Of a DNA stretch of 64,000 nucleotides, positions 1 to 64,000 are shown piece by piece; position 1 is the stretch's first letter, and each line of letters opens with the position of its first letter. Position numbers and translations under genes: made by a program. The stretch is taken from the NCBI GenBank assembly GCA_016281935.1, contig JAEEJN010000059.1, forward strand, positions 11,493 through 75,492. The letters are read 5' to 3'. The DNA comes from Bacillota bacterium (GTDB taxonomy: Bacteria; Bacillota; Clostridia; Christensenellales; UMGS416). The notes beneath the pieces are model-generated. The model did not search any database. It saw only the letters and a list, made by a program, of their open reading frames with translations, and was not told where the DNA came from.

Positions 1-535
1 AGGAACAGACCTGGACGCTGTGGCACAGACCGACCGTGCTGACGCCCGTATAGCGCTGCATATAGCCGGAAAGGATGGCCATGGGATTCGTGTAGTTGAG
101 GAAGAGCGCGTCCGGACAGACCTCTTCCATGTCCCGGGCGAAATCTTCCATGACGGGGATCGTGCGCAGGCCTCTCATGATGCCGCCGATCCCCAGCGTG
201 TCGCCGATCGTCTGGCGAAGGCCGTATTTCTTGGGCACTTCGAAGTCGATGATCGTGCAGGGATCATACAGGCCGACCTGGATCGCGTTCACGACGAAAT
301 CGGCGCCTCTCAGCGCGTCCTTCCTGTTCTCCGTGCCCAGGAAAGTGGAGATGCGGCCATATCCGCCTTTGGCTTTCCGCATGGCCTCCAGGATCGTCCG
401 GCTCTCCTCCAGCCTTTGCCCGTCGATGTCGTACAGAGCGAATTCCGCGTCCCTCAGGACTTCGGAACACATGCAGTCCCCGATGACGTTCCTGGCGAAC
501 ACGGTGCTGCCCGCACCCATAAATGTGATCTTCAT
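1..535 (-). CDS. Glycoside hydrolase family 4 alpha-glucosidase/alpha-galactosidase, N-terminal ~178 aa (gene runs off left edge)
   Basis: Own minus-strand translation from ATG 535-533 (AGGAGG 8 nt upstream): MKITFMGAGSTVFARNVIGD...NAIQVGLYDPCTIIDFEVPKKYGLRQTIGDTLGIGG...FLNYTNPMA...GLCHSVQ. These are typical GH4 blocks. Absent from ORF track because no stop lies in the window. Confidence 0.8.
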   Translation of the reverse strand, partial: MKITFMGAGSTVFARNVIGDCMCSEVLRDAEFALYDIDGQRLEESRTILEAMRKAKGGYGRISTFLGTENRKDALRGADFVVNAIQVGLYDPCTIIDFEVPKKYGLRQTIGDTLGIGGIMRGLRTIPVMEDFARDMEEVCPDALFLNYTNPMAILSGYMQRYTGVSTVGLCHSVQVCS

Positions 536-586
536 TCTTTTTCCTCCTCTATCAGATAAACCGTATCCCGGTAAAGATCGGCAGGA

Positions 587-1195
587 TCAGACCTTGTCCA
601 GCGCCCAGAGCAGGACGCAGAGGATCAGTGTTCCCGCGAACATGGCGGCGCAGGAGAATCTCCAGTGTCCCCCTTTGTTGAATCCGTAGAAGTCGTCCCA
701 TTTCCGTTCTTCCGGTTCGAACACGACCTTGCGGCAGTACAGGATCCCGTAGGCCGTCATGGGGATGAGTCCGAGCAGGGACTGCGCGAAAGTCAGCGTC
801 CCTTCCTCCAGGAATGCGAAGACCGCGATGGACGCGAGAGGCGTCAGAAGGTGCAGGAACAGGGAGCTCCCGGAAAGCAGCGGCAGATAGCCCATGTTCG
901 GCCCCAGGAACACCAGGACCGTGACCATGGTGACGGATACCGCGGCAGTGCTGACGTAGCGGACGAGACGGACCGCTTCCGGCAGCCTCCCTCCGATCAG
1001 GCACAGAGCGGCCGCAAGGGAGGCCAGGGCACAGAAAACGTTGCTGAGGATCGTAAAGAACCGGAAGGTCTTTCCGGTCTTTTCCCTGTCCCAGTGCCTG
1101 TCGGTGATGCAGCCGCCCAGGACACAGGCCGCCGTCACAAAAAAGATCGCGAGATCGCACACGATCATGAGGATCCTGCGTGTCGCTTCCGTCAT
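587..1195 (-). CDS. Integral membrane protein, unknown function
   Basis: 202 aa with about 6 hydrophobic helices. ATG preceded by GGAAGGAGG. Its ATG overlaps the stop of the upstream hydrolase gene (ATGA at 1192-1195). Confidence 0.6.
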   Translation of the reverse strand: MTEATRRILMIVCDLAIFFVTAACVLGGCITDRHWDREKTGKTFRFFTILSNVFCALASLAAALCLIGGRLPEAVRLVRYVSTAAVSVTMVTVLVFLGPNMGYLPLLSGSSLFLHLLTPLASIAVFAFLEEGTLTFAQSLLGLIPMTAYGILYCRKVVFEPEERKWDDFYGFNKGGHWRFSCAAMFAGTLILCVLLWALDKV

Positions 1196-2034
1196 TCGTT
1201 CATTCCTCCTTCCGGTCTCCCGGTATCCGAGCGGTCCAGAAAGTCCAGGATCCGCCCGTTGAAATCCTTCGCCTCATCGAATGCGGCGTGTCCGAGTCCG
1301 GGGTACAGATACATCTCGCTTCCCCGGATCTTCTCCGCCAGGACACGGGAACCGTCGGCTCCGACGGTCCGGTCCTCCTCCCCGCCGAGGATGAGGGTCG
1401 GACAGGCGATCCTCTCCGCATCCCCCGTCGCGTCAAAGCGGCGGATCGCGTCCGAGAATGCGAGAAAGCGCCGGTAGTTTTCGGGCTTTCCCACGAACCC
1501 GAGGAACGGGTAGAGTCTTCTGTAGCTTTTCAGTCTGGCGGGAGAATAGCTGTTTTCCGCCGTATCGATCATAAGGCCCTTATGATCGCCCTTTTCCGCG
1601 CAGGCGCGCCAGCGCTGAAGGCACGATTCCGTCATCTTCCCGCAGGCCGGAGCCGTGACCGCGAGTATGAGCGCCGACACGGATTCCGGATGGTCCGCGG
1701 CCAGATACTGGGCGACCATCCCGCCCATGGACACACCGACGACGGCGGCGGGAGAGATCCCCAGCCGTTTCATGGCCGCGTCCTGGTCTTCCGCCATGTC
1801 GCGGATGGAGAATCCTTCCGGGATCTCTTCCCTGCGTCCGAACATCCAGACCGTGTATTTCTCAAAGAACAGCCGGTGCGGCGCGGCCAGGAGCAGCGCT
1901 TTTCCCTTCACGGACGCAAGGCCTTCCGACAGGCCGGGCAGCAGGATCAGATTCTTATTTCCGTAACCGAACGAGACATAATCGAGGGCTGTGCCCCCGA
2001 CAGGAACAGACCCGTTTTTCGCGTTCCAGAGCAT
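1192..2034 (-). CDS. Alpha/beta-fold hydrolase
   Basis: 280 aa with nucleophile elbow GVSMGG, HG-like LLPG start and C-terminal GLGH. GGAGG RBS. Confidence 0.8.
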   Translation of the reverse strand: MLWNAKNGSVPVGGTALDYVSFGYGNKNLILLPGLSEGLASVKGKALLLAAPHRLFFEKYTVWMFGRREEIPEGFSIRDMAEDQDAAMKRLGISPAAVVGVSMGGMVAQYLAADHPESVSALILAVTAPACGKMTESCLQRWRACAEKGDHKGLMIDTAENSYSPARLKSYRRLYPFLGFVGKPENYRRFLAFSDAIRRFDATGDAERIACPTLILGGEEDRTVGADGSRVLAEKIRGSEMYLYPGLGHAAFDEAKDFNGRILDFLDRSDTGRPEGGMNE

Positions 2035-2218
2035 GGATACGCCTCCATACAGACCGAATCGATGATACAGTATTTTTCTTCGCTGTCCTTCTTTTTTCCT
2101 TCTCAGGAAATCGGCTTTTCTACGCCTTCCGGCTGTCCCGTCACCTGAGATCTCAGGTAAGGCCGTTCATTCCTTCCCGATCCGGCGTCAAAAAAAGCCG
2201 GGGACGATCCCCGGCCGT

Positions 2219-2638
2219 TCACTGTTCGGTTTTCTTTTTTCCGCGCACGAGGTCGCTCAGTTTCTTGCCGTAAAAGAAATCGTGCGTGAGCCTGTCGTAT
2301 TCGGCCCAGAGCGGGAGCGTGGGACATTCGTCCGCGCGGGGGCACAGAGGCGCGCCTTCCTCCAGGCATGCCACGGTTGCGAGAGATCCCTCCATCAGTT
2401 CGATCACTTCCCCGAGAGGATAGTCTTCCGGAGCCCTCAGGAGCTTGTAGCCTCCGCCCTTTCCGCTCGTGCCGCTGACGAGTCCTCCTGCGACCAGATC
2501 CTTCATGATGATCTCCAGATACTTCTTGGAGATACCCTGCCGTTCCGCGATCTCCTTGAGCGGCAGACGCCCGTCCTTCTCGTTCTCCGCCAGATCGATC
2601 ATCACCCGGATCGCATATCTTCCCCTTGTCGAGATCAT
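2219..2638 (-). CDS. Rrf2-family transcriptional regulator (IscR/CymR-like, three-Cys cluster ligands)
   Basis: 139 aa starting MISTRGRYAIRVMIDLA, winged HTH, C-x8-C-x5-C (CLEEGAPLCPRADEC). Divergent from nifS. Confidence 0.85.
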   Translation of the reverse strand: MISTRGRYAIRVMIDLAENEKDGRLPLKEIAERQGISKKYLEIIMKDLVAGGLVSGTSGKGGGYKLLRAPEDYPLGEVIELMEGSLATVACLEEGAPLCPRADECPTLPLWAEYDRLTHDFFYGKKLSDLVRGKKKTEQ

Positions 2639-2664
2639 GGCAGGCCCTCCCTTCTTTTTATGCT

Positions 2665-2693
2665 ATTATACAGTAGGCAGATAGGCAAATCAA
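2665..2693 (-). promoter_or_regulatory. Putative sigma-A promoter of the Rrf2 gene
   Basis: On the minus strand: TTGATT, 17 nt, TATAAT. The spacer carries two GCCTA repeats. About 25 nt upstream of the RBS GAAGGGAGGG. Confidence 0.45.
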
Positions 2694-2719
2694 GTATCTC
2701 CTTTATCAATCCCCTATTC

Positions 2720-2753
2720 ACCTATTGACATAGTAGGTTATTGGGCGTATAAT
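2720..2753 (+). promoter_or_regulatory. Putative nifS promoter with overlapping ACCTA-N9-TAGGT palindrome
   Basis: TTGACA (2725-2730), 17 nt, TATAAT (2748-2753). Inverted repeat ACCTA (2720-2724) / TAGGT (2734-2738) brackets the -35. Confidence 0.5.
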
Positions 2754-2786
2754 GAGAACCGAACCACAGAAAGGAGTCCGATCGAT

Positions 2787-3971
2787 ATGATCTATGCCGA
2801 CAATGCCGCGACGACGAAGATGAGCGAAGCGGCTCTCCATACGCTGATCCGCCTCCAGGAAGAAGCCTGGGGAAACCCGTCCAGTCTCTACGGGCACGGA
2901 CAGCAGGCCAAAGAAGTCCTGGAAAAGGCCAGGGCCGACATTGCCGCCGTGATCGGGGCGCAGCCCCGCGAGATCCTCTTCACGTCCGGAGGCAGCGAAG
3001 CGGACAATCAGGCGATCCTGACCGCAGCCGCCCTGGGAAAACGGAAGGGAAAGACCCACATCATCTCCACCGCCTTCGAACACCACGCTGTCCTGCATAC
3101 GCTGGAGAAGCTGAGGAAGGAAGGCTACGATATCACCCTGCTGGACGTGCATGAGAACGGGATCGTACTTCCCGAGGAAGTCGAGCAGGCGATCCGGGAA
3201 GATACCTGCCTCGTGACGATCATGGCCGCGAACAACGAGATCGGAACGATCCAGCCGATCCGGGAGATCGGAGCCGTCTGCAGGAAGAAGGGCGTCCTCT
3301 TCCATACGGACGCTGTGCAGGCCGTCGGTCACATCCCGCTGGACGTGGTCAAGGACAACATCGACATGCTCACCGCTTCCGCACACAAGTTCCACGGCCC
3401 CAAGGGCGTGGGCTTCCTGTACGCAAAGAAAGGCATCCGCCTCTCGAACCTGATCGAAGGCGGAGCACAGGAGTTCGGCAGACGGGCCGGCACCGAGAAC
3501 GTGCCCGGGATCGCCGCCATGGCCGAAGCCCTGAAGGAAGCCGCCGCGGGAATGGAAAAGAACGCCGAGCGCCTCATGGCTGTAAGGGACCGTCTGATCG
3601 AAGGCCTGTCCCGCATCCCCCACTCCGCATTGAACGGGGATCCCGTCCGCAGGCTGCCCGGGAACGTCAATTTCTGCTTTGAAGGCATCGAAGGCGAATC
3701 CCTCCTTCTGCTTCTGGACCAGAAAGGCATCCAGGCATCTTCCGGCAGCGCCTGTACGTCCGGCTCCCTCGACCCGAGCCACGTGCTGCTCGCGATCGGC
3801 CGGGTGCACGACGTGGCCCACGGATCCCTGCGTCTGAGCATCGGGGAGGACATCACGGACGAGGACGCTGACGAGATCGTCCGTTCGGTCGGAGAAGTCG
3901 TCGCATATCTGAGAAGTTTCTCGCCGATCTGGCGCGACCTCATGGAAGGCAAAAAGGAATTCATCCTGTAA
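2787..3971 (+). CDS. nifS: Cysteine desulfurase (NifS/IscS type)
   Basis: 394 aa. PLP-lysine motif SAHKFHGPKG and active-site Cys loop SSGSACTSG. AAGGAG RBS. Confidence 0.9.
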   Translation: MIYADNAATTKMSEAALHTLIRLQEEAWGNPSSLYGHGQQAKEVLEKARADIAAVIGAQPREILFTSGGSEADNQAILTAAALGKRKGKTHIISTAFEHHAVLHTLEKLRKEGYDITLLDVHENGIVLPEEVEQAIREDTCLVTIMAANNEIGTIQPIREIGAVCRKKGVLFHTDAVQAVGHIPLDVVKDNIDMLTASAHKFHGPKGVGFLYAKKGIRLSNLIEGGAQEFGRRAGTENVPGIAAMAEALKEAAAGMEKNAERLMAVRDRLIEGLSRIPHSALNGDPVRRLPGNVNFCFEGIEGESLLLLLDQKGIQASSGSACTSGSLDPSHVLLAIGRVHDVAHGSLRLSIGEDITDEDADEIVRSVGEVVAYLRSFSPIWRDLMEGKKEFIL

Positions 3972-3982
3972 GGAGGTTTATC

Positions 3983-4366
3983 ATGGCATTATACAGTGAA
4001 AAAGTGATGGATCATTTTCTCCATCCCCGCAACGTCGGCGTCATCGAGGACGCGGACGGGATCGGTGAAGTCGGAAACGCCAAGTGCGGCGATATCATGA
4101 AGATGTACCTGAAGATCGAGGACGGCGTCGTGGAAGACGTGAAGTTCGAGACCTTCGGCTGCGGGAGCGCGATCGCTTCCAGCTCCATGGCTACGGAGCT
4201 GATCAAGGGACAGCCGCTGAGCGAAGTGCGGAAACTGACGAACAAGGCCGTGGCGGAAGCGCTGGACGGTCTGCCGGACTACAAGATGCACTGCAGCGTC
4301 CTCGCGGAAGAGGCGATCCAGGCCGCTCTCGAAGACTATGAGAGCAGAAGCGGAAAAAAAGTCTGA
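3983..4366 (+). CDS. iscU: Fe-S cluster assembly scaffold (IscU/NifU N-terminal type)
   Basis: 127 aa. Three ligand cysteines in GNAKCGD, FGCGSAIASSS and HCS. AGGAGG RBS. Confidence 0.9.
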   Translation: MALYSEKVMDHFLHPRNVGVIEDADGIGEVGNAKCGDIMKMYLKIEDGVVEDVKFETFGCGSAIASSSMATELIKGQPLSEVRKLTNKAVAEALDGLPDYKMHCSVLAEEAIQAALEDYESRSGKKV

Positions 4367-4380
4367 AAAAATTTCTGAAA

Positions 4381-4414
4381 ACCTATTGACACACTAGGTC
4401 AGTATGTTTATAAT
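4381..4414 (+). promoter_or_regulatory. Putative metY-cysK promoter with the same ACCTA-N9-TAGGT palindrome
   Basis: TTGACA (4386-4391), 17 nt, TATAAT (4409-4414). ACCTA 4381-4385 / TAGGT 4395-4399, same geometry as at 2720-2738. Confidence 0.5.
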
Positions 4415-4501
4415 GGCCCCATAAACTTGAAAGGAGGTGCACGGAATGTTCGAAGGAACCAAGTTCGGACGCAGTTCTTTCCGTATGTGTCGAATGCTTG
4501 T

Positions 4502-4620
4502 CTCCCGGGCAGAAGGCCGGGGCGTCAGGCTTTTGAACCGTGCGCCTCGAAACCTGTGACATCCGTATAGACGGACGTACGCTGCCCGGGAGCTGATCTG
4601 TACTCCCGGGCATTCTTTAT
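4502..4620 (+). promoter_or_regulatory. Leader with mutually exclusive hairpins (antiterminator vs terminator) upstream of metY
   Basis: CTCCCGGGCAG (4502-4512) is the exact complement of CTGCCCGGGAG (4582-4592). TGCCCGGGAG (4583-4592) also pairs with CTCCCGGGCA (4603-4612), followed by TTCTTTAT. Confidence 0.45.
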
Positions 4621-4661
4621 GCCCGCACACGAAAACGACACAATAAGGAAAGGAATCCATC

Positions 4662-5945
4662 ATGAGCGAATACAGATTTGAGACGCTCCAGCTGCACGTC
4701 GGACAGGAAGAAGCGGATCCCGCAACGGACGCCCGCGCAGTACCGATCTATCAGACGACATCCTACGTCTTCCACAACAGCAAGCACGCCGCGGATCGTT
4801 TCGGTCTGGCCGACGCCGGGAACATCTACGGAAGACTGACCAACTCCACGCAGGAAGTCCTGGAAAAGAGGCTTGCGGCCCTCGAGGGAGGGACCGCCGC
4901 CCTGGCGCTCGCGTCCGGCGCGGCCGCCATCACCTACACGATCGAAGCCCTGGCCGCGAACGGGGGACACGTCGTCGCGCAGAAGACGATCTACGGCGGC
5001 AGCTACAATCTGCTGGCCCATACGCTTCCCCAGTACGGGATCAAGACGACGTTCGTGGATGCCCACGATCTTGCCGAGATCGAATCCGCCATCCGGGACG
5101 ATACGAGAGCGGTCTATCTCGAGACCCTCGGAAACCCGAACAGCGATATCCCGGATATCGACGCTGTCTCTGAGATCGCCCACAGGCACGGGATCCCCGT
5201 TGTCGTGGACAACACCTTCGGCACGCCCTACCTGATCCGTCCCTTCGAACACGGCGCGGACATCGTCGTACACTCCGCCACCAAGTTCATCGGCGGCCAC
5301 GGCACGACCCTGGGCGGGATCATCGTGGAATCCGGAAAGTTCGACTGGAGCCGGAGCGGGAAATATCCCAACATCGCCGCACCGAATCCCAGCTATCACG
5401 GGATCTCCTTCTATGACGCGGTCGGCCCCGCCGCTTTTGTGACCTACATCCGGGCCATCCTCCTGCGCGACACCGGCGCCTGCATCTCCCCCTTCAACGC
5501 ATTCCTGCTGCTGCAGGGCGTGGAGACCCTCTCCCTGCGTCTCGACCGGCATGCGGAAAACACGAAGAAAGTCGTGGAATACCTCGCAAAGCATCCGCAG
5601 GTCGAAAAGGTCAACCACCCCTCCCTGCCGGATCATCCGGATCACGCTCTTTATGAAAGGTATTTCCCCAAGGGCGGCGCCTCTATCTTCACGTTCGACA
5701 TCAAGGGCGGACAGGAGGAAGCCTGGAAGTTCATCGACAGCCTGAAGATCTTCTCGCTTCTCGCCAACGTAGCGGACGTGAAGAGCCTCGTGATCCATCC
5801 CGCCTCCACCACCCATTCCCAGCTCAGCGAAGAAGAACTGCTGGATCAGGGCATCCGTCCCGGAACGATCCGGCTCTCCATCGGAACCGAGCACATCGAC
5901 GACATCCTTGCGGATCTGGAGAACGCGTTTGCCTCCGTCCGCTGA
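4662..5945 (+). CDS. metY: O-acetylhomoserine sulfhydrylase (aminocarboxypropyltransferase)
   Basis: 427 aa. Cys/Met-metabolism PLP enzyme blocks, with [10 protein letters not shown] holding the PLP lysine and N-terminal [10 protein letters not shown]. Confidence 0.9.
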
Positions 5946-5967
5946 ACGCAAAGAAAGGAAAAAAACC

Positions 5968-6903
5968 ATGTCAAAGATCTACAAAGGCACACTGGGACTC
6001 ATCGGGAACACTCCTCTCGTGGAAGTCGCGAACATCGAAAAGGAACTGGGGCTGGAAGCCACGGTGATCGTCAAACTGGAATACTTCAATCCCGCCGGCA
6101 GCGTGAAGGACCGTATCGCCAAGGCCATGATCGAAGACGCGGAGGCCAAAGGTCTGCTGAAGGAAGGTTCCGTCATCATCGAGCCCACGTCGGGCAATAC
6201 CGGTATCGGCCTTGCCGCGATCGCCGCAGCGAAAGGCTACCGCATCATCCTGACGATGCCCGAGACCATGAGCGTCGAACGCAGGAACATCCTGAAGGCC
6301 TACGGCGCCGAGATTGTCCTGACGGAAGGCGCAAAGGGCATGAAAGGCGCCATAGCTAAAGCGGAGGAACTCGTCAAGGAGATCCCGAACGGATTCATTC
6401 CCGGTCAGTTCGTGAACCCTGCCAATCCGGCCATCCATAAGGCCACCACGGGTCCCGAGATCTGGAACGACACCGACGGCACTGTGGATATCTTCATCGC
6501 GGGCGTAGGGACCGGAGGCACGGTCACGGGCGTCGGCGAATACCTCAAGGAGAAGAACCCGAACGTACAGATCGTCGCGCTGGAACCGGAAGACTCCCCC
6601 GTCCTTTCCGAAGGCAGGAGCGGAGCCCATAAGATCCAGGGCATCGGCGCAGGCTTCGTTCCGGACGTCCTGGACACCAAAGTCTATGACGAAGTCATCC
6701 GGGTCTCCAACGAAGACTCCTTCCGTACGGCCAGACTCCTCGCGCACAAGGAAGGCATCTCTGTGGGCATCTCTTCAGGCGCCGCCCTGTTCGGCGCGAT
6801 CTCACTGGCAAAACGCCCGGAAAACAAGGGCAAGGTCATTGTAGCTCTGCTTGCAGACAGCGGCGACCGCTACTACTCTACGCCCCTGTTCACGCAGGAC
6901 TGA
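5968..6903 (+). CDS. cysK: Cysteine synthase A (O-acetylserine sulfhydrylase)
   Basis: Start moved to ATG 5968 (MSKIYKG...; GAAAGGAAAAAAACC upstream). Motifs SVKDR and TSGNTGIG. 311 aa. Confidence 0.9.
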
Positions 6904-6925
6904 GACCGCAGAGCCATCCGCATCC

Positions 6926-6950
6926 GGACCCCTCAGGGGTCCGTTTTTTT
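6926..6950 (+). terminator. Rho-independent terminator after cysK
   Basis: GGACCCC-TCA-GGGGTCC hairpin followed by a T7 run. Confidence 0.7.
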
Positions 6951-7080
6951 ATACAGGGATAAATAACTGAACCCTGCATACGAAGAACAGGGCAGAAAAA
7001 AAGACGGCACGCTGATCGGTACCGTCTTCGTATATAAGGCTGCTGCTCAGGCAGCATGCCGCAGAGCCTGAATGAGGCGC

Positions 7081-7668
7081 TTACTCGGTCCGGCCGGCGT
7101 CATAGACCGTCATGTCCGTTCCCGTATCCCTCACCAGGATCGAGGAAGGATAATTCCAAAGCTTGAGGGTCACGAAGACATCGCCCGCAGCGCCGCTCAC
7201 GTTGCCAGCCTGCAGGAACCAGACGACCCAGAACCAGTCCTCCGGCACGAGCAGGGAAAGGATCCCGAATACGACGCCCCAGAAAACGAGCGGCGCCAGT
7301 GCGATCAGCCGGTAGGACGTCTTGTCGAACCAGTCTTCCCTGCTGCCCGCGAACGCGTACATCCCCGTGAACCCGAAAATGACCTTTCCTCCGCCGACCG
7401 CCTTCATGGCGGCCGCGTGCGTGAGTTCATGCAGCACGATATAGGCCACGAAAGCTAGCAGGAGCACGCCCAGCCGGATCAGATATCCGCTCAGTGACGT
7501 CAGATCGAAGAAACGGGTCACGGGGACGATGAAATGCCCGGCGACGAGGATGGCTATCATGACGACCGCCCCGATGAGATTGACGATCAGCGCCGTCTTT
7601 TTATCGTTCTGCAGATCGATCTTCAGGATCTCTCCGTACCCCTCCGGAAGGGCCTGATATGCTTTCAT
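7081..7668 (-). CDS. DUF3267-like putative membrane zinc metallopeptidase
   Basis: Start moved to ATG 7668 (MKAYQAL; GGAGAA RBS). HELTH motif inside a hydrophobic segment, multiple TM helices. 195 aa. Confidence 0.7.
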   Translation of the reverse strand: MKAYQALPEGYGEILKIDLQNDKKTALIVNLIGAVVMIAILVAGHFIVPVTRFFDLTSLSGYLIRLGVLLLAFVAYIVLHELTHAAAMKAVGGGKVIFGFTGMYAFAGSREDWFDKTSYRLIALAPLVFWGVVFGILSLLVPEDWFWVVWFLQAGNVSGAAGDVFVTLKLWNYPSSILVRDTGTDMTVYDAGRTE

Positions 7669-7744
7669 GCTGTTTTCTCCTTTTCCATAAGCTTCAGACA
7701 GAAATCCGCGGGATCCCAGATCCCGCGGAACCGTATACTGATCC

Positions 7745-9160
7745 TCAGACCTTTTCCCAGGTCGTGCCGTCTTTGCCGTCCTTGAGGACGATGCCCTGTT
7801 CGGCGAGTTCGTTGCGGATCTGGTCCGCAAGCGCGAAGTTGCGGTCTTTGCGGGCCTGAGCGCGCTCAGCGATCTTGCTCTCCACGTATGCCGCGAGATC
7901 TCCGTCGGCTTCGCCTTTGGGTTCTTCCTTCTCCACCGTCAGATCCAGGCTCAGGACACGGTCGAAGTCAGCGATGATCGCCCGTTTGGTCGCATCGTTC
8001 GTATCGGCTTTCAGGACCTCGTAGATCAGGGTGATCCCCAGAGAACTGTTGAGATCGTTGCCCAGAGCATCCAGGAAACGGCCGCGGAAATCCTCAAAGA
8101 CTGCCTGATCGACTTCGCCCGCGGGATCGAGATCCAGAACGCGCCGGCGCAGCTTCTCATAGGTGTTCTTCACGTTGTCCAGGACTTCGAAGGAGAATTC
8201 CAGGGGCTTGCGATAATGGCTCTGCAGGCAGAACATGCGGTAGACCAGAGGATCGTAGCCCTGTTCCTTCAGAGTGGACACAGTCAGGAATCCGCCTTTG
8301 GACTTGCTCATCTTGCCGCCCTTGTCGTTCAGATGCTGCACATGGAACCAGGTCCGGCACCAGGGATGGCCGAGATAGGCTTCGCTCTGGGCGATCTCGT
8401 TCGTATGATGCGGGAAGATGTTGTCCACGCCGCCGCAGTGAATGTCCAGATACTCGCCCAGGTGCTTCATGGAGATGGCGCTGCACTCGATATGCCAGCC
8501 CGGATAGCCGGTGCCCCAGGGGCTTTCCCAGCGCAGTTCCTGGTTCTCGAACTTGCTCTTGGTGAACCAGAGGACGAAGTCCGCGGGATTGCGTTTGTTC
8601 TCGTCCTGATCCACGTCGTCCCGCACGCCGACCATGAGGTCGTCCTGCTTATGACCTGTCAGGCAGTAGTAGTCCTTCAGTTTGGACGTATCGAAGTAGA
8701 TGTTGCCGCCCGCCTCATAGGCGTAGCCTTTCTCGAAGAGGACTTCGATGAGGTGGATGTATTCGGGGATCAGGTTGGTGGCAGGTTCCACGACGTCCGG
8801 AGTCTTGATGTTCAGATCGGCGCAGTCAGCAAAGAAAGCGTCCGTATAGAATTTCGCGATCTCCATGACGGTCTTGTGTTCACGCTTTGCACCGGCGACC
8901 ATCTTGTCCTCGCCGGTGTCCGCATCGGAGGAAAGATGTCCCACGTCCGTGATGTTCATGACGCGTTTGACGTCATAGCCCGCAGAGCGCAGGAACTTCT
9001 CCAGGATGTCTTCCATGATGTAGCTGCGCAGGTTGCCGAGATGGGCGAAGTGATAGACCGTGGGACCGCACGTATACATGTTCACATGGCCGGGCGTATG
9101 GGTCTCGAAGGGATCCACCGTTTTCGTCGCGGTATTATAAAAAGCAATGGGGTGTTCCAT
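7745..9160 (-). CDS. cysS: Cysteine--tRNA ligase
   Basis: Start moved to ATG 9160 (MEHPIAFYN; AAAGGAGA RBS). HIGH-type FAHLGN and KMSKS present. 471 aa. Confidence 0.9.
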   Translation of the reverse strand: MEHPIAFYNTATKTVDPFETHTPGHVNMYTCGPTVYHFAHLGNLRSYIMEDILEKFLRSAGYDVKRVMNITDVGHLSSDADTGEDKMVAGAKREHKTVMEIAKFYTDAFFADCADLNIKTPDVVEPATNLIPEYIHLIEVLFEKGYAYEAGGNIYFDTSKLKDYYCLTGHKQDDLMVGVRDDVDQDENKRNPADFVLWFTKSKFENQELRWESPWGTGYPGWHIECSAISMKHLGEYLDIHCGGVDNIFPHHTNEIAQSEAYLGHPWCRTWFHVQHLNDKGGKMSKSKGGFLTVSTLKEQGYDPLVYRMFCLQSHYRKPLEFSFEVLDNVKNTYEKLRRRVLDLDPAGEVDQAVFEDFRGRFLDALGNDLNSSLGITLIYEVLKADTNDATKRAIIADFDRVLSLDLTVEKEEPKGEADGDLAAYVESKIAERAQARKDRNFALADQIRNELAEQGIVLKDGKDGTTWEKV

Positions 9161-9189
9161 CCGCTGTCTCCTTTGATTTTGATAGGATA

Positions 9190-9218
9190 AGTATAGTGGA
9201 TTGCGGCGCATTTCGCAA
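9190..9218 (-). promoter_or_regulatory. Putative cysS promoter
   Basis: Minus strand: TTGCGA, 17 nt, TATACT. This leaves only a ~30-nt 5' UTR. Confidence 0.4.
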
Positions 9219-9228
9219 GTGCTCTTCA

Positions 9229-9258
9229 TTGACGGAAAAGGCGCGTCCATGGTACAAT
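9229..9258 (+). promoter_or_regulatory. Putative argS promoter (extended -10)
   Basis: TTGACG, 18 nt, TACAAT, with TGn immediately upstream of the -10. Confidence 0.45.
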
Positions 9259-9290
9259 GGCATGCAGATTCTTTCGAAAAAAGGAGCTTC

Positions 9291-10994
9291 ATGATGGATA
9301 TCCGCGAACAGATCATTCAGTGCCTTGCAGAAGCAGCCGGCATGGAAGCGTCCGAGGTGGACGCGGCTCTGGAAGTCCCCCCGTCGGCGGACATGGGCGA
9401 CTATGCCTTCCCCTGCTTCCGTCTTGCGAAGACCTGGCGCAAGGCCCCGCCCCTGATCGCTCAGGAACTGGCGGAACAGATCGGCCTTCCCGCATGTGTG
9501 GAAAGGGCGGAAGCCGTCAAGGGCTATCTGAATTTCTACGTCAGCCGGACGGAACTGGCCCGCGCATGCCTCGAGCCCGTGCTCGAAGCCGGAGAGCGCT
9601 ACGGGTCCGGAAACGAGGGGCAGGGCAAAACCATCTGCATCGACTACAGCTCGATCAACATCGCCAAGCGTTTCCATATCGGTCATCTTTCGACGACCGT
9701 TCTCGGCAACGCGCTGTACCGCATCCATGAGTTCCGCGGATACAAGTGCGTGGGCATCAACCACCTGGGAGACTGGGGCACGCAGTTCGGCAAGATGATC
9801 GCGGCCTACAAGCACTGGGGCGACAAGGAGACCGTCGAACGCGAAGGCGTCGACGCCATGACCGCCCTGTACGTCCGTTTCCATGAAGAGGCCGAGAAGG
9901 ATCCTTCCCTGGAGGACGAAGGACGCCGCTGGTTCAAGGCCATCGAGGAAAACGATCCTGAGGCCATGGAGATCTTCAACTGGTTCAAGGAAGTGACCCT
10001 GAAGGACGCCATGCGCGTCTACGATATGCTCGGCATCCGCTTCGACAGCTACGCGGGCGAATCCTTCTACAACGACAAGATGGACAGGGTGATCGACGAG
10101 CTGAAGGCGAAGGGTCTCCTCACCGAGTCCGACGGCGCTCAGGTCGTGGACCTTTCCGCCTGGGACATGCCCCCCTGCCTCATCCTGAAGCAGGATGGCG
10201 CGACCCTGTACGCCACGCGCGACCTGGCTGCCGCCCTCTACCGCAAGGACACCTATGATTTCGCCCGCTCGCTCTACGTCGTGGCCTATCAGCAGAGCCT
10301 GCACTTCAGACAGGTCTTCAAGGTCCTTGAACTCATGGGCTACGACTGGGCCAAGGACTGCGAGCACGTGGCCTTCGGCATGGTCTCCTATGAAGGCCAG
10401 ACCCTTTCCACCCGCAAAGGCTACGTCGTCTACCTGGATGAGCTCCTCCAGCGGGCGGTCGAAAAGGCAGACACGATCATCGCGGAAAAGACGCCGGATC
10501 TGGAAAACCGGGAAGAGGTCGCCCGTCAGGTCGGCATCGGGTCTGTCGTCTTCTCCACCGTGCTCAACAACCGGATCAAGGACATCGATTTCTGGTGGGA
10601 CCGCGCGCTTTCCTTCGACGGCGAAACGGCTCCCTATGTTCAGTATACGCACGCCCGCTGCTGCAGCCTCCTGCGCCGCGCAGAGGAAGCCGGCGTGCCG
10701 GAGGGCGGTATCGACTACAGCCTCCTGACCGATGACGACGCCATCGCCGTGCTGAAAGCGCTCAGCGCTTTCCCGGACGCCGTTTCTCAGGCTCAGGTCC
10801 GCTGCGAGCCCTATCTCGTGACCCGCGCCGTGCTTGCCGTAACTTCCGCCTTCAACCATTATTACATCGATCACCGGGTGATCGACGAAGATCCGGAAGT
10901 GACACACGCCCGTGTCGCACTGACGCGCGCCGTGCGTCAGGTCTTAAAGACCGGTCTGTATCTTATCGGCGTGGAAGCGCCTGAACGCATGTAA
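9291..10994 (+). CDS. argS: Arginine--tRNA ligase
   Basis: Start moved to ATG 9291 (MMDIREQ; AAGGAG RBS). HIGH motif FHIGHL and class I ArgRS blocks. 567 aa. Confidence 0.9.
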   Translation: MMDIREQIIQCLAEAAGMEASEVDAALEVPPSADMGDYAFPCFRLAKTWRKAPPLIAQELAEQIGLPACVERAEAVKGYLNFYVSRTELARACLEPVLEAGERYGSGNEGQGKTICIDYSSINIAKRFHIGHLSTTVLGNALYRIHEFRGYKCVGINHLGDWGTQFGKMIAAYKHWGDKETVEREGVDAMTALYVRFHEEAEKDPSLEDEGRRWFKAIEENDPEAMEIFNWFKEVTLKDAMRVYDMLGIRFDSYAGESFYNDKMDRVIDELKAKGLLTESDGAQVVDLSAWDMPPCLILKQDGATLYATRDLAAALYRKDTYDFARSLYVVAYQQSLHFRQVFKVLELMGYDWAKDCEHVAFGMVSYEGQTLSTRKGYVVYLDELLQRAVEKADTIIAEKTPDLENREEVARQVGIGSVVFSTVLNNRIKDIDFWWDRALSFDGETAPYVQYTHARCCSLLRRAEEAGVPEGGIDYSLLTDDDAIAVLKALSAFPDAVSQAQVRCEPYLVTRAVLAVTSAFNHYYIDHRVIDEDPEVTHARVALTRAVRQVLKTGLYLIGVEAPERM

Positions 10995-11011
10995 TTTCCC
11001 CGAAAACTGTC

Positions 11012-11042
11012 CGGATCCGCAGCCTCTGCGGATCCGTTTTTT
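11012..11042 (+). terminator. Rho-independent terminator after argS
   Basis: CGGATCCGCAG-CCT-CTGCGGATCCG followed by TTTTTT. Confidence 0.75.
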
Positions 11043-11076
11043 CAGCCGTCTCACATCCCCGGACAGGAGAAAAAAA

Positions 11077-12429
11077 GTGAATTCGAAAGACAGAATGGCC
11101 ATGATGGCCGAACTTCCCGAGCATTCCGTACTGATCAGAATGAGCCTGCCCATGATGATCTCTTTCTTCATTCAGGCCATGTACAATATCGTGGACTCCA
11201 TGTTCGTGGCGCAGATCTCCGAAAACGCCCTGACAGCGGTTTCCCTGGCCTTTCCCATGCAGCAGATCGTGACAGCCGTCGCCGTGGGACTTGCCACGGG
11301 CGTATCCGCGGTCTGGTCCCGCGCCATGGGCATGGGAGACAGAAAGCACGCGTCCGGTATTATTCGGACCATGACAGGCATGTGCCTCTTTGTTACACTC
11401 ATCTTCCTTCTTCTCGGGCTGTTCGCATCCGGACCTCTGTTCCGCGCACAGACCGATGTGGCGGAGATTGCCCAAATGGGTACGGTCTATCTCACGATCA
11501 ACTGGGCGCTTTCCTGCGGTTCCGTATTCAGCAAATACTATGAAAGGCTGCTCGTGTCCGCCGGAAGATCCGTCCTGTCCATGGCCGCCATGGCATCGGG
11601 CGCCATCTTCAATCTGGTCTTCGATCCCCTGCTCATCTTCGGTATCGGCCCCTTCCCGGCACTGGGCATCGCGGGTGCAGCCTGGGCGACCGTAGGCGGC
11701 CAGATCTTTTCCGCCCTTGTCGCCAGCGTTCTGAACGCTCTGTACAACGAACCCGTAAGAGCCGACATGCTGGTCCCGCGCTTCCGTCTGCGGGATGCGG
11801 AAGCGATCCTCAGGGTCGGCATGCCTTCGATCCTGACCATGGGGCTCTCCTCCCTGACCAGCTTTTTCATCAATCAGATCCTTCTGGCCTACTCCACGAC
11901 GGCCACCGCCGTGTACGGCATCTGTATGAAACTGCAGAATGTCTGTTATATGCCTTCCTTCGGGCTGAATAACGGCCTTGTCCCGATTCTTTCCTACAAC
12001 TACGGGATCCGCCGTACGGACAGAGTACGCCGCACGATGAACCTGGCTCTTGCAGGCATCTCCGTTCTCATGATCTCACTCATGATCCTGTTCGAACTGA
12101 TCCCGGGCACGATCCTGACCCTTTTCAATGCGGGAGACACGCTTCGCTCGATCGGCATGGTCTGTCTGCGTGCCTGCGTCCTCTCCCTGCCTTTCGGCGC
12201 GGTCTCAATGATTCTTGCCACCAGCATGCAGGCGCTGGACCATGCGCATTATGCGCTCATCATCAATCTCATGCGGCAGTGTATACTGCTGATCGCCAGT
12301 TTTGCGCTGCTGTCCCGGATCACACACAGTCAGGACCTGATCTGGCTTGCCGTGCCCATAACGGAAGCTGTCACTTTCGCCGTCAGTCTTCTTCTGAACC
12401 GTCGTTTCCGCAGGCATCTGGGCATCTGA
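11077..12429 (+). CDS. MATE-family multidrug efflux transporter
   Basis: 450 aa, 12 predicted TM helices, N-terminal MATE signature (LPMMISFFIQAMYNIVDSMFV). GTG start 7 nt after AGGAGA. Confidence 0.85.
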   Translation: MNSKDRMAMMAELPEHSVLIRMSLPMMISFFIQAMYNIVDSMFVAQISENALTAVSLAFPMQQIVTAVAVGLATGVSAVWSRAMGMGDRKHASGIIRTMTGMCLFVTLIFLLLGLFASGPLFRAQTDVAEIAQMGTVYLTINWALSCGSVFSKYYERLLVSAGRSVLSMAAMASGAIFNLVFDPLLIFGIGPFPALGIAGAAWATVGGQIFSALVASVLNALYNEPVRADMLVPRFRLRDAEAILRVGMPSILTMGLSSLTSFFINQILLAYSTTATAVYGICMKLQNVCYMPSFGLNNGLVPILSYNYGIRRTDRVRRTMNLALAGISVLMISLMILFELIPGTILTLFNAGDTLRSIGMVCLRACVLSLPFGAVSMILATSMQALDHAHYALIINLMRQCILLIASFALLSRITHSQDLIWLAVPITEAVTFAVSLLLNRRFRRHLGI

Positions 12430-12448
12430 AAGATCCATAAACGTGTAG

Positions 12449-12490
12449 GAGCGGCACAGGTTTTTCGGCCTGTGCCGCTCTGTGTCTTTT
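12449..12490 (+). terminator. Rho-independent terminator after MATE gene
   Basis: GAGCGGCACAGG-loop-CCTGTGCCGCTC, then a T-rich tail. Confidence 0.65.
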
Positions 12491-13072
12491 CCGGAAACCA
12501 TCTTTTCCAAACGGTTCATCCGATTCAGGATGGCTACTTCCTTTCTGCCTAACAGGCCGATGCAGTGCCGCTATGAGAAAGACAGAGATCCGCGGAAACT
12601 GCAGATCGTATCCAGCCAGCAGATCCAGACAATCGGCAGGCGCAGAATTGAGAAATGCATCGGAAATGATCCCCGGAAGGGATGATCATCGTCGAAGACG
12701 CGATACGGAAAAGCCTTGGATCGAGAAGCCTTGGATCGAAACGCCCTGCGTACATGGAAGACTCCTGACAAAAACAGCAGCCGGAAAAACCGAATGCTGC
12801 AAAAAGGGTCACTGCAATTTTGACAGTATCATAAAAACGATACACCCTGCCAGGAAATCACTCTATTCCTGCGGCTCCGCCGTTGTCGTGGTATGCACCA
12901 CACAGGAATGTTGAAGGCAGCCCTTACGGGGTGTGTCGCACACCGTAACAAGCAGGGAAAAAATCTATATTTTTCTCGCTGCGATCCGCCAGGTCATCCC
13001 GCACTCAGGTGATGTTCCGTCCCCTGAAACCCCTCGTCACAGAAAAATCGCAAATAATCACGCTGACGGCTC

Positions 13073-13101
13073 TTGATAAATACACTCATTGGGTGTATTA
13101 T
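13073..13101 (+). promoter_or_regulatory. Putative promoter of the AbiE-like operon
   Basis: TTGATA, 17 nt, TATTAT, 18 nt upstream of the ATG and its GAGGTGA RBS. Confidence 0.4.
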
Positions 13102-13118
13102 ATATGCGAGGTGATTTT

Positions 13119-13769
13119 ATGGACATTCGTGAAATGAGAACGCGGCTCGGCGATACGCAAAGCGAGTTTGCGGCAAGATACAACATCCCCTTTCGCACCG
13201 TGCAAAACTGGGAAACCGGACTTCGCAAGCCGCCGGAGTATATTATGATGCTTTTAGAAAGCCGTATACGTGAAGATCTTGTAAACAGAAAGACTGCCTC
13301 GCTTCCGAAGTACGATCCGCGCAAGAGCGATCTTCCCAAGAGAAGTGACTATGTCGGCGCTTTTTCGTGGTTAAAGGCAGTTCGTGAACGGCTCGGCGAA
13401 AACGTCGTTTTCGCGCTGGACGAAGCGTTGATGTGTCAGGGCAGCTTCAGCGGGCGGAGTGACGAATATATCGTATGGGTCTATGGCGACGATAAGGTTT
13501 CAAACTTTAACGGCGTGGTTCTGCTTGGAAACAAGGTAAGCCAATACTGTATCAAGGAAAAGAGCGGACTGCGATTCACAGACTTCAACCGAACGCTATC
13601 CGACGCGCTCGCAAACGAGTCGATACTGGACATGCAGGGCATCACCGAGGCGGTCAGCAGGTATTACTATTCCAACAACGAGAGTTTTGACGGTCTTTCC
13701 GTCGCGCCTGAATATCAGGAACGGTTTGAAAGACTGGCAAATGAAGCAAGAGAATACTATGATAATTGA
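13119..13769 (+). CDS. XRE-type HTH protein with AbiEi-like C-terminal domain (putative type IV antitoxin)
   Basis: Start moved to ATG 13119 (MDIREMRTRLGDTQSEFAARYNIPFRTVQNWETG is an XRE-type HTH). Lies 12 nt upstream of, and co-oriented with, the AbiEii-like gene. 216 aa. Confidence 0.6.
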   Translation: MDIREMRTRLGDTQSEFAARYNIPFRTVQNWETGLRKPPEYIMMLLESRIREDLVNRKTASLPKYDPRKSDLPKRSDYVGAFSWLKAVRERLGENVVFALDEALMCQGSFSGRSDEYIVWVYGDDKVSNFNGVVLLGNKVSQYCIKEKSGLRFTDFNRTLSDALANESILDMQGITEAVSRYYYSNNESFDGLSVAPEYQERFERLANEAREYYDN

Positions 13770-13781
13770 AAGGATGATTTT

Positions 13782-14516
13782 ATGAATATTACGGCAGAAG
13801 AAAAGCTGATGTACAACGTAATGAAAGCGATATATGACAGCGGTATTCCCGTCAACTTCAAAGGTTCTATGGTTCTGAAAGCCTGCCTTATGGAGGCGGG
13901 TTATCTGGAAGAAACAAGGCATACCGTGGACATCGACGCCAACTGGTATACGGATACGCCTCCGACAGCGGAGCAGATGGTTGAATCCTTGCAGAAAGCG
14001 ATCTCAAAAAGCGGGATCGGTCTGAGAGTCAGCATCTACAGAATGTACGGCGAAGGACGGTCTGCCGGCTTTGAGTTGGCGAACAGTGAATCCGGTGAAA
14101 TTTTGTTTACGATGGACGTCGACGTGAACCGTCCGATCCCGCCGACAAAGATTTACGAAGTCGCCGGCGTTCGCTTCTGCGGTGTGGCGCCGATCCAGAT
14201 GATCTCCGACAAGGTCGCGGCAATCTCTACCGACAAAGTGTTCAGACGGATAAAAGATGTTGTCGATCTCTACTATATCTCCCATGTCGTTCTGTTCGAT
14301 CGCGCAGCTGTCCTTGAGACGCTGAAAAACAGCGGACGGGAGTTGGAAAGCTTCAGAGGATTTTTGCACCGTTCGGACGAGTTACGGCATTCTTATGAAA
14401 AGTTCCGTTTCGCAGGAGACGTAAGCAAACCGCCGTTCGATGAGGTGTATCGTACAGTCAAGGCATATATCAAAGACGTGCTTCCGAGGGAACGAAACAG
14501 AGATTACGAAAGATAA
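13782..14516 (+). CDS. AbiEii/AbiGii-family nucleotidyltransferase (type IV TA toxin / abortive infection)
   Basis: 244 aa. Pol-beta NTase motif FKGSMVLK...RHTVDIDANW (G-S...D-x-D), with size and position typical of AbiEii. Confidence 0.75.
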   Translation: MNITAEEKLMYNVMKAIYDSGIPVNFKGSMVLKACLMEAGYLEETRHTVDIDANWYTDTPPTAEQMVESLQKAISKSGIGLRVSIYRMYGEGRSAGFELANSESGEILFTMDVDVNRPIPPTKIYEVAGVRFCGVAPIQMISDKVAAISTDKVFRRIKDVVDLYYISHVVLFDRAAVLETLKNSGRELESFRGFLHRSDELRHSYEKFRFAGDVSKPPFDEVYRTVKAYIKDVLPRERNRDYER

Positions 14517-14806
14517 CAAACCCAATACAGCAACCGAGCCAATGAGCGTAACAGCTCACCGGCTTTTTTTCTGTGAAAATCCAAACGAGAGGAGGACAAC
14601 TGCTTAGAGAAAGGCAAAAAGAAACAACCGACCGGGATATTCTTTCCTGCACCGAAGCGCATAAGCGGAAGATATAAAGCATCGCCGCAAAATGCGGACT
14701 CAGGCAAGGAGAATATATCCTGCAAAAGGCGCTCGGCTATGAACCGAAAACGGTTCCGCCGGACGTTAGTGTTAAATATCTTCGGGAGAATTAGGAGCAG
14801 GATATA

Positions 14807-15344
14807 ATGGACCCCTTGTCAAGACCACTCACGAAAACAAGTATCGTGAACAAAGAGCACCACTTGATTGGATACCATACCATCTTAAGCCGATATAAAG
14901 TCGGCAGCAGCACTATAGCTCTTATTATGGAGCGATACCACATTTGGGGTATGACGCTGGAAGACCTAAAAATCCATGAAACCGAATGATGTAGAAAACA
15001 GGTTTTACCCAGAGTAAAACCGACGCAACACCCAGAGAGCACTTCCTGATTTTGCAGCAATCCATGAGATGATGTCAAAAACGAAGCATCCGGATCTTGC
15101 ATATATCTGGATGGAACACTACAAAAAGAAGTATCCGGATGGATATCAGGTGTCACAGTATTATAAGCTGTACGGGAAATATGTTAAGGAGCATTATGGC
15201 CAGGAAAGCGTCAGAATGGCTGTAGAGCGCATTCCGGGTGAGAAGATAAGTGAATATCTGGGCTGCGCGGTCAACGGGAAAACAGGATTTCAGTCGAACC
15301 GCTTTCTCTTGCGTGGTGCGATAGAAATCAGTCTCACCAAAAGA
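14807..15344 (+). pseudogene. IS21-family transposase (IstA) N-terminal fragments, frame-broken and 3'-truncated
   Basis: Two ORF pieces. One is HTH-like (ILSRYKVGSSTIALIMERY). The other reads LPDFAAIHEMMSKTKHPDLAYIWMEHYKKKYPDGYQVSQYYKLYGKYV...VERIPGEKI, resembling the IstA segment preceding the DDE domain. No DDE core or IstB follows. Confidence 0.55.
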
Positions 15345-15347
15345 CTA

Positions 15348-15449
15348 GAAGGGAGCATTCAGAGTGGAATCAAGCAGACCCTCATCCCGGATACCGTGTG
15401 ATCCGCCATAGCGCTCGATCAGCTGATGATGAAGCATCAGAATCTGATC
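15348..15449 (-). pseudogene. Doc/Fic-family toxin N-terminal fragment (~34 codons)
   Basis: Minus-strand translation DQILMLHHQLIERYGGSHGIRDEGLLDSTLNAPF then stop. This is the conserved Doc N-terminal block; the Fic motif region is absent. Confidence 0.6.
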
Positions 15450-15454
15450 ACGGG

Positions 15455-15707
15455 CGTACTCTCTCTGCCCTTTGGCGCGGTCTCCATGATCCTTTCGACC
15501 AGCATGCAGGCACTGGATCACAGCCGCTATGCGCTCATCATCAACCTCATGCGGCAGTGCGTGCTGCTGATAGCCAGTTTTGCTCTTCTTTCTCTCCTGA
15601 CTCACAGTCAGGAACTGATCTGTCTGGCCGTCCCCGTCACGGAGATCGTCACCTTTGTCACGGCCCTCGTCCTGAATGCACGTTTTCAGAAGCATCTGTT
15701 CAGCTAG
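15455..15707 (+). pseudogene. MATE transporter 3' remnant (last ~84 codons only)
   Basis: VLSLPFGAVSMILSTSMQALDHSRYALIINLMRQCVLLIASFALL... is ~81% identical to the C-terminus of the intact MATE protein (12178-12429). No upstream MATE sequence. Confidence 0.8.
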
Positions 15708-15720
15708 ACAGACAGAACAA

Positions 15721-15757
15721 AGAACCGCTCCGCTTTCGCGGAACGGTTCTTTTCACA
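15721..15757. terminator. Bidirectional hairpin terminator
   Basis: AGAACCGCTCCGC-TTTC-GCGGAACGGTTCT flanked by an A-run and a T-run. Serves the MATE remnant (+) and the small minus-strand gene. Confidence 0.6.
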
Positions 15758-15768
15758 TAAGGCTGGTT

Positions 15769-15975
15769 TTATTTTTTCCCGAACAGGCCGCCGATCGCAT
15801 CCAGGCTCAGCTTGGCTTTCACGCCGTCCACGATGGCTTTCACGCTCTCATCCGGAAGATCGACGCCCAGCAGGTCTTCCACGGCTTTGACCGGGTTCTC
15901 CTTGAACTTCGCCTTCAGTCCTTCATCCGATTTGATCTTTCCGACCAGTTCTTCGATCTTTGCCTTGATATCCAT
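15769..15975 (-). CDS. Small hypothetical protein (68 aa, Lys/Glu-rich helical)
   Basis: Start moved to ATG 15975 (MDIKAKIEELVGKIK; GGAAGGAA RBS). Has its own terminator. Confidence 0.5.
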   Translation of the reverse strand: MDIKAKIEELVGKIKSDEGLKAKFKENPVKAVEDLLGVDLPDESVKAIVDGVKAKLSLDAIGGLFGKK

Positions 15976-16209
15976 GTGTATTCCTTCCTTTCCTTTTATA
16001 CCGTCGAAGCCCCGGCGTCCGCCGAAACTTCCTTTCCCGGTTCCATTATACATCAAAACGGAGGGAACAAGAAAGAGGTCCCGCCGCACAGGCTTTGATT
16101 TCCCGTCTTCCGTCTGTGACAGAAAAGGCATTTCGGTACTTTACATCCCTCCGGCCGGGCGGTATCCTTGTTATATCAAGTGACAGTCCTGAAATAAAGG
16201 AGGCATTCC

Positions 16210-17658
16210 ATGAGCAAAGTCTTCGAACCCACCTTCGAATCCCTTTACCGGTACCGCTGTCCGGAATGGTTCAGGGACGCCAAATTCGGCATCTGGAGCC
16301 ACTGGGGCCCGCAAAGCGTACCCATGTACGGCGACTGGTATGCCCGCAACATGTATGTGGAGGGAAGTCCGCAGTATCTCTATCACATCCGCCACTACGG
16401 CCATCCGTCGGAATTCGGGTACAAGGATCTTGTCCAACTCTGGCACGCAGAGAATTTCGATCCCGAAGGACTCATGGATCTGTATTATCGGTCCGGCGCC
16501 CGTTACTTCATGTCCCAGGCGACCCACCATGACCATTTCTTCAATTATGCGTCCAGGATCAACCGTTTCAATTCCGTGGACGTCGGGCCGCACAAGGACA
16601 TCTGCGGTCTCTGGCAGAAAGCTGCCGCGAAATACGGGCTCCCCTTCGGCATGAGCGAACACCTCGGCGCTTCCTTCTCCTGGTGGACCGTCAATAAGCT
16701 GGCAGACAAAGAAGGCCCATACAAAGGCGTACCCTACGACGGGAACGATCCGGCCTACCGTGATTTCTATCATAACGACTTCGAACACCTGGACGACCTG
16801 AAGACTGTCGGGCACGCTCCCTGGTATACAGCCAATGCGAAGTATCACGCCTACTGGCTCTCCGCCGTGAAAGAGATGATCGACCTCTATCATCCCGACC
16901 TGCTGTACAGCGACGGAGGACTGCCCTTTGCCGAACTGGGGAAAGCCCCGACGGACGATCCGCTCTACAGAGCCGGTCTGGAATTTCTCGCCTACTATTA
17001 CAACGACGGCGCCCGGATCCACGGGGAAGACTCCGTCGTCTACCTGCAGAAGGACCGCCGGCCCGAATGCAGCCGCATCGGGACGCTGGACGTGGAGAAA
17101 TCCCAGCTGACTGACATCTCTCCGGAGCCCTGGCATACGGACACCTGCATCGGCAACTGGTTCTATGACGTGCGCCAGAAATACAAATCCCCCGCACACA
17201 TCGTCGAGATGCTGGTAGACATCGTCGCCAAGAACGGGAACATGCTCCTGAACGTCCTCCAGAAACCCGACGGCACGATCGACGCCCAGGCACAGTACAT
17301 CCTGGAACACATCGGCGCCTGGTTTGCAGTCAACGCGGAGGGCATCTACGGCACGCGGCCCTGGCGCGTCGCTGCGGAAGGCACGAGCCGGGTGGATCCC
17401 GCCGGCTTCAAGGAAGCCAAAGTAGACTGGATGCCCGGCGATTACCGCTTCACCTGCAAGGGCAGCAGCGTATACGCTTTCATGATGGCTCCCTGTGAAG
17501 GCGAAGCCGTGCTCCGTTCCTTCACGGAACGCGTGAAGGGCGTGGAGCTTCTGGGATTCGGGCACTGCGAGTTCGCACAGCCCTTCGGCGCTTTGAACGT
17601 GAAGCTCCCCGCCCGTCTTCCCAGCGAATTCGTGAACTGTCTGAAGATCACCCTGTGA
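16210..17658 (+). CDS. Alpha-L-fucosidase (GH29)
   Basis: 482 aa. N-terminal GH29 blocks PEWFRDAKFGIWSHWGP and GARYFMSQATHHD. AAGGAGG RBS. Confidence 0.85.
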   Translation: MSKVFEPTFESLYRYRCPEWFRDAKFGIWSHWGPQSVPMYGDWYARNMYVEGSPQYLYHIRHYGHPSEFGYKDLVQLWHAENFDPEGLMDLYYRSGARYFMSQATHHDHFFNYASRINRFNSVDVGPHKDICGLWQKAAAKYGLPFGMSEHLGASFSWWTVNKLADKEGPYKGVPYDGNDPAYRDFYHNDFEHLDDLKTVGHAPWYTANAKYHAYWLSAVKEMIDLYHPDLLYSDGGLPFAELGKAPTDDPLYRAGLEFLAYYYNDGARIHGEDSVVYLQKDRRPECSRIGTLDVEKSQLTDISPEPWHTDTCIGNWFYDVRQKYKSPAHIVEMLVDIVAKNGNMLLNVLQKPDGTIDAQAQYILEHIGAWFAVNAEGIYGTRPWRVAAEGTSRVDPAGFKEAKVDWMPGDYRFTCKGSSVYAFMMAPCEGEAVLRSFTERVKGVELLGFGHCEFAQPFGALNVKLPARLPSEFVNCLKITL

Positions 17659-17686
17659 CGGTCTGAAGGAAAAGGAGAAACAGATC

Positions 17687-18634
17687 ATGAGTGAAAACAG
17701 GATCGTACGTCACGCCCCCGGCGAACTGATTGATTTCGAGACCCTCTTCGTGGAGAACGCAGCCTTCAAGGACGGCGTCCCGAAGAAGACAGGCCGCATG
17801 GAACGCGTGGACTATATCAGCGACGTCTACGAAGACGGCGTCGCCTATCCCAAATACTGCAACGTCTATCTGCCCTGGTGCTACGATCCGGAGGACAAGG
17901 AGCGTCGTTACAACGTCCTGTATTATCAGCACGGCAACACCTGTGATCCCGAGATTTTTGCGGGAGAGAACAGGCGTCTCTTCGACCTGCTCTTCGACGA
18001 CGGAACGATCGAACCCTGCATCATCGTGTCGACGACCTACTACTTCGACGTCACGAAAGACGTGGAAGAGCGGAAGCGCACGGGCGGCGTGCCCGCAGGC
18101 GACGGAGGATGGCCCGGCGTGAAGCCGAACTTCTGGCGCGAGATCGTGGAAAAGACCATCCCTGCCGTCGAAACGCGCTACAACACGTATCTGACGGATC
18201 CGACCCCCGAGGGCATCCGGGCGACGAGAGATCACCGTGCCTTTTCGGGCTATTCCCGCGGCAGCGTGTTCACATGGCGCATGTTCCATCATGCCCTTCC
18301 CTATTTCCGCTGGTTCGCGCCGATGAGCTGTCATACGACGGCCGGAAAGCCCATCCGCGAGCCGTATACAAAAGAGGAGATCCTCGCTTACCTGCAGGAA
18401 CCCATCCGTGAGAATCCCGGTCTTCCCTTCTTCATCTTCGCGTCGAACGGAGGTCCCCGGGACGTGGCTCAGATGACGGAACAGATGAAATATATCCCGA
18501 GCGCGGAAGGCTTCTCCTACGGCCGGGATCCGAAGGTCAACAACATCTGCTTCTCCATCTCGGATTTCCCGCATACGGATCTGCTCGTGCCGTACTACTA
18601 CTACAATTCGCTTCAGGTCCTGTTCCGGGAATAA
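17687..18634 (+). CDS. Putative esterase (alpha/beta hydrolase, esterase-D/enterochelin-esterase-like)
   Basis: 315 aa with nucleophile elbow GYSRGS. Co-oriented 29 nt after the fucosidase gene. Confidence 0.65.
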   Translation: MSENRIVRHAPGELIDFETLFVENAAFKDGVPKKTGRMERVDYISDVYEDGVAYPKYCNVYLPWCYDPEDKERRYNVLYYQHGNTCDPEIFAGENRRLFDLLFDDGTIEPCIIVSTTYYFDVTKDVEERKRTGGVPAGDGGWPGVKPNFWREIVEKTIPAVETRYNTYLTDPTPEGIRATRDHRAFSGYSRGSVFTWRMFHHALPYFRWFAPMSCHTTAGKPIREPYTKEEILAYLQEPIRENPGLPFFIFASNGGPRDVAQMTEQMKYIPSAEGFSYGRDPKVNNICFSISDFPHTDLLVPYYYYNSLQVLFRE

Positions 18635-18671
18635 GGTCCCTGACAGTGATCGGACACAGGAGGAACGGCGG

Positions 18672-19184
18672 ATGAAAACAAAGCGCGTGACGGTCCTTCC
18701 CTACGATCCCCTTTGGGAGCAGCGCTTCGCTGAGATCAGATGCGAGCTGCTGGACGCGCTCGGTCCGCTGGCGCTTGCCGTCGAGCACGTCGGGAGCACG
18801 TCCGTGCGCGGTCTTTCCGCGAAGCCCGTCATCGATATCGACGTCGTCATCCGGGACACAGGTCTCCTGGCCGACGTGATCTCCGCTCTGAAGACGATCG
18901 GATACGAATACGAAGGCGATCTCGGCATCCCCGGACGGGAGGCGTTCCGCTACGAGGACAAAAGCCATCTCATGAAGCATCATCTCTACGTCTGTCCCCG
19001 GGATTCCGCCGAACTGAAACGTCACCTCGCCTTCAGGGACTATCTGCGCTCCCATCCGGAAACGGCCCGTGAATACGGACGGATCAAGGAGGAAGGCGCG
19101 GCCCTGTATCCTGACGACATCGACGGCTATATCCGTTACAAATCCCCCTTCATCGAAAGGGTCTACAAAGAGATCGGTCTCTGA
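18672..19184 (+). CDS. GrpB-family protein
   Basis: 170 aa. Blocks HVGSTSVRGLSAKPVIDIDV and HHLYVC are typical of GrpB/UPF0157. Confidence 0.8.
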   Translation: MKTKRVTVLPYDPLWEQRFAEIRCELLDALGPLALAVEHVGSTSVRGLSAKPVIDIDVVIRDTGLLADVISALKTIGYEYEGDLGIPGREAFRYEDKSHLMKHHLYVCPRDSAELKRHLAFRDYLRSHPETAREYGRIKEEGAALYPDDIDGYIRYKSPFIERVYKEIGL

Positions 19185-19264
19185 CCGTCCCGCCTCCGGT
19201 CCGCAGGTTTTTCCCGGTCCCGGTATACGGCAGGAAACAAAAACTTATTTCAGGAGGTACCAGC

Positions 19265-20296
19265 ATGTTCCGTATGTATTCGGACGCAGTGGATCCCTCG
19301 AAGGTCCCGCAGCGGATCCTGTCCACCGGAGACGTCATGCCCGGGATCGGGCTCGGGACTTTCGGATCCGACAAATACGGTCCCGCGGAAATAGCGGAGG
19401 CCGTACGGGGAGCGCTCCGTTCCGGCTATCGTCTCATCGACTGCGCAGCCTGTTACGGCAACGAGGATGCGATCGGTCCCGTGTTCCGGGAAGCTTTCTC
19501 GGAAGGACTGGACCGGAAAGATCTGTTCGTCATTTCCAAAGTCTGGAACGACGCGCACAGCCCCGAGGCCGTCGCGGCTTCCTGCCGCAGGAGCCTGCGG
19601 GATCTGGGCCTCGATTACTTCGATGCCTATCTCGTCCACTGGCCTTTCCCGAACTATCATGCCCCGGGATGCGACGGAGACGCGCGCAATCCCGATTCCC
19701 GCCCCTATATCCACGAGGAGTTCATGGAGACCTGGGGCGCCGTGGAACAGCTCGTCCGGGAAGGCCTCGTGCGCAACCCCGGCGTCAGCAACGTGACGAT
19801 CCCCAAACTGAAGCTCATCCTTCGGGACGCTTCGGTCCGGCCCGTCCTGAACGAGATGGAACTGCATCCCAGCTTCCAGCAGGGAGAGCTCTTCCAGTTC
19901 ACCCTGGATCAGGGTATCCAGCCCGTGGGATACTGCCCCCTGGGCTCTCCCTCCCGCCCGGAACGCGACCGTTCGGAAGACGACGTGAACGACATGGAGA
20001 TGCCGGCCCTCAGAAAGATCGCGGAGCGGCACGGCGTCCATCCTGCCCTCATCTGCCTCAAATGGGCGGTGCAGCGCGGACAGGTCCCGATCCCCTTCTC
20101 CGTGAAGGCGCCTCAGTATCTGTCCAACCTGAAGGCCGTCACGGAGGATCCGCTGACTGCGGAGGAACTGAACGATCTGCGCGGATGCGACCGCAACGCG
20201 CGCATGATCAAAGGCCAGGTCTTCCTCTGGCCTGGCGCGAAGTCCTGGCTGGATCTCTGGGACGCGGACGGCCGGATCCCCGGGTGGGAAGGATAA
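19265..20296 (+). CDS. Aldo/keto reductase
   Basis: 343 aa. Blocks IDCAACYGNE, SKVWN and LVHWP are AKR catalytic-tetrad context. Confidence 0.85.
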   Translation: MFRMYSDAVDPSKVPQRILSTGDVMPGIGLGTFGSDKYGPAEIAEAVRGALRSGYRLIDCAACYGNEDAIGPVFREAFSEGLDRKDLFVISKVWNDAHSPEAVAASCRRSLRDLGLDYFDAYLVHWPFPNYHAPGCDGDARNPDSRPYIHEEFMETWGAVEQLVREGLVRNPGVSNVTIPKLKLILRDASVRPVLNEMELHPSFQQGELFQFTLDQGIQPVGYCPLGSPSRPERDRSEDDVNDMEMPALRKIAERHGVHPALICLKWAVQRGQVPIPFSVKAPQYLSNLKAVTEDPLTAEELNDLRGCDRNARMIKGQVFLWPGAKSWLDLWDADGRIPGWEG

Positions 20297-20301
20297 CGCT
20301 G

Positions 20302-20805
20302 ATGCCGGCAGAAGACAAAGTCACGTGCGCCGGCTGCGGAAAAACGTTCGACCCGTCGGACGGAGGCCGCTACGATCATGCGCTCCGCGGATTCCTGTGC
20401 CCGAAGTGCGTGGAGATGACGGACAGCCTGCTGACGCCTGAGGACAAAGCTCTCGTACAGGCTGTCGGGGCTTCGGATCCCTCGCCTTCCATCGGATGGA
20501 CGATCGTCAAGGCCGCAGTCGGAGGGCTGTTCTTCGCGGTGGCCTTCGAGATGGACAGTCTCCTGGAGACCCTTCTCGCTCAGCTTCACGCACTTGTTTT
20601 CTTTCTGTGGGCAGTATGGCCCTGGGCCCGTCTGGCCCTGCGGAGAGAAAGAGCGAAAACAGCTTTGGAAAAAGCTCTTGAAGCCGGACGCACTCAGATG
20701 AAAGTGATGCCCGGGATTCGGCCTGAAACCCGGTTCTGCCCGCACTGCGGCAGTCCGGCAAAAGGGCGTTTCTGCGAACACTGCGGATTCCCTCTGCCCC
20801 GCTGA
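20302..20805 (+). CDS. Zinc-ribbon membrane protein, unknown function
   Basis: In-frame ATG at 20302 inside a long shadow ORF. CxxC...CxxC at the N-terminus, two TM helices, and C-terminal CPHCG...CEHCG. 167 aa. Confidence 0.55.
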   Translation: MPAEDKVTCAGCGKTFDPSDGGRYDHALRGFLCPKCVEMTDSLLTPEDKALVQAVGASDPSPSIGWTIVKAAVGGLFFAVAFEMDSLLETLLAQLHALVFFLWAVWPWARLALRRERAKTALEKALEAGRTQMKVMPGIRPETRFCPHCGSPAKGRFCEHCGFPLPR

Positions 20806-20846
20806 TTTTCTTCTCGGAGCCGGCAGCGAATCAGAAAACAGACAAA

Positions 20847-20880
20847 AGCGACGGAACACGGTTCCGCCGCTTTTCTTTTA
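20847..20880 (+). terminator. Terminator after zinc-ribbon gene
   Basis: GCGACGGAAC-ACG-GTTCCGCCGC followed by TTTTCTTTT. Confidence 0.55.
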
Positions 20881-20896
20881 TCCGGATCAGATCTGA

Positions 20897-20926
20897 AATA
20901 AAAGCACCGGGCTCAGAGCCCGGTGC
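20897..20926 (-). terminator. Terminator of the CotH-VTC-DUF4956 operon
   Basis: Minus strand: GCACCGGGCTC-TGA-GCCCGGTGC followed by TTTTATTT. Confidence 0.6.
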
Positions 20927-20940
20927 GGGATATGCGGTCA

Positions 20941-21633
20941 TCAGGCGGCATAATCGCCCTGATAGGAGATGAGCGTCGCGTCGTACACGCCCTCGATGCG
21001 GAGGAAATCGTTCACGAGGTTGGTGTTCTCACCCGTGAGTCGGAGTTCGATCGTCAGCTCGACGCCGTTCTGCGTCACGGCCTTGCTCTTGAGGCGGGCG
21101 GGACGGGGCAGACGGGAGATCATATGGTTCACGGCGTCAGCGCTCGCGAAGTCGTGGCGGACGATGAGCAGATAGGCAGCGTTGCCCTTGCCGCCGATCA
21201 GGAACATGATGTACAGGAACACGCCGATGATGAGGCTGCCGAGGATCACGTAGATATAGAAGGAAGTGCCCGCGCCGATGCAGATGCCGGCCGCAATCGC
21301 CCAGAACATGTACACCGTATCCATGGGGTCTTTGACAGCCGTACGGAAACGGACGATGGACAGGGCGCCGACCATGCCCAGAGACAGGGTCAGGTTGGAC
21401 GTGATGCAGCGGATGATGAGCGTCGTCACCATGATGAGCATGACGAGGGAGATGTTGAAGGAACGGGTATACATGACGCCGTTATAGGTGCGCTTGTATA
21501 CGATGAAGATCAGCATCCCGATGACGAATGCCAGAAGAAGTGCGAGGAGCAGATCTCCGATGTTCAGAGAGTTCGCTGCGACGGTCGTCGTGTCCTTCAC
21601 GATGTCCTTGATGGTAGTGGTGTCGAAAAACAT
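20941..21633 (-). CDS. DUF4956-family membrane protein (copy 1)
   Basis: Start moved to ATG 21633 (AAGGAGGAAACATCC upstream; the track start is a TTG inside the RBS). TM helices plus conserved SIVRFRT motif. 230 aa. Confidence 0.75.
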   Translation of the reverse strand: MFFDTTTIKDIVKDTTTVAANSLNIGDLLLALLLAFVIGMLIFIVYKRTYNGVMYTRSFNISLVMLIMVTTLIIRCITSNLTLSLGMVGALSIVRFRTAVKDPMDTVYMFWAIAAGICIGAGTSFYIYVILGSLIIGVFLYIMFLIGGKGNAAYLLIVRHDFASADAVNHMISRLPRPARLKSKAVTQNGVELTIELRLTGENTNLVNDFLRIEGVYDATLISYQGDYAA

Positions 21634-21654
21634 GGATGTTTCCTCCTTCAAGCC

Positions 21655-22335
21655 TCAGTGGAACCTGCGGCAAAGACTGTATTTGGATATGGCCGAACGC
21701 TGGCCGTTCACTGTGTTCAGGATGCCCTGGATATGGGGCGGCAGGATGTTGTCATACTTGACTTCCAGGATCATCTGTCCGGGCTCCAGGACCGGTACGG
21801 GAGCTGACCGTCCCGAAAAGAGATCGTGGGAAAACAGTCCCGTATGCAGATCCTTGTCAAAAGTGATCCGCACGTTCCCCACCGGATAGACGTAGGCTTC
21901 GCGGAAATAATCCACGATGACGACGGGCCTCAGGACCTTGGCGCGCATCTGCGCGTAGAACCCGTCCAGTACGGGGCTCTCGCCCAGAGGGATGCGCGTC
22001 CAGTCGCCGGACAGGATATCGTCCGTCAGATCCCTGGACAGGGCGCAGGACGCTTTGGCGGTCATCTGGGAGAACTTCATCTTGTTCTCCAGGTGGATGG
22101 GCGAATCCTTCAGGTTGTAAATCCGGATCCGGTATTTCTGCCTGTCCTGGACGCCGTCCATCTTCTCCCACATGGCGGAATTGTTGATGTCGTCAAAGTA
22201 GAGGCTTCGGATGTGATAGCCCCTGCTCTGCTTCAGGGAATGCTCGTCCATGGGCATGGCCGCCATCAGCTTGTCCCGAAGCACCAGGTACTCTCCGTAG
22301 CTGATGAAATACTTGACTTCGTGTCGCAGCTGCAT
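21655..22335 (-). CDS. VTC-domain (polyphosphate-polymerase-like, CYTH/TTM fold) protein (copy 1)
   Basis: Start moved to ATG 22335 (MQLRHEVKYFI is the typical VTC N-terminal E-x-K-Y). Begins 1 nt after the CotH stop. 226 aa. Confidence 0.75.
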   Translation of the reverse strand: MQLRHEVKYFISYGEYLVLRDKLMAAMPMDEHSLKQSRGYHIRSLYFDDINNSAMWEKMDGVQDRQKYRIRIYNLKDSPIHLENKMKFSQMTAKASCALSRDLTDDILSGDWTRIPLGESPVLDGFYAQMRAKVLRPVVIVDYFREAYVYPVGNVRITFDKDLHTGLFSHDLFSGRSAPVPVLEPGQMILEVKYDNILPPHIQGILNTVNGQRSAISKYSLCRRFH

Positions 22336-22336
22336 G

Positions 22337-25300
22337 TCAGTAGTCTCCGAATATCTCGCTGATGAGCGAAGCTCCCACGTGCAGATCCTGCTGCACGTCC
22401 TCGATGAAATAATCCCTCCGGGTGCGGGCAAAGGTCCGGATGGATTCCACGTTCGCCAGCCACCCCTTGTAGCTCAGGGTCACCATCGTTCCGCCTTCAC
22501 GGTCGCAGGGGCTCCAGCGGTTTCTGTCGCGTTCCATCGAGGAATCGATCTGTCCCGCGACTTCATTCACCATGCCGATGAGCGATTCCTCGGAATAGAC
22601 CGTGTTCGTGATGTAGGCGCAGGTCTCCAGGAAGAGCTGTTTGAACTCCGGATTCTTCAGGAGCGCGATGATGATGTCCGTATCGAATCCGTTGCCCACG
22701 CCGTGACCTCTTGGATCGATGTATTCTTCCGTATAGTTCTTCTGAGCGTTCTGACGAAGCAGCGCCCAGTCCGTATCGTACAGGATCCAGCGCCAGCGTC
22801 CGTCGTACTCCTCACTCATCCAGAACTTGATGTTGCCTGTATCGGTGTTCGTCGTGTACATCTCTGTCGCGACGTACTGGGCATAGTTCTTCACGTCCAT
22901 GTGAGCCTTGACCCACTCATAGTTCGAACTGTTGGACAGATCGTGCTCCTTGCAGTAATTCAGGAGTTCCAGATAGGACGCGTTGCTTCCGTATTTGACT
23001 TCGGAGCGGCTGCGTCCGTTGCCGACGAGCAGATTGACGGAGGATTTGCTCACTCCGTAATGATCCTCGAAATAGCTCGCATTGATCTTTTCCTGCAGGA
23101 AGTAGACGCCCCAGTATTCTCCGTTGATGAAGACGATGCAGGGACGGGATGCCTGGACATCCAGATCGGTGTACTGCGCCGCAAGCTTGGAAATGACGAC
23201 GTCACGGATCATGGACATGTGCCATTCGGAAGCGCCCGTGCGCAGGATAAAGGAATCGTAGCTCGTGTTGGCGAGATCCGGGAAGATCTGATAGCGGAAC
23301 CTCTCGTCCCCCCATACGGGACGGGACATGCAGGCGAAGCTCTTCTTGTCCTCATATCGGGAAAACGCGCCGAAGATCCGGAGGCCGAATCCCGTGGAGA
23401 GCCCGACGGTGCCGTCCGTTTCCAGAAGCTCGATATTGGCTTCCAGTTCCCGGTTGCTCATGAAGTTGGACCCGTTGTAGGGATAGGTCTGGTCGGGACC
23501 GCGCATATACAGGCCGTCCATTTCGTCGAACATCTCTTTGGGATCGACCGAGATGCTGACGAGGGGAAGATCGAAGGGCTCGTTGATGAAGATCGTCTCG
23601 GTCGTGACTTCACTCGTCACGAAGCCGTCGCGAAAGGAAGCCGCGCGGACGACCGTGTTCTTGTCGATGGAGATGGGCCCGCCGTAGACGGGAGAATCGG
23701 CACCAGGCTTGCTGCCGTCCAGCGTGTAGCGGACGGTCGTATTCTCAGGCACGAAGATCTCGAGCTGCTGGGCGGACACATAGTTGCCCGTAGCGAGCGA
23801 AAAAGCCGGCTGATCGCACTTGGCGCCGGCATAGCTCCCATTGTTGTCCGAACGGGGCGAAGGAGACATGAGATAGGCGAAGCTGCGCTGATCCTTAGGC
23901 CTTCCGTAGCTCATGGTCTCAGGGATCCGGTCCACCATGCAAGAATCCAGGATCCTGCCTTCCGCGTCAGAGATGATGAGGACGTCGCCGCCGGAGACTT
24001 TGAGCTTGAAATTCGTATGGAGTTCTCCGGCCGAAGAATCCCCGCTGCCGTCGGTGAAGACGAGGAGTTTCTGTCCGGGAGCGATGGAAACGGACGGAAA
24101 GGTCCACAGGCCGATATGCTTGGCGCTGTTGGTCATCCCATAGCCCTTCAGATTCAGCGTATCCGCCGAGTTGTTCGTGAGTTCCACCCAGGGCACGGGA
24201 TTGCCGGCTTCATCCGTCACGTACTCGTCCGCGATCGTCTTGACCTCGTTGATGAGCACGCCGGGGGCCCTGCGGGCATTCGCCTCGGTCTGGAATGCCT
24301 GGTACCCGTCGTCCGTGTTCGGATATCCGGGCGTGGGCTTGGTGAATGTTTTGAACATGTCGCGGGACACGCGTCCGTAAGAATTGTCGGACTGGATCCT
24401 CTCCACGGTCACGCTGTCCACGATCTGGCCTTTCGGATTGGAGAGCACCACGGATTCCTTGAGGGAATTCAGGCCGAACTGGGCCACGATCTCCCCTTCC
24501 ACGCCGTAGCCTTCCTTGTTGCAGAAGATGAGAAGATAACCGTTAGGCTCGATGACGGTCTCGCCGAACACGTATTTGCGCAGGTCGCTCTCGCTGTCGG
24601 AAAGTCCCCAGTCCTTCAGGTCTATGGGCTGGTCCGTCATGTTATGCAGTTCGACCCAGTCGTAGTAATCGCCGCTGCGGGTCGAGCAGGTGATCTTGTT
24701 GGACGTCATGACTTCCCAGATGAGTACGTCGGGATTCTCGACGCGGCGGGTCGCCATAAACTGGTTCCAGCCGTCCTGGGTGTTCGGATAACCGGGCGTG
24801 TACTGCTCCGTCATGTACCACTCGTTGGACGCCGTGTTCAGGGCATACGAAGTATCAGGCGCCATGGCCGGGACGTCCACGGCGGACAGCACGTCGCCGT
24901 AGCTGTTCAGGACGTAGAGCGCTTCGCCGGAAGCCTTCATGCGGAAAGGCGCAAAGCCTTCGACGCCGGCGTATTCGGGACCTCCGCAGAAGATGACGAC
25001 GGACTGTCCGGGAGCGAGCACAGAGTCGCCGAAGGTATAGCGCAGGGGCTTCTCCAGGGAATCCGTGATCATGAACCCTCTGAGTTCCAGAGGATCCGCA
25101 CCGGTATTCGTCACTTCGAACCAGTCGTAGGTCTCACCGTTGTCGCTCACGAGAGCGGAACGGTTGGAGGCCATGATCTCCGTGATCACGGGGATATGTG
25201 CGGCCGCGGCCGCATCCGTATCCGTTGCCGCCGTTTCCCTGTTCTCGCGTACGATCCGGTTCACGAGAAGCACAGCTACGATCAGGAGCGCCACGATGAT

Positions 25301-25429
25301 CAGAAGATCCCAGAATTTTCCGGTACGGCCGTTCCCGCCCGAATTTCTGGTCTGTGCAGGCGCAGCACTTCTGGAGGAAGAACTGCCGCGGCTTCTGCGG
25401 CTGCTTCGGGTGTCTGTATCTCTAGCCAA
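22337..25429 (-). CDS. Membrane-anchored CotH-family kinase with three lamin-tail domains and a chitobiase/hexosaminidase C-terminal-like domain
   Basis: 1030 aa. Arg/Ser-rich N-tail, one TM helix (FWDLLIIVALLIVAVLLV), and 3 repeats of the LTD pattern (ItEim..n....D.....yDWfEl.N......L.g..lsDs). Then TVRYTLDGSKP and a CotH core. TTG start 8 nt after GAGGAGG. Confidence 0.8.
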   Translation of the reverse strand: MARDTDTRSSRRSRGSSSSRSAAPAQTRNSGGNGRTGKFWDLLIIVALLIVAVLLVNRIVRENRETAATDTDAAAAAHIPVITEIMASNRSALVSDNGETYDWFEVTNTGADPLELRGFMITDSLEKPLRYTFGDSVLAPGQSVVIFCGGPEYAGVEGFAPFRMKASGEALYVLNSYGDVLSAVDVPAMAPDTSYALNTASNEWYMTEQYTPGYPNTQDGWNQFMATRRVENPDVLIWEVMTSNKITCSTRSGDYYDWVELHNMTDQPIDLKDWGLSDSESDLRKYVFGETVIEPNGYLLIFCNKEGYGVEGEIVAQFGLNSLKESVVLSNPKGQIVDSVTVERIQSDNSYGRVSRDMFKTFTKPTPGYPNTDDGYQAFQTEANARRAPGVLINEVKTIADEYVTDEAGNPVPWVELTNNSADTLNLKGYGMTNSAKHIGLWTFPSVSIAPGQKLLVFTDGSGDSSAGELHTNFKLKVSGGDVLIISDAEGRILDSCMVDRIPETMSYGRPKDQRSFAYLMSPSPRSDNNGSYAGAKCDQPAFSLATGNYVSAQQLEIFVPENTTVRYTLDGSKPGADSPVYGGPISIDKNTVVRAASFRDGFVTSEVTTETIFINEPFDLPLVSISVDPKEMFDEMDGLYMRGPDQTYPYNGSNFMSNRELEANIELLETDGTVGLSTGFGLRIFGAFSRYEDKKSFACMSRPVWGDERFRYQIFPDLANTSYDSFILRTGASEWHMSMIRDVVISKLAAQYTDLDVQASRPCIVFINGEYWGVYFLQEKINASYFEDHYGVSKSSVNLLVGNGRSRSEVKYGSNASYLELLNYCKEHDLSNSSNYEWVKAHMDVKNYAQYVATEMYTTNTDTGNIKFWMSEEYDGRWRWILYDTDWALLRQNAQKNYTEEYIDPRGHGVGNGFDTDIIIALLKNPEFKQLFLETCAYITNTVYSEESLIGMVNEVAGQIDSSMERDRNRWSPCDREGGTMVTLSYKGWLANVESIRTFARTRRDYFIEDVQQDLHVGASLISEIFGDY

Positions 25430-25728
25430 GAAGAGTACCTCCTCAGGTTCCTGTCAGGATGAAAGGCCTTGTCTGCGCGGTCCCGGACACGTTCCGATCC
25501 CTTACGCCGGCCTGATATCTCATTCTATTATTATAGTATGAAACGCATTATCTTTCAACCTGCAGAAGCGGCTGTGGGCACCTTTCGGACAAAAACCGCT
25601 GTTGGCTGCATCTTTCAGTGTTCCTTTTATCGCTTGCGGACCTGGCGGGACGGGAATACAATAAGATCGGTCACGCACAAGAGCTCACGAAAGGAAAAGG
25701 ACGCGCAAGGCGCGTCCCCGGTGGGAAC

Positions 25729-27030
25729 ATGAAAACAGGTAAATACGCACTCGTCATCTCCGAGGACGCCATGGTCTATGAGGACCTGGAAATCCTCCGC
25801 AGGCTCCCCGCCTTCGGATCCGTATGGAACGACGCCGCCGTCGTCAGAGAGATGCGTTCCGTCTACCCCACGATCACCTATCCGGCCCACACGACCATGC
25901 GTACGGGCTGCTGGCCCGACCGCCACGGCGTCATCAACAACGAGCAGACGATCCTGGGCGAAGTCTCCTCCAAGTGGGAGCATTTCAACGACATCGTCCG
26001 CGTTCCGGACATTTTCGACGCCGCCAAGGCCGCCGGGCTCACGACCTGTTCGGTGTTCTGGCCGGTCACGGGGAACCACCCCCATGTCGACTGGCTCATC
26101 AACGAGTACTGGCCGCAGGAACCGGACGGGGATCCCGTGGAGTGTTTCGCCGAATCCGGCACGGATCCGGACACGCTGGAGACAGTTCGCCGGCATATCC
26201 ACATGGTCCTCGGGCACCAGAGGCAGCATCCGTTTTTCGAAAAATTCGTCTTCGCCTGCACGGACGACCTGATCCGTGAACACCGTCCCAACCTGACCAT
26301 GGTCCATCCCGCCAACATTGACGCGTACCGGCACGAGACCGGCATCTTCTCCGACAAAGTGATCCACGGACTGCACGAGTGTGACGTCTGGCTTGCCGAT
26401 ATGCTGCAGGCTCTCGACGTCGCTGGGATCAGAGAGGAAACGAACGTTTTCGTCGTCAGCGATCACGGGCAGATGGACTTTGCAGGCAGTGTCCATCCCA
26501 ACGTCCTTCTCGCCCGCGCGGGGCTCATCGACGTGGATCCCGACGGCACTCTGAAAGGCTACCGGGCCATCTGCAAGTCCATGGGCGCTTCCTGTCAGGT
26601 CTGGCTCAGCGATCCCGCGGACAGGGCCCTGCGCGAAGAGACGTTCAGCGTGCTGGACGCCGCCCGCAGGGAAGGCGTCTACGGGATCGAGAGGGTCTTT
26701 ACCGAAGAGGAAACGGCCCGTCTCGAGCATCTTTCCGGCGGATTCTCCTTCGTTCTGGAAACGGACGGCCGTTATTCGTTCGGCAACCGTTTCACCGGAC
26801 CCGTTCTTTCCGCGGCGGATACGTCCGACTACAAGACCGCACACGGGACGCACGGCTATCTCCCGGAAAAGGGGCCTCAGCCGACACTTCTCGCCTTCGG
26901 TCCCGGCATCCGTCCCGGTGCCCGTGCCGACCGCGCCGGCATCGTAGACATCGCGCCGACGGTGGCCGCCAGTCTGGGGCTCTCCATGCCGGATACCGAC
27001 GGCCGCGTGATCGAAGAGATCCTGCGCTGA
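25729..27030 (+). CDS. Nucleotide pyrophosphatase/phosphodiesterase (alkaline-phosphatase superfamily)
   Basis: Start moved to ATG 25729 (MKTGKYALVISEDAM). Blocks PTITYPAHTTMRTG (nucleophile Thr context), SDHGQ and THGY. 433 aa. Confidence 0.75.
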   Translation: MKTGKYALVISEDAMVYEDLEILRRLPAFGSVWNDAAVVREMRSVYPTITYPAHTTMRTGCWPDRHGVINNEQTILGEVSSKWEHFNDIVRVPDIFDAAKAAGLTTCSVFWPVTGNHPHVDWLINEYWPQEPDGDPVECFAESGTDPDTLETVRRHIHMVLGHQRQHPFFEKFVFACTDDLIREHRPNLTMVHPANIDAYRHETGIFSDKVIHGLHECDVWLADMLQALDVAGIREETNVFVVSDHGQMDFAGSVHPNVLLARAGLIDVDPDGTLKGYRAICKSMGASCQVWLSDPADRALREETFSVLDAARREGVYGIERVFTEEETARLEHLSGGFSFVLETDGRYSFGNRFTGPVLSAADTSDYKTAHGTHGYLPEKGPQPTLLAFGPGIRPGARADRAGIVDIAPTVAASLGLSMPDTDGRVIEEILR

Positions 27031-27047
27031 TACGCACCCCATAACCC

Positions 27048-27090
27048 GGGGAAAAGCCCGGCCGGCCGGGCTTTTCCCCCTGTATTCTTT
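27048..27090 (+). terminator. Terminator after phosphodiesterase gene
   Basis: GGGGAAAAGCCCGG-CCGG-CCGGGCTTTTCCCC, a long GC hairpin with a weak T tail. Confidence 0.6.
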
Positions 27091-27184
27091 CAGTTCCCGC
27101 CCTTGCGGAGCGCCGGGGCCGGGTGTACAATGAGGGCGTCAACGTCCGAGTCCGGCATCCGTTCCGGACAGCAAAGGAGTCATC

Positions 27185-28024
27185 ATGTCATTCGTATCCA
27201 GCAGAGAACTTCTTCTCCGTGCCAGAGCAGAGCACTTCGCCGTAGGCGCTTTCAACGTGGAAAACATGGAGATGGTCCAGGCCGTGCTCGAAGCCGCGTC
27301 CGAGCTTCGTTCCCCCGTGCTCATCCAGACGACGCCCGGAACGCTCAATTATGCGCCTCCCCGCGTTTTCGCCGGGATGGTCTCCCGCATGGCGGCCGCC
27401 GCCCCGATCCCCGCAGCCCTGCATCTGGATCACGGCGATTCCTTCGAACGGGCCAGGATCTGCGCGGAGGAAGGCTACACCTCCCTCATGATCGACGGAT
27501 CCCTTCTTCCTTTCGAAGAGAACATCGCCCTGACGAAGAGCGTCATCGAGATGGCCGGGGACATCCCGGTCGAAGCCGAACTCGGGACGGTGGGCGGCAA
27601 GGAAGACACCCATGCCGCCGGCATCTCCTACACGGATCCCGCCCAGGCGGAGGAATTCGTCGCCCGTACGGGCGTGTTCTCGCTGGCTCCCGCCATCGGC
27701 ACGGCGCACGGCGTCTATAAATCCGAGCCCAAACTGGATCTCGCCCGTCTGGAGGAGATCGCGGCGCGGGTGCCCAATCCGCTGGTCCTTCACGGGACGA
27801 GCGGCGTGCCCGTCGATACCGTGAAAGCCTGCATCGAGAGAGGCATCAGCAAAGTCAATTATGCGACGGATCTGCGCATCGCCTTCACGAAGGCCGTGGA
27901 AGCCTGGCTTGCGGAGCATCCCGGGACCATCGATCCCAAAAAATACCTGGGTGCCGCAAGGCAGGCCGTCAAAGCCCGCGTCGAGGAACTCATCCGTCTC
28001 TGCGGCAGCGAAGGGAAGGCCTGA
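27185..28024 (+). CDS. Class II ketose-bisphosphate aldolase (tagatose/fructose-1,6-bisphosphate aldolase family)
   Basis: 279 aa. Blocks FAVGAFNVENME, ALHLDHG and LVLHGTSG. Confidence 0.85.
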   Translation: MSFVSSRELLLRARAEHFAVGAFNVENMEMVQAVLEAASELRSPVLIQTTPGTLNYAPPRVFAGMVSRMAAAAPIPAALHLDHGDSFERARICAEEGYTSLMIDGSLLPFEENIALTKSVIEMAGDIPVEAELGTVGGKEDTHAAGISYTDPAQAEEFVARTGVFSLAPAIGTAHGVYKSEPKLDLARLEEIAARVPNPLVLHGTSGVPVDTVKACIERGISKVNYATDLRIAFTKAVEAWLAEHPGTIDPKKYLGAARQAVKARVEELIRLCGSEGKA

Positions 28025-28025
28025 C

Positions 28026-29516
28026 GTGGAAACGCTGCTCCTGGGGATCGATATCGGCACGTCCGCCTGCAAGACCGCCCTATTCCGTGAAAACGGCAGC
28101 GTCGCCGCGTCTGCGGAAGTCTCCTATCCTGTGACCTATCCCGCCCCCGGACAGGCCGAACAGCATCCGGACGTCTGGTGGGACGCCGCGGTACGCTCAG
28201 TCCGTGAAGTCCTGGAAAAAAGCGGCGCGGATCCCGCCGGGATCGCAGGCGTCGGAGTGGACGGCCAGAGCTGGGCCATGGCTGCCGTGGACAGGGACGG
28301 GAATGCGCTCCTTCCCTCTCCCATCTGGACCGATCTGCGCGCAGCGGACGTCTGCTCCGAACTGGTGAAACTGGCCGGAAAAGACCGGATCTTCTCCGTT
28401 TCCGGGAATCCCGTCATGCCCGGATATACGCTTCCCAAAGTCCTCTGGATGAAAAAGGAACATCCCGAACTGTACCGGGAGACCGACAAGGTCCTTCAGT
28501 CCAACGGCTATATCGTCTTCCGTCTTACCGGTGAAGCCACCCAGGATCTTTCCCAGGGATACGGCTGGCACTGTTTCGATCCCGCCCGCGGGACCTGGGA
28601 CAGGGCCCTCGCGGAAGACCTGGGCCTCCGGGTCTCCCTTCTTCCCGATATCCTGCCCTGCAGCGGGATCGCAGGGACCGTCTCGGCCGAAGCCGCGTCC
28701 CTCACGGGGCTCGCGGAAGGCACGCCCGTCGTCGCGGGCGGTCTGGACGCTGCCTGCGGGACACTGGGCGTCGGCGTCGTGAACGCCGGCCAGACCCAGG
28801 AGCAGGGCGGTCAGGCCGGAGGCATGAGCATCTGCCTCGACGTCTGCCGCTCCCATCCGGATCTCATCCTCTCCCCCCACGTCGTCCCGGACCGCTGGCT
28901 CCTCCAGGGCGGTACGACGGGAGGAGGCGGAGCGCTCCGCTGGTTCAGGGAAGAGCTCTGTCCCGGGCTTTCCTTCGAAGCCATGAGCGATCTTGCTGAA
29001 AAGGCGGAACCGGGTTCCGGCGGCGTACGCTTCCTTCCCTTCATGGCTGGTGAACGGAGCCCGTTGTGGGATCCGGACGCGAAAGCCGTGTTTTACGGAC
29101 TCGGGTTCTCCGCATCCCTTCCTCAGATGATCCGTTCCGTCATGGAAGGCACCGCTTTTGCCCTGCGTCACAATCTGGAGACGGCCGAGTCGGCAGGCGC
29201 CGTGGCGGATGTCCTGCGGTCCATGGGAGGCGCCTGCAGGAGCAGCGTATGGATGCAGATCAAGGCGGACGTCACAGGGCACGTCCTGGAAGTCCCGCAG
29301 GCAGACACGGCCACTGCCTGGGGCGCCGCCATCCTTGCGGGCCTCGGGACAGGCGTCTGGAAGGACGCGGAGGAGGCCGTACGCGGCATCCGGATCCTGA
29401 AGACCTATGAACCCGACGCACGCCGCCGGGAGATCTATGAGAACGCCTACGGGGAATACAGGCGGCTGACCGCCGCCCTCGGACCCATTTTTCATGAAAA
29501 GAGGAGATCAAGATGA
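28026..29516 (+). CDS. FGGY-family carbohydrate kinase (xylulokinase-like)
   Basis: GTG 28026 lies 1 nt after the aldolase stop (GGGAAGG RBS). LGIDIGTSACK N-terminal ATPase motif and FGGY C-terminal blocks. 496 aa. Confidence 0.8.
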   Translation: METLLLGIDIGTSACKTALFRENGSVAASAEVSYPVTYPAPGQAEQHPDVWWDAAVRSVREVLEKSGADPAGIAGVGVDGQSWAMAAVDRDGNALLPSPIWTDLRAADVCSELVKLAGKDRIFSVSGNPVMPGYTLPKVLWMKKEHPELYRETDKVLQSNGYIVFRLTGEATQDLSQGYGWHCFDPARGTWDRALAEDLGLRVSLLPDILPCSGIAGTVSAEAASLTGLAEGTPVVAGGLDAACGTLGVGVVNAGQTQEQGGQAGGMSICLDVCRSHPDLILSPHVVPDRWLLQGGTTGGGGALRWFREELCPGLSFEAMSDLAEKAEPGSGGVRFLPFMAGERSPLWDPDAKAVFYGLGFSASLPQMIRSVMEGTAFALRHNLETAESAGAVADVLRSMGGACRSSVWMQIKADVTGHVLEVPQADTATAWGAAILAGLGTGVWKDAEEAVRGIRILKTYEPDARRREIYENAYGEYRRLTAALGPIFHEKRRSR

Positions 29517-30559
29517 AAGCAGCCGTACTCCACGCCAACCGGGATCTTCGCTATGAAGACTGGCCCACACCCGTCTGCGGCCCCGGACAGGTCATGGTCC
29601 GCGTCCGTGCGACAGGCATCTGCGGGAGCGACGTGCCCCGCGTCCTGCACAACGGCGCCCATTTCTACCCCATCGTCCTGGGTCACGAATTCGCCGGCGA
29701 CGTCGTTGAGACCGGCGAAGGCGTGACGAAAGTCCGGACCGGCGACACCGTGAGCGGCGCTCCGCTCCTTCCCTGCCGTGCCTGTCCCGACTGCCAGAAG
29801 GGCAACTACTCCCTCTGCCGTCACTACAGCTTCATCGGAAGCCGGGAACAGGGCAGTTTCGCGGAATACGTCGTGATCCCCGAAGCGAACGCCGTAAAGT
29901 ATGATCCCTCCGTCCCCTATGAACAGGCGGCCATGTTCGAGCCTTCGACGGTGGCGCTCCACGGGATCCTGCAGGGACAGTATTCCGGCGGAGGCAGGAC
30001 GGCGGTCGTGGGATGCGGAACGATCGGGATCTTCACCGCCCAGTGGGCGAAGATCTTCGGCGCGAGACAGCTCGCTGTCTTCGACGTGGACGAGAGCCGT
30101 CTGGCCCTCGCAAGACGCATGGGGGCGACGGATACCGTCAACACCCGTGAGGAAGGCTGGCTGGAGAAAGCCATGGACCTGACGGGAGGTGCCGGTTTCG
30201 ATCACGTGTTCGAGACCGCAGGCAATCCCGTGACGGACAGGATCTGCTTCGAGATCGCGGGCAACAAGAGCCACGTCACCTTCATCGGCACGCCGCACAC
30301 GGATCTGACCTTTACCCCCAGAGAATGGGAGAACATGAACCGCAAGGAATTCTACCTGACCGGCAGCTGGATGAGTTACTCCGCTCCCTTCCCGGGGAAA
30401 GAATGGGAACTCACCTCCCACTGCTTCGGCACAGGAGAACTGAAGTTCGATCCGGGATTCATCTTCCGGAAATATCCTCTCAGCCGGGCTTGGGAAGCGT
30501 TCCGTCTCTATGACGATCCCGCTTCCGTGCACGGCAAGGTCATGCTGGTCAATGACTGA
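29513..30559 (+). CDS. Zinc-dependent polyol/polyol-phosphate dehydrogenase (MDR family, GatD/sorbitol dehydrogenase-like)
   Basis: 348 aa. GHEFAG and the structural Zn site CRACPDCQKGNYSLC. ATGA overlap with the kinase gene. Confidence 0.85.
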   Translation: MKAAVLHANRDLRYEDWPTPVCGPGQVMVRVRATGICGSDVPRVLHNGAHFYPIVLGHEFAGDVVETGEGVTKVRTGDTVSGAPLLPCRACPDCQKGNYSLCRHYSFIGSREQGSFAEYVVIPEANAVKYDPSVPYEQAAMFEPSTVALHGILQGQYSGGGRTAVVGCGTIGIFTAQWAKIFGARQLAVFDVDESRLALARRMGATDTVNTREEGWLEKAMDLTGGAGFDHVFETAGNPVTDRICFEIAGNKSHVTFIGTPHTDLTFTPREWENMNRKEFYLTGSWMSYSAPFPGKEWELTSHCFGTGELKFDPGFIFRKYPLSRAWEAFRLYDDPASVHGKVMLVND

Positions 30560-30568
30560 GGCGTTCCC

Positions 30569-31504
30569 ATGATCCTGACAGTCACACTGAATCCTTCGAT
30601 CGACAAGCTGTATCTGGTCGACGCGCTGACGGACGATACGGTCATGCGTGTCCGGGAATGCAGGAACACGCCCGGCGGAAAGGGGCTCAACGTTTCCCGT
30701 GCCGCCGCCCGGCTGGGTGAACCCGTGACGGCCATGGGCTTCCTCGGAGGCTTCAACGGACAGTACCTGGAAAGCCTTCTGGAAGGATCCGGCGTCACGT
30801 CCGCCTTCACGCATACGGATTCCGAGACACGCAGCTGCATCAACGTCTGGGACGCATCCCGCAGCCGGTCCACGGAATTTCTCGAACCCGGTGCTCCTGT
30901 CTCCCCCCATGACTGGGAACGTTTCCTGAAAGATTTCACGGACCGTCTGCCCTCCGCGGACGCCGTCACGATCAGCGGGAGCGCACCGCAGGGCGTTCCG
31001 GCCGACGCCTATCCCCGGCTCATCGCGCTCTGCAGAGAAAGGGAGATCCCTGTCCTCCTGGACGCCTCCGGGGAGAGGCTCGTCTCCGGGATCCGGGCTC
31101 TCCCCACGCTCGTCAAGCCGAACACAGACGAGATATCCGCGGTGACGGGACGGAATGCCGGAAGCTTCCCGGACATCCTTCAGGCCCTGAAAGAACTGCA
31201 TGGCGCAGGCGTCGCCTGCCCGGTCGTTTCCATGGGTGCCGAGGGAGCGGTGCTCCTCTGTTCGGACGGATCTTTCCGGGGCACGCCTCCCGTCATCGAG
31301 CCCCGCAACACCGTCGGCTGCGGCGATGTCATGCTTGCGGGATTCGCCGTGGGCTATGCCAGGAGGCTTCCCGTCGAAGACCGTTTCCGCACAGCCCTCG
31401 CGGCATCCGCCGCCAGCGCTCTCTCACCCTATACCGGTGATTTCGACCCGGAGGACTTCGAAAGGATGCTTTCCCTGGTCCGGATCGATCCCATGTCCGC
31501 GTAG
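30569..31504 (+). CDS. PfkB-family 1-phosphofructokinase/tagatose-6-phosphate kinase
   Basis: 311 aa. Blocks TLNPSIDK, GGKGLNVS and C-terminal GCGD. Confidence 0.85.
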   Translation: MILTVTLNPSIDKLYLVDALTDDTVMRVRECRNTPGGKGLNVSRAAARLGEPVTAMGFLGGFNGQYLESLLEGSGVTSAFTHTDSETRSCINVWDASRSRSTEFLEPGAPVSPHDWERFLKDFTDRLPSADAVTISGSAPQGVPADAYPRLIALCREREIPVLLDASGERLVSGIRALPTLVKPNTDEISAVTGRNAGSFPDILQALKELHGAGVACPVVSMGAEGAVLLCSDGSFRGTPPVIEPRNTVGCGDVMLAGFAVGYARRLPVEDRFRTALAASAASALSPYTGDFDPEDFERMLSLVRIDPMSA

Positions 31505-31588
31505 ACCTGCGCGGGCATTTCCTTTTTCCCCGAAATATGGTATAATCAGTCGTTCCTGCATCACCGCGCGACGAAGAAAGGAGGATCC

Positions 31589-32536
31589 ATGCCGCTCGAA
31601 GAGCTGACCGCAGCCCTGCGGGACCGCGCGTCCGGACGCGCCGTCTATATCCTGGATCCCCCCGAAGACCGCTGCGGCTATCTCAGGAGCCTTGGATTCG
31701 GGATCTTCCGGACCGTACCCGCCTATCACCGGGAACATCCCCACAGTGCTTATCTTTTCGGCGCACCTGAAGGCAGAGAAGGTCTCAGAAGGACCCAGAC
31801 GCTCGTGCTTCCCTCCGGATCGCTGAAGCGGACGCAGGTCCTGCGCGGAGGATCCTGGGAAAACGAGACGGAATACTGTTTCCGCCCTCATCACTGGGAA
31901 AAACTGGGGCTCCATCTGACGGACCTCATCGCGGTCGCTGAGCATTACCCCGCCCGCGACGCGCGTTCCCGTCTGGAAGCCGGCGACCTGCTCGCCGCTG
32001 TCCTTCCCCCTTCGCCCCTGGAAATGCTGGTCCGTGAATTCGTTTCGGCGGACTACCTGGAAAAGACAAAGCAAGAAGAACCAGCCGCCCTCAGAAAAGC
32101 CCTGCGTCAGCTGGAACCCTTTTACCGGGAAGCGCTGGCAGCCTGCACGGAAGCGGAATGCGATCTGTACCTCAAAGACGACCGGACTTCACCCGTTCTT
32201 CCCGACAGTTTCAGGGAGACGCTCCGGAACGAATACAGAGAAGTGAAGGACGCCGCGGGCAGCCGTCCGGTCCTGACGTTCGCGGGACATACGGAGGCGG
32301 GCGGTCCCGGTACAGTCCTTTCCCCCTGTCCCTCCCCGGAGAATGCCGGACACGGTGCGGACTGCATACTGATCGGGAACGCATGGCCGGATCACCTGGA
32401 GGAATGGAAGACCGTAATGGCGGAAAACGGGCATCCGGTATTCCTCATCCCCTGGCAGACAGACCGTCTGACCGAACTCATCGCCCTGGCACCGGCGCAG
32501 GTGGGTTGCGAATCCCCGCGTCCGGGTGTAGAATAA
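31589..32536 (+). CDS. Hypothetical protein
   Basis: 315 aa with GAAAGGAGGA RBS. No recognisable motif. Confidence 0.5.
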   Translation: MPLEELTAALRDRASGRAVYILDPPEDRCGYLRSLGFGIFRTVPAYHREHPHSAYLFGAPEGREGLRRTQTLVLPSGSLKRTQVLRGGSWENETEYCFRPHHWEKLGLHLTDLIAVAEHYPARDARSRLEAGDLLAAVLPPSPLEMLVREFVSADYLEKTKQEEPAALRKALRQLEPFYREALAACTEAECDLYLKDDRTSPVLPDSFRETLRNEYREVKDAAGSRPVLTFAGHTEAGGPGTVLSPCPSPENAGHGADCILIGNAWPDHLEEWKTVMAENGHPVFLIPWQTDRLTELIALAPAQVGCESPRPGVE

Positions 32537-32560
32537 ATCAAAAGAACGAGGAGGCCTCAC

Positions 32561-32869
32561 ATGAGCGAAGACCGTGACAATATCGTAACTTTCGAAGACG
32601 ACAACGGCGAGACCGTGGATCTGGAGATCCTGGACTATTTCTTCTATGACGGACAGGAATACGCGATCCTGGCGGATACGGCGGATCTGGATGAAGATTC
32701 CGACGAAGTCCCCGAGGAAGTCGACGTGTTCGTCATGAAGGTTGAACCCGTGGACGACGAAAACGAAGACCTGATCCCCGTAGATCCCGAACTCGAGCCC
32801 GAAGTTCTGGAGTACGCCGGCAAGTTCCTGAACGGTGAACTGGACGACGAAGAAGACGAAGAAGAATAA
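32561..32869 (+). CDS. DUF1292-family acidic protein
   Basis: 102 aa. Typical block ITFEDDNGETVDLEILDYFFYDGQEYAIL plus an acidic tail. Confidence 0.75.
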   Translation: MSEDRDNIVTFEDDNGETVDLEILDYFFYDGQEYAILADTADLDEDSDEVPEEVDVFVMKVEPVDDENEDLIPVDPELEPEVLEYAGKFLNGELDDEEDEEE

Positions 32870-32885
32870 TCAAAGATCGAAAAAA

Positions 32886-32910
32886 AGCGCAGCGTATGCT
32901 GCGCTTTTTC
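32886..32910. terminator. Bidirectional terminator between DUF1292 gene and dnaB
   Basis: AGCGCAGC-GTAT-GCTGCGCT flanked by A6 and T5. Confidence 0.7.
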
Positions 32911-32930
32911 ATGTCCCGGAACAGGCGGGA

Positions 32931-34337
32931 TCACTCTTCGTAATTCCCGAACCCGCGGAGATCCTCCGGCGGATTGACGTAAGACGCGCTTTCCGCGTCC
33001 CAGATGACTTTGACGGTTCCTGTGGGACCGTTCCTGTTCTTGGCTACGAGGACTTCCGCTTCGTTAGGGTTCAGTGCGTTCACGCGCGCTTCCCCGTTCT
33101 CTCCCGCGGCATAATTTCCATAGCTGTCGCGGTAAAGGAACATGACGACGTCTGCGTCCTGCTCGATGGCACCGGAATCACGCAGGTCGGAAAGCTGGGG
33201 CCTGTGGTCGGCCCGGCGTTCCGGAGCACGGGAAAGCTGGGAAAGGACGAGGATCGGCACGTTCAGTTCTCTGGCCGTGACTTTCAGCATGCGGGTGATC
33301 GCGGAGATCTCCTGCTGACGGCTCTCTTCCGAACGGGTACTGTTCCCCGTTCCGCTGAGAAGCTGCAGATAGTCGATGATGATGAGGTTCAGGCCGTGCT
33401 CCATCTGGAGCCTGCGGCATTTGGACCGCAGTTCCACGACGTTCACGTCAGAGGAATCGTCGATGAAAATGGAACAGGGGCCCAGGATGCCTGTAGCGTT
33501 CGTCAGCTTGTTCCATTCCGAACCGGCAAGACGTCCCGTACGCAGGTTCTGCAGGGGCAGATTGCCGACGTTTGCCAGCATGCGCGCGGCGATGTCCTCG
33601 TAGGGCATTTCCAGGGAGAAGATCGCGATCGTCGCGTCCGCGTTCATCCTGGCTGCCTGCTGCGCGATGTTCAGCGCGAAAGCCGTCTTACCCATGGAAG
33701 GACGGGCCGCAAGGAGAACGAGTTCGGAAGGTTTGAGGCCGGAAAGCCATTCGTCCAGCTTCACGAAGCCCGTACGGATGCCCAGCATGGCGTTGGGATC
33801 CTCACTGAGCATCTCGACCCTTTCGAGCGCCTTGTCGATCGCTTCGCGGATCTTGACGAAATTCTTGCTCTGGCGCGCCTGGGACAGGGCGAAGATCGCT
33901 TTTTCAGCCCTTTCCATGACTTCCGAGACCGGTCTGTCTCCGTAACAGTCTTCCAGGATCCCGTTCGCCGCAGCGATCAGCCGGCGGAGCATGCTCCTCT
34001 GGTATACGATCTCGATATAATCCGCGACATGAGCGGCGGAAGGCAGGAAACTGTTGATCTCCGAGAGATAGTCGTATCCGCCCACGGCCCCGATCCGGTT
34101 CTCCCGGTCGAGGATCTCGCTCACGGTGATGAAGTCCACGGGCTGACTGTTCTCCTGCAGCCTGGACATGGCCGAGAAGATCATCCGGTGCGCTTCGAAG
34201 TAGAAATCGTCCGTTTTCAGGATATGGTAAGCCTCAGATGCCGCCTCCTGCGACAGCATCATGGCGCACAGGACCGACTTCTCGGCGTTCAGATTATGCG
34301 GGGCGACCCTGGGGCTCCCGCCTGCCGTCTGGCTCAT
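32931..34337 (-). CDS. dnaB: Replicative DNA helicase
   Basis: 468 aa. Blocks PHNLNAEKSVLCAMM, Walker A ARPSMGKTAF and IIIDYLQL. Confidence 0.9.
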   Translation of the reverse strand: MSQTAGGSPRVAPHNLNAEKSVLCAMMLSQEAASEAYHILKTDDFYFEAHRMIFSAMSRLQENSQPVDFITVSEILDRENRIGAVGGYDYLSEINSFLPSAAHVADYIEIVYQRSMLRRLIAAANGILEDCYGDRPVSEVMERAEKAIFALSQARQSKNFVKIREAIDKALERVEMLSEDPNAMLGIRTGFVKLDEWLSGLKPSELVLLAARPSMGKTAFALNIAQQAARMNADATIAIFSLEMPYEDIAARMLANVGNLPLQNLRTGRLAGSEWNKLTNATGILGPCSIFIDDSSDVNVVELRSKCRRLQMEHGLNLIIIDYLQLLSGTGNSTRSEESRQQEISAITRMLKVTARELNVPILVLSQLSRAPERRADHRPQLSDLRDSGAIEQDADVVMFLYRDSYGNYAAGENGEARVNALNPNEAEVLVAKNRNGPTGTVKVIWDAESASYVNPPEDLRGFGNYEE

Positions 34338-34787
34338 TTAAGCCTCCGCCTCCACGATGACCTTGATGTCCGCGCTGATCCCGGCATAGACCTTGACCTG
34401 CGCTGTTCCTTCGCCCACTTCGCGGATGGGCTCCTTCATGACGATCTTCTTGCGGTCGACTTCCACACCGTACTGCTCCTTGAGAGCGTCGGCGATCTGG
34501 GTGTTCGAAACAGCACCGTATGCCTTTCCGTCCTTGCCGACCCGCAGAGACACCTTCACGCCCAGGTTCTTCAGACGGGCGGCCAGCTGCCTTGCGGCTT
34601 CCTCTTCCAGTGCCTGCCTGTGTTTCTGTGCGGAGAGATGCTTCTCCTGATTCGAGATATTGGAAGCGTTGGCTTCGACCGCAAGTTTCCTGGGGAACAG
34701 GAAATTGCGGGCATAGCCGTCGGAAACGTTCAGGATGTCACCCTTTTTTCCGCTGCCTTTGACGTCTGCAAGTAAAATCACTTTCAT
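34338..34787 (-). CDS. rplI: 50S ribosomal protein L9
   Basis: 149 aa starting [32 protein letters not shown]. Confidence 0.9.
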
Positions 34788-35956
34788 GTTTCATCATCCC
34801 CCTTGTCGTTGTCGTCACGAGGCTCATCCTCATCCTTCCTGTCCGTTCCCTCCTGACTGTAGGGACTGTGGATGTGGGAAGCCTCCCTTTCATGCCGCTG
34901 ACGGGCCTGTTCCTGGGCCTGTTCCAGGATCTGTTTGGCGATCTCTTCGTTCCTTCTCAGATTCTCCCGCATCCGGAACGCGGTGTCGAAGAGCCCGAAG
35001 AAGAACAGAGCCCCCGGAAGGACCAGCGTCAGCCCTATGCTCCAGGCCCAGCGTCCGAACGTCCGGACGTGCCTGCGTTCCAGGAAGAACGCGAGAGCCG
35101 CCTCACCCAGGAACCAGAAGACGATCCAGCCGAAGATGTGGATCAGCGTGACGGCGATCGTCATGGCACCCGAAGCGTTCGAGGGCAGGATCAGCGTCAC
35201 GAGATATGCGATGAGCAGTGTGATCGCAAGCGGTCTGGGGATCGCCCAGTCCGAGAATTTCGGAGGTGCGGAAGGATGGGATTCTCCGTCCTGCGTGTTG
35301 CGCAGCGCATACCCGCCGGCCAGCCAGGCGGCATCCCCTGCCAGCAGGCCGAACAGGAACACGGCGCAGGGCATGAGCATCGTTACGGAATCCAGCAGGA
35401 TCGGTTCAGCGAGGCTCAGGAGCTTGTCGAAATCCATGGCCGTATAGGTCTGGAGTTTCGCCGTCATATCTACGGATATCCCCTCCTGGGCGATCATCGC
35501 GAACATGGCGAGATTGTTCCGGAACGAATCCGGATTCTGGAGCATGAGCGTCTTGAACTCCTCTACAAGGAGCGACGGCAGGTCCCCTGCGCTCCTCGTC
35601 AGGAAGAAGACCGCAGCCACGGACAAGGTCTCAGCGCCGATGAGCGCATACAGGAGACCGTCCATATGGGACATTTTGGCCCGTTTCATAAAGTGACATC
35701 CGACGGCACACAGGATTGCCACGCCGGCAGCCAGAAGGCCCAGCGTGCCGTAGAAGAATCCGCCGACCGCCAGGGCCGTGACGCTCATGGTCACGGTCGC
35801 GCTCACGCGTCCGCTCCTGAAATCCAGCGTCAGGGCAAGGATCGGGGCCAGACATACGAACGGCATGACAAGGGAAAACAGGGCGGTGAATACTGACACC
35901 GCCACGAGATCCCAAAGGATCGAATGGACCTTTCGCTTTTCCATCTGGCCTCCCAT
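34784..35956 (-). CDS. YybS-like DUF2232 membrane protein with long acidic C-terminal tail
   Basis: 390 aa, polytopic. ATGA overlap with rplI; the position upstream of rplI-dnaB matches yybS synteny. Start is ambiguous (35956 or 35944). Confidence 0.7.
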
Positions 35957-36055
35957 TTCCCTGTCGGTTGTTCACAGGACCGATTTCATTGTACCAGTTC
36001 GGCGTCTCTGCCGCAAGAGCGGTGAAAACACCGGCGATCCGGGATCAGCGGCCTG

Positions 36056-36703
36056 TCAGATCCGGAAGCATTTCTGCACGTCGCGCCAGCGTCCCAGGGT
36101 CAGAACGGTCTGCCCGGGCTGGAAGATCGTATCCGGAGTCACGACCGTGCTGCTGCGTCCGGGTTCCTTGACGACGAGCAGGTTCAGCCCGTAGCGTTTG
36201 CGGATATCGAGCTGTCCCACGCTCCGGCCTCTCCATTCCTCGGGAACGGCGACTTCATAGATTGCATACTCCCCGTCCAGTTTCACGAAATCACGGATCT
36301 GGTCGGAAGTGAAGCAGATCGCGGCCCACTCTGCCAGCTGTTCTTCCGGATACACGACTTCATCCGCTCCGTTGCTCAGAAGGAACTTGCGGTGGACGGC
36401 GCTCGAAGCTCTGGCCACCACGTGGCGGGCGCCGAGTTCCTTCAGGAGGGACGTCGTCTCCAGAGAGCTCTGGAAGTCATCACCGATGCAGACGAAGCAT
36501 ACGTCGTAATTGTCCACGCCCAGACTGCCCAGGAAAGCTTCGTCCCTGCTGTCGCCGATCTGGGCGTTGGTGACGTAGGGAAGGACTCGGTTCACACGTT
36601 CCTCATCCGAATCCACCGCCATCACCTGGTGATTCAGGTCGTTCAGTTTTTTCGCGACGCCGAGGCCGAAGCGCCCCAGGCCGATCAGAAGTATGGATTT
36701 CAT
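36056..36703 (-). CDS. ktrA: Potassium uptake system peripheral subunit (TrkA/KtrA, RCK domain)
   Basis: 215 aa. GLGRFG Rossmann motif and RCK-C domain. Confidence 0.85.
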   Translation of the reverse strand: MKSILLIGLGRFGLGVAKKLNDLNHQVMAVDSDEERVNRVLPYVTNAQIGDSRDEAFLGSLGVDNYDVCFVCIGDDFQSSLETTSLLKELGARHVVARASSAVHRKFLLSNGADEVVYPEEQLAEWAAICFTSDQIRDFVKLDGEYAIYEVAVPEEWRGRSVGQLDIRKRYGLNLLVVKEPGRSSTVVTPDTIFQPGQTVLTLGRWRDVQKCFRI

Positions 36704-36712
36704 CTTTTCTCC

Positions 36713-38041
36713 TTATCCCACGGTGATCTTCTCAACGGGAAGCGCGCCCTGCCCGCCCCTCACAGGCGACTGCATGGCGTAGATCAGGGTCAGGCCGCCT
36801 ACGCGGCCGAAAAACATAAGAAGGATGATCAGGATCCTCGAAACGGTCCCGAGGCTCCCGGTGATACCCAGCGTCAGCCCTACGGTTCCCGCCGCGGAAG
36901 CGGTCTCGAAAAGGCAGGTCAGAAGCGGAAGGCCGTCGATCTGGCTGATGACCATGGCGGCTGTCAAAGCCAGGATAAAGTACAGCAGCACGATCGCGAC
37001 GGCATGCCGGACGGACACATCCTCGATCCTTCTTCCGAAGCACTCCACATGTTCCCTGCGCATGAGCACGGAGCGGGCCGCCAGGATCAGGATCGCCAGA
37101 GTCGTCGTTTTCATGCCGCCCGCCGTCGATCCGGGGGACCCGCCGACCAGCATCCAGAAGATCATAAGCGCCTGGCCGCTCCCGCTGATCTTTGTCAGAT
37201 CGACCGTATTGAACCCCGCCGTCCTAAGCGTCACGCTCTGGAACAGGGCCGGCCAGATACGGTGCCCGAAAGGCAGATCCTGAAATTCGTAGAACAGGAA
37301 ATACAGGAACGGGATCAGGACAAGAGCCGCCGAAGTCACAAGGATGATCTTGCTCTGCATCCTGTAGCGGCGAAACCGGAATCCGTGCTGACGCACGTCG
37401 TCCCAGGTAAGGAAGCCGATCCCGCCGATCGTGATGAGCAGTATGATGACCGCATTCGTCCAGTGGTGCTGTGACAGAGACGTGAGCGAAGAGAAGGCTC
37501 CCGTCTCTCCCATGAGATCGAATCCGGCGTTGCAGAAGGCCGACACGGAATGGAACACCGCCATGCCCAGGCCCTTCAGCACGCCGAAACGGCTTCCGAA
37601 GACCGGGAAGAGCAGGAACGCGCCTATGGCTTCCACTGCCGCTGTGGTCACGAGGATAAAGCGGGTCAGGCGGATGATGCCGCCGACCTGAGGAGCCGAA
37701 AGCGCTTCCTGCATCGTCGTACGCTGCATGAGGCCGATCTTTCTGCCCGAGAGGAACGAGGTCGCGACGGCGGCCGTCACGACGCCCATGCCGCCGATCT
37801 GGATCAGGAAGAAGATCACCGTCTGTCCGAAAGGCGTCCATGACGTCGCCGTGTCTCTTACGACGAGACCCGTGACGCAGGAGGCAGAAGCAGCGGTGAA
37901 AAGGCAGTCAAAGAAAGGAGCGCTCCCCGCTTCCAAGCTGGCGGCCGGCAGCATGAGCAGCGCGGTCCCGGCGGCAATCAGGATGAGAAAGCTCAGAGAG
38001 ATCGTCTGGAAGGTAGAGATCCGAAAGCGTTTCCCGGCCAT
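36713..38041 (-). CDS. ktrB: Potassium uptake system membrane subunit (TrkH/KtrB)
   Basis: 442 aa, polytopic, with repeated selectivity-filter-like TGL/GG segments (SCVTGL, QIGGMG). Confidence 0.85.
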   Translation of the reverse strand: MAGKRFRISTFQTISLSFLILIAAGTALLMLPAASLEAGSAPFFDCLFTAASASCVTGLVVRDTATSWTPFGQTVIFFLIQIGGMGVVTAAVATSFLSGRKIGLMQRTTMQEALSAPQVGGIIRLTRFILVTTAAVEAIGAFLLFPVFGSRFGVLKGLGMAVFHSVSAFCNAGFDLMGETGAFSSLTSLSQHHWTNAVIILLITIGGIGFLTWDDVRQHGFRFRRYRMQSKIILVTSAALVLIPFLYFLFYEFQDLPFGHRIWPALFQSVTLRTAGFNTVDLTKISGSGQALMIFWMLVGGSPGSTAGGMKTTTLAILILAARSVLMRREHVECFGRRIEDVSVRHAVAIVLLYFILALTAAMVISQIDGLPLLTCLFETASAAGTVGLTLGITGSLGTVSRILIILLMFFGRVGGLTLIYAMQSPVRGGQGALPVEKITVG

Positions 38042-38135
38042 CCCAAAGGGACTCCTTTCTGCGGGAAACCCGTTCCCGCCGTGTTTTCTGCTTCCTATTA
38101 TACTTCCTTTTGCCCTCTCTGGGAAGCCGAAGCCG

Positions 38136-38161
38136 AAAAAAGGCCTGCGTTGCCGCAGGCC
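38136..38161 (-). terminator. Terminator after DUF4956 copy 2
   Basis: Minus strand: GGCCTGCG-GCAA-CGCAGGCC followed by TTTTTT. Confidence 0.65.
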
Positions 38162-38209
38162 CGTTTGCCTGTCTTCTGCAGATCCCCGTGGGTCTGCAAG
38201 CCGATCCGT

Positions 38210-38881
38210 TTACAGCTGACCCGTCTGCTCACTGTAGGGAAGAACGGCGATCTCCAGATTACCGTTCATCGTACGGAGCTCGTCGATGAAGGCCTTCTCT
38301 TCTTTGGGATCCTTCATACGGATCCGGAAGGAAAGGCGGAACATGGAACCCATCCCTGTCGTCTTGACACCCACGTTCTCCGAGAAGGAAAGGTAGCGGG
38401 CAAAAGTATCATCGAATACGTCGGAATACTCCAGGGACTCCGGGATCGTCACACGCAGGAGCCTGTCCCTGGACGCAGTACGGTCCTCGAACAGATGCAG
38501 GGACGAAAGCAGTACGTACAGCAGCGCAAGGCTCAGAAGGATTGCGACCCCATACCCCACATAACCCATTCCGAACGCGATGCCGGAGCCCATGGCGATG
38601 AGGATCGCCGCGATCTCCTCCGCGGAACCCGGAGCGGAACGGAACCGGATGAGTCCGAACGCTCCTCCGATCGCAACGCCCGCCCCGATGTTTCCGTTCA
38701 CAAAGGTGATGACCGACGATACAATGAAAGGCAGCAGAGAGACGACGATGAAAAACCTCCTTGAGGAGCGCACACGCAGGGACATGATCCAAGCATACAG
38801 CACGCCCGCCCCGATGCTCACTCCCGACATCAGGAAGAACTGGGCCGCCGTCACCGTCGCGGAATAGATGGAATCGAACAT
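38210..38881 (-). CDS. DUF4956-family membrane protein (copy 2)
   Basis: Start moved to ATG 38881 (MFDSIYS; AAGGAAGGTGA RBS). Conserved LIRFRS motif, as in copy 1. 223 aa. Confidence 0.75.
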   Translation of the reverse strand: MFDSIYSATVTAAQFFLMSGVSIGAGVLYAWIMSLRVRSSRRFFIVVSLLPFIVSSVITFVNGNIGAGVAIGGAFGLIRFRSAPGSAEEIAAILIAMGSGIAFGMGYVGYGVAILLSLALLYVLLSSLHLFEDRTASRDRLLRVTIPESLEYSDVFDDTFARYLSFSENVGVKTTGMGSMFRLSFRIRMKDPKEEKAFIDELRTMNGNLEIAVLPYSEQTGQL

Positions 38882-38897
38882 GGAACTCACCTTCCTT

Positions 38898-39746
38898 TCA
38901 TTGAGCCTTCGCCATCTGCCGGCGATAGGCTTCTCCGTATTTGGAAAGACTGCTTTTGCGCATCTTCCCTTCCGACAGGATGCCGGCCAGCCACAGCGGC
39001 ATGGCATCCTGGATCTTGATCTCCAGGATCGTCTGACCGGGTTCAAGGAGGCTCTTGCCCTCCATGGAAACGTCCAAAGCCAGATCTTCTGCCCGGTAAC
39101 GGGGATTCTCGTCGATCGTGAGTCTGAGATCGCCTCCGGGTTCGTAATAGGCCGTCCGGTCATAGATGATGAGGCATGAGGGAACGAGGTCCCTGTAGAA
39201 ATCACGGCAGTAACGGATCTCACGGCCGATCTGGCCTTCGGAGCAGATGTCGTTTCTCCCCGAGAAGAACGTTTCCACCCTGGGTATCGTGGACTGCACC
39301 CGTCTTTTGTATACGATCCCGTATGCCTTGCGCTTGAGTTCCAGGTATACGGGAGATTCTTTTGTCGCGAGACCGTAACTGCGAAGACGGATCTTTTCCT
39401 TGAAGTCAGGCTTCTCGACGGACATCCGGATCAAGCGGCGGTCCGGAGTGTCATAATACAGAGAAGCTATGGAAGTCTTTCCGTATGCATCTTCTTCCAT
39501 ATGGCCCCGGAGCCTTTCCCGCAGCAAAACAGTCTGGTCCGCGCTGAGGACGTATTTGACTTCATAGCGCTGCATGACCGTGACTGCCTGAGCGGTCCGG
39601 ACTGTGACAGCAGTGTCCTCAGTCACAGGCCTTGATGTGGGACGGATGTCTTCTCCTGATGTTTCCGGCTTTCCGAAGGGCAGCGTCTGTTTTCCGCATC
39701 CGGAGAACGCTTTGCGGTCGTTATGTGCGAACAGGATATGGGTCAT
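38898..39746 (-). CDS. VTC-domain (polyphosphate-polymerase-like) protein (copy 2)
   Basis: The core begins MQRYEVKYVLS (ATG 39575). An upstream in-frame ATG at 39746 has an AAGGAG RBS, so the longer form is given. The N-terminal 57 aa are low-complexity. Confidence 0.7.
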   Translation of the reverse strand: MTHILFAHNDRKAFSGCGKQTLPFGKPETSGEDIRPTSRPVTEDTAVTVRTAQAVTVMQRYEVKYVLSADQTVLLRERLRGHMEEDAYGKTSIASLYYDTPDRRLIRMSVEKPDFKEKIRLRSYGLATKESPVYLELKRKAYGIVYKRRVQSTIPRVETFFSGRNDICSEGQIGREIRYCRDFYRDLVPSCLIIYDRTAYYEPGGDLRLTIDENPRYRAEDLALDVSMEGKSLLEPGQTILEIKIQDAMPLWLAGILSEGKMRKSSLSKYGEAYRRQMAKAQ

Positions 39747-39817
39747 GTCTGTCACACTCCTTGTCTGTTTTCAGGCACATTGTATCCGCGCAGCCTTAAT
39801 CGGAGCTTAAAAGAAAA

Positions 39818-39846
39818 AGCTGTACGGAAAATCCGTACAGCTTTTC
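39818..39846. terminator. Bidirectional terminator
   Basis: AGCTGTACGGA-AAA-TCCGTACAGCT flanked by A5 and T4. Confidence 0.7.
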
Positions 39847-39855
39847 GGGTCGATT

Positions 39856-40326
39856 TTACAGATCGTCTTCGGTGAAGCCTGCCTTGCGTGCACCGATGCT
39901 CTCTGTCAGTTCCTGCATCAGGGCAACGATCTGACCGATCTTCTCCTGCGGCAGGCAGATGCCTTCCCGGATCTTTGTCGGGACGTCCTTCAGCTTCTTC
40001 TGAATCGCTTTGCCTTCCGCTGTCAGGGTGATCAGAACGACACGTTCGTCCTTATCGCTCCTCTGCTTGTCGATATACCCGGCTTTCTGCATCTTCTTCA
40101 GCAGCGGCGACAGCGTCCCGTTGTCGAGCCCGAGTTTGGAACCGATCTCGCCCACGGCAAGTCCGTCCTTTTCCCAGAGCACGAGGAAGATCAGATACTG
40201 GGTATAAGTCAGCCCATAAGGTTTGAGCAAAGGCGTGTACAGACTGATCACGCTTCGAGTCCCGATATATAGGGGAAAGCAAAGCTGATTTTTCAGTTTC
40301 ATCGCTTCACGATAATCAATGTCCAT
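39856..40326 (-). CDS. MarR-family regulator, OhrR-like (conserved N-terminal Cys)
   Basis: Start moved to ATG 40326 (GGAGG 8 nt upstream). Blocks LKNQLCFPLY and LTYTQYLIFLVLWE are typical of OhrR. 156 aa. Confidence 0.8.
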   Translation of the reverse strand: MDIDYREAMKLKNQLCFPLYIGTRSVISLYTPLLKPYGLTYTQYLIFLVLWEKDGLAVGEIGSKLGLDNGTLSPLLKKMQKAGYIDKQRSDKDERVVLITLTAEGKAIQKKLKDVPTKIREGICLPQEKIGQIVALMQELTESIGARKAGFTEDDL

Positions 40327-40482
40327 CTTTCCGGCCTCCATCTAAATATACCGCAACTTGAATCTATCAGAGCTGTTGATGGATGTCAAGTTGACTTAAC
40401 TCATGTTTAGCCCTAAAATACGGGATTTTTCACATTGTTAAGCGAAAAGCAGCGATTTGAGGGGGAATCGGCCGTCACAATG

Positions 40483-40514
40483 AAAAAGCTCCGGAGGACA
40501 GCATCCTCCGGAGC
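40483..40514 (-). terminator. Terminator after cyclase gene
   Basis: Minus strand: GCTCCGGAGGA-loop-TCCTCCGGAGC followed by TTTTTC. Confidence 0.7.
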
Positions 40515-40529
40515 GGCAGAAACACTCTG

Positions 40530-41282
40530 TTATTCGGTCACGGCCCAGCATCTCACAGGCAGTCCGACCGCGCCTTCGATTCGTGGCCACGCGACGAACA
40601 GGACCGCTCCGGCAGGAGCGACCTGATCCAGATTGCGGAGCACTTCCACCTGGAGCTTGCCCTTCTCCAGGACATAGCGTTCACAGGCAAGATCTCCAGC
40701 CTTCGCCGCTTCCGCCGAAGCATCGGTATCGAGCGCCTCGTGACCGTTGGCTGCGGCGTTGCGTTCCTCATAGATATAGCGAAGTGCCTCCAGAGACCAT
40801 CCGGGGAAATTCTCGCTGCCGTCTTCGGCGATACCGGAGAGCGCGTTCATATCAGGCCAGTTCTTATACCAGTCGGTTCGGAGAGCGACGAAAGCGCCGT
40901 CCGGGATGGGACCGTATTCAGCTTCATAGTCACGGATATCCTGCGCCGTCACAGCGTAATGGCAGTCGGCCGCGACCTTCTTCGTGATGTCGACGACGCA
41001 CAGCGGAAAGACCGCGTCCATGACGCCGAAGGCATCCGACAGAGGCGCCCCTTTGACGAAATGGCCGGGGAAGTCGATATGGGTGCCGAACTGACCGGGG
41101 AACTTAAAGGTCTGAATCCTGCACTCGAGCATGGGATTGCCCCAGTCGAAGACTACCTTGCCCAGTTCCACCGAGCCTTCCGGGATACCGCTCCAGTAGG
41201 GGCTGTCGTTGTTCAGAGAATGGGACAGTTCGACCCACCTGAGTTTTTTCATTTCATTCAGAGATTCCCAAAGACGATACAT
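40530..41282 (-). CDS. Cyclase-family protein (kynurenine-formamidase-like fold)
   Basis: Start moved to ATG 41282 (GGGGAGG RBS). Signature QFGTHIDFPGH. 250 aa. Confidence 0.8.
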   Translation of the reverse strand: MYRLWESLNEMKKLRWVELSHSLNNDSPYWSGIPEGSVELGKVVFDWGNPMLECRIQTFKFPGQFGTHIDFPGHFVKGAPLSDAFGVMDAVFPLCVVDITKKVAADCHYAVTAQDIRDYEAEYGPIPDGAFVALRTDWYKNWPDMNALSGIAEDGSENFPGWSLEALRYIYEERNAAANGHEALDTDASAEAAKAGDLACERYVLEKGKLQVEVLRNLDQVAPAGAVLFVAWPRIEGAVGLPVRCWAVTE

Positions 41283-41409
41283 GGAAACGCCTCCCCTTTT
41301 CAGAAGTCTATGTCTCAATTGTAGTGTATCCGTATCCCCATTGCAAGAGCCTCATGCCCTGAAAAACGGGAAATTCCGGCATATCCTGCTCAACCGCACG
41401 AAGGTTCTC

Positions 41410-41832
41410 TTACGATGGGAGCTTCCCGGAAGGCACTGATTCCTCACGTCTCCTGTTCAGTTCCTTCTCGATCCGGTTCAGTGTGAAAAAGAAGCGGTGC
41501 GTAGCTATCGCCGGCCCCATCAGGAAGATCCCCAGCGTATTCCAGCCGAACATGTGCTTCCAGGACGTATGCGGTCCCTCGATCCCCATCTCTTCTGCTG
41601 TTCGTTTCAGTTCCTCCGCGATATCCGCCATCCATACCAGTGTGTATATGAACAGCGTCGGGATCCCCAGGAGATAGGCTTTCCAGTAGCGCTGTGTCTT
41701 CCGGCCCAGGATCTCGTCCAGTTCATCCTCCAGGCCGCCCAACGGCATGTACAGAAGGAAAAACAGTCCCGCCGTGAAAAAGTCGATGAAGCCCAGCAGG
41801 AAGCCCGGCCTGTCCGTATGTCTGAATCGCAT
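41410..41832 (-). CDS. Small membrane protein (DUF4234-like)
   Basis: 140 aa with 3 hydrophobic helices. GGAGGAGAGAAGA RBS. Confidence 0.55.
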   Translation of the reverse strand: MRFRHTDRPGFLLGFIDFFTAGLFFLLYMPLGGLEDELDEILGRKTQRYWKAYLLGIPTLFIYTLVWMADIAEELKRTAEEMGIEGPHTSWKHMFGWNTLGIFLMGPAIATHRFFFTLNRIEKELNRRREESVPSGKLPS

Positions 41833-42027
41833 TCTTCTCTCCTCCGTCCCGTAACTTCATTATAAGCAGACCTGAAAGGAAATCAAGTTCGGCGTGACGG
41901 AACGCCCTTTTCGTCATTGACGAATCTTTGCAGCATCGCTATGATGAGAACAGACAGACTGCAGCAATCCATAAATCCCACAGCACAGATCAGGGGCCGT
42001 GAAGCGGTCCCGTACAGGAGGCACAGA

Positions 42028-43674
42028 ATGAGCAAGATGAACCGTATCATGGTCAAGGGAAAACCGTTCCTGAGTCTGGGCGGACAGTCCCACAATTCCT
42101 CCAGCTATGTACTGGACAAAATGGGTCCGACCTGGCGGAGCGTGCACGCGATCGGAGGCAATACGCTGGCCACCCCGATCCCCTGGGACGCTTTTGAACC
42201 CGAAGAAGGCGTCTTCAACCGCAAATACGTCACGGATATCATCGACGAAGCCAGAAGACAGGATCTGAAACTCTCGTTCCTCTGGTTTGCAACATGGAAG
42301 AACGGCACGATGCAGTACTGTCCCGCATGGGTCAAGCGCGACACGGAACGTTTCCCCCGCTGCCTGCAGAAAGACGGCACGGCGATCCACCAGCTCTCCG
42401 CCCACCAGAGGGCAAGTCTGGAAGCGGACAAGAAGGCGTTCTGCGAACTGATCCGCCTGATCCGGGAATACGACGGAGACGAGCAGACGGTCATCGCGGT
42501 GCAGATCGAGAACGAAGCGGGGATCCAGGGCGGGACCCGCAGAGACTTCGGCCCGTTGGGGCAGGCCGCTTTCGAATCGCCCGTTCCGGAGGAACTGATC
42601 CGCTACTGCGAAGAGAATCCCGGCAGCATACTTGCGGGGATCTGGCAGGAGAACGGAAAAAAGAAAGGCGCCGCCTGGGCGGAGACTTTCGGCTATTACG
42701 GAGCCGAGGCAGTCACGACCTATGCGATCGCCCGATACATCGACGAGATCTGCGGCGCAGGCAAAGAGATCTATCCGGGGCTCTTTATGTACCTGAACGT
42801 ATGGCTCGGCGGAGGTGTCCGGGGCATCGGACAGAATCTCGCCGGGATCGACTGGCCTTCCGGCTGCGCCACGATCCATAATCTGGACATCTACCGCGCG
42901 GTCCTGAAGCACATCGATACCGTTGCGCCTGACAATTACCAGTCTTCTCTCTTCCGTCACCGTGAGGTCACGGACGCGTATGCGCATCCCGAAAAAGGCA
43001 ACCCGCTCTACGTACCCGAATCCGCCTCCAGAGGCGTCAACATCGGGCAGATGTTCTACGCTTTCGCGGAAAAGAAAGCCATCGGCTATCACATCTTCGG
43101 CTGCGAATCCTGCCTGAACCCGGATCTTGAGACACCCAATGCCGCGGGGCAGGAAACGCTCCACAATTTCACGATGCTTGACAATGTGAAGACCATCCTC
43201 TTCGACTATCAGGACAGAGGTAAGGTGCGTTCTGCCGTCCAGGAAGACGGCGAGGGCGGCGTCGTGCTCTCCGGCTTCGACGGCGGATGGCAGATGCGCG
43301 TCCTGTTCAACAGCTTCGCCGCAGGAGACTGGCCTTCCAGCGATTACAGGCACCGTCTCAGAGGAAGCGCTCCTCAGGACAAGCCCGAGCCGGGACGGAT
43401 GCTGGTCTTCCAGGAATCCGAAAAGGTCTTCTACTTCGTGGGCGAGAACACCCGCGTGACGATCGAACCTCTGCCGCCCATGGACGGCTCCATCCCGAAT
43501 CTGTACGCGAGCGCAACCCTCATGCACACGAATTCGGAGACGGTCTCCGTGACCGAAGGCCACTTTGACGAAACCGGCCGATATGTAACCGACCTCGTCC
43601 GCTCCGGCGACGAGTCGAGGCACAGCGTCTGGCTCCGCTGGGACGTAGGCGTCGTCCGGGTCGAGATGGTCTGA
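42028..43674 (+). CDS. Clan GH-A glycoside hydrolase (GH35/GH42-like beta-galactosidase with DUF5597-like C-terminal part)
   Basis: Start moved to ATG 42028 (CAGGAGG RBS). Contains VQIENEAG (acid/base NE) and a TIM-barrel pattern. 548 aa. Confidence 0.6.
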   Translation: MSKMNRIMVKGKPFLSLGGQSHNSSSYVLDKMGPTWRSVHAIGGNTLATPIPWDAFEPEEGVFNRKYVTDIIDEARRQDLKLSFLWFATWKNGTMQYCPAWVKRDTERFPRCLQKDGTAIHQLSAHQRASLEADKKAFCELIRLIREYDGDEQTVIAVQIENEAGIQGGTRRDFGPLGQAAFESPVPEELIRYCEENPGSILAGIWQENGKKKGAAWAETFGYYGAEAVTTYAIARYIDEICGAGKEIYPGLFMYLNVWLGGGVRGIGQNLAGIDWPSGCATIHNLDIYRAVLKHIDTVAPDNYQSSLFRHREVTDAYAHPEKGNPLYVPESASRGVNIGQMFYAFAEKKAIGYHIFGCESCLNPDLETPNAAGQETLHNFTMLDNVKTILFDYQDRGKVRSAVQEDGEGGVVLSGFDGGWQMRVLFNSFAAGDWPSSDYRHRLRGSAPQDKPEPGRMLVFQESEKVFYFVGENTRVTIEPLPPMDGSIPNLYASATLMHTNSETVSVTEGHFDETGRYVTDLVRSGDESRHSVWLRWDVGVVRVEMV

Positions 43675-43707
43675 CGTCCTTCCCGCCGTTCAGCACAAGC
43701 CATATAC

Positions 43708-43740
43708 AAAACCCCTTTGCCGCTGCAAAGGGGTTTTATC
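43708..43740. terminator. Bidirectional terminator
   Basis: AAAACCCCTTTGC-CGCT-GCAAAGGGGTTTT. Confidence 0.75.
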
Positions 43741-43754
43741 TGTATCTGTCGGAT

Positions 43755-44357
43755 TCACACTCCGTATCGGTATTCCTTTTCGTCCTTCTCGTCTGCCGTC
43801 AGCCCGAACGTCTCTATGATCCTGTCGGCGACCTCCTCGGGCGAAAGATACGTATTGTCGATCTTCAGGTGGTGTTCGAACCACACTTCGCCTTCATCCG
43901 AATTCAGTCTGTGCTTTTCCGTATCCTTCAGGAGATTCTCCCGGCTCCAGGCTGTGTCGCGTTTGGACGCCTTCCTTTCCAGCCTGTGCGGCGTCACATT
44001 ACGCTCCAGTCTCACTTCCAGATCCGCACTGAGTTCAATGAAATAGAAGCCCCCGCCGCTGTCTGTAAACAGATCATGAAGCTGCTTCAGGTATTCCTTT
44101 TCAGAGGGCATCTCGAAAGCGCAGACATAAGTGAAGATCAGGTCCACGTCATGCTTCACGGCCAGCTCGAATGCCTTTTCTCTGAACGAACCGTTGAACT
44201 CACGCTGTGCCGGCGTATTGAAACCGAAGATCCTGTCGGACACCTCGATGCTGTCGTGGTTCGTCATGAGGTTATAGCGCAGCCTGTCCCTCAGTTTCTC
44301 AGCCACCGTCATCTTCCCGACTGCCTGCGGTCCGCATATCACGATCAGATTCGCCAT
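43755..44357 (-). CDS. P-loop NTPase/kinase-like protein
   Basis: 200 aa. Walker A CGPQAVGKMT at the N-terminus. Confidence 0.65.
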   Translation of the reverse strand: MANLIVICGPQAVGKMTVAEKLRDRLRYNLMTNHDSIEVSDRIFGFNTPAQREFNGSFREKAFELAVKHDVDLIFTYVCAFEMPSEKEYLKQLHDLFTDSGGGFYFIELSADLEVRLERNVTPHRLERKASKRDTAWSRENLLKDTEKHRLNSDEGEVWFEHHLKIDNTYLSPEEVADRIIETFGLTADEKDEKEYRYGV

Positions 44358-44400
44358 TTTTCCGTCCTTTCGAAAAGAGGTCGGTCTGTTCTTCTTCCGT

Positions 44401-44949
44401 TCAGTCGAGCTCCAGCCTCATGAGCACGTTTTCCTGCCATCGCCCCTGCCTTGTCCGGAATCCCCTGGGATTCCGGCCGTATTCGATGAATCCGGCGCTC
44501 CGATAAAGCCGCAGGGCTCTTTCGTTGTCCGCGACGACTTCCAGTTCCATCTGGACGTATCCCGCCTTCCGGGCACACTCGATGCAGGCCTCCGTCAGGG
44601 CCCGTCCGATGCCGATCCCCCACCAGTCCCGGTCGATGCTGATGCCGAAGGAAACCCTGTGTCTCGCCTTCTCCGCAGCTGTTATCCTGTCGATCCCAGC
44701 CGTGCCGGCGATCAGGCCGCCGACCTCAGCCACGAGCGCCGCGTCGGATGTGCTCTCTCTTTTCCTCTCCAGATAGGCCTTTTCCTGTTCGAGCGAAAGG
44801 GTGATCTCGTCCGTGTAAACCCCCAGATAATCCGTCTGGTCATGAGTCGCGATATAATTGGCCAGTACGGCCGGAGCATCTTCCTCCGTCCCGTTCCTTA
44901 CGGTGCACGATCTTCCGTCTTTCAGTATGAACACCCTGCTGTATTCCAT
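44401..44949 (-). CDS. GNAT-family N-acetyltransferase
   Basis: 182 aa. Acetyl-CoA motif WWGIGIGRAL and LEVVADNERALRLYRSAGF. Confidence 0.8.
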   Translation of the reverse strand: MEYSRVFILKDGRSCTVRNGTEEDAPAVLANYIATHDQTDYLGVYTDEITLSLEQEKAYLERKRESTSDAALVAEVGGLIAGTAGIDRITAAEKARHRVSFGISIDRDWWGIGIGRALTEACIECARKAGYVQMELEVVADNERALRLYRSAGFIEYGRNPRGFRTRQGRWQENVLMRLELD

Positions 44950-45015
44950 GGTTTCCCCTCTCCTGTTCCGTGTCTCGCGAACCGTCCGCGCTTCAATGCC
45001 GGCGTCACGGCCTTA

Positions 45016-45486
45016 TTACAGATCTTTCCTGAGGATGATCTTATCTTCCGTCCTGTACTCTTCGTAAAACCCATGTTTCAGGAACATACCGACCGCAGGA
45101 TTGTCGACGGCGATATCATCGTACAGAGTACTGATCCCGTTTTCCTTCGCAGCGGCGCAAAGGAGCTCCAATCCCCGGGAACCGTATCCCCTTCCCCGGA
45201 ACGCGGAGAAGATGATGACGTCCGCGACGTATCCGTCATACTCGGGATCATAATGATAAGCCATCTCCCCTACGAAACCGTTTTCATCCTTCAGGTACCT
45301 GTAGAACCTCCGGCCTTCATGATGAACGATCCAGTGATCATACCAGTCCCGCCATCTGTCCTGAGGAAACGGGATCGTTCCTCCCCAGGCGTGATTGTAC
45401 GACATCGTTTCCTCATCGGCCAGGAGGCTTTCCCTGAACCAGAGATCCTCTAAAGCAGGTACGACCGATTCCAGCTTGCATGCCAT
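45016..45486 (-). CDS. GNAT-family N-acetyltransferase
   Basis: 156 aa. Blocks FRGRGYGSRGL and VDNPAVGMFLKHGF. Confidence 0.8.
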   Translation of the reverse strand: MACKLESVVPALEDLWFRESLLADEETMSYNHAWGGTIPFPQDRWRDWYDHWIVHHEGRRFYRYLKDENGFVGEMAYHYDPEYDGYVADVIIFSAFRGRGYGSRGLELLCAAAKENGISTLYDDIAVDNPAVGMFLKHGFYEEYRTEDKIILRKDL

Positions 45487-45490
45487 CCTT

Positions 45491-46282
45491 CTATACCTTC
45501 CTTCTGCAGATATACAGAAGATGATTTGTGCTTCCCAACAGCTCCCTCATTTCACAGCAAGCCAGGTACCATTCGGCATGGGCCCGAAAATCCTCATCCG
45601 ACATGGAAAAATCCGAACGCTTTTCGACGGACTCCATCATACCGTCCATGCCTGCGGTCGTGATCCATTCGACAGGTTTCTCCCGAAACAGCTCCTCGAA
45701 CTCCGTGATGTCATATCCCGTAAACAGCTGCTCCTTGAAATGCCTGATCCGATGATCGGGCGTGAAATTCATTGCCTGGCCTTCTGCCCAGTTTCCGCTG
45801 AAATAGTTTGAACACATGATGGCATACACGGAAAGAAAAGCAAACAGGATCACGCCGCCGGGCTTCGTGACCCGGATCGCCTCGTCGATCGCGCGGTCCA
45901 CTTCATCCGTCTCATACAGATGATACATCGGGCCGAAGAACAGCGTCACGTCAAAAGAGCTGTCCGCAAACCGGCTCAGATCCGTAGCGTCTCCCTGGAA
46001 TGACCGGATGTTCGTCATTCCACCGCTTTTTTCTCTGAGGACCGTGAGATTGCTCTCGACCAGTTCGACGGCCGTCACATCCATGCCTTCCGCTGCGAGC
46101 GCAATGGAGTATCTCCCCGTGCCTGCGCCGACCTCAAGTATCTTTGACCGCGGATCCGCATAGCGGTGGATGTAAGTCATCGTGGTACAGTATTCCAGCT
46201 GACCGTGCCGCGATCTCACGGTCCTTCCGTCTTCGTCATACTGACCGTAAAAGCTGCTGATGATTTCTTTTCTTGTACTCAT
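45491..46282 (-). CDS. Class I SAM-dependent methyltransferase
   Basis: Start moved to ATG 46282 (GAGAAGGAA RBS). Motif I ILEVGAGTGRYS. 263 aa. Confidence 0.8.
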   Translation of the reverse strand: MSTRKEIISSFYGQYDEDGRTVRSRHGQLEYCTTMTYIHRYADPRSKILEVGAGTGRYSIALAAEGMDVTAVELVESNLTVLREKSGGMTNIRSFQGDATDLSRFADSSFDVTLFFGPMYHLYETDEVDRAIDEAIRVTKPGGVILFAFLSVYAIMCSNYFSGNWAEGQAMNFTPDHRIRHFKEQLFTGYDITEFEELFREKPVEWITTAGMDGMMESVEKRSDFSMSDEDFRAHAEWYLACCEMRELLGSTNHLLYICRRKV

Positions 46283-46343
46283 TTCCTTCTCCCGGCAAAT
46301 CCAAGTCTGCCCGTCTGATTCGGGATCATGGCTCTGATAGATT

Positions 46344-46586
46344 TCAGGGCCGCTGAAACGCATGATCGTTCAGGATGCCGTACACATACGTGTCTTTCCA
46401 AACCGGGTTATTGTTTCCATCCCTCCAGAAAAACACGTTCTGCCTGAAATGGGCCTCTCGTGCGAAGCCCAGTCTTTCCAGCAGTTTCCAGGACGCTTCG
46501 TTGCGCGGATCGCATTCCGCATAGATCCTATGAACCCCTCTCGAAAAGGCATCACGGATCAGAGCAGCACTGCTTTTCCTCCGCAT
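46344..46586 (-). pseudogene. GNAT (RimJ/RimL-like) C-terminal fragment
   Basis: Only the last ~75 residues are present (HRIYAECDPRNEASWKLLERLGFAREAHF...). The upstream gene stops 60 nt away, so no room remains for the N-terminal half. Confidence 0.55.
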
Positions 46587-46646
46587 ATCCCCGCCCCCAG
46601 AATCTCCTGTTCCTTTCCTGTTCCGACTGCCGCGGAAGCCGGGAGA

Positions 46647-47330
46647 TCAGACACCGCCGTTCACGATAGCAGCATACTGCTCCTCCGGGATCATGGGGGA
46701 TTGGATCTCCTTCAGCAGATCTTCTCCGACCTCGCCCGTTTCCGCATACTGCCGGCCTGCCCGTCTTATCTGTTCCAGTTTCGGAACGGTCACGGACTCA
46801 GCCTCCTTCACATTGAACATGGGGCTCTCCGGAACGGTCAGGATCGTACGGTTCTGCGGGAAACTGAGGCTGAACTGAAGGACCGCGGCTTCGAAATTGT
46901 TCCGGCTGTTGGGGAACCCGCATCCGCAGACCATGAGATAGCGCAGACGGGAGAAATCCGCCTGGCCCACATGCTCGTATCTGTCGCCTGCCCTGCGCAT
47001 CGTCATGCGGGACAGAGGGAGCGTACGGTCCATCACGGCCTTCAGGGAAGCGGGCATCCCGTAGCAGTACAGAGGGAAGCTCAGGACCAGAAGATCGCTG
47101 GAAAGGATCTCTTCCAGGATGGACCGCATGTCGTCGTCATGGATGCAGACACCGCCGTTCCTCATGCAGGAAAAACAGCCGCTGCAGTATTCTACATGCT
47201 GATCGACGGTATGGATGACACGGACTTCCTGAGGTGCGGCTTCCTTCATGCCCTCCAGAAAAGCCCGCGTGATATGCATGGTATCGCTCAGATCCTTTTT
47301 GGGACTTCCGTTCAGTACAAGTATCTTCAT
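46647..47330 (-). CDS. Flavodoxin-like NAD(P)H-dependent oxidoreductase (iron-sulfur flavoprotein-like)
   Basis: 227 aa. MKILVLNGSPKK start and Cys cluster CSGCFSC...GVC. Confidence 0.75.
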   Translation of the reverse strand: MKILVLNGSPKKDLSDTMHITRAFLEGMKEAAPQEVRVIHTVDQHVEYCSGCFSCMRNGGVCIHDDDMRSILEEILSSDLLVLSFPLYCYGMPASLKAVMDRTLPLSRMTMRRAGDRYEHVGQADFSRLRYLMVCGCGFPNSRNNFEAAVLQFSLSFPQNRTILTVPESPMFNVKEAESVTVPKLEQIRRAGRQYAETGEVGEDLLKEIQSPMIPEEQYAAIVNGGV

Positions 47331-47334
47331 CGTT

Positions 47335-47949
47335 TCATTTTCCTTCCGCGTTTTTCGAATCGCGAATCCAGTTGTCCAGGAACCGCATCTCCCTGTCCGT
47401 ATGGAACCAGTGTCCTCCGTCCTCCATGACGGTCAGACGGGACCCGTGTTCCTCCGCAAACACCGATATTGTGTCCCTTGGCACCAAAGCGTCTTCCCCG
47501 CCGTACAGAATGTCGGTCGGAACGGTCCAGTGCACAGGATGCCGCCGGATCCAGCTCAGATACTCCCACGACAGGTCTTCTCCCGCTGTGCCCGGGACAG
47601 TCCCCTTTTCTTCCAGTTCCTCTTCCGTCACTCCGGAGCATGACATCATGCCCAGGATGAGGCTTTCCATATCAACGACGGGGGAAATGAAGTACGCCCT
47701 GCGGACAAATCCTTCGATCCCCGCGCACAGGCAGAAATACGCTCCGATACTGACTGCGATCACGGAAACGCCGTCATATTCCCGTTTCATGCTCCCGACC
47801 GCCTCGCGGATCTCCTCGGCCGCTTCCCAGGGCAGAGAGGAACGGTAGTCCAGGCCCACGACGTCACAGCCGGGAAACAGGGACTCGTAATGACTGCTTT
47901 CCTCCGCGTTCCCGCCTTTCCCGTGGATATACAGCACCAGTTCCTTCAT
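47335..47949 (-). CDS. Alpha/beta hydrolase (small, DUF-type esterase)
   Basis: 204 aa. LVLYIHGKGG start, nucleophile-like AVSIGA, C-terminal GGHWF. Confidence 0.7.
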   Translation of the reverse strand: MKELVLYIHGKGGNAEESSHYESLFPGCDVVGLDYRSSLPWEAAEEIREAVGSMKREYDGVSVIAVSIGAYFCLCAGIEGFVRRAYFISPVVDMESLILGMMSCSGVTEEELEEKGTVPGTAGEDLSWEYLSWIRRHPVHWTVPTDILYGGEDALVPRDTISVFAEEHGSRLTVMEDGGHWFHTDREMRFLDNWIRDSKNAEGK

Positions 47950-47961
47950 AGCTTCCTCCCG

Positions 47962-48735
47962 TCAGCGGTGGATATACATTCGTGACGGACTTTTTTCTCC
48001 GTCGCCCTGCGCCATGCAGAAGAACTCCCATCCGTACTGCTCGTAAAAACCGGTCAGGTCGGTGAGGAGATACAGCGGAGAGACGCCCCGGGAACGCATG
48101 TCCTCCACCGCCATGTCCAGGATCCTTCCGGCGATGCCCTGCCCCCGGCAGTCTTCCTCCGTATAGACCGCGCAGACGTTGGGCGTCAAGTCTTTCCTGT
48201 CATGGAAATCGTTCTCGATGACGCCCGCGCCTCCGACGATCCTGTCCCCGTCCAGACACAGATACCACCCGTACTCCGTCTCACCGTTCAGATAAGCTTC
48301 CATGCAGGCGAGGTAGCTCTCTTTCGGCACGCCCCATCTGGCATGGAACCATTCCGCAGCCTCATCCGCTAGGTCGGGACGTTCCCGCAGGGTCACATAC
48401 GCGTATCCCGAGAGGTTCCTGCGCGCCTGAGGGTTGTTCCTCAGGATGGCCTCCAGTTTTTCGCAGCTGGCCATTTCCCCGCAGTCCCCGCAGGTCGTGA
48501 CTTTTCTGCTCATGGCGCACTGCCGGATCGGGCAGATCGAATCGCAGAAAGGCGTTTTCACGCCCTCGATCCTGCAGCCCGTGCAGGCGATCATCTCCGG
48601 AGTGATCTCCGTGCGGTTCAGTTCGGACCAGAGTTCGGCCGTTTTCCGGCGCAGCGTCTCGTCACCGTTCACCGTAGCGAGACGGGCGTCGCACGTCCCG
48701 CAGTCCAGTCCGCAGTAAGCGATCAGATCTTTCAT
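47962..48735 (-). CDS. DUF3795-like Cys-rich domain fused to GNAT acetyltransferase
   Basis: 257 aa. N-terminal YCGLDCGTCD...CTGC...CPIRQC...CGDCGEMASC. C-terminal GNAT motif CRGQGIAGRIL. Confidence 0.7.
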   Translation of the reverse strand: MKDLIAYCGLDCGTCDARLATVNGDETLRRKTAELWSELNRTEITPEMIACTGCRIEGVKTPFCDSICPIRQCAMSRKVTTCGDCGEMASCEKLEAILRNNPQARRNLSGYAYVTLRERPDLADEAAEWFHARWGVPKESYLACMEAYLNGETEYGWYLCLDGDRIVGGAGVIENDFHDRKDLTPNVCAVYTEEDCRGQGIAGRILDMAVEDMRSRGVSPLYLLTDLTGFYEQYGWEFFCMAQGDGEKSPSRMYIHR

Positions 48736-49238
48736 GTTTCCCGTTCCTTTCGGATCTCATAATACGTCAGGTCCCTTTCGACACCGAGATAGCTCAGTTC
48801 TTTCTCCGAAAAGCGGCTGTAACGCATGCCGCATTTTTCCATCACGCGCCGGGAAGCGTCGTTCCCGGTGAAGAAAGACGCGCATACGCTCCTGAATCCT
48901 TTTTCATCAAACAGGTATTCCAGAAATCTGCGGACCGCCTCTGTCGCGTAACCCCTTCCCCAGTAGGCGGAGCCGATCCCGTAGCCGATCTCGCAGGCGC
49001 CTTCATCCTCATCGAAGTACAGGATGATGCCGATCAGGCGTCCCGTTTCCTTCAGCCGGATCGCGAACAGATCCCTTCTTCCGGGATAGGAGGAAAAATC
49101 GAATTCATCCAGTGTTTCCGCGTACCTGCAGATAAAGGTCTCCAGCACCTTCCTGTCATGGGAGATGTTGACGAAGTAGTCCTCTTTGTCTGTCTCCCGG
49201 ACCGGGTCCAGGATCAGCCGTTCCGTCTCCATTGTCAT
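48732..49238 (-). CDS. GNAT-family N-acetyltransferase (RimJ/RimL-like)
   Basis: Blocks TERLILDPV and YWGRGYATEAVRRFLEYLF. Start ambiguous: ATG 49238 or 49232 (the latter is 7 nt after GAGGA). The track start would overlap the TetR gene. Confidence 0.8.
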   Translation of the reverse strand: MTMETERLILDPVRETDKEDYFVNISHDRKVLETFICRYAETLDEFDFSSYPGRRDLFAIRLKETGRLIGIILYFDEDEGACEIGYGIGSAYWGRGYATEAVRRFLEYLFDEKGFRSVCASFFTGNDASRRVMEKCGMRYSRFSEKELSYLGVERDLTYYEIRKERET

Positions 49239-49242
49239 ATCC

Positions 49243-49851
49243 TCACACCCGTCCCGTCTCATGCATGCCGTATGTTTCGGTAAAATGGCGGCTGAACGCC
49301 TCGATCCTTTCCATAGCCCACTGGGTCTTGTCGGGTTCGCGGTCGCACAGCCGGATCAGAGCCGAAACAGGCGCGGTGTAGGCGAATGCCAGCATCTCCG
49401 GATCGCCCCGCACAAGGAGTCCTTTGTCCATCATGGCTTCGAATGTGCGTGCGAACATGTCAGTGAGCCCGGTCAGGAAGTGTCTGGTCGCAAGTTCCCT
49501 TGCCCGCCCGTCGCGGAACTGTTCGATCGTCAGCACTTTTCGGATCCTGACGATCTTCTCGTCCCGGATCGTAATGTCCGCCATCCGCATCGTCAGCTCG
49601 GTCAGTCCTTCCGGTGTATCCGGCACAGGCGGAAGATGATCAGCCGAGCCGAAGCGCTGCCCGTAATAGGCGATCATCTCATCCAGGAGCGTGTTCCAGA
49701 TCTCTTCCTTGCTTTCGAAATGACGGTATACGGAAGACTTGACGAGGCCGAGTGCAGCCGCAATCTCCCGGATGTTCGTTCCCTCATAGCCCTTTTCTGA
49801 AAACAGTTCCAGCGCAGCCTCCAGGATCCTTCCCTTCGTATCCTTCGCCAT
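49243..49851 (-). CDS. TetR/AcrR-family transcriptional regulator
   Basis: 202 aa. N-terminal HTH RILEAALELFSEKGYEGTNIREIAAALGLVKSSVYRHF. Confidence 0.85.
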   Translation of the reverse strand: MAKDTKGRILEAALELFSEKGYEGTNIREIAAALGLVKSSVYRHFESKEEIWNTLLDEMIAYYGQRFGSADHLPPVPDTPEGLTELTMRMADITIRDEKIVRIRKVLTIEQFRDGRARELATRHFLTGLTDMFARTFEAMMDKGLLVRGDPEMLAFAYTAPVSALIRLCDREPDKTQWAMERIEAFSRHFTETYGMHETGRV

Positions 49852-49935
49852 CAGGCCCTCCTTGTTGCAAAAAATGACCGCTCGTTCACATTATAGTGAA
49901 CGAACGGTCACATGTCAAGCCGACAGCGCTGGGGA

Positions 49936-50487
49936 TCACCGGATACGGACGTATTCGTTTCCGTTCCTGCTCAGGATGCCTTCGCTGATCATATCTCTGC
50001 GGATGGTGCAGTAATCCTCATGGATGGGCAGTATGATCTCATCGAGTTCTTTTTCGCTGTACACCCTGCCGGGAACGAAGTGTTCCGCGATCACTTCATA
50101 ACAGATCAGTTTCTTCTTTCTCTGAACAGGTATGGATCTGAGCTTTCCGTACTCGAAGAAGGTGTCAATCACTTTCCGGCGGTATGCGTCTTCCCTTTTG
50201 TGCTGCCCGTCCTCTCCTTCCGGTTCCGAAGCCGCTGCGCCGAGCAGCGTATCTCCAAGCACCTCGCGATTGAGTGAGTAGACGGTATAATACTGCTCCT
50301 TGTGCTGGGAAACGATCCCCGCCTCTTCCAGTTTTTTCATATGGAAAGAAACGGTGGAAGCAGTAAGTTCCAGCCTTTCGGCCAGGAGTTCCGTGTACAT
50401 GTCTCCCTCTGTCAGGGCCCGCACGATGCGAAGCCGGGACATGTCGGACAGAGCCTTGAAGATCCTGAGCGCTTCCTCCTGCGTCAT
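49936..50487 (-). CDS. ArsR-family HTH regulator with DUF2087-like C-terminal domain
   Basis: 183 aa. Blocks FKALSDMSRLRIVRAL and VSFHMKKLEEAGIV. Confidence 0.75.
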   Translation of the reverse strand: MTQEEALRIFKALSDMSRLRIVRALTEGDMYTELLAERLELTASTVSFHMKKLEEAGIVSQHKEQYYTVYSLNREVLGDTLLGAAASEPEGEDGQHKREDAYRRKVIDTFFEYGKLRSIPVQRKKKLICYEVIAEHFVPGRVYSEKELDEIILPIHEDYCTIRRDMISEGILSRNGNEYVRIR

Positions 50488-50819
50488 TTTTCCGCCTCCG
50501 GGAAATGCGCGATCACGTCCTCCAGAGCCTCCAGCTTCGTTTCTTCCACTACGACGTTCCTGGTGTCCCCGTGCTCTTTCGCCTTTTCAAGTGCCGAACC
50601 CCATAGCGACCTGAAACGATCGAACTGAGCCTTTACCGCCAGTGTACCCGCTCCAGGACGATCCTTGAGAGCTCCCGTCACGGTCCTGCAGACGTCGTAG
50701 ATATTCATACGCACTTTCGCGAAATCCGCATCGTCGTGACGTCCATCCGCTTCCAGTGCCTGGATGTCCTTTTTGCCCTCCTCGATCCTGAGCGTCAGGT
50801 ATTCGATGAATTCTTTCAA
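50484..50819 (-). CDS. Hypothetical helical protein
   Basis: 111 aa. TTG start 7 nt after AGGAGGG. ATGA-type overlap with the ArsR gene. Confidence 0.5.
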   Translation of the reverse strand: MKEFIEYLTLRIEEGKKDIQALEADGRHDDADFAKVRMNIYDVCRTVTGALKDRPGAGTLAVKAQFDRFRSLWGSALEKAKEHGDTRNVVVEETKLEALEDVIAHFPEAEK

Positions 50820-50866
50820 AACAGATCCCTCCTGTCTGAATATTTATTTTGATGTCCATCGAAATG

Positions 50867-50895
50867 ATTATAGCTCCCGATCCGCAGGATGTCAA
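50867..50895 (-). promoter_or_regulatory. Putative promoter of the hypothetical-ArsR operon
   Basis: Minus strand: TTGACA, 17 nt, TATAAT. Flanked by AT-rich inverted repeats at 50846-50865 and 50894-50911. Confidence 0.5.
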
Positions 50896-51021
50896 TATCC
50901 ATTTTGATATTTATCTAAATAAATTTTCAGTCTGAAACAAGTGCGCAACGTCCTCATGCCATCCGGTGTCAATGTACATACAGACTCCGCGTCCTCAAAG
51001 GGTTGGAGCGGGAAACAGAAA

Positions 51022-51045
51022 CAGCCGGGGCATGAGCCCCGGCTG
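51022..51045 (-). terminator. Terminator after serine hydrolase gene
   Basis: CAGCCGGGGC-ATGA-GCCCCGGCTG. On the minus strand it is followed by TTTCTGTTT. Confidence 0.6.
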
Positions 51046-51125
51046 GATGATCACTCCTCCGGATACAGGAACTGTTCTCCTGCCGATGAGTACGGAATGT
51101 CCGTATGCTCTCTGTTCCTGCTGGT

Positions 51126-52115
51126 TCAGTCGAGTCCTCTCAGGATCGAGAAACCGATCTCCTCTGCGTTGACGAGTCCGTAATTCACTGCGACCGCCAC
51201 CGCGGTCCCGTTCTCACGGTTCAGGCCCAGCCATGCGCTGAAGGCACCGGCCGAACCTGTATGCCAGCTGAAAGGCCGGTCTTTCTCAAGTCTCCAGGCA
51301 AGACCGCTGTCCGCGTTCTTCTCACAGGGCCCGTGGATCTCATGGCACAAAGCCAGATACGGCAGCGAGCCGTCCAGATTCTTCAGAGCGAAATCCAGAA
51401 GATCGTCTGTCGTGGAATTCAGCGCGCCGGCCGGAGCGATCGCGTCCGTTTTCTCCCACTGCCAGCAGCGGCAGGGCTGGTCTTTCCGGTCGTAGCCGAG
51501 GAGATCGACGTTTCCGAGGAACGTATCCTTCAGCGCAAGATCTTCACGGATATAACGGCTTAAGGCGTCCCAGAACCCGGCTCCGTCCGTCCTGCCCACG
51601 ATATAGCCCAGGATGCTCATGCCGATGTTGGAATACACGAAAGGATACGGCCTGTCCCGCAGCACCGTGTCCCGTACGATCCGAATCATCCCCTCATCGT
51701 CCAGCTTTCCCCGAAACGGATTGGTGTGGAACAGTCCTCCCTCCCGGTTCATCTTCAGAAAAAAAGGGATCATCGTCAGCAGCGTATACGGCTGCGTTCC
51801 AAAACCGGAAGTATGGGTCGCCAGCTTCTCAAGGCTCGGGTACCATCTATCGGGGAGGTCCGGGATATACTCGCTGATGGGGACCGTCAGATCCAGTTTT
51901 CCTTCCGACACGTATTTGGCAAGAAGGGATGCCGTGAAAGGTTTACAGATGGATCCGACGGGATACACGAGCTTATCGGGCTTTTCCTCCCTGTCGGGGC
52001 CCCATTGCACGGTCTCCTTCCTTCCGTCCCTCAGGATGCCGACCGTCAGTTCGACGTGTTTTCTTCCCTGATACAGTCTGTCGATCTGCTGTTTCGATGC
52101 TTCCGTCAGTTTCAT
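51126..52115 (-). CDS. Serine hydrolase (beta-lactamase/PBP-like, class C fold)
   Basis: 329 aa. S-x-x-K (SICK) and Y-x-N (YSN) motifs. Confidence 0.8.
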   Translation of the reverse strand: MKLTEASKQQIDRLYQGRKHVELTVGILRDGRKETVQWGPDREEKPDKLVYPVGSICKPFTASLLAKYVSEGKLDLTVPISEYIPDLPDRWYPSLEKLATHTSGFGTQPYTLLTMIPFFLKMNREGGLFHTNPFRGKLDDEGMIRIVRDTVLRDRPYPFVYSNIGMSILGYIVGRTDGAGFWDALSRYIREDLALKDTFLGNVDLLGYDRKDQPCRCWQWEKTDAIAPAGALNSTTDDLLDFALKNLDGSLPYLALCHEIHGPCEKNADSGLAWRLEKDRPFSWHTGSAGAFSAWLGLNRENGTAVAVAVNYGLVNAEEIGFSILRGLD

Positions 52116-52179
52116 GCCGGTCCTGCCTTTCTCCGCGTTCCCGCGGGACGGTCCTTCATCTGATCACAGGATCCCCGGA

Positions 52180-53070
52180 TCAGCGGTAATACTCTCTCAG
52201 GCTCTCCACCAGAGCCTTCGCTTCCTTCTCCTCCAGATCGAGCAGCGGGGCCTTCACGTGTCCCCCGCCTACACCGCGGTCGTCCAGGACGTGCTTGTAG
52301 ATGGACATGTCCGCTCCGTAGCGCATCTTCTTCACCATGCTCACGGCGGTGTACTGCGCCTCGCGCGCTCCCTCCATATCGCCAGCCTTCCACAGACGGT
52401 AGACTTCAACGAAAGGCTCGGGGATGCAGCTCGCGCATCCGGACACCGCTCCGTCGGCACCCATGGAGAGGGCCGGGAGGAACAGGTCGTCGGGTCCGAA
52501 TACGACCGAGAACTTACCGCCGTTCACCCGGCAGTAGTCCATCATCCGGCGGATGTCCGCAAAGGAATACTTCACGCCGATCACGTTGTCCGGGCAGGCG
52601 TCGGCGATTTTCTGCATCGTCTCCGCGCTGACGTCGTTATGGGCCAGCTGAGGGATGACGTACACGTATACCGGGAAGCCTTTGGGCAGTCTGGAGCAGA
52701 TGCCGCGGTAGTACTCGACCATCATGCGGTCGTCCAGATTGAAATAGCTGGGCGTCACGATGCCGACGCCGTCCGCCCCTATGTCGTGGGCGTGCAGGGA
52801 CAGCTCCACCACTTCTTCCGGATCCATCGCGCCGCAGTGGATATATACCGTCACACGGCCGGCAGCCCGGCGCACGACCGTCTCCGCCACCAGCTTGCGC
52901 TGTTCGGCAGTCATGAGATACATCTCGCCCGTCGTCCCGCAGGGATACAGGCAGTTCACACCCTTGGAAATCTGGAAATCCACCGCCCGCTCAAGAGCCG
53001 TCACGTCCACGTTCCCCTTTTCATCGAAAGGGGTCGTCATCGCAGTGATCACACCATACAGTTTCTTCAT
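52180..53070 (-). CDS. Dihydrodipicolinate synthase-family lyase (DapA/NanA-like)
   Basis: Start moved to ATG 53070 (AAGGAGAAGGAAC RBS). Blocks TAMTTPF, GTTGE and the Schiff-base Lys in GVKYS. 296 aa. Confidence 0.85.
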   Translation of the reverse strand: MKKLYGVITAMTTPFDEKGNVDVTALERAVDFQISKGVNCLYPCGTTGEMYLMTAEQRKLVAETVVRRAAGRVTVYIHCGAMDPEEVVELSLHAHDIGADGVGIVTPSYFNLDDRMMVEYYRGICSRLPKGFPVYVYVIPQLAHNDVSAETMQKIADACPDNVIGVKYSFADIRRMMDYCRVNGGKFSVVFGPDDLFLPALSMGADGAVSGCASCIPEPFVEVYRLWKAGDMEGAREAQYTAVSMVKKMRYGADMSIYKHVLDDRGVGGGHVKAPLLDLEEKEAKALVESLREYYR

Positions 53071-53688
53071 GTTCCTTCTCCTTGTCTTCGATGAGTCTGT
53101 CGATATGTTTGGTTCCGAATATCGCAAATGGCACAGACCGATCCCTTCAGGCAGAGATATCGGACAGATCTCTGACCGTCCGACCGGCGCTCCGGGCTGC
53201 CGGATCCCGTCCGCTCCTGCCCGAGAGAAGGGCAGTTTTCCCTAAATAATCCGATTTTCCATACGGATACAGTCTATGCAATCGCTTTCTGTTTGTCAAT
53301 GGAATCCCGAATGAACATGCTGTTACCCTGCTCATTCATGGATCTGTTCCGAAGAGATCTTCAGTTTCCGCCGGTCAGGTAACAGATGACGACGGAAACC
53401 ACGATCTGAACGTCGAGCCGCTCAATGATCTTCCTGTTCTCGTTCATAGAATGCCCTCTCTTTCGCGGTACTATACAAATAACGACCCGTACGTGATCAG
53501 AAGCGGATCGTTATTCTTTGATAAATGTACCCAAAAACAAATCGATTGTCAACTTGTTTCTGCACGCAGTACCGCCACTGAGATGCAGAAAGCAACAGGC
53601 CTGAACAGGATATCTGAAGACCGTGAACACCCTGTTCCCGGTCTTCCGTCTCTCGTATCGAAGACTCTGCATCCGTCGGGGGACGGTC

Positions 53689-54873
53689 TCAGGCTTCGTA
53701 AGCCATCCGGAGCACTTCGAGATAGTCTTCCTTTGTCATCGGACGAGGATTGCTCTCGGTGGAAATGTTCTTCGCGGACATCTCGGCGATCGTATCGAAA
53801 TCTTCCGTCTTCACGTTCAGGGAACGGAAATCGGGAAGTCCGACTGCGCGGCACAGTTCCTTGACGGCACTGACGGCTATCTGCGCGCCTTCGCGTGCGT
53901 CCGTGAAGAAGAATCCCATGGCCTGCGCGACCCGCGCGTACTTTTCGACGCAGTAATCCATATTGTATTCCATGACGTAGGGCAGGAAGATCGCGTTGCA
54001 CATACCGTGCGGAAGATCATACAGCCCGCCGAGGGACTCCGCGACACAGTGGACGGAGGCGACGTCGCTGTGACTGAAGGACATGCCGCCGAGCATGCTG
54101 CCCATGAGCATCGCGCTCCTTGCAGGCAGATCCGTTCCGTCTTTGACAGCCGTTTCCAGATTGTGGTAGATGAGCTCAATGGAATACAGAGCGAACGCAT
54201 CGGCGATCGGCTCCCCGCAGTTCGCGGTATAGCCTTCGATCGCATGGGTCAGCGCGTCGACGCCCGTGGAAGCCGTCACCATGGGCGGTACGGAGACCGT
54301 GAGTTCAGGATCGCAGAGCGCGAGCTTCGCCGCCGTGAAGGGACTCTTCACCGTCATCTTGTAGTGGTTCTCCGTATCCGTGATGACAGAAGAAAACGTC
54401 AGCTCGCTGCCTGTTCCGGAAGTCGTGGGGATGGCGATGAGCGGAAGCTGAGGCTTGGTCGCAGCCGTTTTCCCTTCATAGGGCTTGATCCTGTCCGCAC
54501 CATGGGCGAGCAGAACGCCGACAGCCTTCGCACAGTCGATCGGACTTCCTCCCCCGACGGCAATCAGCGAATCCACGCCGAATGCACGTGCCTGACAGGC
54601 ACACTCCTCACAGTTGGCGTCTTTGGGATTCGGTTCCACACCGCTGTAGACGATGCACTCATAACCGGCCGCTTCCACGAGTTTCCTCACCCTGTCCGCG
54701 ATGCCGGCTCTGACGATCCCCTCATCCGTAATGATGACAGGACGGGTGCATCCGATCCGTTTCATCTCTTCGGGCAGACGCGCCAGTACGCCCGGACCGT
54801 ATACGATCTCCGTCGGAAGCGTGAAACTGAAGGCATCCATGGGATTCGGATTCGAAAAATGATAAGGCTGCAT
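53689..54873 (-). CDS. Iron-containing alcohol dehydrogenase
   Basis: Start moved to ATG 54873 (AGAGGAGA RBS). GGGSPIDCAKA and His-rich metal site. 394 aa. Confidence 0.85.
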   Translation of the reverse strand: MQPYHFSNPNPMDAFSFTLPTEIVYGPGVLARLPEEMKRIGCTRPVIITDEGIVRAGIADRVRKLVEAAGYECIVYSGVEPNPKDANCEECACQARAFGVDSLIAVGGGSPIDCAKAVGVLLAHGADRIKPYEGKTAATKPQLPLIAIPTTSGTGSELTFSSVITDTENHYKMTVKSPFTAAKLALCDPELTVSVPPMVTASTGVDALTHAIEGYTANCGEPIADAFALYSIELIYHNLETAVKDGTDLPARSAMLMGSMLGGMSFSHSDVASVHCVAESLGGLYDLPHGMCNAIFLPYVMEYNMDYCVEKYARVAQAMGFFFTDAREGAQIAVSAVKELCRAVGLPDFRSLNVKTEDFDTIAEMSAKNISTESNPRPMTKEDYLEVLRMAYEA

Positions 54874-54969
54874 GGGGATCTCCTCTTTCTGTCCTTCGTG
54901 TGTGATCGGATCCGTTCCGCATATGCGGCGGTGACGGTTCACGTACTTCTTATCGAACTGAATACGTGT

Positions 54970-54998
54970 ATTATAATCATTGAACTGAATGAGTTCAA
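54970..54998 (-). promoter_or_regulatory. Putative promoter of the Fe-ADH gene
   Basis: Minus strand: TTGAAC, 17 nt, TATAAT. GAACTGAAT direct repeats lie at 54955-54963 and 54982-54990. Confidence 0.45.
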
Positions 54999-55099
54999 GG
55001 AGGAACGATCCATGTCCGACCAACAGCATCATTTCTTCAGGATCCGCACCGAAGCCGGAGAGTTTTCCCGCAGAACGGTGGAGACAGGAACACTGGGGC

Positions 55100-56191
55100 C
55101 TATTCGGACAGGAAGCCCAGTGTCATCAGCCATTCCACGATCTCTTCTCTTTCCGTTCCGATCTCAAAACGCTTTCCCTCATCCCAGTGAGCGTCCGGAG
55201 CCAGCGGATGGAGATTTTCAGCGCTCATTCCGAGGGGACTGGAATGGGAAGTGCAGAACGGAACGATCCTCTTCCCCGAAAGATCCACGGTCTCCAGGAA
55301 AGTATACAGGATCCTGGGAGCCTGACCATGCCAGATCGGATAGCCGATAAATACAGTGTCGTATCCGGCAGTATCCGGCAGGGTGCCCGCGATCTCCGGT
55401 CTGGCTTCCGGATCGTTCTGCTCCCTGTCTGCGCGGCAATCCGTATAATACCTGATATCTTCATCGGTATAGGGGATCTTCGCCCGGATCTCATACAGAT
55501 CCGCATCCAGTTCCTCTGCCGTGTATTCCGCAAGCGGCTTCGTATGGCCTGTGCAGGAAAAAAACACGACCAGCACTCTGCCGTTCTCCGCCGTCCGAGA
55601 TTCCGAGGACAGCGAGAAGGTCACTGTGACGTCTCCGGATCCGAGGATACTCTTCAGTTCCTCCTGAGACAAGCCCTGAACTTTTCCGAGGCGCGTGAAA
55701 CTCCAGCTGTTCACGTCGTAGTAGATCGTGATCTGGTTCCCCTGATAAAGGATCAGGTCGCCGGGTTCCGTCGTGACCGGCCCATCGTTCGTGGGAAGGT
55801 CCGTTCCGAGAGGGCCGACTTTTTCGAAGCTGCCGTAATCGTGCATCTCGACCGTCACGTCACCGCTCTCCAGAAGCACGAGAAACGCTTCCGCAGAAGA
55901 ATTCTCCGCCGCGAGGATCTGCAGCACGCTGCCGTTTACATGGGCATATATCATCTGTTCTCCATCCTCCGTCGTTTCAGGTCCGGGGGAAACCGTCTCC
56001 TCGGGCCCCGTCTCCCCCCGTTCTTCTTCCGCTGCGGATACAGGCATTTCCGGTACAGCCATCTCTGTCTGCTGCACAGTATCTTCAGTGCGCGCTGCTT
56101 CCCCTTTCCCGGCAGCGCTGCAGCCGGACAGCATGAGCAGGATCCAGCCCAATACGAATGCCGTGACACGGAAGATTCTACGATCGGTCAT
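55100..56191 (-). CDS. Lipoprotein: cyclophilin-like domain fused to flavodoxin domain
   Basis: Start moved to ATG 56191 (AAGGAGGAAAAGAA RBS). Lipobox LLMLSGC, Glu/Pro-rich linker, and a C-terminal half alignable to the flavodoxin at 57508-57978 (LYEIR..IPYT, FIGYPIW, IVPFCTS). 363 aa. Confidence 0.7.
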   Translation of the reverse strand: MTDRRIFRVTAFVLGWILLMLSGCSAAGKGEAARTEDTVQQTEMAVPEMPVSAAEEERGETGPEETVSPGPETTEDGEQMIYAHVNGSVLQILAAENSSAEAFLVLLESGDVTVEMHDYGSFEKVGPLGTDLPTNDGPVTTEPGDLILYQGNQITIYYDVNSWSFTRLGKVQGLSQEELKSILGSGDVTVTFSLSSESRTAENGRVLVVFFSCTGHTKPLAEYTAEELDADLYEIRAKIPYTDEDIRYYTDCRADREQNDPEARPEIAGTLPDTAGYDTVFIGYPIWHGQAPRILYTFLETVDLSGKRIVPFCTSHSSPLGMSAENLHPLAPDAHWDEGKRFEIGTEREEIVEWLMTLGFLSE

Positions 56192-56349
56192 TTCTTTTCC
56201 TCCTTGCTGAAACGGTACGAGATTCCGTCCTCTGTACCCAAAGCATATGGCAATTTTATCATATTGCAAATCACCCGGCTCTGCAAGCAGCATCCCGAGG
56301 AATGTCTGAAGCCGGCTCCACTTTTTTTGCAAACAGGCCGCAGAGGCTC

Positions 56350-56378
56350 TTGACAGTATATATCGCGTGCGATATAAT
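56350..56378 (+). promoter_or_regulatory. Putative promoter plus perfect palindromic operator of the MarR-gpx-flavodoxin operon
   Basis: TTGACA, 17 nt, TATAAT. TATATCGC-GT-GCGATATA (56359-56376) overlaps the spacer and -10. The core TCGCGTGCGA is repeated at 56391-56400. Confidence 0.55.
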
Positions 56379-56422
56379 ATACGCAACAAGTCGCGTGCGA
56401 CATGATGCACGCAGGAGGAAAC

Positions 56423-56881
56423 ATGAACGACAGATACGCGCCTCTGCGTCTCAAAAACCAGCTCTGCTTTCCGATCTATGCGGTCTCCAACATGATCACC
56501 CGGAAATACAAGCCCCTGCTGGATAAGCTGGACCTGACTTACACCCAGTACATCGTCATGATGGTCCTCTGGGAAGAGAAACAGGTCAATGAAAAGTTCC
56601 TGTGTGAAGCGCTCTGTCTGAAATCCAACACGGTCACCCCTCTCCTGCAGAAACTGCAGGCAAAAGGGTACATCGCGAAGAAGAAGGACAGCAGCGATGA
56701 ACGCAACCTCGTGATCTCACTCACGGAAGCGGGTGAAGAGCTCAAGGAGAAAGCCCTCTGTGTCCCGCAGAGCATCGCTCAGGAATTCCGCCTGACGCCC
56801 GAAGAAGCGTCCGCCCTGTATCAGATCCTGTACAAGATGCTCGATCAGGAATACGGCGCCTGCCTTCCCGATGCCGACTGA
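56423..56881 (+). CDS. MarR-family regulator, OhrR-like
   Basis: Start moved to ATG 56423 (AGGAGG 4 nt upstream). Blocks LKNQLCFPIY and LTYTQYIVMMVLWE. 152 aa. Confidence 0.8.
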   Translation: MNDRYAPLRLKNQLCFPIYAVSNMITRKYKPLLDKLDLTYTQYIVMMVLWEEKQVNEKFLCEALCLKSNTVTPLLQKLQAKGYIAKKKDSSDERNLVISLTEAGEELKEKALCVPQSIAQEFRLTPEEASALYQILYKMLDQEYGACLPDAD

Positions 56882-56954
56882 CTGCTCGAACCCGCTGTTT
56901 TCCAGGAAACAGAAACACAATATACGACATCACAATTGAGAAAAGGAGAAAAAC

Positions 56955-57497
56955 ATGATCTACGATTACAAAATCACAACCGGCACCGGAGAAGAACTGG
57001 ATCTCGCTTCTTACAAAGGCAAGGTCATCATGGTAGTGAACACCGCCACCGGCTGCGGATTCACACCCCAATACGCGCCGATCGAGCAGATGTACAAGGA
57101 TTACCACGAACAGGGTCTGGAGATCCTGGACATCCCCTGCAATCAGTTCGGAGCTCAGGCACCCGGCACGGACGAAGAGATCCACGAATTCTGCACGCTG
57201 CACTTCAACACTACATTCCCCCAGATGAAAAAAGCGGACGTCAACGGTGAGAACGCGCTCCCTCTCTACGGATACCTGAAGTCCCAGAAGGGTTTCGAAG
57301 GCTTCGGAAGAGGTCCCAAAGCGCTCATGATGAGCGGCTTCACTTCCGCCAACTCGAAGAAGAACGGATGGAGCCGGGACGATATCCAGTGGAACTTCAC
57401 GAAGTTCATCATCGACAGGAACGGGAACGTGGTCGCCCGGTTCGAACCCACCGCGGACATGGCAGACGTGGAAGCCTGCGTCAAAGCTCTTCTTTAA
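56955..57497 (+). CDS. gpx: Glutathione peroxidase (Cys-type)
   Basis: 180 aa. Blocks VNTATGCGFTPQY, PCNQFG and WNFTKF. Confidence 0.9.
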   Translation: MIYDYKITTGTGEELDLASYKGKVIMVVNTATGCGFTPQYAPIEQMYKDYHEQGLEILDIPCNQFGAQAPGTDEEIHEFCTLHFNTTFPQMKKADVNGENALPLYGYLKSQKGFEGFGRGPKALMMSGFTSANSKKNGWSRDDIQWNFTKFIIDRNGNVVARFEPTADMADVEACVKALL

Positions 57498-57507
57498 GGA
57501 GGCGCAC

Positions 57508-57978
57508 ATGAAAGCACTCGTAGCCTATTTCTCTGCCAGCGGCGTGACGGCCGCAGTGGCGAAGCGGCTGGCGGACGCTATCGGAGCCAAGCTCTATGAG
57601 ATCCGTCCCGAGATCCCCTATACCGCCGCAGATCTGGACTGGAGAAACAGCCAGTCCCGTTCCTCGGTCGAGATGAACGACAAAAACTGCCGTCCCGCTC
57701 TGGCTGATCTGGATGCTCCCGTCGCTGACTGCGACGTCATCTTCGTGGGATATCCCGTCTGGTGGTACCGTGAGCCTTCCGTCGTCGACAGCTTCCTGGC
57801 AGCCTATGATTTCACTGGAAAGACGATCGTTCCCTTCGCCACCTCAGGGAGCAGCGGCATCGGGACGGAGGCCCCTGCCCGCATGAAGGAGATCACGGGA
57901 GCGGAAGTCGGCGAAGGCAGACGTTTTTCCGCAGATGCCGGTGAAGCCGAACTGAAGGCCTGGGCCGAAAACGCATAA
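57508..57978 (+). CDS. Flavodoxin
   Basis: 156 aa. ALVAYFSASG start, plus VGYPVWW and IVPFATSGSSG. Confidence 0.8.
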   Translation: MKALVAYFSASGVTAAVAKRLADAIGAKLYEIRPEIPYTAADLDWRNSQSRSSVEMNDKNCRPALADLDAPVADCDVIFVGYPVWWYREPSVVDSFLAAYDFTGKTIVPFATSGSSGIGTEAPARMKEITGAEVGEGRRFSADAGEAELKAWAENA

Positions 57979-57997
57979 TCAGAAAGGTCTGATTCAC

Positions 57998-58411
57998 ATG
58001 AACGTCGCAGTCAGATATTATACGAAGACAGGAAACACGAAGCGCCTCGCGGAAGCCGTGGCCGAAGCCGTCGGCACGGAAGCATTCCCCATCAGCGTGC
58101 CCGTCAGTGAACCCGTCGATATTCTTTTCCTCGGGAATTCCTATTACGCTTTCAGCATCGATCCTGAAGTCAGGGATTTCGTCCGTTCGCTCGACAGTGA
58201 AAAAGTCGGATGCATCGTCAATTTCGGCTCAGCCGCCATGCTGAACTCTACCTGGAAGAAAGTCAAGGCGGAAGCGGATAAACTCGGCATCCGGATGGAC
58301 GAGCGCGAATTCCACTGCAAAGGCGAGTTCAAAGGGTTCCACAAAGGCAGGCCCAATGAGCAGGATCTCGCCGACGCGGCTGATTTCGCCAGATCCGTTA
58401 TCCAAGGATGA
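57998..58411 (+). CDS. Flavodoxin-like protein
   Basis: 137 aa. YYTKTGNTKRLAE phosphate-binding-loop-like start. Confidence 0.65.
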   Translation: MNVAVRYYTKTGNTKRLAEAVAEAVGTEAFPISVPVSEPVDILFLGNSYYAFSIDPEVRDFVRSLDSEKVGCIVNFGSAAMLNSTWKKVKAEADKLGIRMDEREFHCKGEFKGFHKGRPNEQDLADAADFARSVIQG

Positions 58412-58428
58412 TAGAGATGAAAAACAGA

Positions 58429-58460
58429 AGAGGCAGCTTTCATGCTGCCTCTGTTTTGTT
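58429..58460 (+). terminator. Terminator of the gpx-flavodoxin operon
   Basis: AGAGGCAGC-TTTCAT-GCTGCCTCT followed by GTTTTGTT. Confidence 0.7.
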
Positions 58461-58502
58461 GTGATCGGGGTTCGGTTTCACCATCACAGGGCCGTCCGGC
58501 AA

Positions 58503-59501
58503 TCAGTCTGCCAGATGGTATCCGTCCCTTGCGTGGCGCAGATCCGCCTCCATCTCCGCGGCGTCCGTCCATCCGGAAAAAGAGTGGCTGTAGGAGAATC
58601 CCTGCGTATACCCGAAATTGAACCCCATCAAGCTTCCGTAATCGGCCGTCAGAACGCCGTCCGCGGGGATCTTCAGGGATGCGTAGCGGCAGGCTTCATA
58701 GGTGGTGACGACTGTTCCGTCCTCACGTGTGACCTTCACCTCATACGTATCGTAAAGCACGTTGCGCTCGTATTCGTTCTCATCATCCGAAATGAACAGA
58801 TACATCCTGTACGGGGTCATCGTCATTTCCCGGGCAAACGATGAGGATACGATCTCATCCCAGTCTTCCCGGATGAGGCGTTCCGTATTGGCATGGATGG
58901 CTTCCAGGTTGTCCCCTTCCAGTTCACCCGTATGCAGGACCCAGGACGCAAGCCCTCCGACCGTGAAAACCTTCTCGGAAGGCTCAAAGCGCCAGCCGGC
59001 AGGTGCTTTTGCCGTCACCTTGACCGTATCGCCGTTGGAAAGGCCGCTCTGCGGCGTGACCTGGAAGCGGTGGGGATCTGCATACTCGGCGTTGCTGTCA
59101 GAAAACTGCAGTTCCGCCGCGCCTTCTCCCGACATGCCGGTTATCTTCAGATTCACGATCTCAAAGGGATCGACGGTCTGAGGAGAAATGAGCGAGTGCA
59201 TGGGAGTGTCCGGGATGAGCATGCAGAGAAGGAAGGATGCCGCGATCACGCCGATTGCGATGATCCATCCCATGAGTTTGCGTCTGCGCTGCCGCTTCAC
59301 CTGAAGGTCTTTGATATCCTCCTCGGCGCGTGCTTCCGCCATACGGCGCTCGTACTCTTTCCGGCCTGGATCATTCTTTTCGATGAGCATCACATGACCG
59401 CAGTAAGGACACTCGGCTTTTTCCCCGTCCTCCGTCAGCTTCATTTTCCCCCCGCAGGAAGGACAAATGAGTGACAGCGTCTTTACGTTCTCTTTATCCA
59501 T
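58503..59501 (-). CDS. Zinc-ribbon / single-pass membrane protein with extracytoplasmic domain
   Basis: 332 aa. CPSCGG...CPYCGH, then a basic stretch, a TM helix (GWIIAIGVIAASFLLCML) and a ~230-aa outside domain. GAGGAGAAA RBS. Confidence 0.55.
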   Translation of the reverse strand: MDKENVKTLSLICPSCGGKMKLTEDGEKAECPYCGHVMLIEKNDPGRKEYERRMAEARAEEDIKDLQVKRQRRRKLMGWIIAIGVIAASFLLCMLIPDTPMHSLISPQTVDPFEIVNLKITGMSGEGAAELQFSDSNAEYADPHRFQVTPQSGLSNGDTVKVTAKAPAGWRFEPSEKVFTVGGLASWVLHTGELEGDNLEAIHANTERLIREDWDEIVSSSFAREMTMTPYRMYLFISDDENEYERNVLYDTYEVKVTREDGTVVTTYEACRYASLKIPADGVLTADYGSLMGFNFGYTQGFSYSHSFSGWTDAAEMEADLRHARDGYHLAD

Positions 59502-59561
59502 GAGTCTGCATTTCTCCTCTCAAGGCCTGATTGTTACGGTGTGTTCGCTGATTTCCGTCCA

Positions 59562-59729
59562 TCACATACCGAAACGGATGTTTTTCACAGTCTTTTTCTC
59601 GATCTTCAGCCCCTCGTAGATCCGGGCCCCGCCGTTTCCGACCGGTGCCTGGGCCAGGAGTCCGACCTTGACCGTTTCTTCTGCCGGATCCTCCCTGTAA
59701 CGAGGCGCGATCATATTTCTTACTCTCAT
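59562..59729 (-). CDS. Unannotated 55-aa ORF directly downstream of the S24/S26 peptidase gene (candidate precursor peptide)
   Basis: Own translation: MRVRNMIAPRYREDPAEETVKVGLLAQAPVGNGGARIYEGLKIEKKTVKNIRFGM. AAGGTGA lies 5 nt before the ATG, 30 nt after the peptidase stop. Below the ORF-track length cutoff. Confidence 0.3.
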   Translation of the reverse strand: MRVRNMIAPRYREDPAEETVKVGLLAQAPVGNGGARIYEGLKIEKKTVKNIRFGM

Positions 59730-59758
59730 ATCGTCACCTTACCGCGGCAGAGCCGTCC

Positions 59759-60223
59759 TTATTTCACAGAGTGTTCCCGGCCGGCTCCTTGCCGATTCCT
59801 CTGCAGCCTGATCTTCAGCCAGAGAATGCCCGCACGGAGATAGAAAAAGTCACACCACAGATGCACGTACAGCCGATATCCCAGGTCGGTCACGGGGATC
59901 GTCTTCCCGTCGCGGATCACGGCAGTCATCACGCCGATCACATGTCGGTCCTTGATGCCGGTCTCCCGCCAGCAGCGGTTGTCTCCGCAGAGGACATAAT
60001 CGTCCTCGCGCACTTTCAGGACACGGTGCAGGACACAGGTCCCGTCATCCCGTCTGTACAGAGGCACATCGTATTTTTTCAGACGTCCTTCCGGCTTTCG
60101 GGAGATGACGAACACGTCTTTTCCCTGACGGAGCAGGGGCAGCATGCTGTCTCCCACGTTCGTATAGATCAGCTGTCCGTGCTTCTCGATCTCCTCTTCG
60201 AACGTGCTGCTTTCCTTATTCAT
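59759..60223 (-). CDS. S24/S26-family serine peptidase (LexA/signal-peptidase fold)
   Basis: 154 aa. GDSMLP catalytic-Ser motif, downstream HRVLKV (candidate general-base Lys), hydrophobic C-terminus. 8-nt overlap with the PqqD gene. Confidence 0.75.
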   Translation of the reverse strand: MNKESSTFEEEIEKHGQLIYTNVGDSMLPLLRQGKDVFVISRKPEGRLKKYDVPLYRRDDGTCVLHRVLKVREDDYVLCGDNRCWRETGIKDRHVIGVMTAVIRDGKTIPVTDLGYRLYVHLWCDFFYLRAGILWLKIRLQRNRQGAGREHSVK

Positions 60224-60476
60224 CCAGCAGTCCGATGCCTCTCAGCTTGGTAAGGATCGCTTCCACATCCTCCTCGATCACGTCTCTCGGGGCATCGTAT
60301 TTCTCAAGCATGGCATCCACGATCTTTTCTTTCGTGGTCTCTTCCTTCAGGCAATCCACGATGAAGGCAGCGGTCTCGTTGGAGCGGACCAGTCCGGAGA
60401 AGACGGCGCTGTCCGCGGATACCATGACCTGGGTATCCCCCATGACGTGTGTTACGGCCGAAGAATTCAGCTTCAT
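60216..60476 (-). CDS. PqqD-family protein (RiPP recognition element)
   Basis: 86 aa with the pattern ...LVRSNETAAFIVDCLKEETTKEKIVDAMLEKYDAP.DVIEEDVEAILTKLRGIGLL. Size and motif are typical of stand-alone PqqD/RRE. Confidence 0.8.
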   Translation of the reverse strand: MKLNSSAVTHVMGDTQVMVSADSAVFSGLVRSNETAAFIVDCLKEETTKEKIVDAMLEKYDAPRDVIEEDVEAILTKLRGIGLLDE

Positions 60477-61191
60477 GACATTTTCTTCCTTTCATTCATT
60501 CCGTTATAGGCGACCCAAGCCGCTTCCGGCTCGGTGTTGCACCACATCCGATATGTTTCCACGTTTTCACTGAGGTGTTCGATAAGCTCCAGCGTTTTTC
60601 CCAGAAGAAGCGGGTCCGAGGGACGGTGGCTCTGCCGGATCAGCATCGCCATGGCCATATCCTTCGGAAGCGGTTCAAGGCAATTGGTCTGACTCCGCTT
60701 CAGGATACAGACCGCTTTCAGGGGGACGGAAGCATTCGTGCTCAGATGATGTTTCCCATCCCAAGGCGATCCATACACTGCAACGCCCTTATCCGTGATC
60801 CTGAGGAACGGTTTATCGTCGTTGATATCATGGCGCGTTCACCGAAGGCTTCGCGCCAGAGCCGTGCATGGGTGCTTTTCCCGTATCTGCTGGACGCGGT
60901 GAACAGATAGGCTTCCTGATCCACGGCAATGGCAGATCCGTAGAAAAGGATCGTAGAGTCCCCGATCAGATAATCAGAAATCTTCCGGAGGACCGCAAGC
61001 GACTCAAGATAACCGGGAGAAAAATCCTGTGTCGGTTCCCGTTGAATCTCCTCATCGCTCACCGAGATCAGGATCTCCCCACAGTCTGGGATGATGTACT
61101 GTTGGCACTGTTCACGGACGTAATCACACCTGTTCAGGATGGTGAAGTCACGGCCAGTCTTACCGAAAACATGTTTTGTCTCTCCGATCGT
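60473..61191 (-). pseudogene. HprK-related kinase-like gene, disrupted (1-nt frameshift near 60826-60832; no clean start)
   Basis: Frame A: ...LFYGSAIAVDQEAYLFTASSRYGKSTHARLWREAFGERAMI (P-loop-like). It continues in another frame as INDDKPFLRITDKGVAVYGSPWDGKHHLSTNASVPLKAVCILKRS.... The open frame upstream reaches a TGA at 61192-61194 with no ATG. Confidence 0.55.
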
Positions 61192-61254
61192 TCAGCCGGC
61201 GCATAAACAGCACACAGCAGAATACAGGGCCGCATCCACGAAGGATACAGAGTA

Positions 61255-62367
61255 TCATTCTTTGCGGCTTCGGGTATCCCTCAGAGTTTTCGCCTCTTCC
61301 TGGAACCGGCCGAGTCTCACCGCACGGATAACACGGTAAAAGGGAAGAAACGGGAGCAGTATCCTGTATCTGTAGAACAGCGGATACTCCTCGGCGAAAG
61401 CCGCATACTCCGGATCCTTTCTGCTGAACGGTACACGGATCCGGCCCGCAAGATAACGGAGCCTGTTCCCTCCGTTCCTGCGCATCGTGTTCCGCACACG
61501 GTTCGGGATCGTACCGAAGGCGCCGGAAGACAGAAAATAGTCCAGCATCTCCCGATCGGAATCCGACAGCGTTTCACCTCCGAAGAGGCGGAGAGCAAGC
61601 GTACGGTTCTGTTCCTCGAAACTGCCGAGTCCCAGTTTTTCCGCTTCAGCCGCCACATAATCCATGTCGAGCCGGACCCTGTTCAGGTACACATACGTAT
61701 CCAGAAGTGACCTGAGCCCTGTGCCGCCGCCTTCGTAATGGCCGTGCTCATGGGCCAGGAAATACAGATAGAAATCCTCCGGCGTAAAGCTTCTCCCCCA
61801 TCCTTCTTCTCTGACCAGCCTGTCTCCGATATCCTTGTAATACGCCAGCTTCTTCTCCCCATGCGCTGCGGAGAAAAGCGCCGTATGCATCTCGAAATTC
61901 AGCACGGGGGCCTTGTAATACACATCATGGTTATGGACGCCGAATTCCACCGTTTCGAACCCCAGGGCTTCCATGATGGCTTTCACGTCATTTTCCCGGG
62001 CTGCGTCAAACAGGATGTCAAAATCCGCGAACTCCCGCATGCCGTACACCGGATACATGTCCTTCAGCACGGCGCCTTTCAAAGGCATATACCAGATCTC
62101 CGCATCTTCCAGCCGTTTTCGGATGCCGCTCCATGCGCTGTCAAAGATCATTGTTTTCCGGATGGAGGCGGAAACGGCGTCGAGGAATCGTCCGTCCTTC
62201 ACGCCTGCGTTTTCAAGCGCACAGCCCACAGCCACGGCGATCATATGCTCCGAGGCAAAGGAAAAGGCGGCATCCAGATCCATACCTTCCATCCTCGCGG
62301 CATCCGGTACGGTGCCGTTCACCGCGCAGGTGACGAGATAGATCACATCCGATGCCGTATCGCTCAT
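61255..62367 (-). CDS. Uncharacterised nucleotidyltransferase family protein (NTP_transf_5-like)
   Basis: 370 aa. Block MPLKGAVLKDMYPVYGMREFADFDILF is a G-x...D-x-D NTase-like core. ATGA overlap with the ABC gene. Confidence 0.7.
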   Translation of the reverse strand: MSDTASDVIYLVTCAVNGTVPDAARMEGMDLDAAFSFASEHMIAVAVGCALENAGVKDGRFLDAVSASIRKTMIFDSAWSGIRKRLEDAEIWYMPLKGAVLKDMYPVYGMREFADFDILFDAARENDVKAIMEALGFETVEFGVHNHDVYYKAPVLNFEMHTALFSAAHGEKKLAYYKDIGDRLVREEGWGRSFTPEDFYLYFLAHEHGHYEGGGTGLRSLLDTYVYLNRVRLDMDYVAAEAEKLGLGSFEEQNRTLALRLFGGETLSDSDREMLDYFLSSGAFGTIPNRVRNTMRRNGGNRLRYLAGRIRVPFSRKDPEYAAFAEEYPLFYRYRILLPFLPFYRVIRAVRLGRFQEEAKTLRDTRSRKE

Positions 62368-64000
62368 CTTTCCTTCACCCCGTCCTCCGAGAATTCCAGT
62401 ATCCTGTCGCAGATGGAAAGCGCCGCTTTCCTGTGCGTCACGATCACGACCGTCCTGTCGGTCATGCCGCGCAGGTTCTCCAGCAGCCGTTTTTCCGTCG
62501 CTTCGTCCAGCGCGCTTGTGGCTTCATCCAGGAGCAGGACCGGTGCGTCGGAATAGACGGCCCTGGCGATGGCCAGACGCTGCATCTGCCCTTCGGAGAG
62601 ACCGGATCCGCGTTCTCCCAGTTCCGCGTCTGCGTCCTCCACGAATTCATCCGCGCAGGCGATCTTCAGGGCCCGTTTCAGCCGTTCGTCGTCCTTCGGT
62701 TCCGCGAAACACACCGCGTCCCGGATCGTTCCGTTCATCAGGGCGTTTCCCTGAGGCACGTAGGCGAACAGGCGGCGGTGCACCGCGCTCAGTTCCTGTT
62801 CGTCAAGATATCGCTCTCCGCCGTCCAGCGGATACAGACACATCAGAAGCTTCAGCACGGTGCTTTTCCCGCAGCCGCTGTGTCCGGTAAAGGCGACGGT
62901 CTCGCCTTTGCGGATCTCCAGGTCCAGTCCGTCCAGCACGGCGGGCGTATCGCCGTCGTTCTGCGTCTTGTAGGAAAAGGATGCGTTCCGGAGTCCGAGA
63001 GACCGGAACTGTCCGTCGTAATACCTCCGCATGGTCAAGGAATCCGCGGGATCGCCGTCGTCCGGATAGCTCTCGGCCTCCATCAGCCTTTCGGCGCTTG
63101 CGGTCATGGCGTACCATCGGGGCAGATAACCGCTGATGCTTGCGAAGGGGCTCTGCACCTGGGTGATCAGCTGCATCACGGCAGTCAGCGTGCCGTAGGT
63201 AACGGTCCCCGTCATGATGCCGTAGGCGCAGTACACGACGCCGATCAGATACATGCCGTGCATGGCGGCCCCGAATCCGGTATTCGCCACATTGGAGAAC
63301 CGGGTCCTGCGCATCCGGGCAGCCTTATGCGCCGCCATCGCTTCTCCGGCCCCGATTCCTGCCTGTTTTTCTGCGGAGAACGCCTTGATGATCATGAGAT
63401 TGCTGATCCGTTCCTGCAGGAACACCCGCATTCTTCCGTCGCTCTCCTGCACGTTCTTATGGAGACGCTTGAGCACGCCCCGGAAGGCGTAGCTGAAAAC
63501 GACCATCAGAAGCCCGCCCGGGATCAGGATGCATGTGAACCACCGGTCCAGGACGATGAGCATGATCAGGGCTGAAAGCATCTGCACCACTGTGCCTGCC
63601 AGACCCGGCAGGATGTCGACGGCACCGTCCGCGACGACCGTCGTATCGCTCGTCAGGCGGTTCATCCATTCCGCGGTATGCGTGGCGCTGACGGAGGCAT
63701 AGTCCTTGCGCAGGATACAGTCCACGAGCCGCTGCTTGAATGCGTTCTCCAGGCTGCTTCTCGCCAGCTCATACATCCAGCGGATGAGGGCGTACACGGA
63801 CAGCATGAAAACAACGAGCCCCGCGATCAGGAGCACGTTGTTCCGAAAGGAAAGGACGTCACGGGCCACGGCGCTGTCCACGATGGCCCGGAACAGCAGC
63901 GCATACGCTACGCCGATGAGGCCGGACAGGCTCTGGAGTCCGGTCAGCGCCAGGATATATCCTTTTTTCCTGCCCGTCACACGCCAGAGCCAGTTCACAG
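62364..64000 (-). CDS. ABC exporter, fused permease/ATPase (5' end at or beyond the right edge)
   Basis: At least 544 aa. 6-TM exporter domain, Walker A GHSGCGKST, signature LSEGQMQR, Walker B LLLDEATSALD. The only in-window start is a GTG 3 nt from the edge. Confidence 0.85.
   Translation of the reverse strand, partial: VNWLWRVTGRKKGYILALTGLQSLSGLIGVAYALLFRAIVDSAVARDVLSFRNNVLLIAGLVVFMLSVYALIRWMYELARSSLENAFKQRLVDCILRKDYASVSATHTAEWMNRLTSDTTVVADGAVDILPGLAGTVVQMLSALIMLIVLDRWFTCILIPGGLLMVVFSYAFRGVLKRLHKNVQESDGRMRVFLQERISNLMIIKAFSAEKQAGIGAGEAMAAHKAARMRRTRFSNVANTGFGAAMHGMYLIGVVYCAYGIMTGTVTYGTLTAVMQLITQVQSPFASISGYLPRWYAMTASAERLMEAESYPDDGDPADSLTMRRYYDGQFRSLGLRNASFSYKTQNDGDTPAVLDGLDLEIRKGETVAFTGHSGCGKSTVLKLLMCLYPLDGGERYLDEQELSAVHRRLFAYVPQGNALMNGTIRDAVCFAEPKDDERLKRALKIACADEFVEDADAELGERGSGLSEGQMQRLAIARAVYSDAPVLLLDEATSALDEATEKRLLENLRGMTDRTVVIVTHRKAALSICDRILEFSEDGVKER

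Follow-up and report, generated by a model that had tools for sequence, protein, structure and literature searches.

A VTC-DUF4956-CotH operon in a Clostridia genome as a member of a widespread prokaryotic module

The minus-strand operon described here, in which a CotH-family kinase gene is followed by a VTC (triphosphate-tunnel) gene and a DUF4956 membrane protein gene, is one more member of a widespread prokaryotic module, in which VTC and DUF4956 form a near-obligate pair and CotH is an optional partner. It lies in the window, i.e., the whole stretch of 64,000 nucleotides that was analysed, which comes from a Clostridia genome of gut or digester origin. An earlier note on this DNA had proposed the three-gene arrangement from the sequence, and this observation holds; indeed, profile searches returned Pfam matches for CotH, VTC, DUF4956, LTD, and Phosphodiest as it had described. 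The features are as follows.

20904..20926, minus strand: intrinsic-terminator-like hairpin (10-bp stem, 8 GC pairs), then the T-run TTTTATTT
20941..21633, minus strand: DUF4956 membrane protein gene, 230 aa from ATG (PF16316, E 1e-9)
21343..21351, minus strand: DUF4956 motif R95-F96-R97, invariant in 26 homologues, at the predicted cytoplasmic end of helix 3
21655..22335, minus strand: VTC gene, 226 aa, soluble product (PF09359, E 4e-38)
22337..25429, minus strand: CotH-family kinase gene, 1030 aa, TTG start (Pfam CotH, E 7e-44)
22409..23383, minus strand: CotH kinase core, residues 683-1007, with N861-x-D863 and D885 (profile matches)
23600..23794, minus strand: chitobiase/hexosaminidase C-terminal-like domain CHB_HEX_C_1, residues 546-610 (PF13290, E 1e-15)
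24404..24736, minus strand: best-scoring of three lamin-tail stretches, residues 232-342 (PF00932, E 4.9e-40)
25250..25306, minus strand: single CotH TM helix, residues 42-60 (hydropathy 3.02)
25445-25439, minus strand: CotH ribosome-binding site GAGGAGG, preceding the TTG start
25530..25558, minus strand: promoter-like TTGAAA-17-TATAAT upstream of cotH (11/12 matches; consensus match only)
25618..27030, plus strand: divergent Phosphodiest (alkaline-phosphatase superfamily) gene (PF01663, E 5e-38)
38210..38881, minus strand: second DUF4956 gene, with the motif LIRFRS; trkH and trkA come next, in the same orientation
38898..39575, minus strand: paralogous second VTC gene without an adjacent CotH; identity to the first VTC, 29%

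The genes run in the order CotH (25429..22337), VTC (22335..21655), and DUF4956 (21633..20941), and they are as tightly packed as had been claimed: a single base (a gap of 1 nt) separates the CotH TGA (22339-22337) from the VTC ATG at 22335, and 21 nt lie between the VTC TGA (21657-21655) and the DUF4956 ATG at 21633. The earlier figure of about 20 nt for the second gap is correct from stop to start, but not from stop to the DUF4956 ribosome-binding site, GAAGGAGG at 21648-21641. The transcription unit has clean boundaries, with the promoter-like site, the only one found in 20300-25800, at one end and the terminator-like hairpin, which starts 15 nt past the DUF4956 stop, at the other. Two digester metatranscriptomes contain RNA contigs that match the window at 97-100% identity and span all three genes and both junctions, at low depth and possibly with DNA included. 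The three-gene operon is expressed, and the closest relative retains exactly the same operon in a different gene neighbourhood.

The VTC product is predicted, from its sequence and model, to be a soluble cytoplasmic tunnel enzyme with a Vtc4-like fold and aligned catalytic residues. It has no predicted TM segment, in agreement with its proposed solubility. The VTC profile matches Vtc4 (3g3q) with E 2.4e-12, and the earlier concern that catalytic tunnel residues might be lacking is answered by the alignment: R4, K8, R69, R71, K85, K94, R145, R156, and E191, which are invariant, correspond to R196, K200, R264, R266, K281, K294, R361, R373, and E426 of Vtc4, respectively, all of the aligned tunnel residues being kept. 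The best 13 PDB fold matches of the AF2 model (pLDDT 91) are Vtc4, Vtc3, or Vtc2 tunnel domains (E 5e-14), below which rank tripolyphosphatases and other TTMs. However, the first strand reads R-x-E-x-K in bacterial VTC and R-x-T-x-K in Vtc4, with Glu in place of Thr, and an ExExK motif is characteristic of hydrolytic TTMs. Because of this resemblance polymerase chemistry is not certain. The chances that VTC makes polyphosphate appear to be even.

The AF2 model of the DUF4956 protein (moderate confidence, pLDDT 78) places five helices in the membrane span 25-146 and a beta-alpha-beta-beta-alpha-beta domain at the C-terminus (152-223), the best PDB match of which is the C-terminal domain of MgtC (7qa5), followed by ACT domains. 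The polytopic character and the (V/I)RFR(T/S) motif described previously are both present, the operon copy reading IVRFRT. The R-F-R motif aligns to the conserved 'ILREG' loop of MgtC, and the relatedness, which spans helices 3-5, reaches a probability of 90.7% by hhalign; the MgtC HMM matches two DUF4956 genes directly. A Pfam MgtC search of the window protein gave no match, and no canonical MgtC was found in this genome. DUF4956 is thus a distant relative of the MgtC/SapB/YhiD family (PF02308), which includes the Salmonella virulence factor MgtC, with which it shares five membrane helices and a C-terminal, cytoplasmic ACT-like domain; an alignment is also obtained for the helix-4 core and for the conserved loop of helix 3. 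However, the relationship is distant, the invariant R-F-R is DUF4956's own, and DUF4956 almost never occurs without VTC, whereas MgtC is not VTC-paired.

DUF4956 was also considered as a Vtc1-type channel, and this was rejected, since the protein is a distant MgtC relative and has no match to the DUF202/Vtc1 channel domain; the suggestion that it is the bacterial counterpart of the eukaryotic VTC channel does not hold by descent. The eukaryotic VTC complex (yeast Vtc4/Vtc3 or Vtc2/Vtc1; 3g3q, 7ytj, 8i6v) couples a polyphosphate polymerase to a membrane channel, and it resembles the bacterial pair in its tunnel-domain fold, in all aligned catalytic residues, and in the obligate tie of the catalytic domain to a membrane component. 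In contrast, bacterial VTC, known here from sequence and model, is a stand-alone domain with neither an SPX domain nor a fused TM domain, it differs in the first strand as noted above, and its membrane partner is MgtC-like rather than Vtc1/DUF202-like.

The CotH protein has the architecture previously ascribed to it: a basic, Arg/Ser-rich tail (residues 1-38), one TM helix, three lamin-tail domains, a chitobiase-C-like domain, and the kinase core, the Pfam content being CotH, LTD x3, CHB_HEX_C_1, and Fn3_assoc. The two further LTD stretches lie on either side of the best-scoring one, and the chitobiase-C-like domain weakly matches beta-hexosaminidase 6q63; together, these modules probably bind surface polymers. 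By the positive-inside rule (9 K/R vs 2 D/E in the N-tail, 3 K/R vs 4 D/E past the TM helix), the protein is predicted to be N-in, C-out, which would place the kinase domain outside, as had been proposed, and not in the cytoplasm. The kinase-core profile matches B. cereus CotH (5jd9) with E 2e-105, N861 and D863 aligning to N222 and D224 and D885 to D247. None of the three varies among 22 sequences, and the catalytic Asn/Asp of this CotH-fold kinase are intact. The core is homologous to that of Bacillus spore-coat CotH (B. subtilis; B. cereus 5jd9, 5jda), with the catalytic N-x-D and the metal-binding Asp retained. Spore CotH is approx. 360 aa long and acts within the mother cell, a compartment with ATP at hand, whereas the window CotH is membrane-anchored, predicted to face outward, and carries a further 680 residues of binding modules; in the genome sample, the 360-aa type never adjoins VTC.

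The linkage of VTC and DUF4956 is far above chance. Among 401 genomes of the phylum (278 genera), VTC and DUF4956 occur in 68 each and together in 67 (Fisher 2e-74; 53 of the 278 genera), which bears out the co-occurrence that the earlier note had expected. Gene-neighbourhood counts agree: of the 82 VTC genes, 76 lie no more than 1.5 kb from a DUF4956 gene of the same orientation, and CotH is found within 5 kb of 49, leaving 33/82 without it there; conversely, 54/88 CotH genes have VTC within 5 kb. CotH is entirely missing from 13 of the 68 VTC genomes. Outside this phylum, all three families are present in the control genomes of B. thetaiotaomicron, C. glutamicum, and M. acetivorans. A new observation is that the window itself contains another VTC-DUF4956 pair, which lacks CotH and belongs to a separate deep clade, mostly CotH-free in the tree. 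The existence of this clade means that supplying CotH cannot be the sole role of the pair. Relatives of the paralogous pair stand in operons with a HATPase_c protein and a two-component system, and partner genes in relatives include Cthe_2159 lipoprotein-like proteins.

The function of the module had been regarded as not established; however, the triad is already in print, with knock-outs. Whitfield et al. (bioRxiv 10.1101/768473) describe CotH, a polyphosphate-polymerase gene, and DUF4956 as accessory to the pel loci of Gram-positive bacteria, and SIR_1594, SIR_1593, and SIR_1592 of S. intermedius have been knocked out (mBio 2025, PMC12345266). Deletion of the DUF4956 or the CotH homologue lowered the Pel level and aggregation, and only these two mutants are named as altered (PMC12345266), a pattern that argues against polyphosphate as the obligatory CotH donor. 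The literature search found no paper in which a bacterial VTC protein, a DUF4956 protein, or an exported CotH was assayed.

The explanation favoured here, which as a whole is tentative and somewhat short of an even chance, is a membrane-spanning VTC-DUF4956-CotH module. On the inner side of the membrane, VTC would dock on DUF4956 and spend ATP on phosphate-chain synthesis or phosphoryl transfer; DUF4956 would couple this activity to the outside, by conducting the product or by signalling; and the anchored CotH would then phosphorylate a cell-surface protein or glycan. That the three proteins act as one membrane-spanning unit is likely. It is rather unlikely that a product passes the membrane via DUF4956, still less likely that polyphosphate is the phosphoryl donor of CotH, and polyphosphate export supplying CotH is speculation. 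MgtC is known as a regulator acting via protein contacts, not as a channel, which counts against the explanation, and MgtC is not known to have a transport function. In one alternative, DUF4956 is an MgtC-like scaffold or regulator and nothing is exported: its ACT-like domain, together with the VTC tunnel domain bound to it, would detect or use up a phosphate metabolite of the cytoplasm (ATP, PPPi, or polyP) and relay the phosphate state through the membrane, controlling the outward CotH or surface-polymer synthesis. The MgtC-related helices, HMM matches, and C-terminal fold speak for it, as do the two-component operons of the paralogous pair's relatives and the altered S. intermedius knock-outs (DUF4956 and CotH; PMC12345266). 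However, the complete set of invariant catalytic residues suggests an enzyme rather than a sensor, the strict 1:1 pairing with recurrent exported partners also fits export, and the mechanism of MgtC is poorly understood; one chance in a few may be granted to this alternative.

Two further readings, each improbable and equally so, concern the VTC product. The pair might be a membrane-tethered, PPK-independent polyphosphate synthase whose product is retained in the cytoplasm, where it would serve for storage, as a cation buffer, or to seed granules; the CotH link would then reflect shared regulation of envelope and phosphate physiology with no product hand-over. This accords with the Vtc4-like residues and fold, with the many pairs that lack CotH, including the mostly CotH-free clade, and with the proximity of the second pair to the potassium uptake genes trkH and trkA, potassium being a natural counter-ion of a polyanion. 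However, an ordinary PPK1 is already encoded in the same genome, which counts against the favoured module as well, and the frequent exported or surface partners (CotH here, Cthe_2159 lipoprotein-like proteins in relatives) would go unexplained. Alternatively, VTC might be a hydrolase or other TTM (tripolyphosphatase, ATPase, or cyclase-like) and the module unrelated to polyphosphate synthesis. Its first strand keeps the Glu missing from Vtc4, enzymes of this fold catalyse many different reactions, and the fold matches that rank next are YgiF and archaeal TTMs. Nonetheless, the 13 VTC-family matches stand five orders of magnitude in E-value above YgiF, the Arg replacing the first Glu of ExExK is common to Vtc4, and the Pfam VTC match is full-length; at E up to 0.01 the sequence hits no further Pfam family, CYTH included.

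The divergent gene probably lies outside the module and is unrelated to it. The nucleotide pyrophosphatase/phosphodiesterase reported earlier is present, with a likely start at M38 (25729) and a 300-bp region shared with the operon, but the link to the module is not supported. Neither a signal peptide nor a TM segment is predicted for the protein, which looks cytoplasmic, and no such gene was found beside the orthologous operon of the closest relative, where the divergent neighbours are other genes; the arrangement is therefore probably incidental. The gene borders a sugar-kinase/dehydrogenase block (FGGY, ADH, PfkB) that stands between the operon and dnaB and rplI, which in the closest relative are found a few genes upstream of the operon. 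Despite the common divergent region, it is thus very improbable that Phosphodiest is a functional fourth member, e.g., one trimming nucleotides or polyphosphate for the module.

The window triad resembles that of pel loci in that the three families are contiguous on one strand and CotH is exported, and the published description of the pel-locus DUF4956 gives it an MgtC-like TM domain joined to an ACT domain. In the tree, the window VTC falls in a well-supported group of 13 sequences that contains all seven pel-linked VTCs. However, its TM-anchored CotH of approx. 1030 aa, with three LTDs and a CHB_HEX_C module, differs from the CotH + FN3 form of pel loci. PelG was not found in the whole genome (88% complete), which has no pel locus, and no DUF4832 gene lies near the operon. 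Among 46 genomes with adjacent VTC and CotH, PelG is nearby in only 7-9. Thus, approx. 80-85% of the sampled triads lie away from pel, a new observation that qualifies the published statement that the triad is not found outside pel loci.

Genes for a CotH protein, a VTC protein and a DUF4956 protein are contiguous and co-oriented in the window, and the ORFs, the Pfam matches and a reading of the gaps agree with the three packed genes and the domains that the earlier note had described:

25429..22337, minus strand: CotH protein gene, 1030 aa (Pfam)
22335..21655, minus strand: VTC protein gene, 226 aa (Pfam)
21633..20941, minus strand: DUF4956 protein gene, 230 aa (Pfam)

In the sequence, the TGA of the CotH gene is separated from the ATG of the VTC gene by one base, and the 21 nt between the VTC TGA and the DUF4956 ATG contain GAAGGAGG. 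The CotH start codon is TTG, preceded by GAGGAGG; a TTGAAA-17-TATAAT site lies approx. 100 nt upstream of this start, and a GC-rich hairpin with a T-run lies 3' of the DUF4956 gene. The predicted transcription unit is thus cleanly bounded. None of the three proteins is matched by an NCBIfam model. The source genome assembly (1.9 Mb) is 88% complete, the nearest named homologue comes from a Christensenellales MAG, and the operon sequence is present in bovine-gut and anaerobic-digester metagenomes. Moreover, two digester metatranscriptomes contain contigs that are 97-100% identical to parts of all three genes and span both gene junctions, which supports transcription of the triad as an operon, with the proviso that these contigs are of low depth and that DNA carry-over is possible. 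Elsewhere in the window, positions 12000-16000 form a low-GC island (GC 0.49-0.51 vs. approx. 0.59 elsewhere) encoding an HTH_3 protein and an AbiEii nucleotidyltransferase toxin, i.e., a type IV toxin-antitoxin pair; this DNA was probably acquired horizontally.

The VTC protein matches PF09359 over nearly the whole profile (positions 2-229 of 235; 131.7 bits vs. a cut-off of 23; E 4e-38). Its AF2 model (pLDDT 91.1) is a closed beta-barrel tunnel fold, the 13 best PDB matches of which are Vtc4, Vtc3 or Vtc2 (best E 5e-14, TMq 0.71), followed by YgiF at 2e-9 and other TTMs at approx. 1e-7. A single-sequence phmmer search of the PDB gave a marginal match only (E 0.065), and profiles built from homologues were needed; the profile from 20 homologues matches yeast Vtc4 (3g3q) with an E of 2.4e-12. 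Residues R4, K8, R69, R71, K85, K94, R145, R156 and E191 are invariant in these 20 homologues and align, in order, with Vtc4 R196 and with K200, R264, R266, K281, K294, R361, R373 and E426, the last eight reportedly having catalytic or phosphate-binding roles (Hothorn et al. 2009). Every aligned Vtc4 tunnel position is thus invariant, and the fold is Vtc4-like; in the first strand, R-x-E-x-K stands where Vtc4 has R-x-T-x-K. In contrast to the eukaryotic VTC complex, the window protein consists of the VTC domain alone, with no TM segment, SPX domain or Vtc1-type (DUF202) channel. It looks, from its sequence, like a soluble, cytoplasmic and catalytically competent protein, and the chances that it has polymerase activity and makes polyphosphate appear evenly balanced. 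It cannot be the sole polyphosphate synthase of the genome, because a profile search revealed that PPK1 is encoded there; for PPK2, the sole match in this 88% complete genome is below the cut-off.

The membrane partner matches PF16316 with 37.5 bits (38.6 bits in a second search) against a cut-off of 30.6 and carries a conserved G-A-L-S-I-V-R-F-R-T core, in which R95, F96 and R97 are invariant. In its AF2 model (pLDDT 78), five helices within residues 25-146 are followed by a beta-alpha-beta-beta-alpha-beta domain, for which the best PDB match is the C-terminal domain of Pseudomonas aeruginosa MgtC (7qa5), followed by ACT domains. Up to an E of 10, the Pfam MgtC family (PF02308) gives no match to the DUF4956 protein of the window. 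Profile-profile comparison of DUF4956 with MgtC sequences of the same phylum gives a probability of 90.7% (E 1.3e-6) over 65 columns covering helices 3-5, pairing the invariant S-I-V-R-F-R-T-A-V-K-D of DUF4956 with the conserved T-I-L-R-E-G loop of MgtC, and the MgtC HMM directly matches two DUF4956 genes of other genomes (E 5e-6 and 4e-4). On these sequence and model comparisons, DUF4956 is a distant relative of MgtC and not a member of the MgtC family, which is a cleaner description than the protein has had. It had been proposed to be the bacterial counterpart of the eukaryotic VTC channel. This proposal is not borne out: DUF202 gives no match even at E up to 10, and given the MgtC likeness, DUF4956 is therefore not related by descent to the yeast channel, resembling Vtc1 only as the membrane partner of a VTC domain. 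The charge pattern fits a topology with the N-terminus outside and the C-terminus inside, which would place the R-F-R motif at the cytoplasmic face.

For co-occurrence, 401 genomes sampled evenly across the phylum were analysed. VTC was found in 68 and DUF4956 in 68, with 67 genomes containing both, which is far from chance (Fisher's exact test, 2e-74, uncorrected for phylogeny; the matches are spread over 53 of 278 genera). DUF4956 lies within 1.5 kb of 76 of the 82 VTC genes, always on the same strand, and most exceptions are at contig ends. VTC and DUF4956 are thus near-obligately linked. The CotH association is looser: 55 of the 62 CotH-containing genomes also contain VTC, CotH is found within 5 kb of 49/82 VTC genes, and VTC is found within 5 kb of 54/88 CotH genes. 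Among 14 control genomes, Bacteroides thetaiotaomicron, Corynebacterium glutamicum and Methanosarcina acetivorans carry all three families and are tractable organisms for their study; Bacillus subtilis has CotH alone. One apparent natural fusion was considered as proof of contact between DUF4956 and VTC:

L005 4161-5630 (a contig of sampled genome G394): apparent DUF4956-VTC fusion ORF, 489 aa

Translation of the other frames showed that the true C-terminal part of DUF4956 is encoded out of frame with this ORF, and the fusion was rejected as a frameshift artefact or pseudogene. The gene immediately downstream of the ORF encodes a small LTD-domain protein that is secreted and has a C-terminal anchor.

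The CotH protein contains a CotH domain (PF08757) at residues 683-1007 (E 7e-44), three lamin-tail stretches and a chitobiase/hexosaminidase C-terminal domain. It has a single hydrophobic helix (residues 42-60) preceded by a tail with nine Lys/Arg and two acidic residues, so that by the positive-inside rule the large C-terminal part is predicted to be outside. Single-sequence phmmer against the PDB yielded no CotH match, and homologue profiles were again needed; a profile that includes sporulation-type sequences matches Bacillus cereus CotH (5jd9), and the invariant N861, D863 and D885 align with N222, D224 and D247 of that protein (the catalytic N-x-D loop and the metal-binding Asp). The CotH protein thus has a kinase fold in which the catalytic residues are intact, and its predicted orientation is outward. 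Its N-terminal TM anchor and its predicted outward ectodomain (LTD, CHB_HEX_C) speak against a spore-coat location and a role in sporulation; in the sampled genomes, sporulation-type CotH of 360 aa forms a separate group without VTC linkage. Three observations had been named as counting against the earlier note, namely chance-level co-occurrence, a cytoplasmic CotH domain and loss of the catalytic residues of VTC; none of them was made. A second CotH gene is found outside the window, on contig C63 of the same genome (20624-29145), and encodes an Fn3_assoc and CotH protein of approx. 590 aa with a hydrophobic N-terminus and no adjoining VTC. The locus around it is one for wall polysaccharide and also encodes an ABC-2 exporter pair, a UDP-sugar epimerase/dehydratase, and GT2 and GT8 transferases, a hint that glycans may be substrates of CotH enzymes in this genome. 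Upstream of this locus (C63:14366-19300), translations read like a sortase-dependent pilus cluster, with a protein carrying a TLVTCTP sortase motif, several signal-peptide proteins with C-terminal anchors, and a signal-peptidase-like gene.

The triad itself has been described before. According to Whitfield et al. (bioRxiv 10.1101/768473), pelDEADAFG of streptococci, clostridia and bifidobacteria has contiguous accessory genes, namely cotH, a polyphosphate-polymerase gene, DUF4956 and DUF4832. In Streptococcus intermedius (mBio 2025; PMC12345266), SIR_1592 (MgtC-like TM plus ACT), SIR_1593 (polyphosphate polymerase domain) and SIR_1594 (secreted CotH) form such a triad; Pel and aggregation are reduced in the 1592 (DUF4956) and 1594 (CotH) mutants, the only ones that the paper names as altered. 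In addition, a table of the necrotic-enteritis-associated locus NELoc-2 of Clostridium perfringens has, beside a CotH gene, two VTC genes that both precede a gene for a predicted membrane protein of 222-226 aa (PMC2879425). The view that the function of the module is not established therefore stands in part: we found no paper assaying a bacterial VTC-family member, but the triad is already in print with S. intermedius mutants. The operon in the window is a further member of this known module, and its novelty is modest. It nonetheless differs from the pel accessory set in lacking both DUF4832 and contiguity with pelDEADAFG, while keeping cotH-VTC-DUF4956 contiguous. Its neighbours encode an aldo-keto reductase, GrpB, a phosphodiesterase (Phosphodiest) and an FGGY kinase, and a pel context is ruled out by the absence of PelG from the whole genome (88% complete). 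The window thus shows the triad outside any pel locus. The published statement that this arrangement is not found outside pel loci (PMC12345266) does not hold, since in the phylum sample PelG lies within 12 kb in only 7 of 46 genomes with adjacent VTC and CotH (9/46 allowing for contig breaks).

The phosphodiesterase divergently transcribed from the operon (25618..27030, plus strand), which had been linked to the module, matches PF01663. No signal peptide or membrane segment was found in it by sequence prediction, and in the closest relative (77-79% identity), which shares the CotH-VTC-DUF4956 operon, the genes divergent from the operon are different and include no phosphodiesterase gene. It looks cytoplasmic and is absent there, and we therefore take the neighbourhood as incidental and rule the enzyme out as a module member. 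In the window, it is the first gene of a block (25618-32536) that also encodes a sugar kinase of the FGGY family, a zinc alcohol dehydrogenase and a PfkB kinase. The block lies between the operon and dnaB, rplI and DUF2232, three genes that are just a few genes upstream of the operon in the nearest relative; an insertion or rearrangement is therefore likely. In one of two near-identical relatives (L008, a JGI metagenome contig, 9387-9978), VTC is called as fragments of 97 and 71 aa with CotH and DUF4956 intact, which reflects either a sequencing error or a natural loss of VTC with the other two genes kept.

A second VTC-DUF4956 pair, without CotH, is located at 39575..38210 (minus strand), and its VTC is 29% identical to that of the operon. 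It lies between an upstream MarR/SarA-type regulator gene (38210-40341, minus strand, with the pair) and the potassium uptake genes trkH and trkA, which are located 168 nt downstream in the same orientation. In the tree built from 78 VTC sequences, there are two deep clades (SH-aLRT 99). Clade one holds the operon VTC among 45 sequences, 41 of them CotH-linked and including all 7 that are pel-linked, and clade two holds the second-pair VTC among 33 sequences, 26 of which lack CotH; CotH linkage requires 10 changes on the tree vs. approx. 24 with shuffled labels. Both ancient paralogue classes thus occur together in this one genome, within the window. Close relatives of the second pair (72-76% identity) have an operon of the order Cthe_2159 (an exported beta-helix protein), small ORF, HATPase_c protein, VTC, DUF4956, preceded by a two-component system in two of the three neighbourhoods read. 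In the genome studied here, this operon is split up, with the Cthe_2159 gene and its two-component system on another contig than the second pair.

It is probable that CotH, VTC and DUF4956 form one functional unit across the membrane. In such a unit, VTC may make polyphosphate, and its product, or a signal, may reach CotH. Two observations favour transfer to the outside: VTC is strictly paired with a membrane protein, and exported partners recur in both VTC clades. On the other hand, it is disfavoured by the relationship of DUF4956 to MgtC, for which we know of no transport; by the S. intermedius mutants, of which only those in DUF4956 and CotH are named as altered; by the presence of PPK1 in the genome; and by the fact that, to our knowledge, no kinase of the CotH fold uses polyphosphate. 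Translocation of the VTC product through DUF4956 is accordingly rated as unlikely, and use of polyphosphate by CotH as very unlikely. The boldest scheme, which we consider more far-fetched still, is that bacteria and archaea have a PPK-independent, VTC-like synthase-translocase, in which an MgtC-like DUF4956 oligomer would thread the chain made by cytoplasmic VTC outward, and anchored CotH-fold kinases would use polyphosphate instead of ATP on surface proteins or glycans; for the paralogous class, the role of CotH would fall to other exported proteins, e.g., Cthe_2159. If true, this would provide energy and phosphoryl supply in a compartment without ATP.

Reviews and recent polyphosphate papers treat VTC4 as a eukaryote-only enzyme, and a 2026 preprint (PMC13484657) describes extracellular polyphosphate that forms independently of PPK in the Bacillus cereus group, for which the synthase is not known and a VTC4 homologue is said to be absent. 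The window adds surroundings for the module and no new kind of system. A conserved bacterial VTC protein that keeps all aligned catalytic residues, and that is almost always accompanied by a membrane protein and in most cases by an exported enzyme, is an obvious candidate for a second route of polyphosphate synthesis, and such a module might explain phosphoryl supply to enzymes outside the membrane. Its occurrence in Pel biofilm-matrix loci and in the necrotic-enteritis-associated locus of C. perfringens (PMC2879425) implies that its function bears on aggregation and colonisation.

Follow-up and report, generated by a model that had tools for sequence, protein, structure and literature searches.

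The end of the window (the whole 64-kb stretch of DNA analysed here) probably carries, at a probability we put at about 0.7, a RiPP-type cassette in decay, of a kind common among rumen and gut Clostridia, the intact copies of which would make modified peptides. The genes for its ABC exporter, nucleotidyltransferase, PqqD-type RRE and peptidase look intact (Table 1). Having lost the precursor gene to a deletion and retaining the kinase-like gene only as a pseudogene, the locus alone should make no product, and it is probably a non-functional remnant; the linear, phosphorylated or nucleotidylated, exported peptide that the initial annotation predicted from it is thus not to be expected.

Table 1 Features of the cassette region at the end of the window
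Feature	Position	Strand	Evidence and remarks
ABC exporter	62364..63998	(-)	Pfam ABC_membrane 1.3e-25, ABC_tran 7.9e-26
NTP_transf_5 (PF14907) nucleotidyltransferase	61255..62367	(-)	apparently intact; Pfam 1.1e-33
Shortened spacer, deletion scar	61173..61254	(-)	site of the precursor gene and promoter region in L008
ScmC-family (PF27840), HprK/PEPCK-fold P-loop kinase-like pseudogene	60473..61172	(-)	three-frame translation, family HMM
PqqD-type RRE	60216..60476	(-)	looks intact; Pfam PqqD 8e-17
S26-type (Sec11/SipW-like, Ser/His/Asp) peptidase	59759..60223	(-)	presumed leader peptidase, looks intact; family alignment and profile
Prolyl-tRNA synthetase (ProRS) 5' stump, ~16 codons	59682..59729	(-)	tblastn with the first 16 residues of the L008 ProRS: 81% identity, E 3e-5

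The minus-strand genes of the initial annotation were found in their places, and the overlaps 62364-62367, 60473-60476 and 60216-60223 are exact; the nucleotidyltransferase gene and the pseudogene are, however, spaced by 82 nt, and therefore not all five genes are translationally coupled, as had been proposed. The identities given to the exporter, nucleotidyltransferase, RRE and S26-type peptidase mostly stood, whereas an intact HprK-like kinase and a peptidase of the Ser-Lys type did not. An HMM scan detected no further cassette genes elsewhere in the 64 kb.

The ABC exporter consists of a fused membrane domain and ATPase, the C39 peptidase domain being absent, and retains 69 of the 69 columns conserved to at least 95% in its family alignment. 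The first ~5 codons of its gene probably lie past the window end, with the upstream region outside the window: the homologue from the related locus L008 starts MNNTVRWLWRV, compared with (V)NWLWRV here. The nucleotidyltransferase scores 117 bits with Pfam NTP_transf_5 (cut-off 31.2), contains the invariant motif G98...D115xD117 and departs from its family alignment in one of 48 conserved columns (K209G); its AF2 model (pLDDT 91) gave weak Foldseek matches, every one of them a Pol-beta-type nucleotidyltransferase, e.g. ANT(2'')-Ia and LnuA. The 86-residue protein previously taken for a PqqD-like RRE is confirmed as such by profile HMM (61.8 bits against the Pfam PqqD cut-off of 23.4), with no departures in the conserved columns of its family alignment; its nearest NCBIfam models are lasso B1 chaperones, both matched below their cut-offs (38.9 of 70 and 25.2 of 80 bits).

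With regard to the peptidase, the single sequence stays below the cut-offs of both Pfam S24 (14.7 against 23.3 bits) and TIGR02228 (25.6 against 51.85), and significance is reached only with the family profile, which matches SEC11C (9e-6) and SEC11A (1.2e-5) with the SM.P, HRV and GDN boxes aligned. The invariants of the family alignment A5 are S26, M27, P29, D36, H66, R67, G80 and D81, without any invariant Lys; a Ser-Lys dyad is thus rejected in favour of the Sec11/SipW Ser/His type. Because the catalytic Ser is residue 26, there is no N-terminal membrane anchor and the enzyme is therefore presumably cytoplasmic.

The kinase-like gene, starting with the ATG at 61172, is broken across three frames by a 1-nt loss (-1) near 61151-61154 and a 2-nt 'AT' gain (+2) near 60825-60828, and the family HMM finds two fragments of it that join at model position 133. 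In the repaired translation, our own family alignments reveal a His-to-Tyr and a Walker-A Gly-to-Arg substitution at columns common to 36 of 36 homologues, two invariant-site changes that no other cassette gene of the window exhibits. The claimed HprK-like identity holds for intact relatives: the L008 homologue (234 aa; precomputed Pfam tag of the protein PF27840, ScmC) is intact, and its AF2 model (pLDDT 93.9) has HprK/P and ATP-PEPCK as best Foldseek matches (E about 1e-5). In the ScmC-like family the Walker A sequence, SGxGKSTH, is invariant, and there is also an NDDKP motif, comparable with the D158/D159 metal site of PsmK mutated in published work (PMC6993621).

Concerning the missing precursor, L008 is the sole syntenic relative and the only locus with the gene order of the window. 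DNA homology joins 63993-61304 with 2074-4763 of L008 and 61188-59832 with 5149-6508, the intervening part being 385 nt in L008 and 115 nt in the window. A 39-aa precursor ORF (4911-5030) lies inside the 385-nt interval, and, by this alignment, a segment of ~270 nt including the precursor gene is deleted in the window relative to L008. A leader HMM built for the family found no match over the whole 64 kb (best E = 5.2). The 55-aa ORF at 59562-59729 was rejected as a precursor: it opens with the prolyl-tRNA synthetase stump and lies outside the cassette. The gene following the peptidase in L008 encodes a proline-tRNA ligase (NF006625, 6.5e-47), the DNA homology ends ~50 nt inside it, and no other ProRS was found in the window.

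It is unlikely that the locus is functional, with the frameshifts being assembly errors or bypassed and a precursor located upstream of 64000 or at another place in the genome. All conserved columns, or all but one, are indeed kept in four of the five genes, but the two substitutions at sites invariant in 36 homologues, including the Walker-A Gly, are confined to the kinase-like gene, and its two separate frameshifts differ in kind, the +2 'AT' not being a homopolymer error. In another assembly (GCA_016648395.1), a contig of 890 bp (L092) is 100% identical, the +2 frameshift included; it may derive from the same sample or a related one and would then be weaker as an independent confirmation. 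Near about half of the complete cassettes the leader HMM recognises no precursor, so that the absence of an adjacent one is not proof of inactivity, and orphan precursor genes occur kilobases from the cassettes in L064 and L066; the L008 precursor, however, sits precisely at the deletion of the window.

The decaying copy belongs to a family with a wide distribution among Clostridia of the rumen and gut. The nucleotidyltransferase profile retrieved 319 relatives from species-representative genomes and a further 377 from metagenomes, and 33 non-redundant loci have the ScmC-like, PqqD, S26-like peptidase and nucleotidyltransferase genes together in view (the ABC gene also in 22 of them). The gene set thus recurs across genomes, although the order ABC-NTase-kinase-PqqD-peptidase of the window is a rare permutation of the usual precursor-kinase-PqqD-peptidase-ABC-NTase. 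Neither an Asn-synthetase-like cyclase nor a transglutaminase-like B2 protease was found among ~170 related loci. Opposite-strand genes on either side delimit L047 and L091, the latter a self-contained operon of two precursors and four genes, and a known RiPP core enzyme is absent from both; the earlier statement that the operon has none holds for these, but not for the cassettes with a radical SAM/SPASM maturase (6 of 33). No paper characterising such a cassette was found in the literature, and the family seems to be a new RiPP variant, as yet uncharacterised, with its origin in the lasso clusters of Firmicutes.

The precursors of the relatives, 27-65 aa long, share a lasso-like leader, …YExxxxEVIxFxxEDVITTS (in a fuller form K/E-Y-E-x-x-x-M/L-E-V-I-x-F-x-x-E-D-V-I-T-T-S), and end in a short core that varies; matches to the leader HMM numbered 62, in 38 of the loci L001-L091, and most of them adjoin a cassette. 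At the junction, Thr occupies position -2 and the core begins with Gly or Ala, as in lasso precursors (PMC10368454). The Cys-free cores are hypervariable, 4-25 aa long and rich in Pro, Gly, Asp and Glu. Only one of 22 ends in Ser, the C-terminal residue not being conserved, which contradicts C-terminal Ser phosphorylation as a general step; with Ser, Thr and Tyr all absent from 6 of the 22, the C-terminal-Ser model of paeninodin and pseudomycoidin is therefore not directly transferable. Among the loci checked, Cys-containing precursors occur solely together with a radical SAM/SPASM gene, and this maturase adjoins Cys-rich cores wherever precursors were recognised.

This bears on the rather improbable view that the window holds the tail of a radical SAM-dependent (ranthipeptide- or sactipeptide-like) cluster, its maturase and precursors lying just past 64000. 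In an NJ tree the sister clade of the window nucleotidyltransferase comes from cassettes that combine a radical SAM/SPASM maturase with Cys-rich precursors, and gene positions vary, as seen from L089 (radical SAM gene after the nucleotidyltransferase) and L127 (permuted order). In L008, however, an opposite-strand DUF624 gene and a GDSL lipase lie ahead of the ABC gene, and the precursor core is Cys-free; the HMM scan found no radical SAM/SPASM maturase of the relatives' type in the 64-kb window.

Intact cassettes appear, by analogy, to make small modified secreted peptides from lasso-like parts without a lasso cyclase. A precursor with lasso-like leader and hypervariable core would be bound at its leader by the PqqD-type RRE; the ScmC-family HprK-fold kinase-like protein and the NTP_transf_5 nucleotidyltransferase would then modify the peptide, as with PsmK and PsmN, by adding a phosphate and building on it. 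Some lineages may add chemistry by a radical SAM/SPASM maturase, a second-type radical SAM, a methyltransferase-like protein or a glycosyltransferase. The S26 serine peptidase would cleave after the Thr-Ser junction and the ABC exporter would secrete the cleaved, modified product. All this chemistry is assigned by analogy, since no member has been studied.

A true lasso-peptide cluster with cyclase and B2 protease outside the window is very improbable: HprK-like kinase, NTP_transf_5, PqqD and ABC genes do accompany Firmicutes and rumen lasso clusters (PMC7533575; PMC6993621) and the leader is lasso-like, but the cyclase and B2 genes are lacking from all the related loci mentioned above and from the L008 upstream region, the B2 position is taken by the S26-type peptidase, and cores of 4-6 residues, e.g. 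GEEV and DPLGD, are unable to form a lasso. Least probable of all is a system without peptide product, in which the kinase-like protein and nucleotidyltransferase modify an envelope glycopolymer or protein and the ABC protein is a flippase: NTP_transf_5 homologues (43-48% identity) also stand alone in glycosyltransferase-rich clusters, the enzyme therefore not being RiPP-specific, and the PsmN product is a hexose on phosphate (PMC6993621), but several observations speak against it: tight linkage, in overlapping frames, with a PqqD RRE and a peptidase of the leader type; small neighbouring genes that combine a conserved leader with a hypervariable tail; and the co-occurrence of Cys-rich tails with radical SAM/SPASM maturases.

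Among known systems, the cassette shares with the phosphorylated lasso-peptide clusters of Firmicutes, paeninodin (pade) and pseudomycoidin (psm)—the latter comprising C, A, K, B1, B2, N and D, with N an uncharacterised nucleotidyltransferase—the HprK-fold kinase (K), PqqD RRE (B1), nucleotidyltransferase (N) and ABC exporter (D), a similar local order A-K-B1-protease-D/N, the Thr at -2 with a Gly/Ala core start, and an RRE nearest to lasso B1 models. It differs in having no Asn-synthetase-like cyclase, a Sec11/SipW-type peptidase instead of the transglutaminase-like B2 protease, cores down to 4 residues without a consistent ring acceptor and with C-terminal Ser rare, and a distant kinase-like protein (ScmC, HprK_rel_A and HprK models all at E about 0.01).

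As in radical SAM/SPASM thioether RiPPs (ranthipeptides and sactipeptides; TIGR04463, Clo7bot, PapB-type), sister cassettes have such a maturase, adjoining the same RRE, and Cys-rich cores behind the same leader, whereas the window, L008 and a large cassette clade lack the radical SAM gene, the cores of that clade being Cys-free. To our knowledge, kinase-like, nucleotidyltransferase and S26 peptidase genes are not parts of described ranthipeptide or sactipeptide clusters. SynChlorMet (ScmC, TIGR04249/PF27840) and HPr-rel-A (TIGR04352, TIGR04353), both defined computationally only, likewise link an HprK-like P-loop protein to a PqqD-family chaperone; they differ in hosts and partner genes, the cassette having no ScmE/ScmF radical SAM pairs, and its proteins score far below the NCBIfam equivalog cut-offs (kinase-like protein 16-22 bits against 125 for ScmC and 15-18 against 200 for HprK_rel_A; 19 bits against 35 for the PqqD model).

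The peptidase, finally, differs from the ER/archaeal-type signal peptidases I (Sec11, SipW) in lacking the N-terminal membrane anchor, in the overlap of its gene with the RRE frame and in scoring below the family cut-offs. It weakly matches (E 0.003-0.035) the NCBIfam model of the Ni-SOD maturation protease, an S26-type enzyme removing a short N-terminal propeptide, and it shares with Sec11 and SipW the invariant SM.P, HR and GDN catalytic boxes and a presumed cut after a small residue (Ser at -1).

The cassette closing the window comprises genes for an ABC exporter, an NTP_transf_5 nucleotidyltransferase (NTase), a kinase-like protein, a PqqD-type RRE and a peptidase. The three overlaps between the minus-strand reading frames are exactly those listed in the initial annotation, and the identities proposed there for the ABC, NTP_transf_5 and PqqD proteins are backed by Pfam, the 86-aa protein taken for a PqqD/RRE giving a clear match. 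The GTG listed as the start of the ABC gene lies 3 nt from the window end, approximately five codons being missing in comparison with its homologue. This cassette belongs to an uncharacterised family that represents a variant of RRE-dependent RiPP biosynthesis; the locus in the window is a remnant, without precursor and without kinase.

Cassette genes and neighbouring features in the window
Feature	Coordinates	Strand	Remark
ABC exporter	62364-63998	minus	Pfam ~1e-25
NTP_transf_5 protein	61255-62367	minus	Pfam 1.1e-33
Kinase-like (ScmC/HprK-fold) pseudogene	61172-60473	minus	reading frame changes twice
PqqD-like protein	60216-60476	minus	Pfam PqqD 8e-17
Peptidase-like protein, 154 aa	59759-60223	minus	S24/S26-like, weak single-sequence scores
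ProRS stump	59682-59729	minus	within ORF 59562-59729
Zinc-ribbon membrane protein, 332 aa	58503-59501	minus	now follows the ProRS stump
Perfect 9-bp GC-rich hairpin	58429-58452		T-runs on both strands
Flavodoxin-like protein	57998-58411		by eye from translation
Flavodoxin-like protein	57508-57978		by eye from translation
Glutathione-peroxidase-like protein	56955-57497		by eye from translation
MarR-like regulator	56402-56881		by eye from translation
Iron alcohol dehydrogenase-like protein	53689-55032		by eye from translation

Concerning the kinase-like gene, it opens with ATG at 61172 (MFSVRLA), loses 1 nt near 61151-61154 and so passes into a second frame, and gains 2 nt ("AT") near 60825-60828, passing into a third; the two fragments matched by a custom family HMM meet at model position 133. 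In the repaired translation, the His of the LFHGS motif is replaced by Tyr and a Gly of the Walker A SGxGKST by Arg, both in columns common to 36 of 36 homologues; the conserved columns are all kept in the PqqD, peptidase and ABC proteins of the window, the NTase departing at one of 48. A short contig from another assembly (GCA_016648395.1, JAEEGF010030713.1, 890 bp), the sole one obtained with the window PqqD protein as query, is 100% identical to window positions 60046-60935, the +2 frameshift included. Given the two frameshifts, the changes at invariant sites and the identical frameshift in the second contig, the kinase-like gene in the window is a real pseudogene.

The HprK-like kinase of the initial annotation thus stands as a fold, but not as an intact gene. 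In the model of the intact protein from L008—the only locus syntenic with the window among those collected by the NTase searches—predicted by AlphaFold with a pLDDT of 93.9, none but HprK/P and ATP-dependent PEPCK are among the top Foldseek matches (E ~1e-5, probability 1.0), and the alignment of intact relatives exhibits an invariant Walker A SGxGKSTH and an NDDKP motif, so that the name is right at the fold level. The Asp-Asp pair of the latter motif can be compared with D158/D159, the site that was mutated in PsmK, the kinase of the pseudomycoidin lasso cluster (PMC6993621). It should be pointed out that only the fold search settles the HprK-type fold, because the sequence profile of the family is not significant against the PDB (PEPCK 0.11, HprK 0.7). 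The relatives, which make up more than 1,500 clusters at 90% identity, carry the precomputed Pfam tag PF27840 (ScmC). The NCBIfam models of ScmC, HprK-related kinase A and HprK match at E ~0.01, and both the two fragments and the intact L008 protein gave nothing or E ~0.01 with NCBIfam and a copy of Pfam without PF27840. The equivalog cut-offs were not reached either for ScmC (15.8-22 bits vs 125) and HprK_rel_A (15-18 vs 200) or for PqqD_rel_X (19.3 vs 35).

A small ORF travelling with the cassette, which the initial annotation proposed to look for, does exist in the relatives: adjoining the kinase-like gene are short ORFs with the leader M-E-K-Y-E-x-L/P-x-M/L-E-V-I-x-F-x-x-E-D-V-I-T-T-S followed by a short variable tail, for which the leader HMM gave 62 matches in 38 of the loci L001-L091, Pfam and NCBIfam yielding nothing or only E ~0.01. 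Among the loci checked, Cys is present in the precursors adjoining radical SAM/SPASM genes and absent from those of loci that have no such gene. Cys-free tails could be separated from the leader in 22 cases; their length is 4-25 residues, with a median of 10, and Gly, Pro, Asp and Glu abound in them. At the junction, position -2 is Thr, -1 is Ser and +1 is in most cases Gly or Ala, which resembles the penultimate Thr rule of lasso precursors (PMC10368454). Precursor genes also come in tandem, three to five of them with a common leader and different cores, in L085 (685-1336), in L095 and, between the kinase-like and radical SAM genes, in L012/L014.

Across the whole 64-kb window, the leader HMM finds no precursor (best E 5.2). 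Between the NTase and kinase-like genes of L008 there is a 39-aa precursor gene that has a ribosome-binding site and encodes a Cys-free core; because the 385 nt of L008 around it correspond to 115 nt in the window, the precursor gene has been deleted in the latter. The 55-aa ORF beginning MRVRNMIAPRYREDPAE was considered as a precursor and rejected, being the 5' stump of a prolyl-tRNA synthetase (ProRS) gene. In L008, the gene after the peptidase encodes a ProRS beginning MRIQNLIAPRYREDPAN, its end cut by the contig end; the homology of the window to L008 ends approximately 50 nt into this gene, and no other ProRS is found in the window. ProRS as a part of the cassette, e.g. an immunity gene, was also rejected: in 158 loci it adjoins the cassette only in L008, lying ~5 kb away in L049, and it is thus a flanking gene rather than a cassette part. 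With the stump, a second rearrangement breakpoint becomes visible at the locus, where either the ProRS copy was lost or the cassette arrived with a piece of its neighbour. Just after the zinc-ribbon membrane protein gene there is a hairpin that looks like a bidirectional terminator; scanning 58400-64000 for promoters and terminators gave nothing informative. Further away, the stretch 55100-58411 looks like a redox/oxidative-stress neighbourhood unrelated to the cassette.

With regard to the peptidase, the window sequence alone scores below the cut-offs of both Pfam S24 (E 0.026) and TIGR02228, the archaeal-type signal peptidase I (E 9e-6; 25.6 bits vs 51.85), and reaches 19.6 bits vs 190 for SipW. 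In the family of 29 sequences, Ser26, His66 and Asp81 are invariant in the SM.P, HR and GDN boxes, and the family profile matches human SEC11C and SEC11A at ~1e-5 with these three boxes aligned. The initial annotation had seen here a Ser-Lys enzyme; there is, however, no invariant Lys, and the cassette peptidase is of the Sec11/SipW (Ser/His) type. The window protein starts MNKESSTFEEEIEKHGQ and its catalytic Ser is already residue 26; there is therefore no N-terminal hydrophobic segment or membrane anchor. With Ser, a small residue, at -1, the precursor junction suits cleavage of the signal-peptidase type.

The NTase exceeds the gathering threshold of NTP_transf_5 (PF14907) with 117.3 bits vs 31.2, and its G...DxD motif (G98, D115 and D117) is invariant. 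The Foldseek matches of its model (pLDDT 91) are weak, all of them being Pol-beta-type nucleotidyltransferases, including ANT(2'')-Ia; PsmN, the nucleotidyltransferase of the pseudomycoidin cluster, was described as an "uncharacterized NTP transferase" of limited similarity to ANT(2'') (PMC6993621), a weak likeness that the window protein shares. The best NCBIfam matches of the RRE are lasso-specific models, both below the cut-off (38.9 of 70 and 25.2 of 80 bits). NTP_transf_5 homologues of 43-56% identity also occur without the other cassette genes, in L055, L067, L076, L083, L096, L111, L124 and L133; their neighbours are glycosyltransferases by Pfam in L055 and L067, this reading coming from our own gene maps for the other lone loci. 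This hints at a family acting on sugar/phosphate chemistry in general.

The homologues of the NTase are many (45-62% identity), the profile scan giving 319 matches in species-representative genomes and 377 in metagenomes. The genome records are mostly Clostridia MAGs (Oscillospiraceae, Lachnospiraceae, Ruminococcus), mostly from the ruminant gut, several of them with more than one NTase copy; two or three separate cassettes were seen in several MAGs. Single-sequence NTase scans of genome and metagenome contigs found no close relatives, and the alignment-based ones nothing closer to the window than ~62% identity. When the neighbour genes were labelled with HMMs derived from these same loci, 33 non-redundant loci had the whole set of kinase-like, PqqD, peptidase and NTase genes in view, accompanied by an ABC gene in 22, a radical SAM/SPASM maturase in six and a recognisable precursor in 18. 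As for whether the five-gene order is conserved, a check proposed in the initial annotation, the gene set does recur, usually as precursor, kinase-like, (radical SAM), PqqD, peptidase, ABC and NTase, and the order kinase-PqqD-peptidase is retained in nearly all four-gene loci; the arrangement of the window—ABC, NTase, kinase-like, PqqD, peptidase—is, however, a permutation common only to L008, the DNA of which is 72-77% identical. A clean minimal cassette is that of L091, in which opposite-strand flanks enclose two precursors and the four core genes, ABC and radical SAM genes both being absent.

The initial annotation had also pointed to the lack of a lasso cyclase and a B2 protease. No Asn-synthetase-like cyclase was found in the window up to 64000, and the gene maps of ~170 related loci contain no Asn-synthetase-like or transglutaminase-like gene; ten large unlabelled neighbour proteins checked by Pfam belong to unrelated families, and upstream of the ABC gene L008 encodes a DUF624 protein and a GDSL lipase. 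The absence of radical SAM was equally borne out, the family HMM having no match in the 64 kb of the window; a radical SAM/SPASM gene and a Cys-containing core are present in the sister cassettes L001, L004, L009, L010 and others. Optional extras comprise a radical SAM protein of a second kind (367-370 aa), a methyltransferase-like protein (222-229 aa) and glycosyltransferases. The former, with a CNLDCKMCYV motif and unrelated to the first, is encoded between the kinase-like and PqqD genes in L024 (6661-7773), L027 (537-1640) and L034 (1489-2592), and it is present also in L106 and L115; since the leader HMM finds no precursor in such loci, they may have a different precursor family. The latter, with a SAM-methyltransferase-like DVGCGKGR motif, has its gene inserted between that of the peptidase and the cassette gene that follows (ABC or NTase) in L048 (7600-8268), L050 (9082-9765) and L060 (731-1420), and was seen also in L042 and L084.

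In an intact cassette, by analogy, the leader would be bound by the PqqD-type RRE and the peptide modified by the kinase-like protein and the NTase, while the S26-type peptidase would cut after Thr-Ser and the ABC transporter would export the product. All the cores share their termini or, should cleavage occur elsewhere, the junction Thr/Ser. We tentatively propose, at a probability of roughly 0.3, that the intact cassette represents a new lasso-derived RiPP class, defined by its S26B-type peptidase, HprK-fold kinase and NTP_transf_5 protein, in which activation of a terminus would yield short Pro/Gly-rich peptides, derivatised at the C-terminus or cyclised head to tail, as signals or antimicrobials in the rumen. 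The lasso-type leader and RRE would have been retained, and the kinase and NTP_transf_5 pair may activate the core terminus by phosphorylation or nucleotidylation, since only the N-terminus and the C-terminal carboxylate are common to all of the hypervariable cores.

The initial annotation was thus largely right in what it observed, except for the broken kinase-like gene, and its interpretation is valid at the level of the gene family, though not for the window locus, for which the predicted product lapses together with the precursor and the kinase. As a remnant, this locus is a poor choice for expression; it is an intact member that is worth experimental work, and such cassettes are abundant, with hundreds of loci matched by the NTase profile in Clostridia of the rumen and gut, frequently several in the same genome. 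Knowing the product would reveal how HprK-fold kinases and NTP_transf_5 proteins act on peptides in non-lasso pathways, how an enzyme of the signal-peptidase type became a leader peptidase, and the role of a large set of small secreted rumen peptides. In agreement with the initial annotation, no characterised member was found in open-access text, where we met with no paper on a cyclase-less cassette, nor with a description of it under ScmC, PF14907, SynChlorMet or S24 with RiPP; in the Hungate1000 survey (2026), the generic antiSMASH "RRE-containing" clusters are the second most frequent type of BGC, not characterised (PMC13289728).

Neighbour-joining of the NTases pairs the window with L008, and the sister group of this pair is a clade of radical SAM/SPASM cassettes, the cassettes without radical SAM forming a separate large clade. 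It is probable that the radical SAM gene was lost in the window/L008 lineage or had at no time been part of the operon there. From among the known systems, the cassette is like the paeninodin/pseudomycoidin-type lasso clusters of Firmicutes in gene content and local order, but it differs from them in having no cyclase and in the S26 peptidase replacing the B2 protease; by this analogy, we read it as a putative derivative of such clusters. As accessory genes, rumen lasso clusters are reported to carry those for HPr kinase, PqqD and a nucleotidyltransferase that is uncharacterised (PMC7533575). The HprK fold with Walker A and the Asp-Asp site, typical of kinases of the PadeK (paeninodin)/PsmK type, is found in the intact relatives as well, and many of these share the Thr at -2 of lasso precursors, whereas the Asp/Glu at ring position 7-9 is not consistent in them, some cores being as short as 4-6 residues or without a suitably placed acid. 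In pseudomycoidin, PsmK/PsmN account for the phosphorylation of a C-terminal Ser and then the addition of a hexose onto the phosphate (PMC6993621); this scheme does not transfer directly to the cassette, because a C-terminal Ser is present in only one of the 22 Cys-free cores, and six of these cores lack Ser, Thr and Tyr altogether.
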